DNA of 64,000 bases from an uncultured bacterium. GTDB taxonomy: Bacteria > Zhuqueibacterota > QNDG01 > DTFT01. The stretch is from contig CAVTNR010000003.1 of NCBI GenBank assembly GCA_963736115.1, forward strand, positions 98,798 to 162,797. Direction: 5' to 3'. Under the pieces are notes generated by a model that was not told the origin of the DNA, did no database searches, and worked only from the letters and a program-made list of their open reading frames with translations. Shown one piece after another: positions 1-64,000 of this stretch (within the stretch, counting starts at the first letter, position 1; each line of letters begins with the position of its first letter). The position numbers and the translations under genes were made by a program.

Positions 1-1107
1 CATCCAGAGCCCGGACTTCGGGAGTGCCTTCAAAGCGCCGGAGAATGTTCCGATCAGAACGAACAGAACCCCGAGCCCCCAGGCAAAGGAGAAGAGAAGG
101 CCGAAACCGAGAAGTAGGGAACCCTTTTTCGCCACCCAGGCCAGGATGACGACCAGCAGGGGGCTGATGCAGGGCGACACGATGAGGCCCGAGACAATAC
201 CCGTGAGAAATGCGCCGAGAAATCCTCTTTTCTTTTTTCCGCGCAGTTTGGACGCGACAGCCGGCGGCATCTGGATGGTGAAGGCGCCCAGCATGGAAAG
301 GCCCATGGCCAGGAAGAGCGCGGCGATGAACACGGTCACGGCCGGATGGCTCATGAGGGAGCCGAACAGGGATCCGGTCTTGGCCGCGGCCATGCCGAGA
401 ACGGAAAACGTGATGGATATACCGAGCACGTAAAAGAGGGAGAGTACGAATCCACTCCACCTGCGGCCGCCCGTGGCCTGGGCGCCGATCACGGCCATGG
501 TGATCGGGATCATGGGATACACGCAGGGCGTGAATGAAGTCAGCAGTCCGCCGAGAAACACGAGCAGAAGGGCTGTCCACGATCCCTTTTCCAGCGCGTC
601 CGCCACGCGGCCCGTGATATCCTTTTTTTCACCATCCGGACCTGTGGGCGCAGACTCTCCAGGCTCAGCAACAGTCAGTGTGGTCTCGGCCCGTATGTCT
701 TCTGGAGGAAAGCAGACACCCTGGGTTTCCCCGCACTGCTGAATCGTGACAATAGCCGCGATCGTCCGTTCGCCCGCGGACGCGTCCGGGAGAACCTGCA
801 GGGGGATCTCTACGCGGACGAGTCCCTTGTACACTTTGCCGAACTTGTCCGGCTCGCCTTCTGGATATTTCGGAGCGGAGAAAACTACGCCCGGAACCGA
901 ATCCGGGACAACTGAAAAAAGGCCGTCTCCGGGGGCAGTGACATGGTATCCCTCGGAGAGTGACACCTGCACAATTGCCTTCCCGTTTCCGGGCGCTGGA
1001 ATGGAGGACGGTTCAACGGTCATTCGGACGACGTACGCGCCCTGGCTGAATACGGTGGCGGTCCAGAAAAGCGGGAGAAGGATGAATCGGATCAATCGGG
1101 AAGTCAT
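1..1107 (-). CDS. dsbD: Thiol:disulfide interchange protein DsbD (partial, runs off the window start)
   Basis: Not in the ORF track. Manual translation from ATG at 1107 gives MTSRLIRFILLPLFW..., an N-domain with 'QQCGETQGVCFPP', and transmembrane motifs 'GGLLTSFTPCVYPMIPIT', 'IVSPCISPLL' and 'LPKSGLWM'. The frame is open to position 1. Confidence 0.9.
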   Translation of the reverse strand, partial: MTSRLIRFILLPLFWTATVFSQGAYVVRMTVEPSSIPAPGNGKAIVQVSLSEGYHVTAPGDGLFSVVPDSVPGVVFSAPKYPEGEPDKFGKVYKGLVRVEIPLQVLPDASAGERTIAAIVTIQQCGETQGVCFPPEDIRAETTLTVAEPGESAPTGPDGEKKDITGRVADALEKGSWTALLLVFLGGLLTSFTPCVYPMIPITMAVIGAQATGGRRWSGFVLSLFYVLGISITFSVLGMAAAKTGSLFGSLMSHPAVTVFIAALFLAMGLSMLGAFTIQMPPAVASKLRGKKKRGFLGAFLTGIVSGLIVSPCISPLLVVILAWVAKKGSLLLGFGLLFSFAWGLGVLFVLIGTFSGALKALPKSGLWM

Positions 1108-1175
1108 AGGGACCTCTTTGAATTATTAGATTGCCACGCCCCGTTCCGGAAGCCGGAACGGGGCTCGCAATGACA

Positions 1176-4100
1176 TCAATACTCCGCCCCGAACGAGAAG
1201 TAATGAATGGGCGGGCCGAACACACTCGTGAAGTCCGTCGCTTTGGCATAGTCGTAACGCAGGATGAAATACCCCAGGTTCATCCGTACGCCGACGCCGA
1301 CGCCGCCTTTCAGGTCATTCAGCTTCGGCAGAGTGAAATCGCCGTCCGCAAAGGGTTTCCAGGCTTTGTCGTTGTCCCAGGCGGAACCCACGTCCATGAA
1401 AAGCGCGCCGCGTATGTTCTGGAACCCGAGGGGAAGGGGCCATCCGAGAATGAGGTACTGGACGAGCGGGAACCGGAATTCCAGATTGGTCAGCACGAAC
1501 CGGGTGCCGATCATGTCGTAGTACAGCGTTCCCCGCAGGGGTGTCTCAAAGGAGGAGAAGTAAAAATTATCCGTGTTCGAATCGCCCCAGGGGATGTCCT
1601 GATCCTCCCGGTAGTCGTAATTGATCCAGTCGGACATGCCGCCGAGCAGAAATCGCTGGGGATTGACGCCGCCCGACACGCCGCCCGCGAGCCGGAGCGC
1701 GAATGCGTAGTTCCGGTTGATCATGAAATAGCGGCGCATGTCAGCCTTGGCCGTCCAGAAATCGAGGCCTTGCCGGTTGCTGACCGAGGGACTGTACGAT
1801 AGAGAATAACGGCTCCGGCCCTCGCTCATCGGCCCGGTGGATCCGTAAATGGCCGTGTCCGTGGTGTACCCCGCGTTCAGCATGAGCAGGCGTTTCCGGG
1901 AGATGCTCCCCATTTCGCGCGGCGTGAACGTGTAATAATACATATAGTAGTTTTCGTCCAGTCCCACCAGGTCGCGGGTGATTTCGAGTCCGGTGATTCC
2001 GAAATCCGCCCTGCGATACCGGTCGAAAGGACGCGACGTGAAAAGGCTCAACCCGTAGTAGCGGTCGCGGAGATAGCCGAAATAATAATAACCCTGGTCC
2101 TGGAACCAGGTATAGTACCTGTAGGAGAAGTGAAACAGGGACATGCCCACGTCCACCCGCCTGGGCAGATAGGAGTAGGCCAGCTGGAAGTTGGAGTTTT
2201 TCAGGTTGTAGAAAAGGTCGGTGTACAGGTCGAACTGATGGTTCCCGAGTATGTCGCTGAAACGGACGAAGGTGCTGCCCTGAAGGCCCCAGAACTGGCT
2301 GTAGCCCGCGCCTCCGGATACCACGTCCGGGCTGAACCGGATTTTATACTTGTGGGTTTTGTATTCGCCCAGGCTGTTCTTGTACTGGGTTGAATCGAGA
2401 AAGGCGCTGACCGGTTCGCGGCCCTGAGCCTGCCCTTTCCGGGACCGGTCCGTGAACACGTAATTGCGGACATCGAGCCCGGGCGGTATGGCTTCCGCCG
2501 CCGCGGTGTCCGCGGCCGCTGTCCGGACCGCGGCCTCACGGGGCTCGGATACGAAAAGCGTATTTTTCGGCTCGACGGAGCCCGGTTTGACGTCCATCGG
2601 ATTGGTCATGAGGTAAATGTCGTATCCGCCGTTGTCGAAAGCGGAGAAAGCCAGCCGGGAGCCTTCACGCGACCAGGACAGGTGAATGACGCCGGAAACC
2701 AGATTGGTGAGCGCGCGAACCGTGTCCGTTTCCGTGTCCAGCAGGTAGATGTTGTTGATGCCGCTCCGGTCCGAGATAAAGGCGATGTTCCGGCCATCCG
2801 GCGCCCAGGCCGGGCTCTTCTCGTCCGACCGGTCGGACGTAAGCCTTCGGATGTTGCGGGACTTCAGGTCCAGGAGGCACAGGTCCGTCCGGCTGTAGTC
2901 GAAGCGCTGCATGGCGAAGGCGCCCCGGGGGGCTGCCAGAGAATCGCCGCGGTCCGACACGAACGCGATCCGGCCGCCGTCCGGTGAATAGACCGGGTCC
3001 AGGTCGCTGAAAATGTCGTCCGTGAGTTTTTCCACTCTCCCATCCGCGATCGTCAGTTCGTACAGGTCGGAGCCGCCGTCCCGGATGCCCATGAACGCGA
3101 TGCGGGTTCCGTCCGGGGACCAGTCCGGCGAAAAAACGCCGTCCAGGTCCAGGCGGAAGGAGGCGGATACGGACTTCGTCTTGACATCGAAGAGATAGAG
3201 CGCGTCCTTTCCCCCGGACTTGGCCGCGAAAACGAGCTTTTCACCGTCTGGAGACCATTTCATTCCCGGCCGCATCCAGTGCATCTGCTCGAACAGATCG
3301 GACCGCTCGCCCTGCACGAGTTTGCCGAGGTCCTTGCCGTCGACCGTGTTCAGGACATGGATATCCGTGAATCCGGAACGGTCAGTGAGATAGGCGATCT
3401 TGTCCCCCTTCGGGGAGAGGGCGGGCGCGGAATTCATGAAATGCCGGTTTTTGTCGTGATCGGTGAGACGGCGGGCCACGTCGGCCGGTTCGTTCCGGCC
3501 CTGGATGTCCGGCCAGTAGCTCTGGTGCAGGAACCGGTGCCAACGCTTCGACAGCTCCTCGGTGCTGAGTCCGATGGACTGCCTGAGGGCCTTGTCAAGG
3601 TCCTTGGTCATGCGCACCTTGTGTATGATTTCCCCGATCTTGGGGTCCCCGTATTTCAGCGCGAGGTACCGGTAGAGCGACTGCCCGCCCTTGTATACGA
3701 TATACCCGCCAGTCATGGCCTCGATGGGCGGCGTATAGTCGTACAGCGTGGCGTCGCGCATGTACATGTCGCTTTCCGTGTCCCATCCGAGGCTTTGGTA
3801 TTCGGCGAGCCCTTCCATGAACCAGAGCGGCAGATTCGAGGTCATCACGCCCGTGAGTATGGATCCGGACCTGCCGCCGTAAAACGTCTGGAACATCACC
3901 GCATGCGTGAGCTCGTGGTGGATGACGTGCCGGAACTCCTCATAGCTGCCCTGGAAGGGGATGACCACGCGGTCCTTGAAAACCTCGGTGAATCCCCCGA
4001 CGGACTCTTCGAGCAGTTCGTTGATGACGTTCGTCGACTGAAAATCATTGTGGCTGTTGTACACTACGATGGGGATGCGGGCGCTCATGGAGAAACGGAT

Positions 4101-4340
4101 GGTGTTCTGGAGCTGGACATAGCTCGTCTCTGCCACATCGGCCGTGAACTCGGCGAGCATCCGGTTGTTCCGGTAATAGTACACGTCGAAATGCCGGGAT
4201 TGCAGGTATTCCCAGTTGTGTTTTTCGTACTGGACCTTGTTTTTCCCGAAAATCTGTCCGAATGCGCAGGCCGCGGGAAAAAGCGTTCCGACGGCCAGCC
4301 AGGCGGCCAGTCCCATCGTCCCAATCCGATTCGTTTTCAT
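1176..4340 (-). CDS. Omp85/BamA-TamA family outer membrane protein with N-terminal zinc-peptidase-like (HEXXH) domain and TolB-like/PD40 beta-propeller
   Basis: Signal peptide then 'QIFGKNKVQY', 'HHELTHAVM..PLWFMEGLAEY', repeated 'PxWSPDG' propeller motifs, and barrel motifs 'PLRG', 'LEFRFPL', 'LFMDVGSAW' ending HYFSFGAEY. Start placed at MKTNRIG; the ORF track starts at 4355. Confidence 0.85.
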   Translation of the reverse strand: MKTNRIGTMGLAAWLAVGTLFPAACAFGQIFGKNKVQYEKHNWEYLQSRHFDVYYYRNNRMLAEFTADVAETSYVQLQNTIRFSMSARIPIVVYNSHNDFQSTNVINELLEESVGGFTEVFKDRVVIPFQGSYEEFRHVIHHELTHAVMFQTFYGGRSGSILTGVMTSNLPLWFMEGLAEYQSLGWDTESDMYMRDATLYDYTPPIEAMTGGYIVYKGGQSLYRYLALKYGDPKIGEIIHKVRMTKDLDKALRQSIGLSTEELSKRWHRFLHQSYWPDIQGRNEPADVARRLTDHDKNRHFMNSAPALSPKGDKIAYLTDRSGFTDIHVLNTVDGKDLGKLVQGERSDLFEQMHWMRPGMKWSPDGEKLVFAAKSGGKDALYLFDVKTKSVSASFRLDLDGVFSPDWSPDGTRIAFMGIRDGGSDLYELTIADGRVEKLTDDIFSDLDPVYSPDGGRIAFVSDRGDSLAAPRGAFAMQRFDYSRTDLCLLDLKSRNIRRLTSDRSDEKSPAWAPDGRNIAFISDRSGINNIYLLDTETDTVRALTNLVSGVIHLSWSREGSRLAFSAFDNGGYDIYLMTNPMDVKPGSVEPKNTLFVSEPREAAVRTAAADTAAAEAIPPGLDVRNYVFTDRSRKGQAQGREPVSAFLDSTQYKNSLGEYKTHKYKIRFSPDVVSGGAGYSQFWGLQGSTFVRFSDILGNHQFDLYTDLFYNLKNSNFQLAYSYLPRRVDVGMSLFHFSYRYYTWFQDQGYYYFGYLRDRYYGLSLFTSRPFDRYRRADFGITGLEITRDLVGLDENYYMYYYTFTPREMGSISRKRLLMLNAGYTTDTAIYGSTGPMSEGRSRYSLSYSPSVSNRQGLDFWTAKADMRRYFMINRNYAFALRLAGGVSGGVNPQRFLLGGMSDWINYDYREDQDIPWGDSNTDNFYFSSFETPLRGTLYYDMIGTRFVLTNLEFRFPLVQYLILGWPLPLGFQNIRGALFMDVGSAWDNDKAWKPFADGDFTLPKLNDLKGGVGVGVRMNLGYFILRYDYAKATDFTSVFGPPIHYFSFGAEY

Positions 4341-4412
4341 TCCGCTGTGCTCCATTTTTGTAGCGTTTCAGACAAGTTCTGCGGTCGTTAGCGGTTGTCT
4401 CCTGAAACCAAC

Positions 4413-4482
4413 TCATCACGGATGGACACGGAAAAGACACGGATGTGTGTGATTCTCATGGATTCCGCATCCTTCCGTGAAA
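4413..4482. repeat. CACGGA-motif imperfect palindromic intergenic element (short copy)
   Basis: CACGGATGGACACGGAAAAGACACGGA followed by TTCCGCATCCTTCCGTG; same motif as 26476-26640 and 34622-34775. Confidence 0.55.
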
Positions 4483-4559
4483 ATCCGGGATGTGATACGC
4501 GGACGGGTCAGAAAAAAAACAACACAAATACGTGGATCCGCAGCCGGAACAGGAATGCT

Positions 4560-5096
4560 TCAGTTGTCCGTGTCGTCCGTCCATCGCAGGATGCGCCATT
4601 TTTCATCCCGGCATCTCCTGAACTCGAATACGGCGCGGCCCGACAACGTGACGTCGAAATCCTCGGCTACAAGCGTGAGGTCGAAACCCTTGCTGATGGA
4701 CGCGTCTGTCTCCCCCAGGGTTTCGCTGAGTGTGCTTCTCCACACCAGGTCCGCGATCTGGACGTGGCGCAGCAGCCGGCCGGTCGCGCGAAGGTCGACG
4801 TCGCGGCCCCAGGATACAAACTGGCCGGAGGGACCCTCGTTCGGATCGTAATAAACGAACTGGAAGGCGGTGTCGAGCAGGTCGCTGTACAGGAGCGAAT
4901 CCCGGAAGGCGTAGGCAACCTTGAAATTCTGGAGCACGTCTTCAGGGGTTTTCTGCTCGGTGAGTATCAGGTCGGAGCCTTCCAGCGAATCCGTCAGCCT
5001 GGGGGCGAAGGGATTCCAGCACGCCGAGGCGCACAGGGCCGCGGCCGCCGTCAGCAGCCGGATGGTCCGGAATATGCGCCGCCCCTCCGCAATCAT
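4560..5096 (-). CDS. Hypothetical lipoprotein
   Basis: Hydrophobic leader ending 'LCASAC-WNPFAP' (lipobox-like), then 'TPEDVLQNFKVAY' and C-terminal 'WRILRWTD'. Start could be 5126. Confidence 0.7.
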   Translation of the reverse strand: MIAEGRRIFRTIRLLTAAAALCASACWNPFAPRLTDSLEGSDLILTEQKTPEDVLQNFKVAYAFRDSLLYSDLLDTAFQFVYYDPNEGPSGQFVSWGRDVDLRATGRLLRHVQIADLVWRSTLSETLGETDASISKGFDLTLVAEDFDVTLSGRAVFEFRRCRDEKWRILRWTDDTDN

Positions 5097-5232
5097 CGGG
5101 ATTCCGCCTCCGTCACGTATCCCCATGTAACGACCGCCGAGCCGGTAAAGTTTCTCCCGCGGCCCGCCCCCCTTTCCGGAGGCGGAACCCGGACCCGGCC
5201 CGGCCCGGACGGGAATGCGCTTATTCTAACGC

Positions 5233-5260
5233 CAAAAGGCAGACGTGCATCTGCCTTTTG
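5233..5260. terminator. Intrinsic terminator hairpin downstream of icd
   Basis: CAAAAGGCAGA-cgtgca-TCTGCCTTTTG perfect inverted repeat. Confidence 0.7.
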
Positions 5261-5292
5261 AACACCCAGCCCCAGCCTGTCCCTTCGGGAAG

Positions 5293-6585
5293 TTACATGT
5301 TTCGTATGACGGCGTCTCCGAATTCGGAACACCGGACCTCTTTTGCGCCGTCCATGAGCCGGCTGAAATCGTAGGTCACGGTTCCGGAGGCGATGGCGCC
5401 GTCCATACCCTTGAGCACCCGGTCGGCCGCCTCGGTCCACCCGAGGAAGCGGAGCATCATTTCTCCGGACAGAATGACGGATCCCGGATTGACCTTGTCC
5501 TGATCCGCGTATTTCGGGGCCGTGCCGTGCGTGGCCTCGAAAATGGCGTGGCCTGAGTCGTAGTTGATGTTGCCGCCCGGCGCGATGCCGATGCCGCCGA
5601 CCTGGGCGGCCAGCGCGTCGGAGAGATAATCGCCGTTCAGGTTCATGGTCGCGATGACGTCGAAATCCGAGGCGCGGGTGAGGGTCTGCTGAAAGCAGAT
5701 GTCCGCAATGACGTCCTTGATGAGGAGCCTGCCGGATGCCAGGGCCGCTTTCTGCTCTTCGTCCGCGGCCTTGTCGCCCTTGTCCTTCTTCGTCCTTTCC
5801 CACTGCGCCCAGGTATAAACACGGTCTCCGAATTCCCGCTCCGCCAGGGCGTATCCCCAGTTGCGGAAAGCGCCTTCGGTGAATTTCATGATATTGCCCT
5901 TGTGCACGAGGGTGACGCTTTTCCGGTTGTTGGCCAGGGCGTACCGGATGGCGGCGCGGACCAGTCGTTCCGTGCCTTCCCGGGAAACCGGTTTGACGCT
6001 GAAGCCGGCCGTATCCGGGAACCGGATCTTTTTATGCTCGGCCGGGAAGGCGTCCTTCAGCATGGAAACGAACCGATTGCACGCCTCGGAGCCGCTTTCG
6101 AACTCGAGCCCCGTGTATATGTCCTCGGTGTTCTCGCGGAAAATCACCATGTCGACGTCCTGCGGCTTTTTTACGGGCGAGGGAACGCCCTTGAACCAGC
6201 GCACGGGACGGAGGCAGACGTAGAGGTCCAGGAGCTTGCGCAGGGCCACGTTCAGGCTCCGGATGCCGCCGCCCACGGGCGTGGTGAGAGGGCCCTTGAT
6301 GCCCACGCGGTATTCCCGGAAGGCTTCGACGGTTTCCTCGGGAAGCCAGTTGCCGGTCTTCTTGAAGGCCTTTTCGCCGGCCAGCACTTCCATCCATTCA
6401 ATCCGGCGTTTGCCGCTGTACGCTTTTTCAACGGCCGCGTCCAGGACGCGGACGGACGCCCGCCAGATGTCCGGTCCGGTGCCGTCGCCTTCGATGAAGG
6501 GGATCACGGGACGTTCCGGAACGGTCAGGCGGCCGTTTTCGCACAGGATTCTGCCGCCGGCGGGAGCTTCGGTCTTGCTGGTCAT
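5293..6585 (-). CDS. icd: NADP-dependent isocitrate dehydrogenase
   Basis: '[13 protein letters not shown]', '[21 protein letters not shown]', 'FRENTEDIY', '[13 protein letters not shown]', 'NLNGDYLSD', '[10 protein letters not shown]'. Confidence 0.97.
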
Positions 6586-6621
6586 GTTTCGGGTCTCCGG
6601 AATAGATAAGATCCGATCCGC

Positions 6622-8553
6622 TTAGGAGGATCGCTTGGCATAGGCCAGGGCTCCGCCCGCGCGGATCAAGGCGATGTCACGGGCCGAAAGCGAATGGGTC
6701 AGGCTGGCGTCGAAGCCTTTGGTTTTATTCTTCAGCGTCAGGGCCGCCCCCTCCGGGCCGGCCTTCAGGCCGGTCACGTCGATTTCCACCTCATCGCCCT
6801 GCTGGACGCGGTCGTAGTCCGCTTCGTTCACGAAAGTCAGGGGCACGATGCCGAAATTGATGAGATTGGCCAAGTGGATGCGGGCGAACGATTTCGTGAT
6901 CACCGCCTTCACCCCGAGGAACATCGGCGCGAGCGCGGCGTGCTCCCGGCTCGAACCCTGTCCGTAATTCACGCCTCCGACGATGAAACCGCCGCCCGCG
7001 GCTTTAGCCCGTTTGGCGAAGGTCGGATCCACGGCTTCAAAAACGAATTCAGCGAGCGCGGGCACATTGGAACGGAGCGGCAGGACCTTGGCGCCTGCGG
7101 GCATGATGTGGTCCGTGGTGATGTGGTCGCCGACCTTGAGCAGGATTCCGCCCGAGAGTTTTGCGGGCAAAGGCTCTTTCACGGGAAGCGGCTTGATGTT
7201 CGGGCCGCGCAGCACTTCGACTTTTCCGGGATCCGCGGAGGGCGGCAGGATCATCGCATCGTCCACCGGGAAGCGGTCCGGCAGGGCCGGGGGCCGCACC
7301 GAAGCGCCAAGGGTCCGGGGATCGGTGATCGCGCCGGTGATCGCGGCCGCGGCCGCGGTTTCCGGACTGCAGAGGTAAACGCCGGCCGTTTTCGTGCCGC
7401 TACGACCCTCGAAATTCCGGTTGAACGTGCGGAGCGAGACCGCATTCGAAGACGGGGAAAATCCCATGCCGATGCAGGGGCCGCATACGTTCTCCAGTAA
7501 GCGGATGCCGGAATCCACGATGGCCTGCCATTCGCCGCGGTCCATCAAAGTCCGGACCACCTGCCGCGACCCGGGAGCCAGGGCGACGGACACCTCCGGA
7601 TGGACGCGTTTTCCCCTGAGCATCTGGCTGATCACGGACAGGTCGCGGAACGAAGAATTGGTGCAGCTTCCCATGGCCACCTGCTGAACCCGGGTGCCTG
7701 CGAGATCCGCGACCCGGACCACCTGGTCCGGCATGTGGGGCTTGGCGATCATGGGCTCAAGCCCGGACAGGTCGATTTCGAGAATTTCGTCGTAAGCCGC
7801 GTCCGGATCCGCGGCGAGCGGGATCCACGAGGATTCCCGGTCCTGTGCCCTGAGGAAGAGCCGGGTTTTCTCGTCGCTTGGGAAAATGGAGGTAGTGGCG
7901 CCGAGTTCCGCGCCCATGTTGGCGATAGTCGCCCTTTCCGGCACGTCCAGCGATGCCACGCCCGGTCCCGAGTACTCCATGATTTTGCCCACGCCGCCCT
8001 TGACTGTGAGCCGCCTGAGGATCTCCAGGATCACGTCCTTGGCTGAAACGAATGGATTCAGGGACCCGGACAGGCGGATATTGACGACTTTCGGCATGGT
8101 GAGGTGGAAGGGTTGTCCCGCCATGGCCAGGGCCACGTCGAGACCGCCTGCGCCGACGGCCAGCATGCCGATACCGCCGCCCGTGGGAGTATGGCTGTCC
8201 GAGCCGAGCAGGGTCCTGCCCGGAACGCCGAAGCGCTCCAGGTGCACCTGGTGGCATATGCCGTTGCCCGGTCTGGAGAAAAACAGGCCGTATTTCGACG
8301 CAAAAGACTGGAGGAAGCGGTGGTCGTCCGCGTTTTCGAATCCGTTCTGCAGCGTGTTGTGGTCCACGTAGCTCACGGACAGCTCGGTGCGGATACGGTC
8401 GATGCCCATGGCTTCAAACTGCAGATAAGCCATGGTTCCGGTGGCGTCCTGCGTCAGGGTCTGGTCGATCCCGACAGCAACAGGGGAACCGGCCTTGGGT
8501 TCCCCTTCCTTCAGATGCTGCTGGATGATTTTCCGGGTGATGGATTGTCCCAT
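6622..8553 (-). CDS. acn: Aconitate hydratase (short ~640-aa single-chain type)
   Basis: 'TQDATGTMA', 'GICHQVH', 'GSDSHT', Fe-S ligands 'GSCTN' and 'CGPCIG', 'ITTDHIMPAG', 'NYGQGSSREHAA'. Confidence 0.92.
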   Translation of the reverse strand: MGQSITRKIIQQHLKEGEPKAGSPVAVGIDQTLTQDATGTMAYLQFEAMGIDRIRTELSVSYVDHNTLQNGFENADDHRFLQSFASKYGLFFSRPGNGICHQVHLERFGVPGRTLLGSDSHTPTGGGIGMLAVGAGGLDVALAMAGQPFHLTMPKVVNIRLSGSLNPFVSAKDVILEILRRLTVKGGVGKIMEYSGPGVASLDVPERATIANMGAELGATTSIFPSDEKTRLFLRAQDRESSWIPLAADPDAAYDEILEIDLSGLEPMIAKPHMPDQVVRVADLAGTRVQQVAMGSCTNSSFRDLSVISQMLRGKRVHPEVSVALAPGSRQVVRTLMDRGEWQAIVDSGIRLLENVCGPCIGMGFSPSSNAVSLRTFNRNFEGRSGTKTAGVYLCSPETAAAAAITGAITDPRTLGASVRPPALPDRFPVDDAMILPPSADPGKVEVLRGPNIKPLPVKEPLPAKLSGGILLKVGDHITTDHIMPAGAKVLPLRSNVPALAEFVFEAVDPTFAKRAKAAGGGFIVGGVNYGQGSSREHAALAPMFLGVKAVITKSFARIHLANLINFGIVPLTFVNEADYDRVQQGDEVEIDVTGLKAGPEGAALTLKNKTKGFDASLTHSLSARDIALIRAGGALAYAKRSS

Positions 8554-8565
8554 GCGTCCTTCCGC

Positions 8566-9225
8566 TTATTCGGTGGATTCTTTCCGAGACAGGAGCTCCC
8601 GCTGTTTCCGGTTGCCCAGGTCCAGCCTGCGCAGAAGCTTCCAGGCGCCGATGAGGCCCAGACGGACGAAACCGAAGCGTTCGGTGTTCAATTCCTTGGC
8701 AATCTGGGAAGGACCCCACGAGGGGTGCTCACGCACGATTTGGAGAACCTTGTCGTCAATGCCTTCGGGAACGACTTCGGATTCCTGGGCCTTGCGCATC
8801 ACGGAATCCGCGGTCTGAAGCGCCTGATCCGAAGCTTCCTGCTCCATGGCAAGATTGACTTCCCGGCCGCCGAGGTCGAAATCGCGGATGCTTTCCTCGA
8901 CTGTGTCGTAGGCCTTGAGGATATAATGAAATTCGAGAAGTTCGAAGACTTCGTAGACGTCGGGAATCATGCGGGCCAGCTTGAGATCGCCGCCCCTTTC
9001 CCGGATGCCCTTGATTTCGCTGATGAATATGCCCCAGCCCGCGCTGGAAATATAGTCCACATTGCCCAGGTCGATAATGATGTGGACCACGCCCGTTTTC
9101 AGGAGAGAATCGAGGGCCCTTTCCAGTTCCGCGGAAGTGGTGGTGTCAATGTACCCGCCCACACGGATGACCGACACTTCGCCGAGCGTCCCCACTTTTT
9201 CCACCGATACCTGTATGCCTTCCAT
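8566..9225 (-). CDS. STAS anti-sigma-factor antagonist (RsbV/SpoIIAA-like) with C-terminal HTH-like extension
   Basis: 'GGYIDTTTS..IIDLGNVDYISSAGWG' with the conserved phospho-Ser; extra C-terminal 'IVREHPSWGPSQIAKEL'. Confidence 0.88.
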   Translation of the reverse strand: MEGIQVSVEKVGTLGEVSVIRVGGYIDTTTSAELERALDSLLKTGVVHIIIDLGNVDYISSAGWGIFISEIKGIRERGGDLKLARMIPDVYEVFELLEFHYILKAYDTVEESIRDFDLGGREVNLAMEQEASDQALQTADSVMRKAQESEVVPEGIDDKVLQIVREHPSWGPSQIAKELNTERFGFVRLGLIGAWKLLRRLDLGNRKQRELLSRKESTE

Positions 9226-9269
9226 CGGACTGCCCCCAAAAGAGATCGATAAATATATATAACATTTGA

Positions 9270-9298
9270 AATTTAATAGAAATCGGGGTCATTGTCAA
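9270..9298 (-). promoter_or_regulatory. Sigma70-type promoter upstream of the STAS gene
   Basis: Minus strand TTGACA-N17-TAAATT. Confidence 0.65.
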
Positions 9299-9337
9299 CC
9301 CTTTTTACCGGGGGCCGAGACCGGCCGGAAAAGGATT

Positions 9338-12300
9338 TCAGACCGCCTGGCTCCGGATGAGTTTCTGCATGCGTTTGATCCGCTCCAGGATGTCCGACCG
9401 TTGGGGATTCCGCTTCAGAATTTCCCCCCACTGCCAGACGGCCCGCTTGTATTCCCCCCGGTTGGCGGAGATGACGCCGAGGTTCTCCAGAACGTTTAGG
9501 TTCTCCGGATTGAGCAGACGCACCCGCTCATAGGATTCAATCGCCTTTTCCAGCTGGCCGAGCCTGTACCAGGCGTCTCCGAGGCTCTGGTACGCTTCCC
9601 AGGAATCCGGCTTTTCGTCCAGGATGCGTTTGAACTCTTCAATGGCCTTGGCGTACAGGCCCTGTCTGTAGAACCATTTGCCCGAATCCATATGGCGGCG
9701 GCTGTTCATTTCACGGAGCATGGCCGTGATGCGGCTTTCGTCGCGCGATCCCCTGGCGGAAAGGGTCGTGTCGCTGTCAAAAGGCGAGGCGTCGATGCGT
9801 TCGAAGAGACCGCCGTCAAAGGCCTCGGCGGATTCCTCCGCGAATCCAGCGAATTCCGCGTCGAAGAGCTCTCCGCTGACGGATTCGGCGATCCGATCCT
9901 CGGCATCCGCCTGGTTCTCCACGGCTGAATCGGCGGTGACGGCCGGTGCGCCGTCTTCAGGGGATTTCCCGGCCGGCACGGCGACCGCTTCGGTTCCGGA
10001 ACCGGGACTTTCTTCCAGCCAGTCGAAAAGACCGCCGAGAAGACCGTCGTCCGTTTCCGGGGACGTTGTCCCGGGTTCGGCGGCTGCGGCTGATCCGCCG
10101 GCCGCGACGGACTCCGCCGGTCCGAGGGGCGCAACGCTTTCCGCGCCCGCTCCGGACGGGGACCCCGCTGCGGCGGCGCCCGTCTCCTGCCGGAGCAGGC
10201 TTTCCTCCGGGGCGGATGCGTCCGCTCCGGAAAGCGGCGGATGCGCGACTTCCTCCGGTTCCTTTTTGATCTGCGAAGCGCGTATGCTGATCGTGGGCGC
10301 GTCATCCAGCCGGCGCGGCCGGAGAAGCGGCGGCCTCTCGCGCCGTTTTCCGGTGTCGAGAATAATCTGTCCGTCCAACGTGAGGAACGGCGTGCCCGGC
10401 GGCTTGGTCCGCTTGCCCTTTTCGCCCCGCTCCGCAAACACCTGACGGCGGTCCCGCGTGTTGAGCCGGCTCTTCACCAGCTCGTCGTAGATCCGTTTCT
10501 CGTCGAGTACGGTGAGCCCGTAGCTTTCCGTTTTCAGCTCCTCGGCGATGCGCTTGGGGCCGAAATCCGGATGTTTCTTGATGATGTCGTGTATCTTGAC
10601 CTTGTCCTCGATGGCGATATGGTTTTCCTCGACGTCGGAGCGCACGGTCAGCTCGCGCAGGCCGTCATCGCCCATCTTGTCCCACCGCCGCCGGTACTTG
10701 TAATAGGTCGAGGTCGAGACGCCCACTTTCCGGCAGGCGTCGCGCGCGCTCATGCCCTCCTCCGTGACCAGCCGGATGAGTTTCGAGCGGAGGTTGAAGA
10801 GAACGTCTTCGGCCTTCATGTTCTCCTGAATGGCCACCAGCGTGATGTCGTCGCTCTGGGCTTCTCCGCCGGTGAATTCCTTGATTTCCTCCCGGATGCG
10901 GTCCACGAGCGGATCGACCTGCATTTGGCCGCCTTTCCGGATGACGGACAGGAAGCGCTCCTCCCCGAATTTATCACGCTGGGCGTTCATCGCCTCGGTC
11001 ACCCCGTCGGTGTAGGCGATGAGCACGTCGCCCTCCTTCAGGTGGATGGTGTCCGATTCGATTGATTTGCGGAACAGGGTCTTGTCCGGCAGGTTGAGCC
11101 CGATGGGGAAGCCCCGCGGGTTCAGGTAGAAGCTCTTGTTGGTCTGGGCGCGGTACAGGATCATGGGATTGTGCCCCGCGCTCGCGTAATTGATGGTGCG
11201 GTTGTGCGAGTCGAGAATCACGTAGAACACGGTCACGAACATGCCGCGCTTCATGTCGTTGATCACGAAGTCATTGACGCGGGCGAGCACGTCGGCGGCG
11301 TTCTTGTTGCCGCGGGCCTCGGTGCGGAGCGCCGTCCGTATCATGGTCATGATCAGAGAGCCGGGAACGCCCTTTCCGGAGACGTCCGCCACGACGATGC
11401 CCAGCGTGTCCTTGTCCACCTCGACGAAGTCGAAATAGTCCCCGCCCACCTCCCGCGCGGCTTCATAGTACGAGGCGATTTCATAACCCTCGATCTCCGG
11501 GAAGGAGGAGGGAAGCAGCGTGTGCTGGATTTCCTGGGCGACCTGCATTTCCTTCTGCAGGCGTTCCTGCTCCGCCAGGTTTACCTGGGATTTCCGGAAT
11601 TTTTCAGTGATTTCATTGAAGGCGTGGGCGATTTCGCCGATCTCGTCCGACTGGTCGAATTCGACCTCGTCCTGTATTTCACCGTGGCCGGCGGCGCTGA
11701 TCCACCGGGCCAGCCGCCGCAGGGGATTCGTGATGAGAAAGACCAGCGCGAAAATGCCGGCGGCGCCGACCAGCCAGATAATGAACAGCATCCGGAGTCC
11801 GTCCAGCAAGGCGGTACGGATCTTGTGGTCGGTGACAGCCTTGTCGAACTGGAGCCGGACGCTTCCGACCGGTATTCGCATCAGCGGCGGGACGACGGCC
11901 TCCTCGATCTCGTACGCGGTCCGGCCGTCGTCCGTCCGCGTGCGCGTGACGGACGTCGAAAGCCGCGCCTCGACCGGTCCGGGCCGGTGCGGCTCGAGTA
12001 TCCGTTCGGGCGTCACCGATCCCTGAACGATGCCGGTGGAATCGATGATGAGCGCCTCAAGCAGCCAGGGCGCATTAACCCGCTGGAATTCGGCTGCGAT
12101 CCGGGCGGTCTCGATGGTTTCGTCCCGGACCAGCGACTCCACGCACTGGTGCGCCAGCGTCCGGGCAAGAGTGCCGCCGAGGGCCAGGTCGGACCGGAGG
12201 ATGCGGGAGCGCTGGTTTGCGTTCGACACGAACCACACAGCCACGGCCAGCAGGGTCCACAGGATGCCGGCGTAGACGCCGTACTGCAATTTCATCGGAA

Positions 12301-12760
12301 GACCCATGCCCGGCAGCCGGAGCTGGCGCCGCGGAAAGTGAGGGAGGTTCTTGACGAGCTTGAGCTCGTTGCCCTCCACGGTCTTCCGGTAATCCACGCC
12401 GTCGACCACGCGCCGGATGATGAAAATGCCCAGCCCGCCCTTTTTGCCGATGTCCACGTACCGCTGAAGGTCCGGGTCCCGGACCTGGCGGAGATCGAAG
12501 GTGTGTCCCTGGTCGATCAGGGAGACGGTCACATCCCGGTTGCGGATGATCATGCGGAGCGTGACGAATCCGTCCCAGTCCCGGTAGGCGTGCCGGATGA
12601 TGTTCGTCCCGCCCTCGTCGATCGCCAGCTTGAAGGAGTTGAGAATCCTCTCCGGAACGCCGTACTTGCGGCCGACATGTGTGACGAAATTCCGCATTTC
12701 CCCGAGGTATTTGACGTCCGCGGGGACCTTGCATTCTTCTTTGATGACTTTTCGGAACAT
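9338..12760 (-). CDS. Membrane multidomain partner-switching protein: RsbW-type HATPase, 2 TM with periplasmic domain, HAMP, SpoIIE/RsbU PP2C phosphatase, HTH, acidic linker, TPR
   Basis: Kinase boxes 'LAIDEGGTNIIRHAY', 'IDQG', 'GGLGIFII'; HAMP 'PLRRL..DEIGEIAHAFN'; PP2C 'VGGDYFD', 'VADVSGKG', 'SAGH', 'YTDGVTEA', 'SDDITL'; C-terminal TPR pattern. Confidence 0.88.
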   Translation of the reverse strand: MFRKVIKEECKVPADVKYLGEMRNFVTHVGRKYGVPERILNSFKLAIDEGGTNIIRHAYRDWDGFVTLRMIIRNRDVTVSLIDQGHTFDLRQVRDPDLQRYVDIGKKGGLGIFIIRRVVDGVDYRKTVEGNELKLVKNLPHFPRRQLRLPGMGLPMKLQYGVYAGILWTLLAVAVWFVSNANQRSRILRSDLALGGTLARTLAHQCVESLVRDETIETARIAAEFQRVNAPWLLEALIIDSTGIVQGSVTPERILEPHRPGPVEARLSTSVTRTRTDDGRTAYEIEEAVVPPLMRIPVGSVRLQFDKAVTDHKIRTALLDGLRMLFIIWLVGAAGIFALVFLITNPLRRLARWISAAGHGEIQDEVEFDQSDEIGEIAHAFNEITEKFRKSQVNLAEQERLQKEMQVAQEIQHTLLPSSFPEIEGYEIASYYEAAREVGGDYFDFVEVDKDTLGIVVADVSGKGVPGSLIMTMIRTALRTEARGNKNAADVLARVNDFVINDMKRGMFVTVFYVILDSHNRTINYASAGHNPMILYRAQTNKSFYLNPRGFPIGLNLPDKTLFRKSIESDTIHLKEGDVLIAYTDGVTEAMNAQRDKFGEERFLSVIRKGGQMQVDPLVDRIREEIKEFTGGEAQSDDITLVAIQENMKAEDVLFNLRSKLIRLVTEEGMSARDACRKVGVSTSTYYKYRRRWDKMGDDGLRELTVRSDVEENHIAIEDKVKIHDIIKKHPDFGPKRIAEELKTESYGLTVLDEKRIYDELVKSRLNTRDRRQVFAERGEKGKRTKPPGTPFLTLDGQIILDTGKRRERPPLLRPRRLDDAPTISIRASQIKKEPEEVAHPPLSGADASAPEESLLRQETGAAAAGSPSGAGAESVAPLGPAESVAAGGSAAAAEPGTTSPETDDGLLGGLFDWLEESPGSGTEAVAVPAGKSPEDGAPAVTADSAVENQADAEDRIAESVSGELFDAEFAGFAEESAEAFDGGLFERIDASPFDSDTTLSARGSRDESRITAMLREMNSRRHMDSGKWFYRQGLYAKAIEEFKRILDEKPDSWEAYQSLGDAWYRLGQLEKAIESYERVRLLNPENLNVLENLGVISANRGEYKRAVWQWGEILKRNPQRSDILERIKRMQKLIRSQAV

Positions 12761-12778
12761 GGATGAGCCTTCCGGTCT

Positions 12779-14755
12779 TTACTTGTTGTTCTGGAAGGTC
12801 TGGAGGCGGGCGCGCGCGCCCTGGATGGCCTCGATGATTTTCACGTTGTTGGGCTCGATGACCAGAGCCTCTTCCCAGATCCGCAGGGCGCCCGCATAAT
12901 CGCCGTCCTGGTAGGCGCGCAGGCCCTGGGAGTACCGGTCCTTTGCGTCGCGCCGCATCTCCCTGGGCGCGCCCTGGGACCGGGCGAGCGCGTTCCGGTA
13001 CAGCTCGCGCGCCTTCTGGTTCGCGGGTTCGAGTTCCGTGGCGCGCCGGAGGAAGTCGGCCGCGCCCGCGTAATCCTGCTTCTCGAAACGTTCGACCCCG
13101 GCCTGATAGGCGTTGAGGAAGCCGAATTTCTCGTCCAGGTTCTTCATCTCTTCGGACACCAGGGCGTTCAAACGGGGGGAATCGCCGGCCGTTTCGCGGG
13201 CCTGGTTCAGCACCTGGTAGGCTTCGGCGGCTTTTTCCTCCCGCACCAGCTGGCGGGCGCGGCCGATGCGGCGCTGGACCTCGCTCTCCTGGGCGCCGGC
13301 TGTGCGGCTGATGTAGCTCCGGATCTGTTCATTTTCCGGATCCCTCTCGAGCGCCTGGTTCCAGCGCCCGATGGCCTTCGAGTAGGCGCCCTTGTCGAGG
13401 AACGCCAGCCCTTCCTGGAAGCACTGACTGACGAAGGCGAGGTCTTTCTGGCGGGACTCGTTCTCCCGCGTTTCCTGCAGCAGCTGGTCTTCGCGCGCCA
13501 ACTGGGAGGCGGTTTCGAGCCGGTTGGTCTCCTCGAGCAGGCGTTTGGCTTCCGCGTGGCCGGGGTCGTCCCTCAGGACGGAGCCGAATTCGAGCCGCGC
13601 GTTGATGTAATCCGCGGACGCCAGGTGGCGTTTGCCCGCCGCCAGCGCGTCGGTGACGCGCTTACCGAGCGCCTCCCCCATCTCCTGTTCGACCCGGCGC
13701 CGCGTCTCCGCTTGGCGACGGACTTCGATGAGCCGCCTCTGTTCCGGAATGGATTTGCCGAGGAACAGGATGAGCGAAAAACGGTGGCTGCGCGGAAAGA
13801 ACGACGGATCACCGAGACGGCCGGTGGCATAGTCGATCTGGAAGAACCGGAGCGACAGTCCCGCGCCGAACGTCGGTTCGCCGTCGTCGAATCCCGCGCG
13901 CAGAAACAGGGCGTTCGCGATCGCGTACTCGGCCCCGGCGTGGATCCGGGTTTTCCGGTTCCGGCCCTGTTCGGCATCCGCCAGAATGAGAAAACGGTCC
14001 ATTCCGCCGCGCAAGAAAAGTGTTTTCGCGATTCCCGCGCGCAGTGTCGAGGGCAGGGTTTCGTATTCGCCCCCCAGCCGGAGCCGGGCGGGCAGCGCGT
14101 TGGACATTGAGGCGCCGAGATAGACATTGTGGAGGGGTGAACCTTCCCACCGGATGCGGGTGTGGACGCCGGCGTCCATTCCGAATCCCGTCGCGGACAC
14201 GTTCCCCATGACCTGCCGGTGGGTCACGAAATTGGTGCCGATGGAAATGCCGCGGAAGAGCGTCATGCCGTACCCGAGCGTCAGTTTTCCCTGCCAGTAG
14301 CCGATTTCCCCCATATCCACGGGGACCGTTCCGGCTGCGGCGCCGATCTCCGCGATCCGGCGGATTCCTTCTACGCCGATGCGGGACACGCCGATCCCGA
14401 AAGTGCCGGCGGAAAGCGTCGGATGGATGTAATGGACGGCCTGATACTGGACATCCTCGAAAAGTTCGGTGTGCGACAGAAGCAGACCACGCTGCTGCAC
14501 GACGACCATGCCCGCGGGATTCCAGAGGGGGGCGGACGGGTCCTGCGGGAACGCGACGGCCGCGTTCCCCAAACCCAGAGCCCGGGCATCCGCGCCGATG
14601 CGGAACGGATCCTCGATCCCCGCCCCGCCGTCACCGGCTGACAGACTCCCGGCGCAGGCCGCAAAGCAGACCATCCGGGCGATTCCAAGCCGGGTCCGCC
14701 GGCCGACCCCTGCGGGCCCGGTGACGATTCCCCTGTGGCGATTTGGTTTTCTCAT
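12779..14755 (-). CDS. PorV/PorQ (UPF0164)-like beta-barrel protein fused to C-terminal TPR repeats
   Basis: 'GADARALGLGNAAVA..WNPAGM' PorV-family N-motif; barrel strands ending 'SHRFSLILFLG'; about 300 aa of TPR-like helices ('AIGRWNQALERDPEN', 'IWEEALVIEPNN'). Confidence 0.8.
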   Translation of the reverse strand: MRKPNRHRGIVTGPAGVGRRTRLGIARMVCFAACAGSLSAGDGGAGIEDPFRIGADARALGLGNAAVAFPQDPSAPLWNPAGMVVVQQRGLLLSHTELFEDVQYQAVHYIHPTLSAGTFGIGVSRIGVEGIRRIAEIGAAAGTVPVDMGEIGYWQGKLTLGYGMTLFRGISIGTNFVTHRQVMGNVSATGFGMDAGVHTRIRWEGSPLHNVYLGASMSNALPARLRLGGEYETLPSTLRAGIAKTLFLRGGMDRFLILADAEQGRNRKTRIHAGAEYAIANALFLRAGFDDGEPTFGAGLSLRFFQIDYATGRLGDPSFFPRSHRFSLILFLGKSIPEQRRLIEVRRQAETRRRVEQEMGEALGKRVTDALAAGKRHLASADYINARLEFGSVLRDDPGHAEAKRLLEETNRLETASQLAREDQLLQETRENESRQKDLAFVSQCFQEGLAFLDKGAYSKAIGRWNQALERDPENEQIRSYISRTAGAQESEVQRRIGRARQLVREEKAAEAYQVLNQARETAGDSPRLNALVSEEMKNLDEKFGFLNAYQAGVERFEKQDYAGAADFLRRATELEPANQKARELYRNALARSQGAPREMRRDAKDRYSQGLRAYQDGDYAGALRIWEEALVIEPNNVKIIEAIQGARARLQTFQNNK

Positions 14756-17700
14756 CTATTTCATGACCGCAATTTTGGTTTTCCGGATTTGTCCGTCGGC
14801 CGGTTTCATGAAAAGGAAATACACCCCGTTCAGGACGGCTCGCGACCGGTCGTTCCGGCCGTCCCACAGCAGAGTGTGCAGTCCGGCCGAGGCGCGGTCG
14901 TCCGAGGCGTCGAAAGAAACGGACCAGACCGGTTCGCCCGTGAGCGTGAAAAGGCGGAAGGAGACAGTCGTTCTTTTTTCCAGATAGTAATGAATGGCCG
15001 TGGGGCCGTCCGACGGACTGAATGGATTCGGGCTGTTCCACAGGGCCAGCTCCGTTTCCGGCTCGAATATCTTTTTCGGGTCCGAGCGCAGGGATGTCCA
15101 GTCCTCTCCGGCGGGGGTCTTGACCGCGACGCTGTTGCCGGAGTTGGGTTCCCGGGCGTCAACGAAATCCCCGCTCGGGATGTTGAGCTGGAAGTATCCG
15201 GTTTCAGGCGCGTCGGAAATGCGGCCGAGCACGGCGATGGACACGCTTTCGCCCACGGCAATGCTCGGACGTTTGCTCAGGGACAGAAGGATCGGATTCT
15301 CGCTGATCACCGATGTGGACCCGAAAATGTCCGTGCTATCGGCGTTTGAAACCGCGGTCAGCCTGGAGATCACCGAAGCCGGGGGAATCGGATCGCCGAA
15401 CCGGTCTTCGAACTGGAATCTCAAACCTTCGATCGCGATGCGGCCGCTGCCTTCCATGCCGCGGTTGGTCGCGGTGACCACCAGCAGCTTGACCCCGTCC
15501 TGGCCCGGCATGATGGTGCTGAGACTCCAGGCGGGCAGGGGATTGGCTTCAATCGAGAGCCAGGCGCCGGCCATGCTCACGGCCACGGCGTCATTGGGGC
15601 GGCTCACATAAGCCGGGCGGCCCGTGTTCTCGTCCGCCGGTATGACGGAGAGCCGGAAACGGATGGTCACCGCCTCGACCGACTGCCGGGACGGCGCCTT
15701 GACGGTCCATGCGGCAGTTCCCCCCGCAACGGCGCGCGTAAGCGGATCGAGCGTCGTGTATCCTTCGGGCAGGGTCTCCAGGGTCACGGCGGTTAAGCCC
15801 GTGGTGTCGGCCTCGCCGATATTTTCGAGCCGGGTGGTGATCACGAATTCCTGACCGACCGCGACGGTCCCGGTCTGAGCGACATCGGCCGGCGCGGTGA
15901 TGGCGGCGCTCATGGAGAGGTCGGCGCGGCGGACCGTGGCGATGGAGAAGGCCGCCCAGAAATCGGGAACGGGCACGTCCTGCTGAAGCGAATCCATGCC
16001 CTGCACCCGGACCCGTATGTCCGCTTTCGGCGACGCGGCCGGGGGCGCCTCGACCCGCCAGGACAGTGACCAGGACGTGAGGTTTTTCACGATAGCGTCC
16101 GAGGTGGTGTATCCGGCCGGAAGCTGCAGGGTCGCGGTGATGTCCCGTGCGTTGGAATGAAATATCTGCGTGGTCACGATAAAGGACTGGCTCGCGGATA
16201 CGATTCCGTCCGAGGCGCCGGATGGTTCCGTGACCGCCAGAAGCGCCGAGAGATTGCTGGGCACGGTGATCACGCGGATGCGCGCCTGACTCTGCTCGAC
16301 ATCCGCGGTCGCGCCGGCATTGAAGTCGTTCGGAATCCGGAACAGTTCAGCGGCTACCCATTCGGTGTCCGGCGCGGAGACCGGCGACCGGACGCTCCAT
16401 TCCGCCGGGAATCCCGGCGCGATGCCGGCCGTGTCGCTTTCGGATATTCTTTCGAACCGGTCCGCCAGCACCAGGCGGACGCCCGCGATGCCGTCCGTCC
16501 GTCCGGAGCCGAAATTCATGAGTTCGGCCCGTACGGTGAAAGTCTGGCCGGCGGACACGCGGCCGTCCGGCGTGCTCAGGCCGAGCGAGAGGGAGAGCCG
16601 GACCGGCGTCTGCACCGTCACCTGGGCCGTGGAGTCCAGAGCCGCGCCCACGGGCACGGCCTGGCGGGGCGACCCGATGAATGCCTGAAGGATATCGGCG
16701 CGGAATGTTTCGGCCGCGTTTTCAGCAGCCGGCGCCTTCACGGCGAAGACGGCCGTGTCCCACTGTGCGGGCGTCAGCCGGCTGATGGAAACCGGGGAGG
16801 CCTCGATCGCGGAACCGCCGTCCGTTGTCAGGCCGACGCGGATGTCCTCGACGTTCAGGCCGAGTCCGTTTTCCAGGATCACCAGCACCTCGAAATCCTG
16901 CCCCGTATTGACCGTCGCGTTGCCCGCGTCGTCCGCGGCCGCGGAACGGACGCGGGTGGAGATGATGCGGAAAGACTGGTCGGACCGTACGAACACCGAA
17001 GTTTCCTCTCCGGCGTTCAGGACCGCGCGCGAGTTCCGATCCCGGCCGGTCACCGCCGCCTCTACGCCCGCGATGCCGCCGAGGCTTCCGGTGGAGGTGA
17101 CGGTATAGACCAGGGCGTCGGTCCTTCCGCCGGCCAGGATGAGGCCTCCCTGCGAGAGCGCGGCCGGCGGCGTGACGCTGTAATCCGACTGTTTCAGGCC
17201 GTTGATGCGGAATGTCAGATCCGAGGCCTTCGGCGGGTCGAACTGAATCGGCGCCTGCCCCTGGTTCCGTACCGCCACCTCAACCGTCCAGGGCTCCTTC
17301 TGACCGCCGATGAGTCTGTCCGAAGAGGCGGCGACCCTGGATATGCGCAGGATTGCCGGATTCTGGATGACCACGACGGACGTCGCCGTGACCTCGGGCA
17401 CCAGATCCTTGGTGTTGTCCCTGAAACCGTCCGCATAGAGGGTGAAGGTCTCCCCCGTGCTCGGCGATGCGGCGGCCTGGAAGCTGAAATCCACCCAGAC
17501 CAGCCCGCCGCCGGGCAGCCAGTCCACGGTTTGCACGGATGCGGATGTGAACATCGACAGGCCGTCGGTGTTCATGATGAGCTGGAGGTTGCGGAGGCCG
17601 TCCCCGCCGGTGTTCTGCAGGTATACCCGGAGCGTGTCCTCGGCGTAGACATTGACATAGGGGCGGTTCGGTGCCAGGTTGTCGATGCGGAGAATGCTCA

Positions 17701-20700
17701 GGCTGGCCGGCGTTTCCATGAGAATGGAGGCTTTGACGCCGTAGGTCGTGTCGGATTTGCACGTCCGGCCGGTGTTGATTTCCCTTCCGGTCACCAGGGA
17801 CGTGATCTGACAGATTCCGGTAGGGTTCGATGCGGAACGTTCGACGATGTAGCGGAGGCTGTCCGACGCGCCGCCCGGCAGGATCCAGCCGCCCCGGCCG
17901 AGTTCCTGCAGGCCCGACAGATCCCATCCGGATCCCGCGGAAAAGAGGAGAAAGGTGACCGAACGGCTCGTGTCGATCCGGACGGCGCTTCCTCCGGCAT
18001 TGGTCAGCCGGACCGAAACGGTCCAGGCGATGTCCTGACCCAGCGTGACCTCGGGCTGTGAGACGCGGATCGCGTCGATGCGCAGGCGGGCGGAATCCTG
18101 GACCGCGATGCCGGTGAAACCCTGATCGCTGACCACGCCCCCGGTGCCGCCGTCGGTGAAGAACGCAACAGCCTCGACCGTGACGTCGCCCGGGGACCGG
18201 CCGGTGCGGTCCACCCGGACGGAGAGCGTATCCTCGCCGTTCCCGGCCAGAACCGCGGTTCCGCTGCGGCGGAGGACGGCCGGAAGCACGAGCTGAAAGT
18301 CATTCTGGCGCACGCCGGCGATCCGGAACCGCACCCACAGGCTGTCGAACCGGGCGCTGCTGCTGGCCAGGTTGCGGACGGCCACGTTCAGGGTCCAGTC
18401 CTGCGTCTGACCCGCGGTCACTTCCGCGGCTGAAGCGGTACATGCGGTGATGCGGATGCCCGGGGGCGCATTGACGTCGAAGACGTTGGACGCGCCGGTT
18501 TCCGAACCGCCCGTCCGGACCACGCTGATGCGGTTGCCGGCCCGCGGTAAACCGATGGTGACGCCGCCGGACCACTGGCCCGCGGTAAAGGACCCGCTGC
18601 GGACCGGGCTGATGGAGCCGCTCAGGTCGGAAATGTCCGCGGTTCCGGTGAACGAGGTGGCCTGGCTGCCGAAACGGTCCGCTGCGATCACGATGACGGT
18701 GAAGGGCACCTTGGCGACCTGACTGCCGACCGTGGCGATCAAGAAATGATCGACGGGCCCCGGAAGCACATTGAAGAAGTTGGAGATGCCCGAATGTCCG
18801 GCGCCGTCCGAGGCCGTCACGGTTACGTCCTGGCCCGCGCGCAGAATCATGACGGATTCCGTGCGGACGCCTGCGACGAAGGCGCCGCTGACGGCCGGTG
18901 AAATCGTAGCCGCGCCGTCGGCAAGCGCGACGGTTCCAGTGAAGCCGGTGGCCGTGTTGCCGTACGCGTCGAGCGCGGTGACCGTGACGGGAAAGGCGAT
19001 GCCCGCGGCCTTGGGGCTTCCGATCAGCCCGATCGTAAAGGAGGCCACGCCCGCGGGCCTGACCGTGAATTCATTGGATGTGCCGCTCTTGCCGCCGCCG
19101 GTCACGGTCAGCGAGTTGCCCGTGTAGCTGCGGGTGATGGTCACGCTGCCGTTCCACAGGCCGGACGCGAATGTGATCGACGCGGGCGCGCCGGTTCCGG
19201 TTTCGTCGGCCAGGGCCGCCGTGCCGGCGTACGAGGTGACGGGATTGCCGTTGGAGTCGACCGCGCGGATGACCACGGCGAACGCGACGCCCGCGGTGCG
19301 GTTGTCCGGCACCGGATCGATGACGAAATGATCCACGGTGCTCGCGATCACGGCAAACGGATTGGAGAGGCCGGTCTGGACTCCGCCGGTCCGAGTGAAG
19401 GTCAGCCGGTCCGACGTCTGGGTCTGCGCAATGGTCAGATTGCCGGTCCACACGCCGTTGGTGAAAGCGCCGCTGACCGTGGGCGATACGGTTCCGGCGC
19501 CGGAATGAGTCACGGAAACCGTGTTCCCCGCTCCGCTGAAGGAGGTCACGGTGTTGTTGTTCGCGTCCTGCGCGGTCACCGTGACGCTGAAGGGCATGCC
19601 GGCCGCAGGATCGGCGATGGTTCCCACGGCGAAATGGTCCAGCGAGCCGTGGGTCACGTTGAAATAATTGGAGACGCCCGTGTGCGAGCCGGCGTCCGCG
19701 GCCGTGATGCGCACGTCGTTGCGGGCCTGGGTGATGGTCAGGGTCTGGGTCCGGACGCCCGCGGCGAACGCGCCGGTAACGGAGGGCGAAACTGAAACCG
19801 ATCCGCCGTTCAGGTTCACGGTCGCCGTGAACCCGGTTGCGGTGTTGCCGTAAGCGTCCAGGGCGGTGAAGGTCACGGAAAAACCGGTGCCTGCCGTCCT
19901 CGGGCTGGGGATGTCGGACAGCCTGAATGAGGCCACCGCGGCCGGGACGACCGTGAAGGTTCCGGATGTGCCGCTCTTGCCGGCTCCGGTCACGGTGAGA
20001 AAATCGCCGGTGAGGGATTTCGTGATGGTGACCGCGCCGGTCCAGATGCCGGACGCGAACGTGACCTGCTGGGGCGTGATCGTTCCGGACTCGTCCTTGA
20101 GATTGACCGTGCCGTTGAAAGCGGTCACGGTGTTCCCGCTCGCGTCCACGGCCCGCACGGTCACCGAGAACGGAGCCCCGGCCGTCTGGGAGGGAGAGAC
20201 GGAAGAAAAAACGAAGTGATCCACGGCGCTGGCCGTGATGTTGAACGGATTCGACGTGGCCGCGTGGCCCGAACCGTCGTCCGCCATGAGATAGAGGCCG
20301 GACTGCGTCTGGGAAATGGTCACCGGGCCGGTCCAGGAGCCGCTGTAGAAATTGCCGCTCTGGGCCGGAGTCAGGACGCCCGAACCGGTGTAACTCAGGT
20401 TGACGCGGCGCCCGAGTCCGGTGAACGCGGTGACGATATTTTCAAAAGCGTCGAACGCGGTGATGGTGACCGTGAAAGGCATACCGGCCGCTCCGTCCGC
20501 GACCGGCGAAAAGCCGAAATGATCGAGGCCGGCCGCGTCCACGTTGAAATATCCGGATAGACCGGTGCGGCCCGAACCGGCGGCCGTGACCTGAATGTCC
20601 TGGCCGGTGGTCAGGATGGAGACGTTGCCGGACCACGCTCCGGCCGTGAATGCCGGCGTGACCGCGGTGCCGGTGGTCTGGATTTCGAGGGAAGCTGTTT

Positions 20701-21613
20701 TTTCGGAAAGTGTGACGGTTCCGATGAAATCGGTTTTCGCGTTTCCGTACGTGTCTTTCGCCGTGAGCGTCAGACCGAACCAGGCGCCCGCGGTCTGGGG
20801 GCTGGTGATGGAGTTGAATTCGAAGCGGTCGAGGACGGTCGGGTCCACCCGGAAATTTGAAGTGGTGCCGCTTTTCCCCGATGCCCGGGCCGTGATGTTG
20901 TCCGCGGCCGTTGTTTTGAAGACCTGGACATTGCCGCTCCAGGTGCCGGAGGTGAAGGCCGTGGTCTGCAGGGGGGAGAGAGTGCCGGTGAGATCCGAGA
21001 AGTCCGCGGTCGAGACAAAGGACGTGACTGTGTTATTGTTTGCGTCCTGGGCCGTGACCGTGACGGTGAATGCGTTGCCCGCGGTCTGGGATGCGCCGGG
21101 TCCGGTCACGGCGAAATGGTCCAGCGGTCCGGGCGTGACCGTGAAGGCGGTGAAGGATCCGGAATCCAGAATGATGTCCGCGGCGTCCGTGGTCTGCACG
21201 GTGACGGTGTAGGACGACGACACCGAGGGCCCGTTCGTGATATTCGCGATCTGGACCGTTTCCGTCTGGCCCGAGGCCTGCGTCGTTCCGCCGGAACGGG
21301 CGATGGTCACGGTGCTCCCGGAAGCGGATTCGATCGTCAACGATCCATCCATGGTGGACGATGAGGCGATGACCGCGGTGGACACGCTGAATCCGCCCGG
21401 ATAGGTGACCCGGATTTTACCGTCCGCGGGTATGGCGGTAGACGTGGTAAAAGTCACCGTATGGATGGCCGCGGCGCCGGCCGCGGAATTCGAAGCCGTC
21501 ACCGATACGGATACGAGCTGGGCCTGGGCGGAAACGGCGAAGAAAAGCATCGACAGGAGAAGCCGTCCCGCGGAAAAACGGAAACGCAGAATATTCGGGC
21601 ACCGGTATTTCAC
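14756..21613 (-). CDS. Giant (2285 aa) secreted/surface protein of tandem Ig-like repeats with C-terminal FlgD-Ig/T9SS-like sorting domain
   Basis: Signal peptide ('SAQAQ'); nine ~100-aa repeats 'LDHF..AG.PF.VTVTA.D..GN'; about eight 'V..GQ...V...N.G' domains; C-terminus 'NSPNPFSP..FTLTGEPV..WDGRN..NGVYF..KIAVMK'. Confidence 0.85.
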   Translation of the reverse strand: MKYRCPNILRFRFSAGRLLLSMLFFAVSAQAQLVSVSVTASNSAAGAAAIHTVTFTTSTAIPADGKIRVTYPGGFSVSTAVIASSSTMDGSLTIESASGSTVTIARSGGTTQASGQTETVQIANITNGPSVSSSYTVTVQTTDAADIILDSGSFTAFTVTPGPLDHFAVTGPGASQTAGNAFTVTVTAQDANNNTVTSFVSTADFSDLTGTLSPLQTTAFTSGTWSGNVQVFKTTAADNITARASGKSGTTSNFRVDPTVLDRFEFNSITSPQTAGAWFGLTLTAKDTYGNAKTDFIGTVTLSEKTASLEIQTTGTAVTPAFTAGAWSGNVSILTTGQDIQVTAAGSGRTGLSGYFNVDAAGLDHFGFSPVADGAAGMPFTVTITAFDAFENIVTAFTGLGRRVNLSYTGSGVLTPAQSGNFYSGSWTGPVTISQTQSGLYLMADDGSGHAATSNPFNITASAVDHFVFSSVSPSQTAGAPFSVTVRAVDASGNTVTAFNGTVNLKDESGTITPQQVTFASGIWTGAVTITKSLTGDFLTVTGAGKSGTSGTFTVVPAAVASFRLSDIPSPRTAGTGFSVTFTALDAYGNTATGFTATVNLNGGSVSVSPSVTGAFAAGVRTQTLTITQARNDVRITAADAGSHTGVSNYFNVTHGSLDHFAVGTIADPAAGMPFSVTVTAQDANNNTVTSFSGAGNTVSVTHSGAGTVSPTVSGAFTNGVWTGNLTIAQTQTSDRLTFTRTGGVQTGLSNPFAVIASTVDHFVIDPVPDNRTAGVAFAVVIRAVDSNGNPVTSYAGTAALADETGTGAPASITFASGLWNGSVTITRSYTGNSLTVTGGGKSGTSNEFTVRPAGVASFTIGLIGSPKAAGIAFPVTVTALDAYGNTATGFTGTVALADGAATISPAVSGAFVAGVRTESVMILRAGQDVTVTASDGAGHSGISNFFNVLPGPVDHFLIATVGSQVAKVPFTVIVIAADRFGSQATSFTGTADISDLSGSISPVRSGSFTAGQWSGGVTIGLPRAGNRISVVRTGGSETGASNVFDVNAPPGIRITACTASAAEVTAGQTQDWTLNVAVRNLASSSARFDSLWVRFRIAGVRQNDFQLVLPAVLRRSGTAVLAGNGEDTLSVRVDRTGRSPGDVTVEAVAFFTDGGTGGVVSDQGFTGIAVQDSARLRIDAIRVSQPEVTLGQDIAWTVSVRLTNAGGSAVRIDTSRSVTFLLFSAGSGWDLSGLQELGRGGWILPGGASDSLRYIVERSASNPTGICQITSLVTGREINTGRTCKSDTTYGVKASILMETPASLSILRIDNLAPNRPYVNVYAEDTLRVYLQNTGGDGLRNLQLIMNTDGLSMFTSASVQTVDWLPGGGLVWVDFSFQAAASPSTGETFTLYADGFRDNTKDLVPEVTATSVVVIQNPAILRISRVAASSDRLIGGQKEPWTVEVAVRNQGQAPIQFDPPKASDLTFRINGLKQSDYSVTPPAALSQGGLILAGGRTDALVYTVTSTGSLGGIAGVEAAVTGRDRNSRAVLNAGEETSVFVRSDQSFRIISTRVRSAAADDAGNATVNTGQDFEVLVILENGLGLNVEDIRVGLTTDGGSAIEASPVSISRLTPAQWDTAVFAVKAPAAENAAETFRADILQAFIGSPRQAVPVGAALDSTAQVTVQTPVRLSLSLGLSTPDGRVSAGQTFTVRAELMNFGSGRTDGIAGVRLVLADRFERISESDTAGIAPGFPAEWSVRSPVSAPDTEWVAAELFRIPNDFNAGATADVEQSQARIRVITVPSNLSALLAVTEPSGASDGIVSASQSFIVTTQIFHSNARDITATLQLPAGYTTSDAIVKNLTSWSLSWRVEAPPAASPKADIRVRVQGMDSLQQDVPVPDFWAAFSIATVRRADLSMSAAITAPADVAQTGTVAVGQEFVITTRLENIGEADTTGLTAVTLETLPEGYTTLDPLTRAVAGGTAAWTVKAPSRQSVEAVTIRFRLSVIPADENTGRPAYVSRPNDAVAVSMAGAWLSIEANPLPAWSLSTIMPGQDGVKLLVVTATNRGMEGSGRIAIEGLRFQFEDRFGDPIPPASVISRLTAVSNADSTDIFGSTSVISENPILLSLSKRPSIAVGESVSIAVLGRISDAPETGYFQLNIPSGDFVDAREPNSGNSVAVKTPAGEDWTSLRSDPKKIFEPETELALWNSPNPFSPSDGPTAIHYYLEKRTTVSFRLFTLTGEPVWSVSFDASDDRASAGLHTLLWDGRNDRSRAVLNGVYFLFMKPADGQIRKTKIAVMK

Positions 21614-21794
21614 GTGGGGAAAACCGTCCTTTCAGAAGCGAGATTCCATTCCAAAAGGTTCATATTTGCAAAGAGCATACCAGCCCCGGAATTGTTTGTA
21701 AACTCTTTAATAACAAATGTGGTTTGTGGTCGGTTTCCGGCCGATTCCCGGTCCGTGCGCGTTTTTCCATCAGTCTCTAACCTTTTGATTCGTC

Positions 21795-21823
21795 TTGATT
21801 TTTCTTTCTTTTTTTGTTATATT
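21795..21823 (+). promoter_or_regulatory. Sigma70-type promoter
   Basis: TTGATT-N17-TATATT with TG extended -10, ending 9 nt before ATG 21833. Confidence 0.55.
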
Positions 21824-21832
21824 TATCCGTTT

Positions 21833-24472
21833 ATGATCAGAAAAACCTACATCATTATAGCCCTTTTTGTTCTCCCGTTTTTCTCCCTCTCTTTTCCACA
21901 ATCGAACCGGGTCGATATACCGCTGGGATACGAAGGCGTTCCGACCGGCAGAGACGGTGTTCTTCCCTTTCATCAGGAAATCCGTCCGCGAATCGGCCTG
22001 GCTCTGAGCGGCGGAGGGGCGAGGGGCCTGGCCCATATCGGCGTACTGAAAGTGCTTGAAAGACACGGCATTCCGGTCGACGGGATCGCGGGGACCAGCA
22101 TGGGCGCGATCATCGGCGCCATGGCCTCGGTCGGGTATTCCGCTTCGGATATCGACAGCCTGGCGCGGATCACGGACTGGGGCGGCATCATCCGGGACGC
22201 TCCCCAGCGCCGCCAGCTGTTTCTCGGACAGAAGGAGCAGAGATCGCGGACCATCGTTCAGATCCGGTTCGAAAGGATGGCGCTCGATTTCCGGCCCGCG
22301 GTGACTGCCGGACAGAAGCTCACCACGGTGCTGACGGATGTTCTGCTCCGCGCCCCGGCTCCCTATCCCGGCGATTTCAACCGGCTTCCGATTCCGCTTC
22401 GCGTGGTGACCACGGATCTGCTGACCGGCGGCAAGGTGCTTTTCAGCAGCGGGTCTCTGGTCGACGCCCTGCGCGGATCCCTTGCCATTCCGCTCCTTTT
22501 CACGCCCCTGGAAACGGACCTCGGCCTGCTCGTGGACGGAGGACTCGTCGACAATCTTCCCGTCCGTGAGACCCGGGCGCTCGGAGTGGACCGCGTCATT
22601 GCCGTGGACACGTCGTCCAAATTGCGGAAGCGGGAAAACCTTTCCGCCCCCTGGGAGATCGCCGATCAGGTGACGACTATCATGGAGCAGGAGGCGATTG
22701 CGGCCGCGAAACGGGAGGCCGATCTTGTCATCGAACCGGATCTGCAGAAAATGGCCAACACCGATTTCGCGTCCATTGAAGCGGCCGTGGCCGCCGGAGA
22801 GAAAGCGGCGGAGGCCGCGATTCCGGCCATCGATTCCCTGCTGTCCGCGTTCAAGCCGTCGGACGCGGAAACCTGGGTTCGGATCGGGGAATGCCGTTTC
22901 ACCGGCCTGAACCGGGTTTCCCTTCACGCGGACGCGCCTTTTTTCATCACGCCCGAACCCGGCCCGGCCCGCGCAGGCGATCTGGTTCTGACCGGACGCG
23001 CGCTTTATCAGAGCGGGTGTTTCCGGTCCGTATCCATGGCCGTGGACACCGCCGGCGGGATTCTATTTTTTGACGTCGTTGAGAATCCGGTCATTGACAG
23101 CGTCCGCTTCGAGGGCAACACGGCGTTCACGGATTCCGCGCTTCTTTCCGGAATTTCGACCGTTCCCGGCGCGGTCTTCAATCACTGGAAAGGCAGGGCG
23201 GACATTCGGGCGATCCGGTCGCTGTACCTCGAAGGCGGGTATTCGCTCGCGCATGTCGACACCGCCGAGATCCACGGGAACACACTGGTGTTCCGCATCG
23301 ACGAGGGCCGCATCGACGGCATCCGCTTCTTCGGAAATGAGCGCACCCGCTCCTTCATTCTGCGGCGGGAACTGCCGTTCCGGACCGGCGACCTGTTTCG
23401 GGCCGCGGATTTTCAGCAGGGGCTGGACAACATCTACAGCACGGGGTATTTCGAAAATATCCGGTTCGACCTGGAATCGAAAGCGGGGCGGCGCGTCCTG
23501 AACCTGCGGCTGAAGGAGCAGGGATTTTCATTGTTGCGCGCGGGGCTCCGCTACGACCTGGAGCGAAGGACCCAGTGCCTGCTGGAGGGCGCGGAGGAAA
23601 ATCTGTTCGGCATCGGCGCGGTCGCGTCCCTGGCCGGACAGCTGGGCCCAGTGGACCGGGCCGTACGCGCGGCGTTCCGGGCCGACCGGATTTTCCAGAC
23701 GCTGTTCACCGGAAAAGCCGCATTTTCGGCTTCGCGGCAGGATTTCAATTATTATTCGGATTTCGTCCGCACGGGCAAATACCGGCTCGGCGCGGTCCAG
23801 ACGTCGTTTTCCATCGGACAGCAGATGAAGCGCTTCGGGACGCTTTCGGTCGAATTGCGGGACGAGCGTCTGGCCGTGCGTCCGCTTTCCGGATCCGGAT
23901 CACCGCGGGAATCCGAAACCCTCCGCAACATCGTCCTGCGGTCCGAGGTGGATACGCGGGACCGGCTTCCTTTCCCGAATACGGGCAAATACCACGTGCT
24001 GGAATACGAAACCTCGGCCTCGTTTCTCGGAAGCGACGTGCCGTACACCCGCATGTTCTCTTCGATGGAATCGTATCATGCGGTTCTGCGGAGGATCGTG
24101 CTGCACCCCCGCATCCGCTGGGGCACGGCCGACCTGACCACACCCTTCGCCAAACAGTACCGGTTCGGCGGCATGGAATCGTTCTGGGGGCTTCCGGAGG
24201 AATCGATGTCCGGGCGGCTCTTCTTCATCGTATCGGGGGAAGCGCGGTGGACGACTCCCTGGTTCCGGTGGGCGGAAAGCCATCTCACATTCCGCTACGA
24301 CCTGGGCGGCGCGTGGCTCCGCTATTGGGAGCCAAAGCCGAAGGATTTCCGGCAGGGCATGGGCGTCATGGCCTCGGTGCAGACGCCTTTCGGTCCCATC
24401 CAGGCGGCTTTCGGGAAGCTGGACGGGATGAAGAAAACGAAGTTCTATTTCTCCGCGGGGTACAGGTTCTAA
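21833..24472 (+). CDS. Patatin-like phospholipase-POTRA-Omp85 fusion (PlpD/type Vd-like)
   Basis: 'ALSGGGARGLAHIG', 'GTSMG', 'VDGG'; POTRA-like 'VRFEGNTAF' and 'FFGNERTRSFILRRE'; barrel ending 'FYFSAGYRF'. Start set at MIRKTY (signal peptide), not 21461. Confidence 0.9.
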   Translation: MIRKTYIIIALFVLPFFSLSFPQSNRVDIPLGYEGVPTGRDGVLPFHQEIRPRIGLALSGGGARGLAHIGVLKVLERHGIPVDGIAGTSMGAIIGAMASVGYSASDIDSLARITDWGGIIRDAPQRRQLFLGQKEQRSRTIVQIRFERMALDFRPAVTAGQKLTTVLTDVLLRAPAPYPGDFNRLPIPLRVVTTDLLTGGKVLFSSGSLVDALRGSLAIPLLFTPLETDLGLLVDGGLVDNLPVRETRALGVDRVIAVDTSSKLRKRENLSAPWEIADQVTTIMEQEAIAAAKREADLVIEPDLQKMANTDFASIEAAVAAGEKAAEAAIPAIDSLLSAFKPSDAETWVRIGECRFTGLNRVSLHADAPFFITPEPGPARAGDLVLTGRALYQSGCFRSVSMAVDTAGGILFFDVVENPVIDSVRFEGNTAFTDSALLSGISTVPGAVFNHWKGRADIRAIRSLYLEGGYSLAHVDTAEIHGNTLVFRIDEGRIDGIRFFGNERTRSFILRRELPFRTGDLFRAADFQQGLDNIYSTGYFENIRFDLESKAGRRVLNLRLKEQGFSLLRAGLRYDLERRTQCLLEGAEENLFGIGAVASLAGQLGPVDRAVRAAFRADRIFQTLFTGKAAFSASRQDFNYYSDFVRTGKYRLGAVQTSFSIGQQMKRFGTLSVELRDERLAVRPLSGSGSPRESETLRNIVLRSEVDTRDRLPFPNTGKYHVLEYETSASFLGSDVPYTRMFSSMESYHAVLRRIVLHPRIRWGTADLTTPFAKQYRFGGMESFWGLPEESMSGRLFFIVSGEARWTTPWFRWAESHLTFRYDLGGAWLRYWEPKPKDFRQGMGVMASVQTPFGPIQAAFGKLDGMKKTKFYFSAGYRF

Positions 24473-24518
24473 TTCATTCGAGAATTAAAAACGGCGGAAT
24501 GGCCGTTGGTTCGACTGA

Positions 24519-24546
24519 AGGCGGGATTTCCATCCCGCCTTTATTA
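24519..24546 (+). terminator. Intrinsic terminator
   Basis: AAGGCGGGAT-ttcc-ATCCCGCCTT followed by T-rich sequence. Confidence 0.65.
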
Positions 24547-24897
24547 TTCTCGGTGAAAATATTGATGGATGAATCTGTCAGCGAGCGCATTCCCCGGCCC
24601 CGCGCAGCGGGCGGCGGGGAGCTTCAAATGGTGCATTATTATATACTTTGGTCAAATTCCCCGGCAATACAATTTAATAATTTTCCCGCCTCAGACGACC
24701 CAACGACTTATTTATTATGATTATAAATAGGTAGATACGTATGTTTCTAGCCAGAAATAATAGTCGGAACTATTATTGTTATGTGGCGTGTCATGATATT
24801 GCTCTTCAGGCAGGCAATTTTGAAAAATCGAACCACTTGAAATATATACTTGTTGTTCTGGCTTTTTCTTCTGTAGAAAGGTTAAGGAGGGTCCTCC

Positions 24898-26451
24898 ATG
24901 AATACTAAAACTTTAACATCCAGGGGCCTGATCGGGCTGGTTTTCTTTTTCGTGTTTCATGTATCTGCTCTCCGGGATGCATTTTCACAGACGGGCGGCG
25001 GATATATCAATTACGGTCAAATCGATGGGGAGCCCTTGACCGTCACGGCGCCTGCAACGGATGTACCTCAATCCCCGAATTGGACGCCCGTCCGCAATGT
25101 CGGCATGGGGATGACGCAGACAGCGGACGGACGTTTTTCAAACGGGATGTTGTCCAATCCCGCTCTGCTGGCCGGGAAGGTGGACCGCACCACCGTATTC
25201 GGCGTTCAAACCGCCTTCCCCAAGGCAACCTTCGATGCCACATCTTACATTAAAAAGAACATCGGGCAGTTCCGGAACGGAGATTTTTTAAAACTGCTGG
25301 GAGAGGGCTTCTCCGATTATTACAGCGCTGAAACGGCGGAGCAGCAAGCCCTTGCCGTCCGGAAGATCAACCGCGCGCTTGACTTCCCGAATGAGCTTCT
25401 GGATAAGATCGTCGGCCGGGGGGAAAGCCAGGGAACCCACGGTTTCCAGGCCGTGCCTTTTATCCAGGCGCAGCGGGGACGATGGGGTGTGTCGGTTTTC
25501 GGAAGGGGCCAGATCGGCTTTGCCGTGGATCCGGGGGAGACCACGACCCGTCTTCTTTCCCTGAACATTCCGCAAAACACGGAGGACCTGTCGACCGAAA
25601 CTCTCTATCAGCTCGCCGAAATCGTTGGGACGCTGTTCGATGAGAACGGAGACGTCTCCCAGGAAGCCCTGCCCCGGGCGTTCGCCGTCAGCACCATCGA
25701 TGTGGCCGGAGTCGTGGGCCGTTCCTTCGCGATTACACCGAACCTGGACGGCGGGGCTTCGTTGAAAATAATCAACCGCCGATTCTCGACCAAGCTCATC
25801 GATACGGAGAATCTGGACCGTGTCCTGAGTGAAGCCCGCGCCGACCTCAAGCACACTTCCACGGGCGTCACGGCTGATCTTGGGCTGGCGTACCGGAATC
25901 CGAAGAACGGAATGCGGCTGGGATTTTCCCTTCTGAACGTCCTGCCCCTCCAGACGATCACCTCAACGACGGAGATGCGCTTTTCGATGCCCACAGCCGC
26001 GTACTTTGTCGATGACGGGTTCGGCCGACCGGCCGTCGGCTCCGTGGATGAGACGGGCGCATTCACTCCGGACCCGGGAGGCGACACGCTGATCGTCGTG
26101 GAAAAGCGGGAGGTGACGGCGAGGCTTCCGTTCAGGCTGAAGGCGCCCATGCTGGCGAATGCGGGCATTTCGCATCCCATCCGACCCAATTGGGATGTTT
26201 CCGTCGATTGGGTCGACATCCTTTCAAAGGATGAAACCTATAAAAATACAGCCGAGAGGATCCGGATCGGAACCGAGTACCGAATCGTCCGCCGGTCGGC
26301 GGAACTGTCGCTGCGCGGAGGAATCGCGGATAAGCGCCTGGCATTAGGGGCGGGGCTGAAAACCCGAATCGTCCGATTCGATATCGCGTATGCGCGTGAT
26401 TCATTTCTGGAAAAAAACGCGATATTCAGCCAGATTCAAGTGGGATGGTAG
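24898..26451 (+). CDS. TraF-like/PorV-superfamily outer membrane beta-barrel protein
   Basis: Signal peptide; 'RNVGMG..LSNPALL' N-motif; 'GVTADLGLAY', 'RIGTEY', 'LRGG', 'FDIAY'; aromatic C-terminus QVGW; AGGAGG RBS. Confidence 0.6.
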   Translation: MNTKTLTSRGLIGLVFFFVFHVSALRDAFSQTGGGYINYGQIDGEPLTVTAPATDVPQSPNWTPVRNVGMGMTQTADGRFSNGMLSNPALLAGKVDRTTVFGVQTAFPKATFDATSYIKKNIGQFRNGDFLKLLGEGFSDYYSAETAEQQALAVRKINRALDFPNELLDKIVGRGESQGTHGFQAVPFIQAQRGRWGVSVFGRGQIGFAVDPGETTTRLLSLNIPQNTEDLSTETLYQLAEIVGTLFDENGDVSQEALPRAFAVSTIDVAGVVGRSFAITPNLDGGASLKIINRRFSTKLIDTENLDRVLSEARADLKHTSTGVTADLGLAYRNPKNGMRLGFSLLNVLPLQTITSTTEMRFSMPTAAYFVDDGFGRPAVGSVDETGAFTPDPGGDTLIVVEKREVTARLPFRLKAPMLANAGISHPIRPNWDVSVDWVDILSKDETYKNTAERIRIGTEYRIVRRSAELSLRGGIADKRLALGAGLKTRIVRFDIAYARDSFLEKNAIFSQIQVGW

Positions 26452-26475
26452 GCCGGCTGGGAGGTTGAATCAAAA

Positions 26476-26640
26476 TCACCACTGACAAAGACACGGATAG
26501 ACACGGAAAGAGCGGGGAAATAGGGTAATGCATCCATTTTTATTTCTGTGAACTTCCGTCCCTGAAAAGATTGAAATCAAAGAATAACCTTATTCCATTT
26601 TCGTTTTCCGTGTGACTCCGTGTCTGTTTCCGTGGTATTT
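26476..26640. repeat. ~165-bp intergenic element with long imperfect terminal inverted repeats built from CACGGA units
   Basis: Left arm ACCACTGACAAAGACACGGATAGACACGGAAA; reverse complement of the right arm ACCACGGAAACAGACACGGAGTCACACGGAAA. Confidence 0.7.
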
Positions 26641-26667
26641 TTTTATAGGAGATCGCCACAGAACCGT

Positions 26668-27300
26668 CTAGTCGAAATCCGCGGGCATTCCGGGATTTCG
26701 GTGATGGTCGAAAATCCGGCTGATCTGAGAGGGAGTCGTCCGTCCCAGGGACAGCGGCGGAAGCGCGTTCTCCCGGAAAAAACCAACCTCGGATGTTTCC
26801 CTGCTGGGCTTGGCTTCTCCGCCGATGCGGTCACATAGAAAAAACAACTTGTAAATCCGGAACGGATGCGGGGGGATATGTCCGTGCCGGGTCCGATCCC
26901 AGACCGCGATCAGACGGACGGGCTGTACCCGGAATCCGGATTCCTCCCAGACTTCGCGAGCGATCGCTTCCGAAGGTGTTTCACCGGTATCCGCCCACCC
27001 GCCCGGCAGACACCAGCCCCCGTCCTGCCTTTCCCGGACCAGCAGAATAGAATCCCCTTGGATCACGGCGCCACGCACGTCCACTTTGGGCGTGGCGTAT
27101 CCGGTCTGTTCATCGAGCAGGCCGCGTATCCGCTGAGGGTCGAAATCCGAACCTGCCGCCAGTATTTCCGAAGCCACGGCCCGAACCGCAATGTAGCGTT
27201 CCGTATCGTATTCATTCTCCGAGTACTCCAGGCCGACCTGCGCCAGGGCCTGAAGGCGGCGCGCCCATTCCACCCATTTCCAATTCGACTGTCCGGGCAT
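26668..27300 (-). CDS. NUDIX hydrolase with N-terminal Nudix_N domain (YjhB-like)
   Basis: 'WARRLQALAQVGL', 'GYATPKVDVRG', Nudix box 'PGGWADTGETPSEAIAREVWEESG'. Likely start MPGQSNW at 27300. Confidence 0.9.
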   Translation of the reverse strand: MPGQSNWKWVEWARRLQALAQVGLEYSENEYDTERYIAVRAVASEILAAGSDFDPQRIRGLLDEQTGYATPKVDVRGAVIQGDSILLVRERQDGGWCLPGGWADTGETPSEAIAREVWEESGFRVQPVRLIAVWDRTRHGHIPPHPFRIYKLFFLCDRIGGEAKPSRETSEVGFFRENALPPLSLGRTTPSQISRIFDHHRNPGMPADFD

Positions 27301-27342
27301 GTCTTTCCTTTCCGTAAATTTATGGAAAATAGTAAAATTCCC

Positions 27343-27373
27343 TTGACTTTTCAACGAAAATATATTATATAAA
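27343..27373 (+). promoter_or_regulatory. Putative sigma70 promoter of the lysW cluster
   Basis: TTGACT followed 17-19 nt later by TATATA/TATAAA in an AT-rich divergent spacer. Confidence 0.5.
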
Positions 27374-27430
27374 AATTCCTGTTTCCCGCAGGGATTTTCT
27401 TTCGATGGAATTTCTTTAATAGGAGTTATT

Positions 27431-27595
27431 ATGGGCGAATGTCCGGTTTGCGGGGCCAAAGTGCCTGTCGGCCAGGGCGCTGTCGAGGGCGAACTGATGG
27501 CGTGTCCCGAATGCGGGACCGAGCTCGAGGTGACCGGCCTGAATCCCATCACTCTGGCGGAAGCGCCCCAGGAAGAGGAAGACTGGGGGGAATAA
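27431..27595 (+). CDS. lysW: Amino-group carrier protein LysW (54 aa)
   Basis: Absent from the ORF track (shorter than its shortest ORFs). MGECPVCGAKVPVGQGAVEGELMACPECGTELEVTGLNPITLAEAPQEEEDWGE: two CxxC pairs, diagnostic C-terminal EDWGE, AGGAG RBS. Confidence 0.96.
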   Translation: MGECPVCGAKVPVGQGAVEGELMACPECGTELEVTGLNPITLAEAPQEEEDWGE

Positions 27596-27600
27596 AACCA

Positions 27601-28752
27601 GTGATCCAGATACTCGACACCACGCTCCGCGAAGGCGAGCAGACTCCCGGTCTCTATTTCGACGGCCACATCAAGCTCGAATTGGCGCGCCTGCTCGACG
27701 ACATCGGCGTGGACTTTGTCGAAGCCGGCCATCCGGTCGTGACCGACGAAATCCGCCAGGCGGTCCGACAGATCGCGCATGCGGGACTCCGCGCCACCGT
27801 GGCCGCGCATGCCCGTTCCGTAAAGCGGGACATCGACCTGGCGCTGGAATGCGGAGTTGGGTTTATCGGTATCTTCTACTGTGTTTCGGACGAGCGGCTG
27901 AGCACGGTGTTCAACAAGAACCTCTCCGAGGCCGTGGCGCAGATCGCGGACGTCATCCAGTACGCCAAGTCGCAGAAGCCGGACCTGATCATCCGGTACA
28001 CGCCCGAGGACACGGTGCGGTCTCCGTGGAAAAACGTCATCGAAGCCTCGGTGGCCGCGGTGGAGTCGGGCGCGGACATCATCAGCGTGGCGGATACGAC
28101 CGGGTACATGGTGCCGGGCACCCGGCGGAGCCTGCAGGATTTCGTCGGAAAGCTGAAGGCCGAATTCGGAAGCCGGGGACTGAAGCCCAGGGTGGCCGTG
28201 CACTGCCACAACGACCGGGGCCTCGCGCTGGCCAATGCGCTGGACGGATTCCGGGGCGGCGCGGACATCATCGACACCACTGTTCTGGGCGTCGGTGAGC
28301 GCGCGGGACTGGTGGACCTGGCTCAGCTCCTGGTGGTGCTCAAGACCGACTTCGGCGCGGAGAACGCCTGGAAGCTCGACAAACTGCCGGAACTGTACGA
28401 ACTGGTCAGCCGGTTTTCAGGAATCGCGGTGCCCGCCAATTATCCGCTCATGGGAAAGAACGCGTTCACGCACTGCGCCGGTGTTCACACCCAGGCCGCG
28501 GCCATCGATCCCCTCCACTACGAGAGCCTCAGCCCGGAACTGGTCGGCCGCGTCCGGAGAATCAGCCTGGACCATATGTCCGGACTGAGCTCCGTCAAGC
28601 ACGCCCTGTCCGAGCTGGGCGAGACCGTGACCGATGAGGCCCTGCTCGGCCGCATTCTCGACCGGGTTAAATCCGTGGGCACCAAGGGCAAGACCGTGGA
28701 CCTCGAGGAACTCCGCTACATCGTGAAATGGTGCAAGGAGCACAAGGAATGA
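27601..28752 (+). CDS. Homocitrate synthase (DRE-TIM family, no regulatory domain)
   Basis: '[14 protein letters not shown]', 'ADTTG', '[12 protein letters not shown]', 'GVGERAG', 'HCAGVH'; lies between lysW and lysX; GTG start at 27601. Confidence 0.85.
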
Positions 28753-28756
28753 CCGC

Positions 28757-29629
28757 ATGAAGAAAATCAGAATCGGATTTCTCCATTCCCTGATCCGGCT
28801 GGACGAAAAGCTCATCCTGGACGAGTTCAGGACGCGCGGGGACGTCGACCTGGAAATGGTGGACGACCGGCAGATCACGTTCCAGCTGGGAAAGGACCGG
28901 GACCGGTTCGGGTTCGACGTCGTTCTGGAGCGCTGCATCAACCATTCGCGCGCCCTGCACGCGCTGGTGATCTTCGAAAGCGCGGGCATTCGCTGCGTCA
29001 ACACAGCGAAAGTCGCCACCACCTGCGGAGACAAACTGCTGACGTCGCTCGCCCTGAAGGTGCACGGCGTTCCCCAGCCCGAGGTGCGCGTGGCGTTCAC
29101 CGAAGAATCGGCGCTCAAGGCCATCGAAGAGATGGGTTACCCGGTCGTGCTCAAACCGGCCGTGGGATCCTGGGGCCGGCTGCTGGCCAAGGTCAACGAC
29201 CGGGACGCCGCTGAAGCCCTGCTGGAGCACAAGTCCACGCTCGGTTCCTACCACCATTCGATCTTCTACATCCACCAGTACGTCGAGAAGAAGGGACGCG
29301 ACATCCGCAGTTTCGTGGTGGGAGACGAATGCATCGGCGCCATCTACCGCACCAGCCCCCACTGGATCACGAACACGGCGCGCGGCGGATTGGCCACGAA
29401 CTGCCCGGTCACGGACGAAATCCGGGACATCTCCCTGCGCGCGGCGGCCGCGGTCGGCGGCGGCATCGTGGCTATCGACCTCTTCGAGACGGCCTCGGGC
29501 ATTCTCGTCAATGAAGTCAATTACACCATGGAATTCAAGAACTCCATCAAGCCGACGGGCGTCAACATACCGGGCAAGATCGCCGAGTACACGATACACG
29601 CGGCCCGGGGGGAATTCGATGCCCGCTAA
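28757..29629 (+). CDS. lysX: Alpha-aminoadipate--LysW ligase LysX (RimK-like ATP-grasp)
   Basis: 'IRLDEKLI', 'ERCINHSR', '[11 protein letters not shown]', 'WITNTARG', '[12 protein letters not shown]'. Confidence 0.93.
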
Positions 29630-30668
29630 GATACGCGTTTCCATTGTCGGGGGGTCCGGGTACGCGGGAGGAGACCTGCTCCGTCTGCTGCTGGGCCACC
29701 CGCAGGCCGAGGTCATGCAGGTCACGTCTGAACGGTTCGTGGGCAAGTTCGTGCACAGCCTGCATCCCAATCTCCGGAAACGGACTTTGCTGAAATTCGT
29801 CTCGCAGGAGGAGCTGCAGCCCTGCGATCTGCTGTTCCTCTGCCTGCCGCACGGATCGGCCATGGGCAAAATCGACCGATTCGCCGGACTGGCGCCCAGG
29901 CTGATAGACCTGTCGGCGGATTTCCGGCTGAAGAACCCCGCTGATTACGACCGCTGGTACGGAAAGCCCCACGCCCGGCCGGAACTGCTTCCGAAGTTCG
30001 CGTACGGCATCTGCGAGCTCCATCGCGAGACCATACGGAAATCGGACTGGGTGTCCAGCGCGGGATGCAATGCCACGGCCGTGATCCTCGGGCTGTATCC
30101 TCTTTTCAAAAACGGGCTCGCGGATACGGAACGGACGGTTGTGGAGGTGAAGGCGGGATCGAGCGAGGGCGGCAATTCGGCTTCCGACGCGTCACACCAC
30201 CCGGAGCGGGCCGGCTGTGTGCGGTCCTACAGGCCCACGGGGCACAGGCACGCGGCCGAGATGATACAGGAACTGGGCTCCGGGAAGGAACTGAAGATTC
30301 ACTTTTCCGCGACGTCCATCGACATGGTCCGCGGCATACTGGCGACCTGCCACGTGTTCCTCAACCGGGCCATGGAGGAAAAGGAAATCTGGAAGGTGTA
30401 CCGCGAGGCCTATGGAAACGAGCCGTTCATCCGCATTGTCAAGGAGCGGGAAGGGAATTACCGGTACCCGGAGCCGAAACTGCTGGCCGGCACGAATTAC
30501 TGCGACATTGGGTTCGAGAAGGACCCCCTCTCGAACCGGCTGGTGGTGCTCAGCGCCATCGACAATCTGATGAAAGGCGCGGCGGGCCAGGCCCTTCAGG
30601 CATTCAATATCATGCACGGTTTCGAGGAGACGCAGGGACTCGAATTCACGGGGTTGCATCCGATCTGA
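29619..30668 (+). CDS. lysY: LysW-aminoadipyl-phosphate reductase LysY (ArgC family)
   Basis: 'GGSGYAGG', 'CLPHG', 'IDLSADFRL', 'AGCNAT', '[12 protein letters not shown]'; overlaps the lysX stop. Confidence 0.9.
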
Positions 30669-30690
30669 ACCGCTTTTTCAAGCGAACTTC

Positions 30691-30730
30691 CGGCGGTCCG
30701 GCAAACGCGTCCGGCCGCCGGTTTTGTTTT
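30691..30730 (+). terminator. Probable terminator after lysY
   Basis: CGGCGG...CCGCCG stem followed by GTTTTGTTTT. Confidence 0.5.
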
Positions 30731-30758
30731 GATTGTTTCCAATCGCGGGAGGTGGGAG

Positions 30759-31205
30759 ATGAAAAAGGTGAAGACAGCCGGAAAAAAGGCGGGGAAAGCG
30801 GCCGAGAAAAAGGCGGTCCAGGCATCGAAGACCGTCCAAAAAGAGATCGAAAAGAAATCCGAATCCCTGAAGCTGAACCTCTTCCGGGGCGCGGCCGCCC
30901 TGCGCAGGGAAGTGGAGGAGAGGACGCCGGCCGTGAAGAAGGCGCTTGAATCCGGCGTCGGGAAGGTGATGCATATGACCGGCGAAGCCGCCAGACTCGC
31001 GAAACTGAAAGTCGAAATCGCGGCGCTCCGGAACGAGAAGGGCAAACTGCTGGAACAATTGGGGGGCGAGGTGTGGCATCTTTACCAGCAGAAGCGTCTC
31101 GGCGCGGTTGGCCGCGACCTGGCGGAGGTGTTCGGGAAGCTGGAGGAATTGACGGGTCGGATCCGGGAGAAGGAGAAGGAAATCGGGGAATTGTCCATCA
31201 CCTGA
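30759..31205 (+). CDS. Hypothetical protein with Lys/Ala-rich N-terminus and coiled coil
   Basis: GGAGGTGG RBS; MKKVKTAGKKAGKAAEKKA...; heptad-like C-terminal half. Confidence 0.7.
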   Translation: MKKVKTAGKKAGKAAEKKAVQASKTVQKEIEKKSESLKLNLFRGAAALRREVEERTPAVKKALESGVGKVMHMTGEAARLAKLKVEIAALRNEKGKLLEQLGGEVWHLYQQKRLGAVGRDLAEVFGKLEELTGRIREKEKEIGELSIT

Positions 31206-31250
31206 GTTCCGCCAGGGGATGTGTCCAGATTGTGCCGGGAGTTATGAGAA

Positions 31251-31345
31251 AGAAGGGAACCTTCTGACGGAAGGTTCCCTTCTTTTTACAATCCGGAATG
31301 AATCGAACCTCCCGCGGGTATATGCAAACCCGCGGGAGGTTTTTG
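31251..31345. terminator. Two tandem terminator hairpins between convergent genes
   Basis: AGAAGGGAACCTTC-tgacg-GAAGGTTCCCTTCT-TTTT and AACCTCCCGCGGGT...ACCCGCGGGAGGTT-TTT. Confidence 0.8.
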
Positions 31346-31349
31346 TGTT

Positions 31350-33167
31350 TTATTCGCCGTAAAAAATTTCCATCACGCATTCATCGCAATTGAAGCGGAC
31401 CGGGAAGCGCCGGCCGTCGCCGTCCTCCAGATTCCAAGCCGGGGCCGGATGCCCTGCCGGCCGTTTTCCGGGACAACGCCCGAGTTCCGCTCTGAGGCAG
31501 TACCGCGTTGTCATGACCTTTCTGCCCCGCAGTTCGAGCCCGCTCTCAGCCGCGGGCTCGATGACCTCCACGCCGTGCCGCCTGTAAAAGGCGTCGGCTT
31601 TCGCGTTCAGTACGTTTGCCGCGAAGGTCAGCTGTTTCAACGGATAGGGAAAGTCGTTCGGCCCGGGCGCCGGAACGGCGGGCGGGCGGAATGCGGATCG
31701 GACGGCGTCCAGCGCCGAAAGCGCCTCGCGGCGCAGCCGGTTCCATTCCGAGACCGGAGCGAAGGGCATGGGATGAACCGTAATATCCAGGCGCTCGCAG
31801 ATATAGTCCGTGCCGCCGAAGCTGGTCAACTGCTTGCGTATCGTCGACTCGGCCGATTCAGGGCTCCGCGCAGGGACCGGATCGGCTTCCGACGCCAGTT
31901 CCGCCCGGTTTCCGTCCTCATCCTCCAGCTTCAGACACAGCCGTCCGTTTTCCGAATCCAGAACCATCCGCACCCGGATTTTCCGCTCCGGTTCATCCTT
32001 CAGGACGGACAGGAGGAACCGGTGATCGCGGTTCCGGTGAATCTTGACGCCGGGCACGATGCCTTCCATCCGGTCCGGCGTGATACGATTTCCGGAAACG
32101 AAATTCACGACTGATCCCTTGAGATCGCCCGAAGGCATAAAGAACGCGATTCCGTCGCCCGGATTCAATCCGTGCCCGGACTTGAGGAAAAACCGGTCCG
32201 GCGCAACGGAAACCACCTCTCCGATGCATTCACCCAGATGTTTGGGCGTCTCGACGCTGGCCATTCCTCCGGACCTGCCGTCCAGAAAATAATCCGTGAA
32301 ACCCCGGTTGAAGGTCTTGTTGAGATCCGGCTCGAATCCGCCGATGACGGTCCCGGAGGAACTCCTGCGGTGCGGCGAGCCCTCCAGAACGCGGTCCAAC
32401 TCCCCGCGGAAATGACGCGTCGCGTTCGCCACCGCCTCCCTGTCCTTCAGACGGCCTTCGATCTTGAACGAGGTGACGCCGGCATCCAGAAGGTCTTTCA
32501 GCCGGTGCGAACGGTTCATGTCCTTGAGCGAAAGCCAGTGCCTGCGGCCCAGGTCCGCTCCCCGATCATCGGTCAGTCTGTAGAGCCGCCGGCAGGGCTG
32601 GGCGCATTGCCCGCGGTTTCCGCTCCGGCCGCCGATGGCGTAGCTCATCAGGCAGCAGCCGCTGAAACTCACGCACAGGGATCCGTGCACGAAAACCTCC
32701 AGGTCGATGGAGGTCTTTTCGCGGATGGAACGGATGGCCGCCAACCCGAGCTCGCGGGCGAGAATGACGCGCTGGAAACCGACGGTTTCGAGGAACGTCA
32801 CTTTTTCGGCTGTGTCATTGTGCATCTGGGTGCTGGCGATGAGGGGAACCGGCGGAAGACCGCTCTCGAGGAGCCCGAAATCCTGGATGATCAGCCCGCT
32901 GATGCCGGCTTCGTGCAGACGGCGGATCAGGGCGAGAGCCTCGGGGAGTTCGTCGTCCCGGAGAATGGTGTTCACCGCGGCGTAAACAGCCGCCCGGTAT
33001 TTCCGGCCGTGCAGGATCAGGGACTCGATGTCGCGGATGTCATTGCCCGCGGCTTCCCGCGCGCTGAAACGCCCGGCGCCGATGTACACGGCGTCCGCGC
33101 CGCAATTGACCGCGGAGATTCCGCATTCGAGATTTTTGGCCGGGGCCAGGAGTTCGATTCGGGACAT
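31350..33167 (-). CDS. U32 peptidase family protein with DUF3656 (RlhA-like rRNA hydroxylation factor)
   Basis: 'IELLAPA', 'GADAVYIG', 'ASTQM', 'EVFVHGSLCVSFSG', 'RSGNRGQCAQPCR', 'FKIEGRLK', 'MTTRYC'. Confidence 0.88.
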   Translation of the reverse strand: MSRIELLAPAKNLECGISAVNCGADAVYIGAGRFSAREAAGNDIRDIESLILHGRKYRAAVYAAVNTILRDDELPEALALIRRLHEAGISGLIIQDFGLLESGLPPVPLIASTQMHNDTAEKVTFLETVGFQRVILARELGLAAIRSIREKTSIDLEVFVHGSLCVSFSGCCLMSYAIGGRSGNRGQCAQPCRRLYRLTDDRGADLGRRHWLSLKDMNRSHRLKDLLDAGVTSFKIEGRLKDREAVANATRHFRGELDRVLEGSPHRRSSSGTVIGGFEPDLNKTFNRGFTDYFLDGRSGGMASVETPKHLGECIGEVVSVAPDRFFLKSGHGLNPGDGIAFFMPSGDLKGSVVNFVSGNRITPDRMEGIVPGVKIHRNRDHRFLLSVLKDEPERKIRVRMVLDSENGRLCLKLEDEDGNRAELASEADPVPARSPESAESTIRKQLTSFGGTDYICERLDITVHPMPFAPVSEWNRLRREALSALDAVRSAFRPPAVPAPGPNDFPYPLKQLTFAANVLNAKADAFYRRHGVEVIEPAAESGLELRGRKVMTTRYCLRAELGRCPGKRPAGHPAPAWNLEDGDGRRFPVRFNCDECVMEIFYGE

Positions 33168-33180
33168 GGCGATTAGAGGC

Positions 33181-33209
33181 ATATTAACACCCGCAAGTCA
33201 CAATGTCAA
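33181..33209 (-). promoter_or_regulatory. Sigma70-type promoter of the U32 gene
   Basis: Minus strand TTGACA-N17-TAATAT. Confidence 0.6.
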
Positions 33210-33286
33210 GCGTCGGGTCCATAATGTAGAATGGAACACGGACGCCGCGCCGGATTATTTCTGAAGCGGACCCAGGTTCATGGACA

Positions 33287-33317
33287 CGCAGGGGCGAGGC
33301 GGCGCCTCGCCCCTACG
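33287..33317. repeat. GTAG-family REP-like palindrome
   Basis: CGCAGGGGCGAGGC-ggc-GCCTCGCCCCTACG; the reverse strand reads GTAGGGGCG... Confidence 0.6.
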
Positions 33318-33519
33318 GAAGACATGCGGTCGATTTGCTCCCTGGATTACAGGGAGGACCATCCTGCCGTAAAAATAAGTTGCTGTTGGAGGAAAAATTT
33401 AATAATTTCTCTTGTTGCCCAAGGGTTTATTAAACGGCTGAAAATAATAGAACTATGTTTACTAAATCCACCGCGGGAAATCAGTGCCGGATGCGCCTCT
33501 CTGACGAAAGGATGATCCC

Positions 33520-34599
33520 ATGAAACTCGAACTCCGTCCGAACAGCCGGTATGCTTTGCTCGTACCCTCGAGCATGGGCGTGCGGATCACGCCTGTTGAA
33601 GGCCAGCCCGTGCACTGCAGCACGACCTTCCTGATGCAGGCCACCAGCGCGGAGACGAATGTCGCCAGCATTTCCTCCTTCCTGGGTTTCCGCGTGAAAG
33701 TGCTGACCGCTTTCGTCAAGGGAAGCCCCATTGCCAGGCTGATCCGGGACGATCTCGGCCGCCGGCACATGGATGTCGAAGCAAAAGAAGTCGACCAGGG
33801 CGGGCCCTGGGGATACAGGCACCAGTTCAACATCGCGGATAGCGGGACCGGATCGCGCGGGCCCCGGGTTCACAATGACAGGGCCGGCGAAGTGGGGCGC
33901 ACGCTGACCGCGAAGGATTTCGATCTCGACCGCATATTCGGATCAGAGGGCGTGCAGGTGCTCCATCTTTCCGGTCTGATCGCGGCGCTCTCGCCGGAAA
34001 CGGGCCGGTTCTGCCTGGAACTCAGCCAGGCCGCCAAAAAACACGGCACCCGCATTTCCTTTGACCTGAATTACCGCGCCTCCTTCTGGAAGAACCGCCA
34101 TGACGAACTCCGGGATGTTTTTCACCGGATCGCCGACAGCGCGGACATCCTTGTCGGAAACGAGGAGGACTTTCAGCTGGCCCTCGGAATCGAAGGCCCG
34201 GAGGCCGGTGGAAAGGGCCTGGCCGGCAAGATCGACAGCTTCAAGGAAATGATCAGCCGCGTCCGCAAGGCCTATCCGTCCGCCTCGGTTTTCGCCACCA
34301 CATTGCGGGAGGTCGTGAGCGTCAACCTGCACCGCTGGGGCGCGATTCTCGCGGCCGGGAATGACTGGCATCAGATCGAACCCAGGGAAATCACTGTTCT
34401 GGACCGGATCGGCGGCGGGGACGGCTTCGTGGGCGGGCTCCTGTACGCCGCACTGAAGGGGTGGGAGCCGGAGAAATGGGCGCAGTTCGGATGGGCCAGC
34501 GGCGCGCTTGCCACGACTGTGCTGACCGACTACGGCCAGCCCGCGGACGAAGAGGAGATCTGGAGCATCTGGCAGGGAAACGCGCGGGTACGGCGGTAA
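33520..34599 (+). CDS. PfkB-family sugar kinase (2-keto-3-deoxygluconate kinase-like)
   Basis: 'AETNVA', 'HLSGLIAALS', 'SFDLNYRASFW', 'GNEED', 'DRIGGGDGFVGG'. Confidence 0.88.
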   Translation: MKLELRPNSRYALLVPSSMGVRITPVEGQPVHCSTTFLMQATSAETNVASISSFLGFRVKVLTAFVKGSPIARLIRDDLGRRHMDVEAKEVDQGGPWGYRHQFNIADSGTGSRGPRVHNDRAGEVGRTLTAKDFDLDRIFGSEGVQVLHLSGLIAALSPETGRFCLELSQAAKKHGTRISFDLNYRASFWKNRHDELRDVFHRIADSADILVGNEEDFQLALGIEGPEAGGKGLAGKIDSFKEMISRVRKAYPSASVFATTLREVVSVNLHRWGAILAAGNDWHQIEPREITVLDRIGGGDGFVGGLLYAALKGWEPEKWAQFGWASGALATTVLTDYGQPADEEEIWSIWQGNARVRR

Positions 34600-34621
34600 T
34601 TTTTTGGTCTTTAAAAGAGAA

Positions 34622-34775
34622 ATCACCACGGAGGTACACGGAAAAAAGGGGCATCAGGGAAAGGCGTTCATTATCATCCCGGTAAATCGTCCTCTTTTCC
34701 ATGAAGGGAATGAATGAATAACACTATAGAATTTTTTTTCCGTGTGACGCCGTATCTGTATACGCGGTGTTTTTT
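34622..34775. repeat. CACGGA-type palindromic intergenic element
   Basis: Left ACCACGGAGGTACACGGAAAAAA; right TTTTTTCCGTGTGACGCCGTATCTGTATACGCGGTG, closely resembling the right arm of the 26.5 kb element. Confidence 0.65.
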
Positions 34776-34844
34776 GAAAGGAAAAATCACCTGAGCAGTA
34801 AAAGCCCCGTATAAACTTTCACCCCGAACTCGGGAGGATGCGCC

Positions 34845-36542
34845 ATGCGACGCCTGATCCTCTCGACTTGTCTGTTCCTGCCGCTCTGCACAGCCCCCGC
34901 GCAAGTCGTGATCTCCGAAGTGATGTTCGATCCGGCCGGGCCGGAAAACGCGGATGAATTCGTCGAGCTCTTCAATGCCAGCCCGTCGGACACGGTTCGG
35001 CTCGAAGGCTGGAGCCTGGGAGACGGTACCGGTTCGGATCCCCTGTCGGACGCGGGCGCAGGTATGTCCCTCGGCCCCCGCGGATATGCGGTTGTTCTGG
35101 ATCCGGATTATTTCGCATCCTCGGCCGCCTATGATTCTCTTATTCCGGAAACCGCGCTCGTGCTCAGCGTGGCGGGCGCCACTCTGGGCAGCGCGGGGCT
35201 GTCGAATTCAAAGCCGGAAACGGTTACATTATACACGCCGGACGGCCGCATCGAGGACGCGGTCTCCTACTCCACGGGAAACGTCCCGGGGCACTCGGAC
35301 GAGCGTATCGATCGGGACGGGCCGGGTTCGCCTGAGAATTGGGCGGACAGCCGCTTCCTGCTCGGTTCACCCGGATTCCGCAACAGCGTCACACGGCTGA
35401 CCCTCAATCTCGCTGTCACAGGTTTGTCCCTGGCGATGGAAGGCGGATCGCCGTTCCTTACCGCTAGTGTCGTGAACAATGGACTGACCGCGAGCGGGCC
35501 GTTCAGCCTGCGGTTTTTTATCGACGCGGATCTCGACTCCGCACTTGAGGGGGACGAGGCCCTGCCGCAGGTTTTTTCAAATCAGGGTTTGGCGCCCGGC
35601 GATTCCGCCGCATTCCGGATTGCAGCGGAACTGCAGTCCGGCAGGGGACGCGCAGGCGCAGGATTGATGTCCTGGGAAGACGGGAATCCGGCGGATGATG
35701 CGGGATTTCTGGATTTTTTCATTCCTTATGAAAAGGGATGCGTGCGGATCAGTGAAATCATGTATGATCCGTTCCCAGGAGATAGCGAATGGATCGAATT
35801 GGTCAATGCCGGTCATGGCACAGTCGATTTGCGGGAATGGAAATTTTCTGATTCTGATACGACCAGCCGGCGTGTGACCACCCGGGGGCACTTCCTGATG
35901 GTTCCCGGAGATTATGCCGTTCTGGCCGCAGGCGTCTCCTTTCTGGCGGGGCATCCGGAGATCGGATCTTTCAGCCTGATCCCGGACCTTTTTCCGAACC
36001 TGAACGATGACTCGGATCGGGTGTGTCTGTTCGATCCATCCGGCGCTGAAATGGATCGGATGCATTACGCGTCCGGTCCGGAGAAGCGGGAGGGGAACTC
36101 CCTCGAACGCATCCGGATAGACGGACGTTCGGACAATTCAGACAATTGGCATCCCAGCCTTTCACCTGCCGGATCCACGCCCGGCCGGCCGAACAGCTTG
36201 ATCCATGGGGGAACGTCCGCTGAATCCGGCTTTCGTGCTTCTCCGAATCCATTTTCTCCGGACGGGGATGGCCTGGATGAGGCCATATTCCTGGAATATT
36301 CTCTGCCGTCAGGGAATAATCGAGTCCGATTGCGCATCTACGATTCGGCCGGAAGACTGATCCGCACATTGAAGAACGGAGAAGAGGAAGATAGAACCGG
36401 TTTTGCGCTTTGGGACGGTCATGATGATGACGGTCATCAAGCAGTGATCGGCCGGTACATCGCTTTTCTGGAATCGGTTCCGGTCAAAGGCAGGGGAAGG
36501 ACAGTCCATTGCCGGGTAATCATTCTGGCAGGCAAACTGTGA
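34845..36542 (+). CDS. Secreted protein with two lamin-tail domains, a CARDB-like domain and a FlgD/T9SS-like C-terminal domain
   Basis: 'VVISEVMFDP..EFVELFN', 'VRISEIMYDP..EWIELVN', 'SPNPFSPDGDG..IYDSAGRLIRTL..WDG'. Confidence 0.85.
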   Translation: MRRLILSTCLFLPLCTAPAQVVISEVMFDPAGPENADEFVELFNASPSDTVRLEGWSLGDGTGSDPLSDAGAGMSLGPRGYAVVLDPDYFASSAAYDSLIPETALVLSVAGATLGSAGLSNSKPETVTLYTPDGRIEDAVSYSTGNVPGHSDERIDRDGPGSPENWADSRFLLGSPGFRNSVTRLTLNLAVTGLSLAMEGGSPFLTASVVNNGLTASGPFSLRFFIDADLDSALEGDEALPQVFSNQGLAPGDSAAFRIAAELQSGRGRAGAGLMSWEDGNPADDAGFLDFFIPYEKGCVRISEIMYDPFPGDSEWIELVNAGHGTVDLREWKFSDSDTTSRRVTTRGHFLMVPGDYAVLAAGVSFLAGHPEIGSFSLIPDLFPNLNDDSDRVCLFDPSGAEMDRMHYASGPEKREGNSLERIRIDGRSDNSDNWHPSLSPAGSTPGRPNSLIHGGTSAESGFRASPNPFSPDGDGLDEAIFLEYSLPSGNNRVRLRIYDSAGRLIRTLKNGEEEDRTGFALWDGHDDDGHQAVIGRYIAFLESVPVKGRGRTVHCRVIILAGKL

Positions 36543-36559
36543 ACCTGGCATGGGGCTGA

Positions 36560-36900
36560 AAAACAGAGAAGGAACAGCCTACCGGTTGATTTCTCCACAG
36601 GTTTTCCACATGCGCGATTTGACACAGAGGTCATTTCAGGCCAAAACAGGATTCTATGTGCGCTATTGTATTTTTATAGTATAAAAAGCAAAATTCATAT
36701 ATAATCGGAAAAAAATAAAGGCCACAAACAGTTGTTATGATTATAATTATGCGTTAAGTATATTTATTGGGTTGAAAATTTCAATCTTTTGTTTTAAAAC
36801 AAGATAGAATCATAAAATCAATGAAACCCGGGAATATTTTTGCGATTTTTCAAATATTTCACAAGTTATCCACATTCTAAACCCGTTTTTGAGCCTAAAA
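36560..36900. other. Candidate chromosomal replication origin (oriC)
   Basis: Very AT-rich spacer bracketed by DnaA-box pairs TTCTCCACA (36591), TTTTCCACA (36602), TATTTCACA (36855) and TTATCCACA (36866); all downstream genes are plus strand. Confidence 0.6.
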
Positions 36901-36905
36901 ACCCC

Positions 36906-36934
36906 TTGCTTTGCCATGGAGAATTGTCTATATT
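36906..36934 (+). promoter_or_regulatory. Sigma70-type promoter of rpsU
   Basis: TTGCTT-N17-TATATT. Confidence 0.6.
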
Positions 36935-36978
36935 AAGCCGAACTGAAAAATAAAATGGAAGGAGGGGTTGAGTCTTTT

Positions 36979-37176
36979 ATGCCGGCAGTGAGACTTCGAG
37001 ATGGCGAGTCCTTTGAAAAGGCATTCAGACGCTTCACGAAACAATGTGAAAAAGCCGGTTTGATGTCTGACATTAAAAAGCATCAGCATTACGAGAAGCC
37101 CAGCGAGCGGAAAAAGCGCAAAATGAACGCGGCGAAGCGCAAGATGCGCAAGCTGCAGCATTTATTCGAACAGTGA
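36979..37176 (+). CDS. rpsU: 30S ribosomal protein S21
   Basis: MPAVRLRDGESFEKAFRRFTKQCEKAG..HYEKPSERKKRK; GGAGG RBS. Confidence 0.96.
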   Translation: MPAVRLRDGESFEKAFRRFTKQCEKAGLMSDIKKHQHYEKPSERKKRKMNAAKRKMRKLQHLFEQ

Positions 37177-37304
37177 GGCCTCTCCCGCTGAACGTCAACC
37201 CCTTCGACCGGACGGACGGCCGACACCGGTCACGTCAGCATTTTACAAATGGCCATTGAAAAAACCGGCCGGAACACCGGTTCCGGTCTTTGATCGGCAG
37301 ATTG

Positions 37305-37339
37305 AAAGGTCCTGGGCAAGAGATACCAGGACCTTTTTT
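37305..37339 (+). terminator. Intrinsic terminator after rpsU
   Basis: AAAGGTCCTGG...CCAGGACCTTT-TTT. Confidence 0.7.
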
Positions 37340-37354
37340 ATGTTTCGGAGGATC

Positions 37355-37945
37355 ATGAACGGAATCGACATCCTTCTTTTCGCTGTCGTGGCCGCGTGCA
37401 TCCTGCGGGGATTTTTCCGCGGTGTCTGGCCTGAAGTGCTGGACATGGCGGTGTGGGTGGCCGCGGTTATTCTCTCGGTCTGGTTCGTCCGAACGCCCGC
37501 GGAATGGATATCACGGACCGTGCACCTCCCGGACGCACTGTCTGTACTGGTCGTATTCCTGGTCCTGCACGGCCTGATCAAGGGTCTGCTCGGTGCGGGC
37601 GTCCGGTTTATCGTTGCCGCCGGGAAGACATCCTTCGGCCAGAGGCTGTCCGGGATGGCAGCCGGTCTCATCCGGGGCATTTTCTCGGCCGGCGTTTTTG
37701 CTTTTCTGATTTTAAATTTCACCGCCATACGCAAACCGAATTGGGAAAAGGAGAAATCCGTCCTGCTCCGGCCGTTCAGCCGGGTGGCGCCGGCGCTCTA
37801 CAGCTCGTTCACGGCCGTCGTCCCCCAAAGCCGGCCGGTTTTCGAGCAAATGAAGGAGGGCTTCATCTGGTGCGCGGACCGCGTCGAAGACTGGGGCGGC
37901 CCGAGTCTGAACCCGGGCGCGGAAGATGAGCGTTCCGGGGCTTGA
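37355..37945 (+). CDS. cvpA: CvpA (colicin V production) family membrane protein
   Basis: 'MNGIDILL..ILRGFFRGVWPEV', four hydrophobic segments, 'RLSGMAAGLIRG'; upstream of mutS2. Confidence 0.8.
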   Translation: MNGIDILLFAVVAACILRGFFRGVWPEVLDMAVWVAAVILSVWFVRTPAEWISRTVHLPDALSVLVVFLVLHGLIKGLLGAGVRFIVAAGKTSFGQRLSGMAAGLIRGIFSAGVFAFLILNFTAIRKPNWEKEKSVLLRPFSRVAPALYSSFTAVVPQSRPVFEQMKEGFIWCADRVEDWGGPSLNPGAEDERSGA

Positions 37946-40292
37946 GAATGCGGGCCGCGTCCTGGAACTGGACAGCGTGCTCGAACAGATCCGGCGCTTC
38001 GCCGTCTCCGAACCCGGCGGCCGTCGCGTCGCGGAACTGCCTTTTCTCGCCGAGTCCCGGGATCTCACCCGGGCGCTTCAGGCGGTCACGGAAATGCGGG
38101 ACCTGCTCCGATACGATGACCCTTTCCCGCTTCTTCCATTTCCGGATCTCGACCTTCAGCTGAAAAAAATACACGTGCAGGGCGCCCGGCTCACCGGGCC
38201 TGAGCTCATCCTGGTGCTGGATTGCATTTCGACCGGCCGCAGAGTCCGGCGTTTCCTGGTTTCCCGCAGGGAGAAATATCCCCTATTGTCCGGAATCGCG
38301 GAATTCATTGTCAGCCTCGAAGACCTGGAAAAGGAGATTGAATCCTGTCTTGAACCTACGGGAGAGGTGCGGGACTCGGCTTCGCCCGAACTCGGCCGGA
38401 TCCGCCGCGAGATGGCCAGGCAGAGGGATGCCATACGGAAACGGCTTGAGCATTTTCTGGCCGCCATGGTCAGGGCGGGTTACGCGCAGGAAGAGTCTTT
38501 GACGCTCCGTGACGGACGGCTCGTCATTCCCATGAAGGATGCCCATCAGGCCAGGCTGAAAGGGGTTGTGGTGGATCAGAGCGCGAGCGGGGCGACCGTG
38601 TTTATGGAACCGATCGAGACGCTCGAACAGGGCAATGCGCTCCGCAGGCTCGAACTCCGGGAGAAGCAGGAAATCGAGCGCATTCTGGCTGAACTGACCG
38701 GCCGCGTCGCTGCGGAAAGCGGGGCAGTGGCCGCGGACCTGGAAGCGCTCATCGAGCTGGACGGGCTCGCGGCCCGGGCCCGGTATTCGAACTCCGTGAA
38801 CGGCAATCCCGCGCGCCTGTCGGAGGACCGGACTGTTTCCGTCAGTCGGGCCCGGCACCCCCTGCTCCTGCTGAAACACAAACCGGAGGAAGTCGTCCCG
38901 CTGTCGATGACGCTCGGCAACGGCATCCAGACTCTGGTGATCACGGGCCCCAATGCGGGCGGCAAAACCGTGGCCCTGAAAACGATCGGCCTTCTCGCGC
39001 TCATGAACCAGCACGGACTGCACGTGCCCGCGGCCGAGGATACGCGCCTGCCGGTGTTCGACTCGGTCTTCGCGGACATCGGCGACCGGCAGTCCATCGA
39101 GGAGGATCTTTCCACTTTCTCGTCTCATATCCAAAATCTCGCTTCCATACTGGATCACGCGGGGCCGGACAGCCTGGTCCTGCTCGATGAAATCGGATCA
39201 GCCACGGACCCGGCGGAAGGCGGCGCGCTGGCCATGGGCATACTCAAAACCCTCACGGAGAGACGCGTAACGACCGTGGCCACCACGCACATCGGGCTCC
39301 TGAAAGTGTTCGCGCACGATACACCCGGCGTGGAGAACGGGTCCATGGCCTTCGACCAGGAAACCCTCAAGCCTTCGTACTGTTTTCAGCCGGGCATTCC
39401 GGGTTCGTCGTATGCGTTCGAAATCGCGGAACGCTACGGTTTCCAGGAGGATGTTCTCCGGCCGGCCCGATCCTATATGGGAGAGGAGCGGGGAAAACTG
39501 GACCGGCTCGTGTCGGATCTCGAAGGCAGGTTGAAGGAGACCGAGGCCCTGCACCGCGAGGCGTCGAACCGGGAACAGGAAGCGGATACGCTTGCGGCAT
39601 TGTACGAATCGGAGCTCGAAAAACTGCGGAGGGAGGCGGAGGATCGCAAGCGGTCCATGCTCGGCGAAGCGGAGGATCTGCTGGCCGAGGCGAGCGTCCT
39701 GAAGGAGCGGGTGCTGAAGGAGATCCGTGAAACGCGGGGGGACCCGGAAGCGGCCCGGATGCTTCACAAGGAAATCGAATCGAAAAGGAACCGGGCGGCC
39801 GAGCTGAAGAAGGCCGCGGCGCCGGCGCCCCTGTCCGTGAAAAAGCCGGTTGTCCAGGGGGGCTGGGCCGTGTGGCGCGGACACCATGGCGCGGGCCGCG
39901 TCGTCTCGGCTCCGGACCGGAACGGACGCGTGCTCGTGGAATGGAACGACATCCGGATCCGCGTTCCGGCAGGGGAACTGGAAGGGATCGCGGAACCGCG
40001 CCGCGGACCTGCCGCGGCCGGACTGATCCGGCTGGAAGTGGACCGGCCGTCGAGCAATGAAATCGACCTGCGCGGCATGACCGCGGATGAGGCCGTCGAC
40101 CTGCTCGACCGGCGCCTGCCGGACGCCGTTTCGGCCGGATTCACGGGCTGCCGCATCATTCACGGCAAGGGAACCGGCGTGCTGCGCCGCGAAGTGCGGA
40201 AATATCTCGACACGCATCCCCTCATCCGCAGCCAGCGCCTCGGGGGATGGACGGAAGGCGACACGGGCGTAACCATCGTGGAATTCAAATGA
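37926..40292 (+). CDS. mutS2: Endonuclease MutS2
   Basis: 'DQSASGATVFMEP', Walker A 'ITGPNAGGKTV', 'DIGDRQSIEEDLSTFSSH', 'LLDEIGSATDP', Smr domain 'IDLRG..IIHGKGTGVLR'. Confidence 0.96.
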   Translation: MSVPGLENAGRVLELDSVLEQIRRFAVSEPGGRRVAELPFLAESRDLTRALQAVTEMRDLLRYDDPFPLLPFPDLDLQLKKIHVQGARLTGPELILVLDCISTGRRVRRFLVSRREKYPLLSGIAEFIVSLEDLEKEIESCLEPTGEVRDSASPELGRIRREMARQRDAIRKRLEHFLAAMVRAGYAQEESLTLRDGRLVIPMKDAHQARLKGVVVDQSASGATVFMEPIETLEQGNALRRLELREKQEIERILAELTGRVAAESGAVAADLEALIELDGLAARARYSNSVNGNPARLSEDRTVSVSRARHPLLLLKHKPEEVVPLSMTLGNGIQTLVITGPNAGGKTVALKTIGLLALMNQHGLHVPAAEDTRLPVFDSVFADIGDRQSIEEDLSTFSSHIQNLASILDHAGPDSLVLLDEIGSATDPAEGGALAMGILKTLTERRVTTVATTHIGLLKVFAHDTPGVENGSMAFDQETLKPSYCFQPGIPGSSYAFEIAERYGFQEDVLRPARSYMGEERGKLDRLVSDLEGRLKETEALHREASNREQEADTLAALYESELEKLRREAEDRKRSMLGEAEDLLAEASVLKERVLKEIRETRGDPEAARMLHKEIESKRNRAAELKKAAAPAPLSVKKPVVQGGWAVWRGHHGAGRVVSAPDRNGRVLVEWNDIRIRVPAGELEGIAEPRRGPAAAGLIRLEVDRPSSNEIDLRGMTADEAVDLLDRRLPDAVSAGFTGCRIIHGKGTGVLRREVRKYLDTHPLIRSQRLGGWTEGDTGVTIVEFK

Positions 40293-42097
40293 AGATACCC
40301 GACGAAAAAGTGCAGGAAATCCGCGATGCGGTGAACATCGTCGACGTGGTTTCCCAGCACGTCCTGCTGAAACAGCGGGGAAGAACGTTTGTCGGCCTGT
40401 GTCCCTTTCATCAGGAGAAAACGCCTTCCTTCACCGTGGACCCGGCGCGCGGGTTCTATCACTGCTTCGGATGCGACGCCGGGGGGGATGCTTTCTCGTT
40501 CGTGATGAAAATGGAGAACGTCGGGTTTCTGGAGGCCGTCAAATCCTTGGCGGAAAAGGCCGGCATCAACCTTCCCGTTTCAGACGGGGATGATGCGCGC
40601 AGCCGGGAAATCGAGGACCTTTACCGGGCCAACCAGCTTGCGATGGAATTCTTTCGTTTCAGCCTGTGGCAGTCCGAGGAAGGCCGGCGGGCCCGGCAGT
40701 ACATTCTGGGGCGCGGTTTCGAACGGAAGACACTGGATGCTTTCCAGGTCGGGTATTCGCCCGACCGGTGGGACGGGCTGATCAGGAAGGCGGAGTCCGC
40801 GGGACTGCAGACGGCCGTCCTGCACCGCGCGGGACTGGCCGTGCCGCGAAAGGAAGGCGGCGGCTATTACGACCGCTTCCGGGGCCGCCTGATGTTTCCC
40901 GTGCTCAATTCGTCCGGCCGTCCGGTCGGGTTCGGGGGCCGGCTGCTCGCGGCCTCGGACCAATCCCCCAAATACATCAACACGTCCGAATCGCCCGTGT
41001 ATCAGAAAAGCCAGATTCTCTACGGGCTTTTCCAGAGCAAGGCCGGAATACGGCGCGAGGACCGCGCTCTCCTGGTCGAAGGGTACACGGACATGATGCG
41101 GCTGGCCCAGGCCGGTTTCGACAACGCCGTGGCCTCATCCGGAACGGCGCTGACCGAGGGCCAGGTGCGACTGCTGTCGCAGTACGGCCGCAATGTGATT
41201 CTGGTTTTCGACGGGGATTCGGCCGGCTTGGCCGCGGCCCTGAGGGGAATCGATGTGGTCCTGGCCGGAGGCCTGCACGCGGACGTAGCCGTGCTTCCGA
41301 AAGGCCTGGACCCGGATGTGTTCCTGCTCAAGCAGGGGGCCGGGGCCATGCGGAGCGTTCTGGAACAATCGATGTCCTTCATCGATTTCAGGCTCAGCCA
41401 GATCCGGGAACGGACCGGGCTCGCGTCCAGCCGAGAGAAAGCCGAGGCCGCGCGGTCGCTCCTCTCCACGGTTTCGAAAATACGGGATCCGGTCGAGCGT
41501 CAGCTCACGGTCAAGGACGTCGCGGAAAAACTGGATATTCAGGAGGACCTGCTGATGCGGGAACTGCCGCATCCGGCCCCGGGTCCGCAGCAGCGCAGTC
41601 TTCCGCCGGCGCCGGAGCCGGCCATTCCGGGAAAACGGGAAAAAGCAGAATCCGGGCTCGTGGCTTTTCTGCTCTCCGGCGGGAGAGCCTGGGCCAAGCT
41701 GGCTTTCTCCGCGGTTCCGCCGGACCGTTTTGCGGGCCGGGAAACGGGCAGTCTGTACAGGGCACTGCAAGGGGATTACGAGGCAGGCCGCTGGCCGGAT
41801 GCCGCGTCTCTGCTGGACCGTTTCCGGACCGACGAGAAAACCGCCGCGCTCCTGAGCCGGCTGACTTCGGAAGAGGGTGAGAACGCATCGAGACTTCCGC
41901 AATTCGGGCTGGACTGTGTGCTCCGGATCATTGAGCAGGACCAAAGGCAGATTCTGGAATCCCTGCATAAAAGGATGAAAACCGCGGATCCGGCGGAGCG
42001 GGATAAGCTGACGCAGGAGTGGGTGCAAATCAGGAAAACCCTTGAGAATGCGAAGGTTGAGATCGATTCCGAGTGGAAAAAAATTGTTGAATTTTGA
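40289..42097 (+). CDS. dnaG: DNA primase
   Basis: CHC2 zinc finger 'GLCPFHQEKTPSF..HCFGC', 'DRFRGRLMFP', 'PKYINT', Toprim 'VEGYTD' and 'FDGDSAG'; ATGA overlap with the mutS2 stop. Confidence 0.97.
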   Translation: MKIPDEKVQEIRDAVNIVDVVSQHVLLKQRGRTFVGLCPFHQEKTPSFTVDPARGFYHCFGCDAGGDAFSFVMKMENVGFLEAVKSLAEKAGINLPVSDGDDARSREIEDLYRANQLAMEFFRFSLWQSEEGRRARQYILGRGFERKTLDAFQVGYSPDRWDGLIRKAESAGLQTAVLHRAGLAVPRKEGGGYYDRFRGRLMFPVLNSSGRPVGFGGRLLAASDQSPKYINTSESPVYQKSQILYGLFQSKAGIRREDRALLVEGYTDMMRLAQAGFDNAVASSGTALTEGQVRLLSQYGRNVILVFDGDSAGLAAALRGIDVVLAGGLHADVAVLPKGLDPDVFLLKQGAGAMRSVLEQSMSFIDFRLSQIRERTGLASSREKAEAARSLLSTVSKIRDPVERQLTVKDVAEKLDIQEDLLMRELPHPAPGPQQRSLPPAPEPAIPGKREKAESGLVAFLLSGGRAWAKLAFSAVPPDRFAGRETGSLYRALQGDYEAGRWPDAASLLDRFRTDEKTAALLSRLTSEEGENASRLPQFGLDCVLRIIEQDQRQILESLHKRMKTADPAERDKLTQEWVQIRKTLENAKVEIDSEWKKIVEF

Positions 42098-42115
42098 ACA
42101 AAAATTGCGTATACT
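42087..42115 (+). promoter_or_regulatory. Sigma70-type promoter for the tRNA
   Basis: TTGAAT-N17-TATACT ending 5 nt before the tRNA. Confidence 0.6.
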
Positions 42116-42120
42116 GGCTC

Positions 42121-42194
42121 GGGCCCATAGCTCAGTTGGTCAGAGCGGCGGACTCATAATCCGTTGGTCGGAGGTTCAAGTCCTCCTGGGCCCA
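42121..42194 (+). tRNA. tRNA with CAT anticodon, most likely tRNA-Ile2 (lysidine-modified); 3' CCA not encoded
   Basis: GGGCCCA/TGGGCCC acceptor stem, D-arm TAGCTCAGTTGGTCAGAGC, anticodon loop CTCATAA, T-loop GGTTCAAGTCC. Lacks the C1 mismatch and three G-C anticodon pairs of tRNA-fMet and resembles ileX-type tRNAs. Confidence 0.9.
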
Positions 42195-42289
42195 CCGGAT
42201 ATTCGGATCAAAGCCGGAGGATTTCTGGAGTGTGGGCATACGAAGCCGAACAGTACCTTCACTTTCTCCGATGATCGTACCGACACCAG

Positions 42290-42314
42290 TGCACTCCGAA
42301 GGAGTGCATTTTTT
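42290..42314 (+). terminator. Intrinsic terminator downstream of the tRNA
   Basis: TGCACTCC-gaa-GGAGTGCA-TTTTTT. Confidence 0.8.
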
Positions 42315-42343
42315 ATATACGGGGCGCCCCCAAGGAGGATGGC

Positions 42344-43069
42344 TTGAAACAGCTGATTGAGAGTCTCATGATTTTACAGGAAATCGACACCCAGCTGCAG
42401 CGTCTGGAGGCGCTCAAGGGGGATCTGCCCAACCAGGTCCGGCACTTGAATCAGGAGCTGGCCGAGTCCGAGAAGAACCTGGTCGACCAGGAGCAGAAAC
42501 TCACGGACTGCCGCAAAGAGACGGATGTGAATGATGTCGACATGCAAGCCTTCGAAGGCAAACTCAAAAAATACCAGAACCAGCTTTTTGAAGTCAAGAC
42601 CAACCGGGAGTATGACGCGGTCACGCATGAAATCGAAACCGTGAAGACCGAGATCGGCAAGAAAGAGAGCCGCCAGCTTGAATTGATGGAATGGGTGGAG
42701 TCCGCGCAGAAAACCGTTGAAGAAATGAAAGCCGGTATGGAGAAGCTCCGGCAGGAATTCGAGCGCAAGAAAGCCGATCTTCAGAAGAAACAGGAAGCCA
42801 CGGAACGGGAAGAACTCGAACTGAAGGACAAGCGTGACAAGGCCCTGAGGGGCTTGGATCCCAAGCGTCTGGCCGCCTACGAAAGGATCCGTCGCGCCAA
42901 GAACGGACTGGCCATGGTGCCGGTCGTGCGAAACGCATGCGGCGGATGCCGGAAAAAGCTTCCGCCCCAGCGCGTGCTTGAAATCCGCGAAGGGGAGAAG
43001 CTGTTCCTCTGCGATGTCTGCGGCCGCATGCTGATCTGGGACGAAAAGATCTCCGAACAAGCCGAATGA
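42344..43069 (+). CDS. Coiled-coil protein with C4-type zinc ribbon (DUF164; HP0958/CT398-like)
   Basis: 'LQEID', 'VKTNREYDAV', 'YERIR', 'ACGGCR..LCDVCGRML'; TTG start with AAGGAGG RBS. Confidence 0.92.
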   Translation: MKQLIESLMILQEIDTQLQRLEALKGDLPNQVRHLNQELAESEKNLVDQEQKLTDCRKETDVNDVDMQAFEGKLKKYQNQLFEVKTNREYDAVTHEIETVKTEIGKKESRQLELMEWVESAQKTVEEMKAGMEKLRQEFERKKADLQKKQEATEREELELKDKRDKALRGLDPKRLAAYERIRRAKNGLAMVPVVRNACGGCRKKLPPQRVLEIREGEKLFLCDVCGRMLIWDEKISEQAE

Positions 43070-43530
43070 TTTCTTCTCTACAGATAGAAGATACCCCGCG
43101 GCTTGCGGCGGGGAGCTTCAAATGCGTCGCCTACATCGACGGATCCTGTTTCGGGAATCCGGGCGAGTCCGGCTGCGGAGTCGTGCTGAAGACGGAGTCG
43201 GGTGATCTGGTCGAGAAAAAGGGGATTTACCTGGGCCATGCCACCAACAATGTGGCGGAATACCAGGGACTCCTTCTCTGTCTGGAAATGGCCGGCCGCC
43301 ACGGAGTCGGGTCGCTGACCGTGTATTCCGACAGCGAACTGCTGGTGCATCAGGTCAACGGCCGGTATCGGGTCAAAAAACCCCATCTGGCGGAACTGCA
43401 TGGCCGGGTCCGGGCCGCCCTCGCGGGCGGACGGTTCCAATTTCAAATTCGGCATGTACCGCGGGAACAGAACGGAGAGGCCGACGGTCTGGCGCGTGAA
43501 GCCATCCGCAGCCGTTCCCGCATCGATTGA
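43066..43530 (+). CDS. rnhA: Ribonuclease HI family protein
   Basis: 'YIDGSCFGNPG', 'TNNVAEYQG', 'SDSELLV', 'HVPREQNGEADGLA'. Confidence 0.9.
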   Translation: MISSLQIEDTPRLAAGSFKCVAYIDGSCFGNPGESGCGVVLKTESGDLVEKKGIYLGHATNNVAEYQGLLLCLEMAGRHGVGSLTVYSDSELLVHQVNGRYRVKKPHLAELHGRVRAALAGGRFQFQIRHVPREQNGEADGLAREAIRSRSRID

Positions 43531-43619
43531 AGCTCCCCGCGGCAAGCCGCGGGCCTTCAATCAGTAAAAATCGTATTGCTTGGTCCCGCGAAGCGGGGGA
43601 ATGCGCTCGCTGTCAGATT
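43527..43619. repeat. Short repeat element (MITE/REP-like), copy 1
   Basis: TTGAAGCT-CCCCGCGGCAAGCCGCGGG hairpin, then 36 bp TCCCGCGAAGCGGGGGAATGCGCTCGCTGTCAGATT (43584-43619), identical to 45929-45964. Confidence 0.75.
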
Positions 43620-43635
43620 CATGAACTTTTAAACC

Positions 43636-44034
43636 GGCGGCGGAGTGGGTGATCGCCTTCCGTCCTGCTTGCAGGCGGGGGGAGGAAAGTCCGAACTTCG
43701 CAGGGTAAAGTGCTCCGGAAATCGGAGGCGTCCCGGAAACGGGGCGACGGACAGTGCCACAGAAAACACACCGCCTTACGGCCGCGGGCTTCGGTCCGGG
43801 GTCGTACGGTAAGGGTGAAAAGGCGAGGTAAGAGCTCACCGGTCCGGCGGCGACGTCGGATGCAAGGCAAACCCCACTTGAAGCAAGGCCAAATAGGCGG
43901 GGAATCGGGAACCGGCGCGAGCCGGGGCCCGGCCGAAGCGACCCGTTTCGTCCGACCCGCGGGTAGGCCGCATAGATCAATGATCACCCTTCCAATTCAT
44001 CGGAAGACAAAATTCGGCTTACAGCTCCGCCGCC
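43636..44034 (+). ncRNA. rnpB: RNase P RNA, bacterial class A
   Basis: P1 GGCGGCGGAG/CTCCGCCGCC; GAGGAAAGTCC; CAGTGCCACAGAAA; AAGGGTGAAA; GGTAAGAGC; GGCAAACCCC; ACAAAATTCGGCTTA. Confidence 0.97.
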
Positions 44035-44064
44035 GGGTTTTTACCCACGAAGGGAATTGAATTG

Positions 44065-45759
44065 ATGCCCCATTGGCTCATCGCCGGTGATTCGCATCCT
44101 GAAGTCCATCAGGAATTCACCGAGGGTCTCGGTCTTCCGCCCGTCGTTTCGAAGATCCTGATCAACCGCGGCATCCGCAGCCGGGAGGAAGCACGGAAGT
44201 TCTTCAAGCCGGCCTGGGAGGATCTCTATGATCCGTTCCTGATCAAGGACATGGACAAGGCGGTGGAACGTCTGTCCCGCGCGGTGAAGAGCAGTGAGCG
44301 CATCCTCATTTACGGCGACTATGACGTCGACGGCATCACGTCGGTCAGCCTGCTCTATCTGTTCATTCTGGGAATCGGCGGAAACGTCGGATATTACATT
44401 CCGGATCGGCTGAAGGAGGGATACGGCCTTTCCGTCGCCGGCGTCACGCAGGCCGCGGCTGAGGGCGCCACGCTCCTCGTCACCGTGGATTGCGGCATCA
44501 CGGGCGTCGAGGAAATCCGGATGGCCCGCGGACTGGGGCTCGACGTCATTGTCAGCGATCACCACGAGCAGGCGAATGCGCTCCCGGAAGCGGCCGCCAT
44601 CCTGAATCCGAAGCGGAACGACTGCACCTATCCCTTCAAGGAACTGGCCGGAGTGGGTGTTGCCTTCAAGTTCGTTCAGGCCATGTGCCGGCATCTCGGG
44701 CTGGAGGATGAAGCGGCCCGGCAGTACATCGACCTGGTGGCGCTCGGCAGCGCCGCGGACATCGTCCCGCTGGTCGACGAGAACCGGATTCTGGTGAAAC
44801 TCGGCATGGAGCGGCTGAACCGGCTCGAAAGGCCCGGAATCCGGGCGCTCGCAGAGACATCCGGCATTCTGGGCAAGCCGATCGGGACGGGGCAGGTGGT
44901 GTTCATTCTGGCGCCCCGGATCAATGCGGTCGGCCGGCTCGGCAACGCGCAGCGGGCCGTGGAATTGCTGATTTCCAAATCCGATGAAGAATCCCGGGCC
45001 CTGGCCCTGGTGCTCGAGGCGGAAAACCGCAACCGGAAGAACCTCGACGACATGACTTTCCAGGAGGCGAAGGGACTGATCGAAACGGAAGGCCGCTTGG
45101 CCTCCTGCCGGACTCTGGTGCTCGCGAAAGAGGGGTGGCATCCGGGTGTCATCGGCATCGTGGCGTCCCGCATCGTGGAACAATACTGCAGGCCCACGGT
45201 CATGATCGCCCTGGACGGCGACACCGGAAAGGGATCGGCCCGGAGCATCGCGAGTTTCGACATCCATTCCGCGCTCAAGCAATGCGAGGATCTGCTGGCG
45301 AGCTTCGGCGGGCACCAGCACGCGGCCGGACTGCTGATCCGCCAGGATTGCATCGAGCCGTTCCGCGAGCGGTTCGAGCGGATCGCCGCCGAACAGATCC
45401 GGGAGGACGACCTGACCCAGCGGATCCAGATCGACGCCGAGATCGCGCTTCCGGACATCTCCGACCGGTTCATCCGTCTGCTCAACAGCTTCGCGCCCTT
45501 CGGGCCGCAGAACATGAGGCCCGTCTTTCTGGCGAGGAACCTGAATGTAGTGGGAAGCCCGCGCGTGGTCGGTCGCAACCATCTGAAATTCAAGGTGCGG
45601 CAGGGCGGCGTAGTGCATGACGCCATCGGATTCGATCTGGGCGAACTCATGTACCGCCTGTCGCCCGGCGATTCCAATCTGGACATGGTGTTCGTGGTGG
45701 AGGAGAATCACTGGAACGACGAGGTCCGCACGCAGCTCCGGGTGAAGGACCTCCGCTGA
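44065..45759 (+). CDS. recJ: Single-stranded-DNA-specific exonuclease RecJ
   Basis: 'YGDYDVDG', 'EGYG', 'TVDCGI', 'SDHH', 'APRINAVGRL', 'GSARS', 'GGHQHAAG', 'PFGPQN'. Confidence 0.97.
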   Translation: MPHWLIAGDSHPEVHQEFTEGLGLPPVVSKILINRGIRSREEARKFFKPAWEDLYDPFLIKDMDKAVERLSRAVKSSERILIYGDYDVDGITSVSLLYLFILGIGGNVGYYIPDRLKEGYGLSVAGVTQAAAEGATLLVTVDCGITGVEEIRMARGLGLDVIVSDHHEQANALPEAAAILNPKRNDCTYPFKELAGVGVAFKFVQAMCRHLGLEDEAARQYIDLVALGSAADIVPLVDENRILVKLGMERLNRLERPGIRALAETSGILGKPIGTGQVVFILAPRINAVGRLGNAQRAVELLISKSDEESRALALVLEAENRNRKNLDDMTFQEAKGLIETEGRLASCRTLVLAKEGWHPGVIGIVASRIVEQYCRPTVMIALDGDTGKGSARSIASFDIHSALKQCEDLLASFGGHQHAAGLLIRQDCIEPFRERFERIAAEQIREDDLTQRIQIDAEIALPDISDRFIRLLNSFAPFGPQNMRPVFLARNLNVVGSPRVVGRNHLKFKVRQGGVVHDAIGFDLGELMYRLSPGDSNLDMVFVVEENHWNDEVRTQLRVKDLR

Positions 45760-45920
45760 CCCGGGCCGGCTGCGGTCCGTCCGGGTTGCGGACGACGGGC
45801 GGCGCTGGCCGATTCGGCCGGGGACGGATGGTTCTGAACAAACCGCAGAGGAACCTGTTCCGGCAGGCGGACGTTTTGTATATATATAAAGAGAGATGAT
45901 TCCGCCGGAACCGGCGGAAG

Positions 45921-45967
45921 TTGAAGCTTCCCGCGAAGCGGGGGAATGCGCTCGCTGTCAGATTGAA
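45921..45967. repeat. Short repeat element (MITE/REP-like), copy 2
   Basis: TTGAAGCT directly joined to the same 36-bp unit seen at 43584-43619. Confidence 0.75.
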
Positions 45968-45981
45968 CCCGGAGGCCCGGC

Positions 45982-46902
45982 ATGTCTTTCGATGAAACCC
46001 TGAAGATCTGGAAAAACGGGAAGCTGGTCCCGTGGCCCGAAGCCACGCTTCATGTCGCCTCACACGTTGTACATTACGGATCCAGCGTGTTCGAAGGGAT
46101 CCGGTGCTACGAGACGGAAAAGGGATCCGCGATCTTCCGCCTCGAGGACCACATCCGGCGGCTCCACGATTCCGCGAAGATATATCGGATGCAGATTCCC
46201 TTTTCGGAGAAGGAGACCATTGACGCGTGCGTCCAGGTGGTCCGGTCCAACGGGCTGAAGGAGGCTTATATCCGGCCCGTTGCCTGGCGCGGATACGGCG
46301 CGCTCGGCGTGGATCCCTCCGCCTGCCCGGTGGATCTCGCCGTGCTGGCCTGGAAATGGGGGGCTTACCTGGGACAGGAAGCGCTGGAAAACGGCGTGGA
46401 CGTGTGCGTGTCCACCTGGCGGCGGCCCGCGCCGAACACAATGCCGACTCTGGCAAAGGCGGGCGCCAATTACATGAATTCGCAGCTGATCAAGATGGAA
46501 GCCAAGGCCAACGGTTTCTCGGAGGGGATCGCACTGACCGTGAACGGTCAGCTGTCCGAGGGCAGCGGCGAGAATCTTTTCGTGGTGCACAGAGGCCGTC
46601 TGTTCACCCCGCCCCTGTCCGCCTCCATCCTGCCCGGCCTGACGCGCGACTCCATCATGACCCTGGCGGCGGAACTGAGCATTGAGGTGTCGGAGGAGCC
46701 CCTGCCGAGGGAGATTCTCGCGATCGCGGACGAGGCGTTTTTCACGGGAACGGCGGCCGAGGTCACGCCGATCCGTTCGGTGGACCGCATTCCGGTCGGG
46801 AACGGGAAGCGCGGGCCCGTCACCGCCGCGATTCAGTCGCGGTTCTTCGACCTGATTCACGGGAAGTCGGCGGATTCCCATTCATGGCTTCACTTCATTT
46901 GA
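45982..46902 (+). CDS. ilvE: Branched-chain amino acid aminotransferase
   Basis: '[13 protein letters not shown]', 'AYIRP', '[12 protein letters not shown]', 'EGSGENLF', 'ILPGLTR', '[10 protein letters not shown]'. Confidence 0.95.
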
Positions 46903-46944
46903 CGCGGCGCCGCAGGGCGGTCGCGGTCCGGAGCGCGTGATCCT

Positions 46945-47391
46945 ATGGGAATCCGACGCAAAGCCCGGGAGCTGGTGCTTCAGGGCATGTATGCCTGGGA
47001 GATGAACCGGGACCGGTTCGATTCCCTGATCGAATCATTTTCCGCGGATCTGCCCGGGGATCCGGAAACGGCGGAGTTCGCGGCCTCGCTCCTGAGAAAG
47101 ACGGTGCGGAACCAGGAGGAGCTGGACCGGGATATTCAGTCCGTGGCTCAGAACTGGGACCTGGGCCGCATGGCGCTGATCGACCGGCTGATCCTCCGCC
47201 TCGCCCTGGCCGAGCTCCTTCATTTTGAGGAGATTCCGCCCAAGGTGACGCTCAACGAGGCCATCGATCTCGCGAAGAAGTTCAGCACCGAGAACAGCGG
47301 CACTTTTGTCAACGGCATTCTCGACGCGCTGTACCGGCGGTACAAACAGGAGAACCGCATCCTGAAAACGGGAAGGGGCCTTCTGGACTGA
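46945..47391 (+). CDS. nusB: Transcription antitermination factor NusB
   Basis: 'RRKARELVLQ', 'IDRLILRL', 'VTLNEAIDLAKKF', 'FVNGILD'. Confidence 0.96.
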   Translation: MGIRRKARELVLQGMYAWEMNRDRFDSLIESFSADLPGDPETAEFAASLLRKTVRNQEELDRDIQSVAQNWDLGRMALIDRLILRLALAELLHFEEIPPKVTLNEAIDLAKKFSTENSGTFVNGILDALYRRYKQENRILKTGRGLLD

Positions 47392-47421
47392 CCCCGCCCC
47401 GCTTTTCCATTGGAGACCCAC

Positions 47422-50400
47422 ATGTTCGGTAAATTGTTCGAGGCCATTTTCGGCAGCAAACACACCCGCGACGTCCAGCGGATGACCCCGATCGTCGGGG
47501 AAATCAACCGCCTGGGTCCGCCGCTCCGGCAGTTGAGCGACGAACAGCTTCGGGCCAAGACGGACGAGTTCCGGGCGGCTGTCGCGGAAAAAGTCGGGTC
47601 GATACGGGATTCCGTCCGGGACCTGCACGGCCGTCTCACCGCGGTGGCGGTTGAGGGCGCGGCGGCGGACGCGGTCGCGGGCGAGATCGATTTTTACGAG
47701 ATCCGCAAGCAGATCGAGGCGCTGGAGAAAGAGGAGTTTGAGAAGACCCGGGAAGTCCTGCGGGAAATTCTGCCCGAGGCGTTCGCCGTGGTCCGCGAGA
47801 CCTGCCGCAGGCTCGTCGGAAAGTCATGGAAGGTCGTGGGCCGCGACGTGGTCTGGGACATGGTCCCGTTCGACGTGCAGCTCCTGGGCGGCATCGTGCT
47901 CCACGAGGGCAAGATCTCCGAAATGGGCACCGGCGAGGGGAAGACGCTGGTCGCCACCATGCCGCTCTACCTCAACGCCCTGGTTGGGAAGGGCGTGCAC
48001 CTCGTAACCGTGAATGACTACCTGGCCCGCCGCGACTGCGAGTGGATGGGCGAGATATTCAAGTTTCTCGGGCTGACCGTGGACTTCATCACCAACGACA
48101 TGGAACCCGAATCGCGGCGGCGCGCGTACCGGGCGGACATCACCTACGGCACGAACAACGAGTTCGGGTTCGACTACCTGCGCGACAATATGTCGATTTC
48201 CCCGGAGACCGTCGTTCAGCGGGGTCATTATTTCGCGATCATTGACGAGGTCGACTCCGTGCTCATCGACGAGGCGCGGACACCCCTGATCATCTCCGGA
48301 CCCGTCGGTGAATCGTCCAACAAGTACGGCGAGATGAAGCCCAAGGTCGAACAGCTGGTGAAGAACCAGACGGTCCTGGCCAACGGGCTGATGGCCGAGG
48401 CGGAGCGCCTGCTGGCCGAGGGACAGGAATACGAGGCCGGCATCAAGCTCCTCCAGGCCCAGCGGGGCGCGCCCGTCAACAAGCGTCTCGTCAAGCTCAA
48501 GCATGAACAGGGCACTCAAAAGCTCATCCGCCGCGTGGAGGCGGACACTATGCGCGACCGCCGGATGCCTGAAATCGACGCCGCGCTGTTCTTTGCCATC
48601 GACGAAAAGGCGCATACCATCGATCTCACGGACAAGGGCCGCGAGGCCCTGGCTCCGGGCAACCCGGCCCTGTTCGTCGTCCCCGACCTCGCCACCGAGC
48701 TGTCGAAGGTCGACGAGGATGAGACCCTTCCCGAAGCCGAAAGGGCCCTTCGGAAGGATGCGGTCCAGAACGAGTATATCGAAAAAAGCGAACGGCTGCA
48801 CAACATCAGCCAGCTCCTCAGGGCGTACTCGCTGTTTGAAAAGGACGTCGACTACGTGGTGAGCGAGGACCACAAGGTCATGATTGTCGACGAATTCACC
48901 GGTCGGCTCATGCCGGGGCGGCGGTATTCGGACGGCCTGCACCAGGCGCTCGAAGCCAAGGAAGGCGTGACAATCGAGCGGGAGACGCAGACGCTCGCCA
49001 CGATCACCCTGCAGAATTTCTTCCGCCTGTACCGGAAGCTCGCCGGCATGACCGGAACCGCGGAGACCGAAGCGGGCGAGTTCTGGGAGATCTACAAGCT
49101 CGACGTGGTCGTGATCCCCACGAACGAGCCCGTCCGCCGGGAGGACTATGACGACGTGGTCTACCGGACGAAGCGGGAGAAGTATAACGCCATCATCGAC
49201 GAGATCGCCGAGCTCCACGGACAGGGCCTGCCCGTGCTCGTCGGCACCATTTCGGTCGAGGTTTCGGAAACACTGTCGCGCATGCTCAAACGGCGGGGTA
49301 TCCGGCATTCGGTGCTGAACGCCAAGTACCACAAACAGGAAGCGGAAATCGTCTCCATGGCCGGCGAGCCGGGCATGGTCACCATCGCGACGAACATGGC
49401 GGGACGCGGAACGGACATCAAGCTGGGCCGCGGGGTGATCCTGTTTCCGGAGGAAGGGATCGTCGAAATGGTCCAGCAGGCGGCGTCCCTCCAAGCCCGC
49501 GGCCGTACCGTCTTCATCCACGAACTGCCCGCCGAGAACGCGGCGGATGTCTCGAAGAAACTGGCGGAGAGCGGCATCGCCGTCCGGACACCGGGCTCGG
49601 CCGAAGAGAAACAGGCCCTGCTCAGCGGGGAAACGGCCGCGGACGGCGCGGTCGTGGTCATTCCCAGAGATCTGGCCGCGCCCGCGGACAGCCGCACGGT
49701 CCGCGAGGGCGTCGAGCACATCAAGGCCCGGGATTTCGGCGACGGCGGCCTCCAAATCCTCGGAACCGAACGGCACGACGCCCGGCGCATCGACCGGCAG
49801 CTCCGCGGCCGTTCCGGCCGCCAGGGCGATCCGGGCGCCACGCGCTTCTACCTCTCCCTCGAGGACGAACTCATGCGGCTGTTCGGATCGGAGCGGATCG
49901 CCGGGGTCATGGACCGCCTCGGGGTCGAGGAGGGGGAAGTCATCACCCACCCCATGATTACCCGGTCCATCGGACGCGCGCAGAAACGCGTCGAAATGCG
50001 GAACTTCGACATCCGCAAGCATCTGCTCGAATACGACGACGTGATGAACAAACAGCGCGAAGTCATCTACAAGCGCCGGAACCGGGCCCTGGAGGGCGAG
50101 AACCTCCAGGTGGACATCATCGAGATGATCGAAGACACGGCGGCCCAGATCGTCGACGATCGCGCGGAGGAAGCGGAAGACGCGGGATGGGACCTGGCCG
50201 GCCTGCGCGAGGCGCTCGTGAAAACAATGCTTCTCCCCCTGCAGGAACCCGACGCTTCGCTGGCAGGCCTGAAGCCCGAGGAGATGGTCTCGGCCGTAAC
50301 GTCCGCGGCCGTGAAGACCTACAGGCGCAAGCGGGAAATGGTCGGACCCGAGATGATCGCCCAGCTCGAACGCTTCGCCACGCTCAAGACCATAGACGAG

Positions 50401-50829
50401 CGCTGGAAGGAGCACCTGTACGAGATGGACCTGCTCAAGGAGGGCATCGGGCTCCGGGCCTACGGACAGAAGGACCCCCTGATCGAGTACAAGCAGGAGG
50501 GGTTCCGGATGTTCACCGAAATGCTCGGCCAGATCAACCGTGAAATCGTGGAAACGGTTTTCAAGGCGCAGATCCGGGTCGAACAGCCGATGCTCGAATA
50601 TGTGCCGCGCCGGCGGCCCGCAGAGATGGCCATGGTCCACCAGGAATCGACCGGCATGGGTTTTGCGGGCATTCCGGGGGCGGGCGCCGGAGAAGAAGCC
50701 CCCCAGGGCCTGCCGCCCGGCATTCAGCCCGGCCGGACCCGGCCGATCCACGTCGAAAAGGCCCCGGGCCGGAACGACCCCTGCTCCTGCGGGAGCGGTA
50801 AAAAATACAAACACTGCCACGGCGCCTGA
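47422..50829 (+). CDS. secA: Preprotein translocase ATPase SecA (long form with insertions and C-terminal SEC-C motif)
   Basis: 'EMGTGEGKTL', 'TVNDYLARRD', 'IDEVDSVLIDEARTPLIISG', 'TNMAGRGTDIKL', 'QLRGRSGRQGDPG', 'GRNDPCSCGSGKKYKHCHG'. Confidence 0.98.
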   Translation: MFGKLFEAIFGSKHTRDVQRMTPIVGEINRLGPPLRQLSDEQLRAKTDEFRAAVAEKVGSIRDSVRDLHGRLTAVAVEGAAADAVAGEIDFYEIRKQIEALEKEEFEKTREVLREILPEAFAVVRETCRRLVGKSWKVVGRDVVWDMVPFDVQLLGGIVLHEGKISEMGTGEGKTLVATMPLYLNALVGKGVHLVTVNDYLARRDCEWMGEIFKFLGLTVDFITNDMEPESRRRAYRADITYGTNNEFGFDYLRDNMSISPETVVQRGHYFAIIDEVDSVLIDEARTPLIISGPVGESSNKYGEMKPKVEQLVKNQTVLANGLMAEAERLLAEGQEYEAGIKLLQAQRGAPVNKRLVKLKHEQGTQKLIRRVEADTMRDRRMPEIDAALFFAIDEKAHTIDLTDKGREALAPGNPALFVVPDLATELSKVDEDETLPEAERALRKDAVQNEYIEKSERLHNISQLLRAYSLFEKDVDYVVSEDHKVMIVDEFTGRLMPGRRYSDGLHQALEAKEGVTIERETQTLATITLQNFFRLYRKLAGMTGTAETEAGEFWEIYKLDVVVIPTNEPVRREDYDDVVYRTKREKYNAIIDEIAELHGQGLPVLVGTISVEVSETLSRMLKRRGIRHSVLNAKYHKQEAEIVSMAGEPGMVTIATNMAGRGTDIKLGRGVILFPEEGIVEMVQQAASLQARGRTVFIHELPAENAADVSKKLAESGIAVRTPGSAEEKQALLSGETAADGAVVVIPRDLAAPADSRTVREGVEHIKARDFGDGGLQILGTERHDARRIDRQLRGRSGRQGDPGATRFYLSLEDELMRLFGSERIAGVMDRLGVEEGEVITHPMITRSIGRAQKRVEMRNFDIRKHLLEYDDVMNKQREVIYKRRNRALEGENLQVDIIEMIEDTAAQIVDDRAEEAEDAGWDLAGLREALVKTMLLPLQEPDASLAGLKPEEMVSAVTSAAVKTYRRKREMVGPEMIAQLERFATLKTIDERWKEHLYEMDLLKEGIGLRAYGQKDPLIEYKQEGFRMFTEMLGQINREIVETVFKAQIRVEQPMLEYVPRRRPAEMAMVHQESTGMGFAGIPGAGAGEEAPQGLPPGIQPGRTRPIHVEKAPGRNDPCSCGSGKKYKHCHGA

Positions 50830-50869
50830 GCGGCGCGCCCCCTTCACAGTCAAGGAACACGGATTCCGC

Positions 50870-53104
50870 ATGGAGAAATCACTCGTTATCGTCGAGTCCG
50901 ACGCGAAATCGAAAACCATCAAGAAATTTCTGGGCGAACATTTTGCGGTCAAGGCTTCGGTCGGGCATATCAAGAATCTTCCGAAAAACCGGCTGGGTGT
51001 CGACCTGGACAACGGGTTCGAACCCGAATTCATCACGATCCGGGGCCGCGGCAAGATTCTGCAGGAGTTGAAAAAACTCGCCCAGAATTCAGGCCGGGTG
51101 TTCATCGCCACCGACCCGGACCGGGAGGGCGAAGCCATCGCCGCTCACCTGGCGGAGGAAATCGAGCCCAGCAATTCACACATTCAGCGGGTGCTGTTTC
51201 ACGAGATCACCGAAAAGGCGGTCCGAGAGGCCATCGGGAATCCCCTGACCATCGACACCGACAAGGTGGAGGCCCAGAAAGCGAGACGGGTCATGGACCG
51301 GCTGGTGGGATACCAGGTCAGCCCGTTTCTCTGGAAGACGATATACCGCGGCCTGTCCGCGGGCCGTGTCCAGACCGTGGCGCTCCGGCTCCTGTGCGAG
51401 CGGGAGGAGCAGATCTCGAAATTCGCTTCCCGGGAATACTGGACGATTGAAGCCGAGTTCAGGACCCGGGAACAGGAGACGTTCAAGGCGAAGCTGATGA
51501 AAATCGCGGGAGAGGACGCGGACCTCCCCGACGAGGCCGGGGTCCGGCGCCATTCGGAACTCCTGCAGGGCCTGTCCTTCGCCGTTTCCGACCTGAAGAC
51601 GCGCGAGCTGGAACGCAATCCGTATCCGCCGTACACCACGAGCACGCTCCAGCAGGACGCGGTGCGCCGTCTTTCGATGACGACCAAGCAGATCATGGCC
51701 GTGGCGCAGCAGCTCTACGAGGGCGTGGACCTGCCCGAAGGCCGGGTCGGCCTCATCTCGTACATGCGAACCGATTCCACCCGGCTTTCCGCGACCGCAG
51801 TGGAGGAGGCCCGGCAGGCCATTGCCGAGGGATACGGCCTCGAATACGTGCCCGCCAAGCCCCGGCATTTTTCGAACAAGAAATCGGCCCAGGACGCCCA
51901 TGAGGCGATCCGGCCGACCTCTCTGAGCCGGCCCCCGCAGAAAATCGCGCAATATCTCACGCCCCAGCAGAAGAAGTTGTACGAACTGATATGGAACCGT
52001 TTTCTGGCCTGCCAGATGGCCGCCGCGAAATTCCGCCAGACCATTCTCGAAGTCAAGGGCGGGGACTACCTGTTCCGCACCATCGGCACGGATGTCGTCT
52101 TCAAGGGTTTCATGCAGCTCTACGAGGTCGAGGAAAAGGAAGCGGGCGAGCGCAACGCCGTTCCATCGGGCGTGCGCAAGTCGGACGCGGTTTCCCTGCA
52201 GGGCCTGAACCCGGAACAGCATTTCACCAAGCCTCCCGCCCGTTTCAACGAAAGCAGCCTGGTGAAGGAGCTGGACTCCCTCGGCATCGGCCGGCCCTCG
52301 ACCTATGCGCTGATCATCAGCATCCTGCTCGATCGCAAGTACGCCGAGCGCCAGGCGCGGACGCTTGTCCCCACCGAGCTCGGCGTCACGGTGAGCGGCA
52401 TCCTGGTCCGGCAGTTCCCCGACATCTTCAACGTGGGATTCACCGCCCAGATGGAGGAGGAGCTGGATCAGATCGAGGCCGGGGAGAAAAAACGGCTGGA
52501 CGTGCTTCAGGATTTCTACCGTCCCTTCAACGAGGCCGTGACGAAGGCCATGGATAAAAAGGAGGAGATCCGCGAATCGCTCCAGCAGGAGCACGACGAG
52601 AAGTGCCCGAAATGCGGCAAGGATCTCGTGGTGAAGTGGGGGCGCAACGGCCGGTTCATCGCGTGCACCGGATATCCGGACTGCAAGTTCACCAAGCCCC
52701 TGAAGGAGGACATGGTCGAGACGAACGAGACCTGCGAAAAATGCGGGTCGCCCATGGTCGTCAAGACCGGACGGTTCGGGCGGTTTCTCGCCTGTTCAAA
52801 GTATCCCGACTGCAAGTCGACCAAGCCGCTTTCGACGGGCGTGCCCTGCCCCACCGAGGGCTGCACCGGCACGCTGGTGGAGAAGCGGAGCGGCCGCGGC
52901 AAGATGTTCTTCGGGTGCTCGCGGTATCCGGACTGCAAGTTCGCCACATGGAACCGGCCGCTCGCCCAGAAATGTGAAAAGTGCGGGTTCCCCGTGCTCG
53001 AACAGAAGGTCAGCAAGAAGAAGGGCGAATTCCTGCAATGCCCGCAGTGCAAAGCCACATCCGGAGAGGAGCAGACGGAGACAGGGCCGGAAACCGGTTC
53101 ATGA
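50870..53104 (+). CDS. topA: DNA topoisomerase I with C-terminal zinc ribbons
   Basis: 'LVIVES', 'ATDPDREGEAIA', 'SAGRVQT', 'SYMRTDS', 'AQDAHEAIRPT', 'GIGRPSTY', repeated 'C..YPDCK'. Confidence 0.97.
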   Translation: MEKSLVIVESDAKSKTIKKFLGEHFAVKASVGHIKNLPKNRLGVDLDNGFEPEFITIRGRGKILQELKKLAQNSGRVFIATDPDREGEAIAAHLAEEIEPSNSHIQRVLFHEITEKAVREAIGNPLTIDTDKVEAQKARRVMDRLVGYQVSPFLWKTIYRGLSAGRVQTVALRLLCEREEQISKFASREYWTIEAEFRTREQETFKAKLMKIAGEDADLPDEAGVRRHSELLQGLSFAVSDLKTRELERNPYPPYTTSTLQQDAVRRLSMTTKQIMAVAQQLYEGVDLPEGRVGLISYMRTDSTRLSATAVEEARQAIAEGYGLEYVPAKPRHFSNKKSAQDAHEAIRPTSLSRPPQKIAQYLTPQQKKLYELIWNRFLACQMAAAKFRQTILEVKGGDYLFRTIGTDVVFKGFMQLYEVEEKEAGERNAVPSGVRKSDAVSLQGLNPEQHFTKPPARFNESSLVKELDSLGIGRPSTYALIISILLDRKYAERQARTLVPTELGVTVSGILVRQFPDIFNVGFTAQMEEELDQIEAGEKKRLDVLQDFYRPFNEAVTKAMDKKEEIRESLQQEHDEKCPKCGKDLVVKWGRNGRFIACTGYPDCKFTKPLKEDMVETNETCEKCGSPMVVKTGRFGRFLACSKYPDCKSTKPLSTGVPCPTEGCTGTLVEKRSGRGKMFFGCSRYPDCKFATWNRPLAQKCEKCGFPVLEQKVSKKKGEFLQCPQCKATSGEEQTETGPETGS

Positions 53105-54009
53105 CCGGCCCGATCACCGAGTTCTCCGATTATCTGCTCAAGGAGAAGCGCTGTTCGCCGCACACGGCCGCGGCCTACCGGAGCGACCTGGCCCAGTTCG
53201 CGGAAACCCTCGCGGCCGGCGGGCCGGCCGGGGCCTTCGACCCGGCCGCGGTTGAGCCGGAGCAGGTCCGCGCCTGGCTGGCCAGCCTCGTGCGGCACGG
53301 CATGAATAAACGGAGCGTCTCCCGGAAGCTGGCGTCCCTGCGCGCGTTCTTCGCGTTCCGGGCGCGGCATTACGGGTCGGCCGCCGATCCGACCGCGGGC
53401 ATTCGGCCGCCCAAGCCGGAACGGCGCCTGCCGCGGTTTCTTCCGGAATCGGAAATCGCGGCCGCCTTCGGGCGGGTGGAGACGGACACGGATCCGGGGC
53501 TCCGCGACCTGGCGATTCTCGAGTTGTTCTACGGCACCGGCATCCGGCTTTCGGAACTTGCGGGACTCGATCTGTCGGACGTGGACCGGGCGGGCCTGAC
53601 CGTCCGGGTGCGGGGCAAGGGCGGCAAGGAGCGTGTCGCGCCGCTCGGCCGCTCGGCGTTCGAAACGGTGCGGCGCTACCTGGCGCGCCGGGGCGCGTTT
53701 TCCCCGGATTCCGCCTGCAAGGCGCTTTTCCTGAACAGCCGCGGCGGACGGCTCACGCCGCGCGGCATCCAGAACATCGTGCGAAAGCGCCTGCGGGCCG
53801 GTTCCGGCCGGGAGCGGCTCAGCCCGCACATGCTCCGGCATTCCTTCGCCACGCATCTGCTGGACCGCGGCGCCGACCTCCAGTCGGTGAAGGAACTGCT
53901 CGGGCACGCGTCCCTTTCCACCACCCAGACCTACACGCATCTCACGCGGGACCGATTGAAGGCCGTCTACCGGAAGGCCCATCCGCGCTCCGATTCTCCG
54001 GCTTCGTAG
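53101..54009 (+). CDS. xerC: Tyrosine recombinase XerC
   Basis: 'SPHTAAAYRSDL', 'ELFYGTGIRLSEL', 'GKGGKER', 'PHMLRHSFATHLL', 'LLGHASLSTTQTYTH'; follows topA. Confidence 0.9.
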   Translation: MTGPITEFSDYLLKEKRCSPHTAAAYRSDLAQFAETLAAGGPAGAFDPAAVEPEQVRAWLASLVRHGMNKRSVSRKLASLRAFFAFRARHYGSAADPTAGIRPPKPERRLPRFLPESEIAAAFGRVETDTDPGLRDLAILELFYGTGIRLSELAGLDLSDVDRAGLTVRVRGKGGKERVAPLGRSAFETVRRYLARRGAFSPDSACKALFLNSRGGRLTPRGIQNIVRKRLRAGSGRERLSPHMLRHSFATHLLDRGADLQSVKELLGHASLSTTQTYTHLTRDRLKAVYRKAHPRSDSPAS

Positions 54010-54026
54010 CAAGAAAGGAGAGGACC

Positions 54027-54356
54027 ATGCGATTCAACATCACCGCTCGTCATTTCAAGCTGTCCGAGGAACTCAAGGCGTTCACGCAGGAGGAAGCATC
54101 GCGGCTCGCGAAATACTACGACGGCATACTCGACATCGAAGTGATACTCGGATGGGAGAAGAAAAACCGGACGGCGGAAATCAAGATCGCCGTGTACGGC
54201 ACCGTTCTGACCGCAAGTGAAAGTTCGGAGGACATGCAGGCCTCCGTGCGCGTCGCCGTGGACAGGATGGAGCGCCAGCTGATCAAATACAAGGACAAGC
54301 TCCGGGGATTCGAGCACGAGAAAGCGTCCGCGCCCGACGCCGGGGCGAAGGACTGA
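54027..54356 (+). CDS. hpf: Ribosome hibernation promoting factor (HPF/RaiA)
   Basis: 'NITARHFKLS', 'SEDMQASV..DRMERQLIKYKDK'. Confidence 0.9.
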   Translation: MRFNITARHFKLSEELKAFTQEEASRLAKYYDGILDIEVILGWEKKNRTAEIKIAVYGTVLTASESSEDMQASVRVAVDRMERQLIKYKDKLRGFEHEKASAPDAGAKD

Positions 54357-54362
54357 TCCGGG

Positions 54363-55352
54363 ATGGACACCCCGAAGGAACAGCGGTTCATCCCGGTCGA
54401 GACGCTGTACCGGGAGAACGAGAAACGCTGGCGCCTGGAGCTGCTGTCGGGAAAGGGCAGTTTTCCGAAGAAGATCACGGAAAAGGACCTCCATCGGCCG
54501 GGACTTGCTTTGGCGGGTTTCACCGATCTCTTCACTTTTTCGCGGGTGCAGATCTGCGGCAACACGGAGATCCTGTACCTGAACCGCCTGACACCCGACC
54601 AGCGCCGGAAACGGCTACGGAAGCTTTTCACGTTCGACATTCCCTGCGTCATCGTGACGGAGAACAACACCCTGCCTCCGGAGTTCGTCCCGATCGCCGA
54701 TGAGGCTGGCATATCCGTGTTCCGGACGCCGTTCGCGACCACCAAGCTCTTTCAGCTTCTGGGCGACTACCTCGATGAAAAATTCGCGCCCCGCGAACTG
54801 ATTCACGGTTCGATGGTCGACGTCTACGGCATCGGGGTTCTGATCACGGGACGGAGCGGCATCGGCAAGAGCGAAGTGGCGTTGGACCTTGTGTCGCGCG
54901 GCCACCGGCTGGTCGCGGACGACATCGTCACGGTCGACCGGCGGACGTCGGGCGTGCTGATCGGCAAGGTGAACGAGACCCTCCGATACCATATGGAGAT
55001 CCGCGGTCTGGGGATCATCGACATTCACGCCATTTTCGGCATCCGCGGCATCCGGAAGATGAAGAAGGTGGAGGTCCAGGTCGAGCTGGTGGACTGGGAA
55101 AAGTCCGAAAAGTACGAGCGGCTCGGGCTGGAGGACATCACCGTCGATATCCTCGGGGAGAAGGTCCATCTGGTCCGGCTTCCCATTTATCCCGGCAAGA
55201 ACATCTCGATGATCGTCGAAGTGATCGCACTCAACGAGCTGCTCAAGATATACGGGTACAACGCGGCCGAGGCGTTCGAGAACCAGATCGCGCGCACGAT
55301 CAGCCGGAAACTGCGCGGCTACGAGCACGATCCCGATTACATTCACGAGTGA
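54363..55352 (+). CDS. hprK: HPr(Ser) kinase/phosphorylase
   Basis: 'LHRPGLALAGF', 'HGSMVDVYGIGVLITGRSGIGKSE', 'GHRLVADD', 'MEIRGLGII'. Confidence 0.96.
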   Translation: MDTPKEQRFIPVETLYRENEKRWRLELLSGKGSFPKKITEKDLHRPGLALAGFTDLFTFSRVQICGNTEILYLNRLTPDQRRKRLRKLFTFDIPCVIVTENNTLPPEFVPIADEAGISVFRTPFATTKLFQLLGDYLDEKFAPRELIHGSMVDVYGIGVLITGRSGIGKSEVALDLVSRGHRLVADDIVTVDRRTSGVLIGKVNETLRYHMEIRGLGIIDIHAIFGIRGIRKMKKVEVQVELVDWEKSEKYERLGLEDITVDILGEKVHLVRLPIYPGKNISMIVEVIALNELLKIYGYNAAEAFENQIARTISRKLRGYEHDPDYIHE

Positions 55353-55357
55353 GCGAC

Positions 55358-56194
55358 ATGAAAGAACGGAAAGCGGAACTGATCGTCGGACTGGTGGTCA
55401 CCGCCGGCGTAACGCTGCTGGTGCTGGGCGTGGTGTGGGGGAAGAAAGCCTCCTTTTTCTCGAACTGGTCGGTCCGCATGGTCCGGTTCGAGGACGTGCG
55501 GGGTCTGGAAAAAGGGGATCCGGTGGTCGTGCGCGGCATCAGCCAGGGCACGGTAAACGACATCCGTCTCAAGCCCGGCTGGGTCGAGGTGAAGATCCGT
55601 CTCCGCAAGAGTCTCCGGCTTGCCGAGGACGCGGCTGTGTTCATCGACGACAGAAGCCTGATGGGCGGAAAACAGGTGCGGATCGATCCGGGGACCAGCG
55701 AAATCCCGCTGGCCGAAGACGCCGTGCTGAAAGGCAGCATCAGCGGAGATATGCTCGAAGCTCTCGCTTCCGGGAGCCGGGTTCTGACCCAGGTGGATTC
55801 CCTGGTCAGCCGGCTGATGTCCATCGCGGACCGGGAGCGGATGGCCGCCGTGCTCCGGAACGTGGAGAGCACTTCGAGACAGACCAGCGGCATGCTCGAG
55901 GAAAACCGGGCCGCGGTGCGCGCCACGTTGAGCCAGCTCGAGGACATGACCCGAACCCTCAAGGAGGATTCCGCAATCGGCCGGCTGGGCGGCACGGTCA
56001 AGCGCCTGGACAGCACCATCGCCGTCATCCAGAGGGTCGCGATCGCGGCCGAGAGCGAAGACGGGACGTTCCGGAAACTGCTCCGGGACCGGGAACTCTA
56101 CGATCGGCTGATGAGCACATCCCGCGACCTGGACACATTACTCGTCGATTTCAAGAAGAATCCGCAGAAATACATCCGGGTGACGGTGTTTTAG
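55358..56194 (+). CDS. MCE/MlaD family protein
   Basis: N-terminal TM, 'FEDVRGLEKGDPVVVRGISQGTV', 'SLMGGKQVRIDPG', helical tail 'DFKKNPQKYI'; alternative GTG start at 55349. Confidence 0.88.
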   Translation: MKERKAELIVGLVVTAGVTLLVLGVVWGKKASFFSNWSVRMVRFEDVRGLEKGDPVVVRGISQGTVNDIRLKPGWVEVKIRLRKSLRLAEDAAVFIDDRSLMGGKQVRIDPGTSEIPLAEDAVLKGSISGDMLEALASGSRVLTQVDSLVSRLMSIADRERMAAVLRNVESTSRQTSGMLEENRAAVRATLSQLEDMTRTLKEDSAIGRLGGTVKRLDSTIAVIQRVAIAAESEDGTFRKLLRDRELYDRLMSTSRDLDTLLVDFKKNPQKYIRVTVF

Positions 56195-56217
56195 CGGTTT
56201 CGCAGCCTCAAAACAGT

Positions 56218-56246
56218 TTGACTTTTGGCGGGATTGTTCTTAACTT
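56218..56246 (+). promoter_or_regulatory. Sigma70-type promoter of the polysaccharide cluster
   Basis: TTGACT-N17-TAACTT. Confidence 0.5.
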
Positions 56247-56281
56247 AATCATCTATATCATTTTATAAGGATCGGTAAGGA

Positions 56282-56737
56282 ATGATACACGAGGCGAAGG
56301 TCAAACAGCTCCGCGTCATACCGGACGAAAGGGGCCATTTGATGGAAATTCTGCGCCGGGACGATCCGATTTTCGAGGCTTTCGGCCAGGTTTATATGAC
56401 CACCACCTATCCGGGTGTGATCAAGGCCTGGCATTTTCACAGAAAGCAGAACGATAATATTACCGTTGTCAAGGGCATGTTAAAACTGGTTTTATATGAC
56501 GACCGGGAAGGTTCTCCGACACGGGGCGAGCTGAACGAGTTTTTTCTGGGCGAACACAATCCTCTTCTGGTGCATGTCCCCAAAAACGTGTATCATGGCT
56601 GGAAGTGCATCAGTCCGGAAGAAGCCTATGTGGTGAACTGCGTCACGGAACCGTACAATTACAAGGATCCGGACGAGCACCGGCTTCCCTTTGATACGGA
56701 CAAAATCCCCTACAACTGGGACATTCAAATGGGTTGA
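56282..56737 (+). CDS. rmlC: dTDP-4-dehydrorhamnose 3,5-epimerase family (cupin)
   Basis: 'DERGHLME', 'PGVIKAWHFH', 'VLYDDREGSPT', 'VYHGWK'. Confidence 0.85.
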   Translation: MIHEAKVKQLRVIPDERGHLMEILRRDDPIFEAFGQVYMTTTYPGVIKAWHFHRKQNDNITVVKGMLKLVLYDDREGSPTRGELNEFFLGEHNPLLVHVPKNVYHGWKCISPEEAYVVNCVTEPYNYKDPDEHRLPFDTDKIPYNWDIQMG

Positions 56738-56803
56738 CGCGGCCGGGCCGAAATCCGTCCCGATCCGTCGGCCCCTCCCTATTTTTAATGACAAGGTAAT
56801 TTC

Positions 56804-57808
56804 GTGAAAAAAATTCTGGTCACAGGCGGATCCGGGTTTATCGGGAGCAATTACATCCGCTATGCCCTCAACCGGTACCCCGGACTCCAGGTCGTCAACC
56901 TGGACAAGCTGACCTATGCGGGCAATCCGGAGAATCTGCGGGATGTCGAGGCTGATACCCGCTACCGGTTCGTCAAAGGCGACATCTGCGACGAGGCCCT
57001 GGTGGACTCGCTGATGCCCGGCATTGAGGCCGTGGTTCATTTCGCGGCCGAGAGCCACGTCGACCGGTCCATCGGCAAGCCGGATGACTTCATCCGGACC
57101 GATGTGTTCGGCACCTTCGTCCTGCTCGAGGCGTCCCGGCGTCATGGGATCCAGCGTTTCGTCCAAATCAGCACCGACGAGGTGTACGGCAGCACCGACG
57201 ATTCCCAATTCCGCGAAACCGACCCCCTGATGCCGTCGAGCCCCTATTCCGCGTCCAAGGCAGCGGCCGACCGGCTGGCCTATTCCTACTGGGTGACCTA
57301 CAAGCTCCCGGTGGTGATCCCCCGGAGTTCCAACAACTACGGTCCGTTCCAATACCCCGAGAAGCTCATCCCGCTTTTCGTCACGAACGCGATCGACGAC
57401 AAGCCGCTCCCGGTCTACGGAGACGGCCTGAACGTCCGGGACTGGATTTATGTGGCCGACAACTGCGAAGCCGTTGATCTCGTGCTTCAGAAGGGCCATG
57501 ACGGAGAAGTCTACAATGTTGGCGGCGGGAACGAGAGGACGAATCTTGAAATTACGAAGACCATTCTCCGCGAACTCGGCAAGCCGGAAAGCCTGATGAC
57601 CTATGTGAAGGACCGCGAGGGCCATGACCGGCGGTACGCGCTCGACACCGCGAAAATCCGCGGCCTGGGCTGGCAGCCCCGGCATTCCTTCGAAGCGGCG
57701 ATGCGGGATACCGTGTCCTGGTACCGTGACAACCGGGCCTGGTGGGAGAAACTGAAGAGCGGGGAATACCTGGAATACTACAGGCGGCATTACCAGCGGG
57801 AAACCTAA
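56804..57808 (+). CDS. rmlB: dTDP-glucose 4,6-dehydratase
   Basis: 'TGGSGFIGSN', 'DKLTYAGN', 'HFAAESHVDRSI', 'STDEVYG', 'PYSASKA', 'DREGHDRRYA'. Confidence 0.96.
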   Translation: MKKILVTGGSGFIGSNYIRYALNRYPGLQVVNLDKLTYAGNPENLRDVEADTRYRFVKGDICDEALVDSLMPGIEAVVHFAAESHVDRSIGKPDDFIRTDVFGTFVLLEASRRHGIQRFVQISTDEVYGSTDDSQFRETDPLMPSSPYSASKAAADRLAYSYWVTYKLPVVIPRSSNNYGPFQYPEKLIPLFVTNAIDDKPLPVYGDGLNVRDWIYVADNCEAVDLVLQKGHDGEVYNVGGGNERTNLEITKTILRELGKPESLMTYVKDREGHDRRYALDTAKIRGLGWQPRHSFEAAMRDTVSWYRDNRAWWEKLKSGEYLEYYRRHYQRET

Positions 57809-57827
57809 CCGGAACCGGAGGGGATTC

Positions 57828-59138
57828 ATGGATCTGCAGAAGAAGATCGAGGACAAGAAGGCGGTCGTGGGTGTGGTCGGGCTGGGGTATGTCGGTCTGC
57901 CCCTGCTCATCGAATTCGTGTCCGGGGGATTCAAGTCCATCGGCTACGACATCGATGACAGAAAGGTGTCCTCGCTCAAGAAGCGCAAATCCTACATCCG
58001 GCACATCACGGCTGACCGCATCTCCCTGCTCGTGGATTCCGGCCGGTTCGACGCGACCACGGATTTCTCGCGCATCCCCGAGGCGGACTGCATCATCATC
58101 GCGGTTCCCACGCCACTCGACAAGCATCAACAGCCCGACCTGAGCTTCATCGAAAAAACCTCCGAGGCCGTCTCGAAGCATCTGCGCAAGGGTCAGCTGG
58201 TGGTGCTGGAAAGCTCCACCTGGCCCGGCACCACGGAAGAGGTGATGAAGCCCATCCTGGAGCGCTCCGGCCTCGTCTGCGGCAGGGATTTCTGGATCGC
58301 CTTCTCGCCGGAGCGGGAGGACCCGAACAATCCCCATTACTCCACCAAGACCATTCCCAAGGTCGTGGGCGCCAATGATCCCACTGCCCTGGCCTGCGCC
58401 AAGGCCCTGTACGATGCGGTCATCGTCCAGACTGTGACCGTGTCCTCCAGCCAGGCGGCCGAAGCCACCAAGCTGCTCGAGAACATCTTCAGGAGCGTGA
58501 ACATCGCGCTGGTCAACGAGATGAAGGTGATTCTCGACCGCATGGGCATCGACGTGTGGGAGGTCATCCGCGCCGCCTCGACCAAGCCGTTCGGCTACAT
58601 GCCCTTCTACCCGGGGCCCGGCCTCGGCGGCCACTGCATTCCGATCGACCCCTTCTACCTGACCTGGAAGGCGCGCGAATTCGACATGCCGACCCGGTTC
58701 ATCGAGCTCGCGGGCGAGATCAACACGAACATGCCCTACTGGGTCGTGGGCCGCGTGGGCGACGCCCTGAACACGAAGAAGAAGAGCCTCAACGGATCCA
58801 GGGTCCTCATTCTCGGCGCGGCCTACAAGAAGGACATCGACGACGTGCGCGAGAGCCCGACGCTGAAGCTGATCGAGATTCTCGAGGACCGCGGCGCGAA
58901 GGTCGACTACAACGATCCCTACATCCCCAAGATGCCGCACGTGCGCAAGTACAAGTATGAGATGAAGAGCGTGCCCCTGACGCCCGCGAACCTCCGCAAG
59001 TACGACGTCGTGCTGATTTCGACGGATCATTCGTGCTACGACTACGCAATGATCGCCAAACACGCGAAGCTCGTGGTGGACACCAGGAATGCGGTGAAGG
59101 CGGCGGGGAAAAACAAAGAAAAGATTTTCAGGGCGTGA
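57828..59138 (+). CDS. Nucleotide-sugar 6-dehydrogenase (WbpA-like UDP-GlcNAc dehydrogenase)
   Basis: 'GLGYVGLPL', 'VPTP', 'ESSTWPGTT', 'SPEREDP', 'GLGGHCIPIDP', 'AYKKDIDDVRESP'. Confidence 0.92.
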   Translation: MDLQKKIEDKKAVVGVVGLGYVGLPLLIEFVSGGFKSIGYDIDDRKVSSLKKRKSYIRHITADRISLLVDSGRFDATTDFSRIPEADCIIIAVPTPLDKHQQPDLSFIEKTSEAVSKHLRKGQLVVLESSTWPGTTEEVMKPILERSGLVCGRDFWIAFSPEREDPNNPHYSTKTIPKVVGANDPTALACAKALYDAVIVQTVTVSSSQAAEATKLLENIFRSVNIALVNEMKVILDRMGIDVWEVIRAASTKPFGYMPFYPGPGLGGHCIPIDPFYLTWKAREFDMPTRFIELAGEINTNMPYWVVGRVGDALNTKKKSLNGSRVLILGAAYKKDIDDVRESPTLKLIEILEDRGAKVDYNDPYIPKMPHVRKYKYEMKSVPLTPANLRKYDVVLISTDHSCYDYAMIAKHAKLVVDTRNAVKAAGKNKEKIFRA

Positions 59139-59140
59139 CC

Positions 59141-60445
59141 ATGCGGAACGTGCGAAATCGCAACATTGTTATGACGGGAGTTCTCTCCGGCGTACTCCTT
59201 TTCTGTCATTGGGCAATTGCGCAAAATGAGGAGCCCGAAGGCTCCTGGGGCGAAGGAAAGGCGACACCGCAGGCGCTCGACTTCTCGCAGATGCTTGAAG
59301 GCGAAAAAGACACAAGAGAAACGTTTGATGCGGCCCAGCGGCTGAAGGAAACCCGTCTGCGCGAGCGGCTGCAGCAGCCCTTGACGGTCGAGCGGGCGAT
59401 TGACCCGAAGACCTACATGGTCGGACCGGGAGACGTTTTCTCGTTCAATGTATGGGGTGCGGTCAACCAGCAGATGCCGATCACCGTGAATCCGGAAGGG
59501 AAACTGAGCGTTCCCTCCGTAGGCGACATTCCTGTTTCGGGGAAAACACTGGAGCAGGCGCAGGAAGATGTGATCGCGACAGCCGCGCCATACTACCGCC
59601 AAGACCAGGTTACCCTGACCCTGGAGTCCGTCCGACTCGTCCGTATGCATGTCGTCGGAGAGGTGAAGTATCCCGGGACCTATGTCGTTCTGGCCCTGAC
59701 CCGCGTCTCGGAGGCGATCACCGAAGCTGGAGGCGCGACGGAATGGGCCTGGAAGGGGGGAGTGGAGCTGCGACGAGCGGCGGGAGATACCGGTGTCCTC
59801 GACTTGAACCGGTTCGAGCATCAGGGCGACCTGGCCCACGACTCCTTTGTCGGCGGAGGTGATGTCGTTTATGTCCCCCCGATCGATGGCTCACGCGACA
59901 TCGTCACGGTGGAAGGTGATTTTAAAGTCAGCGGCACCTATGCAATCCATCCGAATGAGGAGCTCATCGCGTTTCTGGTTCGCATCAGCGCCATGAAGCG
60001 GAACACCGATTTCAGCAAAATTTCCGTCATCCGGAGCGGGCCTTCAGGCGCGGATCCGAGACAGACGGTCGTCTCGTTCGAGTTGTATGAAGATGCGGAG
60101 CGAATGCAGCTTCTGTCCGGCGACCGCATTGTCATTCCCTCCAATTTTGTGTACGTCAAAGGCGCCGTCATCTCCCCGGGGGCCTATCCCTTCGTCCGAA
60201 ACCTGAAGGCCCGGGATTATGTCGGAATGGCCGGCTGCGATTACCGTTCGCGCAACATCAGGGGAATCAAGGTTTTTCATGTCCAGACGCAAAAAACCGT
60301 GATTGGCGCGGATACCGTCATTCAGCCGGGCGATATGGTGGAAATCGAACAAGCGTGGCAGTGGAAAATAAGCGGCATTCTGAGTGTGATCACGACACTG
60401 GCGTCGGTGCTGATTTCGGCAAAAGCCGCCGGCATTATCAATTAA
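59141..60445 (+). CDS. Polysaccharide export protein (Poly_export + SLBB domains, Wza/KpsD-like)
   Basis: 'YMVGPGD', 'VNPEGKLSVPSVG', 'VVGEVKYPGTY', 'VKGAVISPGAY'. Confidence 0.88.
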   Translation: MRNVRNRNIVMTGVLSGVLLFCHWAIAQNEEPEGSWGEGKATPQALDFSQMLEGEKDTRETFDAAQRLKETRLRERLQQPLTVERAIDPKTYMVGPGDVFSFNVWGAVNQQMPITVNPEGKLSVPSVGDIPVSGKTLEQAQEDVIATAAPYYRQDQVTLTLESVRLVRMHVVGEVKYPGTYVVLALTRVSEAITEAGGATEWAWKGGVELRRAAGDTGVLDLNRFEHQGDLAHDSFVGGGDVVYVPPIDGSRDIVTVEGDFKVSGTYAIHPNEELIAFLVRISAMKRNTDFSKISVIRSGPSGADPRQTVVSFELYEDAERMQLLSGDRIVIPSNFVYVKGAVISPGAYPFVRNLKARDYVGMAGCDYRSRNIRGIKVFHVQTQKTVIGADTVIQPGDMVEIEQAWQWKISGILSVITTLASVLISAKAAGIIN

Positions 60446-60549
60446 ATGACGGTGGCATTCCCCTGTCACGGATTAGGTTCCTTTCGGGAGGAGGACTGCC
60501 CGTATTCATTCCGCTGAATTAACCGGGGACGGACATCGACGCATCAAGA

Positions 60550-61767
60550 ATGATGATCAGAAAACGGATGACCTACGTGTTTTTCATCGTGGCGGGGAGT
60601 TTCCCGTTCGCCATCCTGCGCAACATCCTGCTGGCAAGGGGGCTCTCCAAAGCGGATATGGGTCTGATGTCCGTACTGATCACGCTGGTCTCCTTTTTGG
60701 TTCCCGTGGCCCTTCTGGGGTATCATAACGCGATCATCCGGTTTCTGAGCGTCGAGGGCCACTGCCGCAAATACGACTGGAAAAAATTCATCCGGAGGAT
60801 CCACTGGATCACCGCCGGGGTTGCCATGGTCGGAATCGCAGCCGCGGCGCGGATCTATCATTTCTCCTGGATCCCCATCGGTTTTCTGGTCGCCTCGGTT
60901 TTGTCCATGATCGGGGCGGAGTTGTATAAAGAGGTCATCCGCGCCCAGGGACGCTATGAATTGTCTCTGATCCTGCACAAATCGGAGCGGTACGCGCTTC
61001 CCCTGTTCCTGGTCGTGCTTTTCGCTTTCGGCGCTTTTCACCTCCGGTCGATCCTGGTCGGTTTTTCCCTGCTCACCATCGCCTACGGGTTCACGCTTTA
61101 CTTGTTTACGCGGCGTTCCGCCCCATGCGGTGACGAGCCCGTGCCGATTCGCGTACACAAGGACGCATTTTTCTTCTGGGGCATGGATGTTTCGCTCATC
61201 GTCCTGGTCACACTGGACAAGCTGATGGTGGCCAAGTGGACATCCTATGAGACAATGGCGGTTTATTACACCACGTTCACGATCATGAGACTGTATGACC
61301 TGGCCGCGGAATCGCTGGAATACGTTCTTCTGCCCCACTCGAACAAGGTGCAGCGCATCCGGCTGAAAGCGTGGATCGTCCCCATCCTGTCGGTCTGCGC
61401 GGTCATCACCCTGTTTTACCTTTCTCTCGGCGGGGCCGTGATGGAACTGCTGTTCCAGGGCAAGTACAGCCAGGGCGTTCTGTTCATCCCCTGGTTCTGC
61501 GGTGTGGGGGTCATGCGCGTTCTGTATATTGTTCCGTCGAGCATCATCGGCGGGCGGCTCGGGTCGGCCGCATTAAAACAGTGGTACCAGTCGAACCTGC
61601 TTCTGGTCATCCTGAACGTTCTCGTCGCGGTCGCAATGACAAGCCGGTTTGGGGCCGTCGGAGCGGTCGTTTCCTCTCTGATTGTCTGGAGCGTCCGTCT
61701 TGCCGTCGGTTACGGCATTCTTTTCCGTTACCGGCGGACGGCCGAACTTTCCTTCACCCTGAATTGA
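60550..61767 (+). CDS. Wzx-type oligosaccharide flippase
   Basis: Polytopic membrane protein with 'LLARGLS..MG', 'LDKLMVA', 'LLFQGKYS', 'FGAVGA'; cluster context. Confidence 0.8.
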   Translation: MMIRKRMTYVFFIVAGSFPFAILRNILLARGLSKADMGLMSVLITLVSFLVPVALLGYHNAIIRFLSVEGHCRKYDWKKFIRRIHWITAGVAMVGIAAAARIYHFSWIPIGFLVASVLSMIGAELYKEVIRAQGRYELSLILHKSERYALPLFLVVLFAFGAFHLRSILVGFSLLTIAYGFTLYLFTRRSAPCGDEPVPIRVHKDAFFFWGMDVSLIVLVTLDKLMVAKWTSYETMAVYYTTFTIMRLYDLAAESLEYVLLPHSNKVQRIRLKAWIVPILSVCAVITLFYLSLGGAVMELLFQGKYSQGVLFIPWFCGVGVMRVLYIVPSSIIGGRLGSAALKQWYQSNLLLVILNVLVAVAMTSRFGAVGAVVSSLIVWSVRLAVGYGILFRYRRTAELSFTLN

Positions 61768-61778
61768 AAGCGACGTCT

Positions 61779-62963
61779 ATGAAACCCAGCGAAAATTCCG
61801 GCACCGACCTGCTCGGCATTCTGGCGGTTCTGAGGAAATGGCGGACCCGTCTCGCCGTCAGCACGGTCGCGGTGCTGATCGGCGCGGTCGTGTTCAGCAT
61901 TCTCCTTCCAAAGAAATACAAGGCGACGGCTTTATTTTTCCCGCCGGCTTCGAGTTCGGGACTCAGCGCTTTGATTGAAAACTTCTCGGTGGACATCCTG
62001 AAAAACGATGAGGTCACAGGCGAAATGTGCCTCTCGATTCTGAACAGCCGGGGCGCGCGGACCGCACTGATACAGAAGTACGACCTGATGCGGCAATACC
62101 GGAAGAAATACATGGAACACGCGCTGAAGGCGCTCGAAAAAAACCTGGTGATCGAAACAGAAAAGCAGGTTGGGATCGGAACTTCCAGCATCACCTCGAT
62201 CTCAATCGGAGTCATCGACAAGCAGCCCGGGCGTGCGGCCGACATGGCCAACGACCTGATGAAAATCATGGAAAACAAGATCATCGAGCTGAGTATCTTG
62301 AAGGCGCGGAACAACAAGGAATTTCTGGGGAAACGGGTCGCGGAAAACGCGCGGGATCTGGAGAAGGCGGAAAATGCCCTGAAGGCGTTTCAGGAAAAGT
62401 ACGGAGCCATCGAAATCACGGCACAGGCCCAGGCGGCCATCGAGACTGCCGCCAAACTGAAGGCGGAACTCATCAGGGCGCGGACCGTCCGGGAAGCGCT
62501 GATCCTGAACCTGGGGGACCAGAACGCCCAGGTCGCCAAGGCCCAGGCCCAAATCGATGCGATCGAAAAAGAATATGACCAGCTACATGACGGATTCAAC
62601 GAGCGCGCGGATGGACGGGACGTGATGATGCCGATTCGTCAGCTGCCGGGTCTCGGCATGCAGTATTTCCGCCTGCTGCGGGATGTCAAGGTGCAGAACA
62701 AGCTATGCGAGATGCTCATCCCCCTTCACGAGCAGGCGAAGATTCAGGAGGAAAAGGATGTCCCGGTGATCCGGGTTATTGATTACGCGGAACCGCCCAC
62801 TTACAAATATAAACCGAAACGGGCCGTCATCGTACTCGGGATCCTGGCGGTCTACCTGGCATTTTTTATGCTGACTGTTTTTTACGCGGAGTATATGGCG
62901 AACCTGAGGGTCAAAAATCCGGAGCAATACGCGAGAATCCGGAAACTTCTGCAGGTGCGCTGA
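61779..62963 (+). CDS. Polysaccharide co-polymerase / chain-length determinant (Wzz/GumC-like)
   Basis: Two TM segments flanking a coiled coil; 'LPKKYKATA', 'VIDYAEPP..KPKR'. Confidence 0.85.
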   Translation: MKPSENSGTDLLGILAVLRKWRTRLAVSTVAVLIGAVVFSILLPKKYKATALFFPPASSSGLSALIENFSVDILKNDEVTGEMCLSILNSRGARTALIQKYDLMRQYRKKYMEHALKALEKNLVIETEKQVGIGTSSITSISIGVIDKQPGRAADMANDLMKIMENKIIELSILKARNNKEFLGKRVAENARDLEKAENALKAFQEKYGAIEITAQAQAAIETAAKLKAELIRARTVREALILNLGDQNAQVAKAQAQIDAIEKEYDQLHDGFNERADGRDVMMPIRQLPGLGMQYFRLLRDVKVQNKLCEMLIPLHEQAKIQEEKDVPVIRVIDYAEPPTYKYKPKRAVIVLGILAVYLAFFMLTVFYAEYMANLRVKNPEQYARIRKLLQVR

Positions 62964-62968
62964 CCTGG

Positions 62969-64000
62969 ATGGGCGTGCTGAACTCAAATGCGGTATCCGC
63001 GGGGAAAGACGGGAACGGGCGCGGCTGGACCATTCTTTTTCTGGCGTTCAATGCTCTGCTCTTCTTCATTGTTTCCCTTCTGGACGATCCTCTGCCGTTT
63101 TTCATCGTCTGTACGGTGGGGATCATCCCCTTCTTCTATCTGCACCGGGTCAGAGGCTTCTTTGAAATACTGCTGTTGCTGGTTTTTCTGTCCTCCTCGG
63201 AAGCGCTCCACCTGAATGTCGGGAATGCTTCGGTGGTCGCCGGTGTCGCCGGACTGTTGCTTTTTCACTGGTGCCGCTCCTGCCTGGAGGGTTTCGGGGG
63301 ATGGTCGGGGCTTCTTTTCAGGCGGGAGCTGGCGCTCTTTATCGGCGTTCTCTTCCTGAGCCTTTTTTACGGACCGTCGCCCTTTCATGGTCTTCCGTTG
63401 TTGGTCGTCGTTTGCGGTGTCGGGTTCGTGTTCACCGCCGTCACGCATCATACCTGCGCGTCCGCGGAGCGGCTGCACTACCTGACCCTTTTCCTGATGA
63501 TCCTGTTTCTGGCAAACGGGTTGTACGCCATCTTTGATTTTCTTCAGAACCAGGGCCGCGCGGTCAGTTTTTTCGTGGACACGCCTACTTATTCCGGACA
63601 CCTGTTCGCCCAGGGCATCGCAGTCTCTCTGGGGGCCGTTTTTTCTCCGTCTTTTCGGAAAAGCCGGGGATGGATCATCGCGATCATCCTCGTTCTGGCC
63701 ACGGCGCTTTTTCTGACCCTCACGCGGGCGGCTTACCTCTCCGTCGGCCTTCTGCTGGTCATGTCCGTTACGTTCTACCGGATTCCGAAACGGATCATTT
63801 TTCTTGGAACCGCCGGGGTGGCCCTTTTTCTGGCTGTTTTCCTGCTTTTTATCGACACCGCTTCGCTGGGGTTTATGTTCCGGCAGAGGATGGAAGCCGA
63901 TGTGCAGAATCTGAGCCTGAGCGTGGGAAGCATCGCGTTCCGGGTTCTTTTATGGAAGTCGGCACTGGAAATATTCCTGGCGAACCCCCTGCTCGGAGTG
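62969..64000 (+). CDS. O-antigen ligase/polymerase (Wzy_C family), partial at window end
   Basis: Not in the ORF track (no stop in the window). Manual translation MGVLNSNAV... is very hydrophobic, with 'LTLTRAAYL' and 'SIAFRVLLWKSALEIFLANPLLGV'. Confidence 0.85.
   Translation, partial: MGVLNSNAVSAGKDGNGRGWTILFLAFNALLFFIVSLLDDPLPFFIVCTVGIIPFFYLHRVRGFFEILLLLVFLSSSEALHLNVGNASVVAGVAGLLLFHWCRSCLEGFGGWSGLLFRRELALFIGVLFLSLFYGPSPFHGLPLLVVVCGVGFVFTAVTHHTCASAERLHYLTLFLMILFLANGLYAIFDFLQNQGRAVSFFVDTPTYSGHLFAQGIAVSLGAVFSPSFRKSRGWIIAIILVLATALFLTLTRAAYLSVGLLLVMSVTFYRIPKRIIFLGTAGVALFLAVFLLFIDTASLGFMFRQRMEADVQNLSLSVGSIAFRVLLWKSALEIFLANPLLGV

Follow-up and report, generated by a model that had tools for sequence, protein, structure and literature searches.

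A four-gene cassette, designated P1 to P4, lies on the minus strand of the 64,000-nucleotide stretch of DNA that was analysed here (the window), and is real, ancient and common to many FCB-group phyla, the window holding the KSB1 version. Its parts appear to be a giant secreted protein (P1), a PorV-family barrel with a TPR arm (P2), a membrane serine kinase/phosphatase (P3) and a STAS-HTH protein (P4). The reading preferred here, to which we give about an even chance, is that P1 is a cargo, P2 its shuttle, P3 an enzyme that senses the P2 arm and P4 the substrate of that enzyme. Conservation of the cassette across several phyla points to an unstudied link between the cell surface and gene control, and combined-term searching of the available literature turned up no publication describing a cassette of this kind.

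The listing of open reading frames in the window bore out the original prediction of four co-oriented genes, with intergenic gaps of 0 bp (P1-P2), 18 bp (P2-P3) and 112 bp (P3-P4), and domain searches showed that the identities given to the parts (surface protein, PorV-TPR, kinase/phosphatase and STAS) were right (Table 1). The P1-P2 gap ranged from -38 to +77 bp across loci, and the P2-P3 gap from -59 to +23 bp in 26 KSB1 loci, for which translational coupling of P3 to P2 is the best explanation. As judged from sequence, P4 is transcribed separately, from a conserved promoter of its own; the predicted element is kept in the P3-P4 spacer of 23/26 KSB1 loci, whereas 200 shuffles averaged 0.7 and never went above 4. 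The window had been described as free of sigma factor genes, and a scan of 37 of its ORFs (8 at E ≤ 0.01 and 29, of at least 110 aa, at E ≤ 1e-5) gave no Sigma70-family match.

Table 1. Coordinates in the window of the cassette genes, their domains and candidate promoters
Feature	Position	Strand	Basis
P1 promoter match, sigma-70-like, TTTACA-17-TATGCT	21674..21702	-	9/12, match to consensus only
P1, secreted giant protein, 2285 aa, GTG start	14756..21613	-	ORF and translation
P1 residues ~160-1050, nine beta-sandwich-like repeats of ~100 aa each	18464..21136	-	Motif spacing and weak matches
P1 residues 1051-2150, non-repeat middle	15164..18463	-	Weak DUF11 matches, E 0.024
P1 residues 2190-2285, sorting-domain-like C-terminal sandwich (CTD)	14759..15046	-	BLAST, motif, model
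P2, PorV/PorQ-family outer-membrane protein with TPR tail, 658 aa	12779..14755	-	ORF, HMMs
P2 residues 52-329, PorV-family barrel	13769..14602	-	NCBIfam PorV_fam NF033709
P2 residues 341-658, TPR arm, ~320 aa	12782..13735	-	TPR families at 446-637
P3, bifunctional membrane serine kinase/phosphatase, 1140 aa	9338..12760	-	Domain and TM content
P3 residues 12-137, RsbW-type GHKL serine kinase	12350..12727	-	HATPase_c_2, E 9e-24
P3 residues 181-318, single-Cache/PDC sensor, periplasmic, flanked by TMs	11807..12220	-	Model and Foldseek
P3 residues 342-386, HAMP	11603..11737	-	PF00672, E 3.7e-8
P3 residues 450-645, PP2C (SpoIIE) phosphatase	10826..11413	-	PF07228, E 1.5e-51
P3 residues 658-790, transposase-type bipartite HTH (HTH_23 + HTH_32)	10391..10789	-	Pfam, NCBIfam
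P3 residues 1015-1125, C-terminal TPR	9386..9718	-	Pfam; preceded by low-complexity linker
P4 promoter, predicted, TTGACA-17-TAAATT	9270..9298	-	10/12 consensus match
P4, STAS protein with HTH_32-like tail, 219 aa	8566..9225	-	ORF, Pfam, hhalign

An ortholog of P3 was present in 41/41 KSB1 genomes searched, where the cassette is near-universal and single-copy. Among KSB1 loci extending far enough to be counted, the barrel was present in 29/29, a CTD protein upstream of P2 in 28/28, an adjacent STAS gene in 27/30 and all three in 23/25. The cassette recurs in loci with record labels of Calditrichota, Latescibacterota, Eisenbacteria and Ignavibacteria, plus one 'Omnitrophota'. P3 was of the cassette type in 13 loci of this cross-phylum list (L071 being on the same contig as L053), with barrel and CTD upstream in 12/12 and STAS in 10/11. 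By contrast, barrel and CTD accompanied just 4 of 54 other PP2C loci, all four being variant or truncated cassettes. In the phylum of genome G041, a P3-like protein was found at E ≤ 1e-90 in 127/151 genomes, and 20 loci were fetched; CTD and barrel lay upstream in 16 of these, STAS downstream in 16, GGDEF directly 3' of STAS in 16 and a Wza-like gene in 15. That flanking genes vary by lineage indicates synteny of the cassette rather than general collinearity. Lack of co-conservation in relatives had been named at the outset as evidence against the system; instead, the orthologous set is syntenic in KSB1 and beyond. Independent occurrence of the surface protein/barrel and Rsb pairs had been named likewise; the orthologous set stays together and the prediction stands for it, with the qualification that paralogous cargo/PorV-like pairs (one at G000:C8) and ordinary PP2C-STAS-RsbW sets stand separately in the same genome, which speaks against the preferred reading.

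Inspection of P3 gives the domain order RsbW-kinase, TM, Cache, TM, HAMP, PP2C, HTH and C-terminal TPR, with TM segments at residues 160-180 and 316-348. Pfam matches and TM content agree with the RsbW, HAMP and PP2C protein with a periplasmic domain first described, a description that left out the HTH and the C-terminal TPR. All of 14 orthologs keep kinase residues E49, N53, H57, D83, G85 and G108-G111, which we take to be the N, G1 and G2 boxes; D441, D459, G462, D585, D637 and D638 of the PP2C domain are likewise invariant among orthologs. The HTH_23/HTH_32 matches span residues 658-754; this HTH, which may be transposase-derived, matches the IS481 N-terminal region (E 4e-14) and is kept across phyla, being missing from an ~685-aa short form of P3 in the phylum of G041. 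In tblastn, the C-terminal TPR, probably cytoplasmic, also matches the TPR arm that P2 carries in other lineages.

The STAS domain of P4 occupies residues 15-111, in which S60 and S61 are invariant (18 orthologs), and hhalign shows residues 149-219 to share ancestry with the HTH_32 portion of P3 (97.8%, E 1.1e-12), as expected of a STAS protein with an HTH. With kinase, PP2C and STAS-serine residues all invariant, the enzymes look to be active. The suggestion of a DNA-binding output on the STAS-HTH protein, at which the HTH of P4 hints, is qualified by the presence of an HTH on P3 also. The genes next after P4 in KSB1 encode aconitase, 12 bp away in the window, and isocitrate dehydrogenase. 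P4 is unlinked in KSB1 genus g5, where it lies on another contig, and no P4 was found within 6 kb at L069; together with its separate transcription, this weighs against the preferred reading.

The modelled periplasmic domain of P3 (pLDDT 96.4) has a Cache fold, its best Foldseek matches being the WalK extracellular domain (E 4e-7 and 2e-6), with CitA 2j80 and DcuS 3by8 (E 7e-5), DctB and the Chlamydia RsbU periplasmic domain 6mab (E 9e-4) also matched. Alignment of 32 Cache sequences revealed zero invariant columns, D65 and G124 alone reaching 90%, whereas the cytoplasmic domains of P3 are 58-80% identical. An unconserved pocket beside conserved cytoplasmic domains fits a co-evolving partner; the mirror-tree signal was confounded by rate class.

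Pairing of the TPR tail with the kinase periplasmic domain had been proposed as a check. Complex prediction of P2 341-658 with P3 181-318 gave a score of 0.42 (runs of 0.42, 0.40 and 0.44), compared with 0.00 for the best of three controls, with at least 78% of contacts in common between runs and partner pLDDT of at least 86. The mark applied to such scores was passed by 58/80 solved complexes and 2/110 mismatched pairs, and scores of 0.60 or less at the mark were those of 7 of the 80 solved complexes and of both passing mismatches; a score in this band is more often wrong than right unless the pairing is likely beforehand, a point against the preferred reading. The models lend weak support to contact of the TPR arm with the Cache domain. 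The link is backed by loci L166, L167 and L177, in which barrel and CTD protein are absent and an exported TPR-only homologue stays directly before P3. The predicted topology, with the P2 arm in the periplasm, accords with the original prediction of parts in every compartment from surface to cytoplasm.

In the preferred reading, P1 would be a giant surface cargo with a Sec signal, beta-sandwich arrays and a sorting-type CTD, and P2 its dedicated outer-membrane shuttle or anchor, with the TPR arm reaching into the periplasm. The signal would travel outside-in: the Cache domain would sense the state of the arm, and hence of cargo or shuttle, and HAMP would tip the balance of phosphatase versus kinase. 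Phosphorylation of P4, the putative STAS substrate (Ser60/61) of P3 with the same HTH module and made from its own promoter, would then set whether it is held on the membrane kinase domain or free. Free P4 might act in KSB1 via its HTH, and in Ignavibacteria-type relatives via neighbouring genes for a diguanylate cyclase and for polysaccharide export. Hints of these outputs come from the HTH on P3 and P4, from the GGDEF and Wza-like neighbours and from a precedent in Pseudomonas, where HsbA~P binds the cyclase HsbD (excerpts of PMC6482189). The cassette would most likely serve to control functions of the surface, of adhesion or of the matrix.

Co-regulation without contact could account for the same genes, although we regard it as rather unlikely. 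Here P3 would be a Cache chemosensor of a periplasmic small molecule (e.g. a carboxylate), and P3/P4 would regulate the adhesin/shuttle operon; the TPR arm would serve secretion or anchoring, not signalling, and the targets in other lineages would be c-di-GMP and polysaccharide genes. The Foldseek matches to CitA, DcuS, DctB and 6mab are consistent with this, and the first three, being among the top folds, make metabolite input equally compatible with the Cache fold, a point against sensing of the arm. Matches to sCache_3_2 in 4/32 Cache orthologs (the window's own Cache being without one), the aconitase and isocitrate dehydrogenase genes 3' of P4, the weak TPR-Cache score and the frequent adjoining of regulator genes to their targets point the same way. 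However, the lack of any invariant Cache residue in the 32 orthologs is not what a sensor for a single universal metabolite would show, the aconitase/isocitrate dehydrogenase neighbourhood is limited to KSB1, the P2-P3 junction is 23 bp or less in 26/26 loci, and exported TPR-only proteins remain at P3 after loss of barrel and cargo.

The direction of signalling might instead be inside-out, in Lap-like control of an adhesin: P3, with its own kinase/STAS state as input (and c-di-GMP in lineages with a GGDEF neighbour), would grip or release the P2 arm such that P1 is kept, released or secreted. This draws on the same synteny, gene coupling and weak contact as the preferred reading, as well as on a cytoplasmic mass of P3 that far exceeds the periplasmic and on the GGDEF genes of the G041 phylum, but it is improbable given that HAMP between membrane and PP2C is the usual outside-in arrangement and that the cassette encodes no periplasmic protease or other effector.

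P1 begins with a hydrophobic signal-like segment (residues 18-38), and no Pfam or NCBIfam family matched its full length. A D/A-H/S-F motif marks the repeat units between residues 165 and 955 at a spacing of 96-102 aa, and the repeats weakly match Filamin/Big_3_3 (E about 2e-3); given the lack of a whole-protein match, the label of Ig-repeat protein rests on this pattern and these matches. Conservation is lowest in the repeat region (25-54% identity within KSB1); the middle region, probably CARDB/DUF11-like sandwiches, is 24-41% identical across KSB1. The C-terminus, originally called T9SS/FlgD-type, fell below threshold on every HMM tried, including all curated sorting-domain models (CHU_C 13.2 bits and FlgD_ig 13 bits, cut-off 27 each; no TIGR04183 match at E ≤ 1e-3), a failure that counts against the preferred reading, and its best NCBIfam match was the PorU tail (E 6e-5). 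In favour of the assignment, it is BLAST-similar to 31 other C-terminal domains of its own genome, at least 8 of the 11 non-self rows listed coinciding with TIGR04183 matches, and carries an NxPNPFG...WDGxN..G..V.NGVY motif conserved across 28 aligned orthologs. Its predicted fold is a 7-strand sandwich (pLDDT 85.8) for which Foldseek listed FlgD, PorZ and PorU (E from 1e-3 to 1e-2) amid generic Ig folds. The best explanation is a divergent, T9SS-like CTD homologous to the type IX sorting domains of the genome.

The PorV-like barrel with a long TPR tail was recovered as proposed: P2 exceeds the subfamily cut-off of PorV_fam (97.2 bits versus 90), and a profile of its orthologs matches solved PorV 6h3i_F (E 2e-19), although it falls under the equivalog cut-offs of PorV (30.3 versus 250), PorQ (31.1 versus 220) and PorV2 (76.3 versus 325). 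Barrel and ~300-aa tail are kept in all lineages examined, with a total length of 606-714 aa. The same genome contains SprA (823 bits), PorU (840 bits), 15 PorV_fam matches over cut-off and >100 TIGR04183 CTDs. The PorL/M (GldL, GldM) motor was absent from searches of this 87%-complete genome and GldK matched sub-threshold, a point against the preferred reading, in which the T9SS dependence of P1 is therefore putative. That P2 is a FadL/PorV-fold barrel with another role, such as envelope tethering by the arm, and P1 an S-layer-like coat exported by another route, with the switch monitoring general envelope integrity, would suit the failed equivalog and CTD models, the missing motor and a single-copy distribution as for a housekeeping envelope function, but is slightly more improbable still than inside-out control, given the T9SS components of the genome, the CTD similarities and the PorV_fam and solved-PorV matches of P2.

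Among known systems, HsbR-HsbA-HsbD of P. aeruginosa and CrsR-CrsA of Shewanella, as described in excerpts of PMC6482189, resemble P3 in joining PP2C and an RsbW-type kinase/anti-sigma in one polypeptide with a STAS target, the phosphorylation of which selects its partner, and the diguanylate cyclase output of HsbD recalls the GGDEF gene 3' of STAS in the G041 phylum. According to the same excerpts, HsbR/CrsR take input through a receiver domain on a phosphorelay rather than TM-Cache-TM-HAMP, their domain order differs from that of P3, with its N-terminal kinase, and neither protein has an HTH, an outer-membrane or a surface partner (PMC6482189). Unlike these systems, the cassette has no known sigma or anti-sigma target. 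Chlamydia RsbU-RsbV-RsbW likewise feeds a membrane PP2C with a periplasmic Cache-like sensor into a partner switch; in the portions available, the kinase is a separate protein, sigma-factor control is proposed, and neither HTH nor outer-membrane partner appears (PMC11619594; bioRxiv 10.1101/2022.05.13.491914). WalK with YycH/YycI (PDB 9a5d, 5is1), as far as the partial sources extend, places an extracytoplasmic Cache-type domain under protein partners, not a small ligand, but is a Firmicutes histidine kinase with membrane proteins as partners instead of TPR arms. In favour of the cargo-shuttle part of the preferred reading, the gene of a T9SS type B substrate often adjoins that of its cognate shuttle (excerpts of PMC12618676), and type B CTD/PorP-SprF-like pairs share the order of a big surface-protein gene followed by a PorV/PorP-clan barrel gene, at 0 bp here (excerpts of PMC12618676; PMC9143113). 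Unlike PorP/SprF, P2 belongs to the PorV/PorQ family and adds the periplasmic arm; the P1 CTD resembles the type-A-like tails of the genome rather than type B CTDs, and a signalling enzyme goes with the pair.

In FecA-FecR-FecI, a periplasmic extension of the barrel touches an inner-membrane regulator, and in LapA-LapD-LapG a giant adhesin is governed via a HAMP-bearing inner-membrane protein. Both are alike in concept only, their protein families being wholly different, and the cassette has no TonB box, ECF sigma or periplasmic protease. SypE of Vibrio fischeri is cytoplasmic and carries a receiver domain; unlike P3, it has no membrane sensor, HTH or T9SS-type neighbours. SypE-SypA is nevertheless like the cassette in that a dual serine kinase/phosphatase governs a single STAS protein via phosphorylation of a conserved serine (S56 versus the putative S60/61 here), as far as the excerpts go (PMC8256260; PMC10120452), and, in the former, in having no sigma factor known in its action. 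SypE-SypA lies in a polysaccharide/biofilm locus (excerpts of PMC8256260), and a paralogous STAS-HTH gene of the genome studied here adjoins Wza/Wzc genes.

All four minus-strand genes of the original prediction, encoding a giant surface protein (P1), a PorV-type barrel with a TPR arm (P2), a membrane kinase/phosphatase (P3) and a STAS-HTH protein (P4), were recovered as ORFs, and the observation was extended to further genomes. The spacing between P1/P2, P2/P3 and P3/P4 in the window is 0, 18 and 112 bp, respectively. Among 26 loci of KSB1, the phylum-level group of the window genome, junction lengths, counted from longest-ORF starts, ranged from −38 to +77 bp for P1/P2 and from −59 to +23 bp for P2/P3. 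A promoter-type element, TTGACA-17-TAAATT, lies inside the P3-P4 spacer of the window, and elements of this type were present in 23 of 26 KSB1 spacers (shuffles: mean 0.7, maximum 4). From the tight first two junctions and the conserved element before P4 we infer two probable transcription units, P1-P2-P3 and P4 with the genes downstream. An apparent in-frame fusion of P1 and P2 in locus L040 proved to be an artefact, the tblastn match having overrun the stop codon that separates two ORFs there.

Features of the cassette, its surroundings and related loci (window coordinates unless a residue range, contig or locus is named)
Feature	Position	Strand	Description
P1	14756-21613	-	ORF, 2285 aa
P2	12779-14755	-	ORF, 658 aa
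P3	9338-12760	-	ORF, 1140 aa
P3 RsbW-type kinase	residues 12-137		HATPase_c_2, 84.3 bits
P3 first TM	residues 160-180		
P3 periplasmic domain			~140 aa, between the two TMs
P3 second TM	residues 316-348		
P3 HAMP	residues 342-386		
P3 PP2C	residues 450-645		SpoIIE, 175.6 bits
P3 HTH_23/HTH_32	residues 658-754		low-complexity linker after it
P3 C-terminal TPRs	residues 1015-1125 (9386-9718)	-	inferred cytoplasmic
P4	8566-9225	-	ORF, 219 aa
Aconitase	6622-8553	-	begins 12 bp past P4
Isocitrate dehydrogenase (ICD)	5293-6585	-	next after aconitase
Patatin-POTRA-Omp85 fusion protein	21461-24472	+	divergent from P1
517-aa protein	24898-26451	+	PorV_fam (sub-threshold) and TraF_2 matches
565-aa protein	34845-36542	+	two lamin-tail domains, FlgD_ig-type C-terminal domain
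Wza-like (Poly_export/SLBB) and Wzz/GNVR chain-length or kinase-like genes	59033-62963	+	two polysaccharide-export genes, ~40 kb from cassette
Cargo/shuttle-like pair, window's own genome	G000:C8:4135-10877 (L157:136-6878)	+	apart from the cassette
Second STAS-HTH paralog, window's own genome	G000:C12:395183-395875 (L155:8175-8876)	-	233 aa
Variant cassette, Zixibacteria-labelled	L107:9290-13728	+	also in L098 and L114
P3 ortholog, Latescibacterota-labelled	L075:9956-14362	+	1468 aa

P3 orthologs were found in 41 of 41 KSB1 genomes sampled. In the 35 KSB1 loci fetched, each count being confined to loci whose contig reached far enough, P3 was accompanied by the barrel in 29/29 and by the C-terminal sorting-type domain (CTD) in 28/28, a STAS gene lay within 6 kb in 27/30, and all three occurred together in 23/25. 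The three STAS misses belong to one genus, in which P4 (60-62% identical) is kept on another contig. Three divergent P3 paralogs from large genomes had no cassette neighbours.

The distribution outside KSB1 was assessed by a profile scan that yielded at least 80 loci and is a lower bound. The P3 architecture was present in at least 13 scanned loci, one of which duplicates a KSB1 locus. Among the loci listed outside KSB1, barrel and CTD stood upstream of P3 in 12/12 and STAS was present in 10/11; their labels are Calditrichota, Latescibacterota, Eisenbacteria, Ignavibacteria and, once, “Omnitrophota”, and the architectures were confirmed by Pfam. Other PP2C loci listed had barrel and CTD in just 4 of 54, these being one truncated cassette and three variants, a Zixibacteria locus among them. 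In a second lineage, the phylum of genome G041, a P3-like gene was detected at E ≤ 1e-90 in 127 of 151 genomes, ∼30 in a long form with the HTH and ∼95 in a short form (∼685 aa) without it; CTD and barrel were upstream in 16 of 20 fetched loci, and STAS was downstream in 16 of 20. The co-conservation anticipated among relatives is thus seen within KSB1, outside it and in the phylum of G041, and these gene-order and profile comparisons show a real cassette that is both ancient and widespread. No cultured carrier was named among the matches listed. Since nearly all sampled KSB1 genomes and most of those from the G041 phylum carry it, the cassette likely has a core function, in the envelope or in lifestyle, in several phyla with few cultured members.

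Flanking genes vary from lineage to lineage, and therefore the conserved unit is the cassette itself. In most order-level KSB1 loci P4 is followed by aconitase, mostly with ICD, and in several phylum-level KSB1 loci by ICD; this neighbourhood was seen inside KSB1 only, and both enzymes were rejected as cassette members. The patatin-POTRA-Omp85 protein was likewise not counted as a fifth member. In three Calditrichota loci (L070, L072 and L073) a homologue is found past DUF4159 and DUF4175 genes, 7-8 kb from the cassette on its downstream side, and none was seen in the 35 KSB1 loci, which extend at most ∼2.5 kb beyond P1. The remaining window genes are housekeeping (SecA, TopA, DnaG, RecJ, HprK and others).

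Several loci depart from the standard composition. The L107-type variant opens with a giant CTD protein and a PorV-TPR protein and continues with a 554-aa PP2C protein that has no N-terminal kinase. A 253-aa fusion of STAS and RsbW comes next, then a free STAS protein and a histidine kinase; in the Zixibacteria genome with this variant, a STAS-HTH ortholog lies on a separate contig. In L075, three STAS domains are fused behind the HTH of P3, and the genes after P3 encode a ParA/MinD-like AAA_31 ATPase, then a TPR protein and a free STAS. An AAA_31 gene also stands between P3 and STAS in L081, L170, L171 and L172.

P1 begins with a signal-like segment (residues 18-38) and contains nine units of ∼100 aa at a spacing of 96-102 residues, followed by a non-repeat region of ∼1100 aa and the C-terminal domain (residues 2190-2285 of 2285). 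The whole protein matched no family in Pfam or NCBIfam, and an Atlas search with the middle region was uninformative (best score 0.87, unnamed clusters). The C-terminus had been predicted to be of T9SS/FlgD type. All curated sorting-domain models fail on it: CHU_C (PF13585, type B) and FlgD_ig gave 13.2 and 13.0 bits, respectively, against a cut-off of 27 each, and it was absent among the 112 genome matches to the type A model (TIGR04183/PF18962) at E ≤ 1e-3. What stood is homology to 31 other C-terminal domains of the same genome (tblastn, 29-40% identity, E 1e-7 to 1e-11), at least eight of the 11 listed sitting at TIGR04183-passing places. The best NCBIfam match of the domain was the tail of PorU (E 6e-5), and the pattern NxPNPFG...WDGxN..G..V.NGVY...K.A is common to 28 orthologous P1 tails. 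The model of the domain is a seven-strand sandwich (pLDDT 85.8) for which Foldseek returned PorZ (5m11, 3.2e-3), PorU (6za2, 5.8e-3) and FlgD (1e-3 to 1e-2), all marginal, with unrelated Ig-like folds ranking equal. We read the P1 C-terminus as a divergent type IX-like tail.

In addition to SprA (823 bits) and PorU (840 bits), the window's own genome encodes more than 100 TIGR04183 tails and 15 PorV-family matches above cut-off. In this assembly, which is 87% complete, three models recovered neither GldL nor GldM of the PorL/M motor, and GldK was sub-threshold only. Within the window, the 565-aa lamin-tail protein, whose FlgD_ig-type domain scored 32.5 bits, is likely another type IX cargo.

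P2 scored 97.2 bits over residues 52-329 against the PorV/PorQ subfamily model NF033709 (cut-off 90; 98.5 bits in the genome search), and a profile of 23 P2 orthologs matched solved PorV (6h3i_F) with an E value of 2e-19 over profile positions 17-245. The equivalog models for PorV (NF033710, 30.3/250 bits), PorQ (NF033711, 31.1/220) and PorV2 (NF052325, 76.3/325) were not reached. By these scores P2 is a member of the PorV/PorQ family and none of the named orthologs. Residues 341-658 are TPR-rich, so that the predicted PorV-like barrel with a long TPR tail is what was found; because the tail is C-terminal to the outer-membrane barrel, it is predicted to lie in the periplasm. The 517-aa protein of the window (PorV_fam, 31.6 bits against 90) may be another barrel of the FadL/PorV clan.

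P3 has the order predicted for it, an RsbW-type kinase, HAMP and PP2C in a membrane protein with a periplasmic domain, and in addition carries an HTH and TPRs. Across 14 KSB1 orthologs, neither the kinase residues E49, N53, H57, D83, G85 and G108-G111 nor the PP2C aspartates D441, D459, D585, D637 and D638 vary. The kinase scored below the RsbW equivalogs (54.7 bits, cut-off 145), and the protein scored 74.9 and 59.8 bits against SiaA (NF038263) and RssB (NF045505), below the cut-off of 700 for each. The HTH resembles IS481/IS630 transposases in their N-terminal, DNA-binding part (52.7 against 224 bits; positions 2-114 of a 284-position profile). This part alone matched, with no DDE catalytic domain in P3, and on that pattern the region is a domesticated HTH and not a transposase.

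The periplasmic domain of the window P3 matched no Pfam family at E ≤ 0.1, including sCache_3_2 (PF17203); 4 of 32 orthologous domains matched sCache_3_2 (best E 6e-8). Its model (pLDDT 96.4) has a long N-terminal helix, a central sheet and a C-terminal helix that runs into the membrane, a predicted structure of the single Cache/PDC type. There were 31 PDB matches at E ≤ 1e-3, and those listed were all extracytoplasmic sensor domains, including WalK (4e-7), CitA and DcuS (7e-5), DctB and Chlamydia RsbU (9e-4). That aconitase and ICD stand beside P4, and the sensor fold is citrate/dicarboxylate-sensor-like, may be chance or may reflect a regulatory tie specific to KSB1.

P4 has the predicted STAS-HTH composition: its STAS domain scored 63.9 bits against TIGR00377 (cut-off 53.45), and hhalign relates its tail to the HTH_32 part of P3 as a homologue (97.8%, E 1.1e-12). 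Residues S60 and S61, which we take to be equivalent to SpoIIAA S58, are invariant in 18 orthologs. STAS identity is 72-88% within KSB1 and 70-72% to Calditrichota, compared with 58-66% for PP2C and 48-62% for the kinase; the high STAS identity across phyla hints at a further conserved partner. An HTH is present on P3 in KSB1, Calditrichota, Eisenbacteria, Latescibacterota and some Ignavibacteria, and on P4 as well in KSB1 and Calditrichota. Consistent with the claim that the window holds no sigma factor, Sigma70 matched none of the 37 window ORFs scanned (8 plus 29 of at least 110 aa), and no sigma factor was present in any cassette examined, other phyla included. The cassette shows a putative sigma-independent output design, in which a STAS protein is fused to a domesticated transposase HTH.

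A link between surface half and switch half was assessed through the P2 arm and the P3 Cache domain. In three loci (L166, L167 and L177) barrel and cargo are absent, and an exported TPR protein of 215-292 aa, homologous to the P2 arm, stands directly before P3. Complex prediction of P2 341-658 with P3 181-318, one of the pairings originally proposed for such modelling, gave a score of 0.42 (runs 0.42, 0.40 and 0.44), above the best of three controls (0.00), with contacts agreeing by at least 78% between runs and a partner pLDDT of at least 86. Of 80 solved complexes 58 reached the mark used, as did 2 of 110 mismatched pairs, and the band up to 0.60 in which the score falls holds only 7 of the 80 solved complexes and both passing mismatches. 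The prediction thus lends weak support to arm-Cache contact.

The Cache domain is variable, with no invariant column in a 32-sequence alignment, whereas the cytoplasmic domains of P3 are conserved. Such variability would fit a co-evolving protein partner, and envelope domains in general behave likewise. In a mirror-tree analysis of 21 taxa, the TPR-Cache distance correlation was the highest of 10 domain pairs (r 0.876), with a partial Mantel value of 0.65 that was reached by 0 of 2000 permutations; this signal was given no weight because the taxa are related to one another and envelope domains all fall into a fast rate class.

The main rival, which we consider unlikely, is that the halves are co-regulated without contact. 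Both also exist as standalone sets in the window's own genome, a cargo/PorV-like pair on contig C8 and a PP2C-STAS-RsbW set on contig C22, and these count against a link between the halves. Independent occurrence, which the original prediction had set against itself, is real in this genome, while the cassette is co-kept across phyla. The original interpretation is supported in part: its components were borne out as real and widespread, and the proposed envelope-spanning relay is the best reading, to which we give an even chance. In the C8 pair, the first protein (1266 aa, VWA/CARDB/DUF11) ends in a FlgD_ig tail and the second, encoded 2 bp on, is a 979-aa PorV_fam and CARDB protein, with no Rsb genes nearby. 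In six loci of other lineages (L158, L161, L162, L163, L169 and L176) the periplasmic arm of the P2 homologue is cross-matched by the C-terminal TPR of the window's P3 (E 1e-4 to 4e-6), and the two TPR modules may share an origin.

A fuller scheme, which we offer as speculation and think rather improbable, is an ancestral trans-envelope sensing device of the FCB superphylum. Here, the periplasmic TPR arm of a dedicated type IX shuttle would be docked on the Cache domain of the fused kinase/phosphatase, and the load, presence or mechanical strain of the giant adhesin would pass through phosphorylation of the unusually conserved STAS protein to HTH transcription or to c-di-GMP/matrix control. 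If true, the device would be a surface-contact sense made of T9SS and partner-switch parts. Among the papers listed from the literature searched, which lacks most subscription journals, none was found that joins type IX secretion with partner switching or treats type IX secretion in KSB1, nor, as originally stated, any characterized system of such composition. Much is known of partner switches and of type IX cargo/shuttle pairs taken singly; the cassette, in which they stand together, is a concrete and testable candidate route from outer-membrane events to the cytoplasm of FCB bacteria.

Downstream of STAS in the G041 phylum stand a GGDEF gene (16 of 20 loci) and a Wza-like gene (15 of 20); beyond these there is often a TPR protein, together with an AAA_31 ATPase and a polysaccharide deacetylase. 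The GGDEF gene beside STAS recalls HsbR-HsbA-HsbD, in which, according to PMC6482189, phosphorylated HsbA binds a diguanylate cyclase. The polysaccharide-gene neighbours recall SypE-SypA, itself in a polysaccharide locus (PMC8256260). These neighbours and likenesses, together with a second STAS-HTH paralog beside Wza-like and Wzc-like export genes in the window's own genome, favour a putative role in surface, adhesion or matrix control. That paralog, on contig C12, has a STAS domain 56% identical to that of P4; of its neighbours, the Wza-like gene was assigned by Pfam and the Wzc-like gene was read from its translation, and a flanking 534-aa ORF looks, from its translation, like a glycogen synthase. 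Similar STAS-HTH paralogs are also present in other KSB1 genomes.

Follow-up and report, generated by a model that had tools for sequence, protein, structure and literature searches.

The two-gene locus

We analysed a stretch of 64,000 nucleotides from an uncultured bacterium (the window), in which two genes on the minus strand encode a bifunctional sensor enzyme, P0001, and a STAS-HTH protein, P0002 (table 1). Both frames are intact. P0001 consists, in this order, of an RsbW-like kinase, a membrane segment, a sensor, a second membrane segment, HAMP, PP2C, an HTH module, a disordered region and TPR repeats. In P0002, an acidic linker joins the STAS domain to a basic HTH tail.

Table 1. Features of the locus. 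Positions are those of the window and residues those of the encoded protein.
Feature	Position	Strand	Residues	Basis
P0002 gene, STAS-HTH protein, 219 aa	8566..9225	minus		ORF, translation
Basic C-terminal HTH tail of P0002	8575..8763	minus	155-217	BLASTP, profile-profile, AF2
Acidic variable linker of P0002	8764..8874	minus	118-154	charge, pLDDT, dN/dS
STAS (anti-sigma-factor-antagonist) domain	8893..9183	minus	15-111	Pfam STAS E 5.7e-19
Presumed phospho-acceptor in invariant DYISSAGWG motif	9043..9045	minus	Ser61	alignment
Promoter-like site, sigma-70 type (TTGACA, 17 nt, TAAATT)	9270..9298	minus		10/12 matches
P0001 gene, bifunctional sensor enzyme, 1140 aa	9338..12760	minus		ORF, translation, domain matches
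C-terminal TPR repeats	9386..9718	minus	about 1015-1125	TPR_2 E 3.9e-13 and related models
Low-complexity, poorly conserved linker	9731..10360	minus	801-1010	column identity 0.16-0.31
Basic stretch, invariant K-P-P-G-T and 'PFLTLDG' block	10361..10417	minus	782-800	module alignment
Module HTH 2 (HTH_32/HTH_21 type and fourth helix)	10418..10624	minus	713-781	hhalign, BLASTP, AF2
Module HTH 1 (HTH_23/HTH_28 type)	10646..10789	minus	658-705	HTH_23, IS481 profile start
PP2C (SpoIIE-type) serine phosphatase	10826..11413	minus	450-645	PF07228 E 1.5e-51
HAMP domain	11603..11737	minus	342-386	Pfam E 3.7e-8
Membrane segment 2 (hydrophobic)	11732..11797	minus	about 322-343	Kyte-Doolittle maximum 2.83
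Membrane segment 1 (hydrophobic)	12221..12283	minus	160-180	Kyte-Doolittle window maximum 1.87
RsbW/SpoIIAB-like serine kinase (HATPase_c_2)	12350..12727	minus	12-137	Pfam, RsbW models
Conserved upstream neighbour, outer-membrane barrel of the PorV/PorQ family with fused TPR repeats	12779..14755	minus		NF033709

The kinase matches HATPase_c_2 (PF13581) with E 9.1e-24 and 84.3 bits for a Pfam cut-off of 27.4; RsbW models match it with E 7e-15, and SpoIIAB models also match. Kinase and PP2C are the best-conserved parts of P0001, with column identities over 61 sequences of 0.64-0.89 (mean) and 0.8-0.97, respectively. The variable stretch between the two membrane segments, where identity in the same sequences is about 0.3, is presumed to be an outside sensor, and sCache_3_2 occupies its position in three distant homologues. 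We found no match to a receiver (Response_reg) domain in P0001, which has the two hydrophobic segments and HAMP instead. In the AF2 model, the first HTH of the module comprises helices 672-679 and 683-696, and the second, with a pLDDT of about 92, helices 717-729, 735-742, 754-763 and 769-781. The second HTH has a column identity of 0.70-0.75 (61 sequences) and is about neutral (charge -0.5). The basic stretch that follows has a column identity of 0.75 and includes K137, P139, G140 and T141 of the module alignment, all invariant; module positions 119-141 carry a mean charge of +6.1.

The STAS domain of P0002 scores 63.9 bits with TIGR00377 (cut-off 53.45), and the SpoIIAA and TM1442 chains match it with E of about 2e-9 (SpoIIAA 2.6e-9). 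S60 and S61 are invariant in 25/25 sequences. The serine of SpoIIAA (Ala in chains 1TID/1TIL) aligns with S61, the presumed phospho-acceptor. The linker has a mean charge of -7.0 (25 sequences) and a pLDDT of 46-52. It is followed by a tail with a mean charge of +3.6 (helix 3, +2.6) after the acidic STAS core and linker; the AF2 model places helices at 157-166, 172-179, 191-200 and 206-217, with a pLDDT of 76-88. Of the partner-switching set of the RsbU/RsbW/RsbV type, the locus has a STAS antagonist with its conserved serine, an HATPase_c_2 kinase and a PP2C phosphatase. Judged by sequence, the two genes encode a partner switch based on serine phosphorylation.

The promoter-like site falls in the 112-nt gap 5' of the STAS gene. 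Among 67 orthologous gaps, 57 contain TTGAC, for the most part 60-80 nt ahead of the start codon, and the STAS gene is predicted to have its own conserved promoter. The pair is neighboured by genes for a PorV-family protein, for aconitase and for isocitrate dehydrogenase. The first of these matches NF033709 with 97.2 bits (cut-off 90) and has a homologue upstream in 61/80 loci; we regard it as context.

A sub-domain common to both partners

A preliminary description of this DNA had reported that enzyme and STAS protein share an IS481-type HTH module. The two segments on which it relied lie where it had placed them: 'EEGMSARDACRKVGVSTSTYYKYRRRWDKMGDDGLRE ... SRLNTRDRR' corresponds to P0001 residues 667-772 (window 10445-10762) and 'KVLQIVREHPSWGPSQIAKELNTERFG ... 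LDLGNRKQR' to P0002 residues 159-209 (window 8599-8751). Their similarity, seen by eye at the time, is significant. BLASTP of the second HTH of P0001 against the tail of P0002 gives 18/55 identities in a gapless alignment (E 3e-10, single comparison), and a profile-profile alignment of 33 orthologous modules with 35 tails (hhalign) spans 69 columns with a probability of 98.7 % and E 2.9e-16. The common region covers P0001 residues about 710-780 and P0002 residues 149-217; a counterpart of the first, HTH_23-type HTH is absent from P0002. Since the tail is homologous to the second HTH only, the partners have one sub-domain in common and not the whole module, and the original claim holds for that part alone.

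The proposed likeness to the N-terminus of IS481/IS3-type transposases was borne out, with IS481 ahead of IS3. Pfam HTH_23 matches the P0001 module over its cut-off (E 3.4e-9). Positions 2-114 of the 284 in the NCBIfam IS481 model NF033577 correspond to P0001 residues 658-770 (E 4.4e-14), with a score of 52.7 bits for a cut-off of 224 and a match that ends at model position 114. This model is matched by 32 of the 33 orthologous modules; IS481 outscores IS3, IS21 and IS630, and is the top transposase family in 32/33. The matches of the P0002 tail are weaker (IS481, E 2.6e-4; HTH_32, E 1.6e-3) and both under curated cut-offs, and among 35 orthologous tails HTH_21 is found in 11 (best 6.8e-7) and HTH_32 in nine. 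The families matched by the tail are HTH_21, HTH_32 and HTH_Tnp_Tc3_2, with neither ArsR nor MarR among them, and all families matched by module or tail are transposase DNA-binding regions. The fold search that had been suggested gave less: Foldseek returned no match at E 1e-3 or better. Weak fold matches (Z of 6.5 or lower, a common level for small helical domains) are all to DNA-binding HTHs or two-part transposase heads (TnsB, MuA, Tc3, IstA and Pax). Both copies have the motif 'SIE.K..I..II...P..G...I..ELNT..YG', which differs from the transposase consensus. Relatives bearing rve (P0234, P0262) are among the matches of the module, and in other organisms the module heads membrane GT2 glycosyltransferases (7/40 sampled relatives).

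As first described, no DDE domain is visible and both frames are uninterrupted: neither P0001 nor P0002 has an rve/DDE match among family matches at E up to 1. The genome encodes no IS481 transposase over the model cut-off, and it has only three NF033577 matches, all under cut-off: P0001, the tail of P0002 and a remnant resembling IS3. The P0001 module is single-copy and vertically conserved. In the phylum of the window, we found a full-length STAS-HTH match in 41/41 genomes and the module inside an open frame of roughly 1000-1300 aa in 38/41; module and STAS gene are on one contig in 31 of these 38. In the Calditrichales-type phylum the module is present in 40/41 genomes, each with a tail-bearing ORF 1-2 kb away. 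The tail is encoded at 79 of 80 public loci, and at 67 of the 80 the gene for the enzyme lies immediately upstream. The dN/dS values, computed against two same-genus orthologues, are 0.02-0.04 for the P0002 tail, 0.10-0.17 for the second HTH of P0001, 0.24-0.44 for its first HTH, and 0.40-0.50 and 0.12-0.13 for the linkers of P0001 and P0002, respectively. Purifying selection acts on both HTH copies, which occur in almost all sampled genomes of the two phyla. Because IS481 is the best-matching family, no DDE domain is present and conservation is deep, the module is best described as a domesticated transposase DNA-binding domain, as had been suggested. We infer that recruitment of the transposase region preceded the copying of its second sub-domain onto the other partner.

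Output of the switch

Partner-switching modules have long been regarded as controllers of sigma factors. We propose, as a reading with an even chance of being correct, that the STAS-HTH protein instead regulates genes directly by binding DNA, gated by serine phosphorylation and controlled by the bifunctional sensor enzyme. An extracytoplasmic signal would lead the sensor enzyme to set the phosphorylation state of Ser61. The STAS-HTH protein would bind DNA, probably as a STAS-mediated dimer, and phosphorylation of Ser61 would switch this binding. As the protein would itself be the DNA-binding output, a sigma factor would not be needed. The two-part HTH of the enzyme would read the same DNA or keep the substrate near, and the likely targets would be cell-surface genes nearby and the promoter of the STAS gene itself.

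Several observations are consistent with this proposal. The catalytic and acceptor parts look intact, given the conserved kinase and PP2C and the invariant S60/S61. The tail is basic and follows an acidic linker and STAS core, and its relatives are transposase DNA-binding families. Both HTH copies are conserved under purifying selection. No sigma-70 gene lies on the contig of the window, the genome encodes a separate small RsbV/RsbW pair, and the STAS gene has a conserved promoter predicted for itself. The reading also gains weight because a published analogue exists, CapK/CapS, as far as the available text describes it (PMC13373217). Other observations argue against it. The tail is a lone three-helix unit, too small for specific binding alone; in the window it scores under the curated Pfam and NCBIfam cut-offs, and its fold matches are weak. 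The presence of the same domain on a membrane-anchored enzyme is left unexplained, the second HTH there is about neutral, and no conserved palindrome or operator was evident in 67 intergenic regions besides the promoter hexamers. Deleting the HTH of CapK had no effect, according to the accessible part of that report (PMC13373217). A variant that we consider doubtful is a membrane-tethered switch acting on DNA, in which the two HTH2 heads recognize a common DNA site or one another and the pair is a master regulator of surface genes. In that case enzyme and substrate would come together on the chromosome, at the controlled genes, via the domesticated IS481 head, and the targets would be the conserved genes next to the pair, for the PorV-like protein and a giant secreted protein, throughout KSB1 and Calditrichota.

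The shared sub-domain could also serve as a matched docking device, an explanation we find possible if rather unlikely. The STAS tail would bind the homologous second HTH of the enzyme, like with like, and hold the substrate at the membrane; this would provide specificity among the several STAS proteins of the genome, the real output being a protein contact of the STAS core. Specificity is an issue because the genome has 7 STAS and 16 HATPase_c_2 matches. One sub-domain on both partners, co-conserved in two phyla, fits this explanation, as do the complementary charges of the basic tail and the neutral-to-acidic second HTH. With the tail profile, the second HTHs of the enzymes (34-57 bits) usually outscore relatives that are free tandem HTHs or fused to GT2 (mostly 15-30 bits, one 42.9). 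In a natural, fully fused form (P0184), the STAS domains covalently joined to the enzyme lack the tail, which fits tethering at least as well as DNA binding. Nevertheless, we know of no precedent for HTH_32/HTH_21 domains pairing together. The mirror-tree partial correlation between second HTH and tail is 0.01 when PP2C and kinase distances are controlled, and a second STAS-HTH paralogue lies far from any such enzyme gene. In addition, the PP2C-STAS interface described in the available part of a preprint sits on the phosphatase domain itself (bioRxiv 10.1101/2024.05.03.592459).

A classical anti-anti-sigma switch, in which the N-terminal kinase also sequesters a sigma factor from another locus, the STAS protein frees it and the HTHs are accessory, seems to us unlikely. 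The kinase does match RsbW/SpoIIAB models, the STAS domain exceeds the anti-sigma-antagonist cut-off and the genome has eight sigma-70-family genes. However, all eight Sigma70_r2 matches are on other contigs than that of the window, no sigma gene was seen among the neighbour proteins scanned in the window, and the strongly conserved HTH parts are left unexplained. A membrane-tethered kinase in one chain with its opposing phosphatase rather resembles SypE, whose STAS partner has a non-sigma target in the available texts (PMC10120452, PMC8256260). It is more improbable still that both HTH2-type heads bind a common partner other than DNA or one another, such as RNA polymerase, the PorV-TPR neighbour or a nucleotide signal. 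The departure of the shared motif from the transposase consensus would fit, and a transcription-factor role is not obvious for the module on GT2 glycosyltransferases, but the relatives by sequence and by fold all bind DNA. We give practically no credence to a chance resemblance, a chimeric assembly or the decaying, functionless remnant of an insertion sequence. The transposase-type matches do fall short of the family cut-offs, since they cover no more than the N-terminal third of the models. Yet the profile-profile similarity, the intact frames and the genome's lack of an over-cut-off IS481 transposase argue against these explanations, and they are refuted by conservation in 38/41 and 40/41 genomes of two phyla with dN/dS far below 1, an analysis foreseen in the preliminary description.

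Significance and comparison with known systems

If the direct DNA output is correct, this form of partner switching, described for mobile immune operons, would also include a vertically inherited core regulator in two phyla that have been little studied, and would gain a sensor facing outward and an enzyme that works the switch in both directions. The transposase-derived DNA-binding head would be a clear example, in bacteria, of a transposase domesticated for signalling, and a sub-domain common to enzyme and substrate would offer a handle on kinase/phosphatase-substrate specificity. A MAG labelled Caldithrix abyssi (L088) carries the pair and this species is cultured, so the idea is testable at the bench.

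Like IS481-family transposases (NF033577), the module has an N-terminal two-part HTH region; unlike them, it lacks rve/DDE, is embedded in a signalling protein and is single-copy. In SypE-type enzymes, which are soluble, a receiver domain lies between the two catalytic domains; the enzyme described here has a two-membrane-segment sensor and HAMP in its place. It resembles SypE/SypA of Vibrio fischeri, HsbR/HsbA and CrsR/CrsA in joining serine kinase and PP2C in one polypeptide (PMC10120452, PMC8256260). In the available parts of these sources, the small SypA-type STAS protein is a downstream, non-sigma output for surface and biofilm traits (PMC10120452, PMC8256260). The STAS proteins of such systems are single-domain and without HTH, whereas P0002 has one; the terms 'helix-turn-helix', 'HTH' and 'DNA-binding' occur 0 times in the accessible text of the review (PMC8256260).

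STAS proteins acting directly on enzymes (All4160, PMC13555669) or on DNA (CapS, PMC13373217) are recent findings, judging from the available portions of both reports. All4160 of Anabaena has STAS fused to an output domain, which STAS phosphorylation switches under the control of a PP2C-type phosphatase and anti-sigma-type kinases; its output is a glycosyltransferase and here it is an HTH (PMC13555669, available part). CapS, which joins a STAS domain to a winged HTH, is a dimeric repressor that controls its own promoter; CapK phosphorylates Ser54 in the STAS dimer interface, upon which the dimer breaks and DNA is released (Chambers et al., EMBO J 2026, PMC13373217, as described in the text available). 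The STAS-HTH profile has 11 PDB sequence matches at E up to 1, none of them a CapS chain, in a PDB set that may lack CapS. Both systems combine an anti-sigma-type GHKL serine kinase with a STAS protein bearing a C-terminal HTH, and in both the kinase protein also bears an HTH (PMC13373217). The differences, within the available text of that report, are as follows. The HTH of CapS is winged, of ArsR/MarR type, and the tail here has its family matches to the transposase types HTH_32/HTH_21. CapK is a soluble, ssDNA-activated HTH-STAS-GHKL protein without phosphatase, in contrast to the membrane sensor with PP2C described here. The HTHs of CapK and CapS are not described there as mutual homologues, whereas the partners here have a homologous sub-domain. 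Finally, CapKS precedes mobile immune operons, and the pair described here consists of core genes of two phyla (PMC13373217).

Architecture of the enzyme and its STAS partner

The genes of the enzyme (P0001) and of the STAS-HTH protein (P0002) are adjacent and both lie on the minus strand (table). Judging from sequence, the kinase and phosphatase domains of the enzyme are intact and conserved. Its HTH region, hereafter the module, comprises a first and a second HTH; besides HTH_23, it has weaker Pfam matches to HTH_Tnp_1, HTH_28, HTH_29 and HTH_32. Hydrophobic segments at residues 160-180 and about 322-343 bracket a weakly conserved stretch, a place taken by an sCache_3_2 sensor domain in three distant homologues. 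We therefore read P0001 as a membrane sensor, the kinase, phosphatase, HTH and TPR parts of which would all be cytoplasmic. Directly after the module comes a block with an invariant K-P-P-G-T, which matches no known family. In an alignment of 61 sequences, this block and the second HTH reach a column conservation of 0.70-0.75, equal to that of the catalytic domains, with values of about 0.3 for the sensor and about 0.2 for the enzyme linker.

In P0002, the STAS domain is followed by an acidic linker and a C-terminal HTH, hereafter the tail; the charge is -9.4 for the acidic STAS core, -7 for the linker and +3.6 for the basic tail. Ser60-Ser61 is invariant in the STAS domain, and Ser61 shares an alignment column with the SpoIIAA serine, a position substituted in chains 1TID and 1TIL.

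Features of the gene pair, its surroundings and related loci (G, genome, with G000 that of the window; C, contig; L, fetched locus)
Feature	Location	Strand	Basis or remark
Enzyme gene (P0001, 1140 residues)	window 9338..12760	minus	ORF and translation
STAS-HTH gene (P0002, 219 residues)	window 8566..9225	minus	ORF and translation
HATPase_c_2	P0001 residues 12-137		Pfam, E 9e-24
HAMP	P0001 residues 342-386		Pfam
SpoIIE/PP2C	P0001 residues 450-645		Pfam, E 1.5e-51
HTH_23	P0001 residues 658-702		Pfam, E 3.4e-9
K-P-P-G-T and 'PFLTLDG' block	window 10361-10417 (P0001 residues 782-800)	minus	
TPR repeats	P0001 residues about 1015-1125		Pfam
STAS	P0002 residues 15-111		E 5.7e-19
Sigma-70-like promoter, TTGACA-17-TAAATT	window 9270-9298	minus	in the 112-nt enzyme-STAS intergenic gap
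PorV/PorQ-family barrel fused to TPR	window 12779-14755	minus	97 bits, above cut-off
2285-aa repeat-rich, secreted-looking protein, conserved upstream neighbour	window 14756-21613	minus	no family match
Patatin-like phospholipase, POTRA and Omp85, 1003 aa	window 21461-24469	plus	divergent, adjoining the giant protein gene
Second STAS-HTH paralogue	G000:C12:395183-395875 (L015:7178-7876)	minus	39 % identity
IS3-type transposase remnant	G000:C12:315259-315666 (L016:4218-4867)	minus	short, broken
RsbV/RsbW-like pair	G000:C22:40433-41234		small STAS of 120 aa
1926-aa enzyme paralogue	L108:190-5967 (G031:C6); G039:C23		

Public annotation names these proteins 'SpoIIE family protein phosphatase', 'tetratricopeptide repeat protein' or 'anti-sigma B factor antagonist', and some JGI names append 'transposase'; the domain matches are thus already visible in databases. 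Our literature searches found no paper describing the KSB1/Calditrichota pair of enzyme and STAS-HTH protein, and nothing on domestication of an IS481 head in signalling proteins.

A predicted DNA-binding head of transposase type and its relatives

The preliminary description had proposed an IS481-type HTH on both proteins, and the peptides it quoted are indeed encoded where it placed them. The likeness holds: positions 2-114 of the 284 in the NCBIfam IS481 model align with P0001 residues 658-770 (E 4.4e-14), and positions 40-112 with P0002 residues 133-208 (E 2.6e-4). With just the DNA-binding third of the model represented, both scores fall far short of the family cut-off. IS481 ranks best among the transposase families for the module, ahead of IS3, IS21 and IS630, and 32 of 33 orthologous modules match its model. 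The 35 orthologous tails match HTH_21 (11 cases), HTH_32 (9) and HTH_Tnp_Tc3_2 (5). Neither protein has an rve or DDE domain in Pfam or NCBIfam, as had been noted by eye; with the catalytic domain absent, the pair is not an IS481 transposase.

The claim that the two partners carry homologous segments stands for one sub-domain and not for the whole module. The segments share 33 % identity over 55 ungapped residues (BLASTP, E 3e-10), and in an hhalign comparison of profiles from 33 modules and 35 tails, module 710-780 aligns with tail 149-217 (probability 98.7 %, E 2.9e-16). Nothing in P0002 corresponds to the first HTH; the partners thus have a single sub-domain in common.

AlphaFold2 gives the module (mean pLDDT 85) two units of three helices each, a linker of lower confidence between them and a fourth helix beyond the second unit. 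The tail is predicted to form the same four helices as this second unit (pLDDT 76-88), preceded by a disordered linker. PDB sequence searches with the module, the module profile and the tail profile returned nothing meaningful, and no Foldseek match to the module reached E 1e-3; the strongest of the weak matches were to DNA-binding heads in two parts, from TnsB, MuA, Pax, IstA and SETMAR. In a wide VIA fold search, the first unit matched DeoR/SorC HTHs, the second Myb/SANT-like and sigma-54 RpoN-like HTHs, and TnsB, Tc3 and IstA spanned both, all at Z 6.5 or less, a level that by the tool's own note indicates a common small helical fold only. These matches fit a two-part DNA-binding head without proving one.

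An exhaustive search with the module, cut at E 1e-3, retrieved 485 cluster representatives; a word-indexed search confined to the tail gave two close relatives, a number set by the index limit. We scanned 40 of the representatives, a non-random set picked by rank and length from the 150 listed. Seventeen were kinase/HAMP/PP2C proteins or fragments thereof, 14 were HTH-only or tandem-HTH proteins, seven carried the module ahead of a GT2 glycosyltransferase and two were rve-bearing transposases. In the GT2 proteins (P0235, P0236, P0243, P0246, P0252, P0256 and P0269; 616-2949 aa), the HTH_23/28 plus HTH_32 module is N-terminal to GT2 and often in tandem; it also occurs in the HTH-only tandem proteins, which lack rve. 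On the second HTH of the enzymes, the tail profile reaches 34-57 bits, against mostly 15-30 bits (one 42.9) on free or GT2-linked relatives; this speaks mildly for one capture with later duplication inside the system.

Two representatives are natural enzyme-STAS fusions with kinase, HAMP, PP2C, HTH module and a 'YISSGGWG'-type STAS: P0184 (1511 aa), which carries three STAS domains without a tail HTH, and P0180, a 436-aa fragment. Fused STAS domains in this group number one to three per protein and lack the tail HTH. Such fusions tie the enzyme to its substrate irrespective of gene order. Some families of the phylum also encode a 1926-aa enzyme paralogue, ordered as kinase, HAMP, PP2C, second HTH only, a long linker and many TPRs.

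Conservation and genomic setting

All 41 genomes of the window's phylum have a full-length match to the STAS-HTH protein, 40 of them at E 8e-65 or better. The module lies within a long open frame in 38 of the 41 (the other three genomes are 78, 80 and 96 % complete) and shares a contig with the STAS gene in 31 of these 38. In the phylum of a Calditrichales chromosome, 40 of 41 sampled genomes have the module, in frames of 840-1200 aa that are shorter where the gene is cut or split, each with a tail-bearing ORF of 230-290 aa 1-2 kb off. By their record titles, the nearest public contigs come from Calditrichota and candidate division KSB1, and among them is a MAG with the label Caldithrix abyssi. 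Among 80 public loci, the tail was seen in 79 STAS ORFs and a PP2C-module ORF lies directly upstream in 67. Nine of the remaining 13 offer less than 3 kb of upstream sequence; the other four (L050, L053, L066 and L101) have about 6 kb and no enzyme gene, which their relatives carry elsewhere in the genome.

The check on selection suggested in the preliminary description bore out conservation of the shared sub-domain: against two same-genus orthologues, dN/dS is 0.02-0.04 for the tail and 0.10-0.17 for the second HTH, while the first HTH stands at 0.24-0.44, the STAS core at 0.02-0.03 and the enzyme linker at 0.4-0.5. Conservation rules out an IS481 remnant. The window's own genome has no true IS481 transposase, and its module copies are confined to P0001, P0002 and a second STAS-HTH paralogue; the sole other match to the IS481 model is an IS3-type remnant. 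This paralogue, alignable end to end with the tail included, is found in most genomes of the phylum. It has no adjoining kinase/phosphatase gene and lies among polysaccharide-export genes (GT5 starch-synthase-like, Poly_export/SLBB and Wzz-GNVR-AAA_31).

A PorV-TPR gene precedes the enzyme gene in 61 of the 80 loci; downstream genes vary, and in the window they encode aconitase and isocitrate dehydrogenase. The C-terminus of the 2285-aa protein looked by eye like that of a type IX secretion cargo, an idea we dropped, Pfam and NCBIfam having given no family match for the full-length protein or for the final 150 residues. TTGAC occurs in 57 of 67 orthologous gaps before the STAS gene (loci L028-L107), mostly 60-80 nt before the start codon; in Calditrichales-type loci the gap is 33-59 nt and has no TTGAC-type promoter. 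An operator search by 7-mer enrichment in the 67 intergenic regions retrieved promoter hexamers only, and a short inverted repeat across the window's -35 element is not kept beyond the genus. The window's contig has no sigma-70 gene. A canonical small STAS and RsbW-like kinase pair lies on another contig, apart from P0001 and P0002.

Proposed output and comparison with known systems

The closest published system is CapK/CapS. In this system (PMC13373217), the STAS protein CapS carries a winged HTH and binds palindromes as a STAS-mediated dimer; phosphorylation by CapK of Ser54, which lies in the dimer interface, releases it from DNA. An HTH is present in CapK too, and its deletion had no effect. 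Given this system and the homology to DNA-binding heads, the most likely reading is that phosphorylation of Ser61 switches DNA binding. An outside signal would lead P0001 to set the phosphorylation state of Ser61 in P0002, and this state would switch DNA binding by the STAS-HTH protein. By the logic of CapS, the STAS dimer would supply the two-fold contact that a single small HTH needs.

A switch of DNA binding does not account for the module on the enzyme itself. The chief rival reading is that the common sub-domain forms a docking pair between enzyme and STAS protein, as suggested by the missing tail HTH in the fused forms and by complementary charges, a basic tail facing a second HTH that is neutral to acidic. 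Docking is somewhat disfavoured by the lack of excess co-variation in a mirror-tree analysis of a 60-locus alignment: controlled for distances of PP2C and kinase, the partial r is 0.01 between tail and second HTH, and 0.48 between tail and first HTH. Both values carry little weight, as related genomes are non-independent and domains that evolve fast tend to correlate; shared fast evolution alone may account for the 0.48.

The layout is common to the pair and CapK/CapS and the logic likely so, whereas HTH type, enzyme architecture and genomic setting differ. P0001 shares with SypE of Vibrio fischeri the idea of a bifunctional enzyme, but lacks the receiver domain of SypE. Apart from a sigma target, the pair has the features that define a partner-switching module. 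Because it has these, lacks those of an IS481 transposase and resembles CapK/CapS and SypE in part, we file it as a putative core partner switch of two phyla, with a transposase-derived HTH on both enzyme and substrate.
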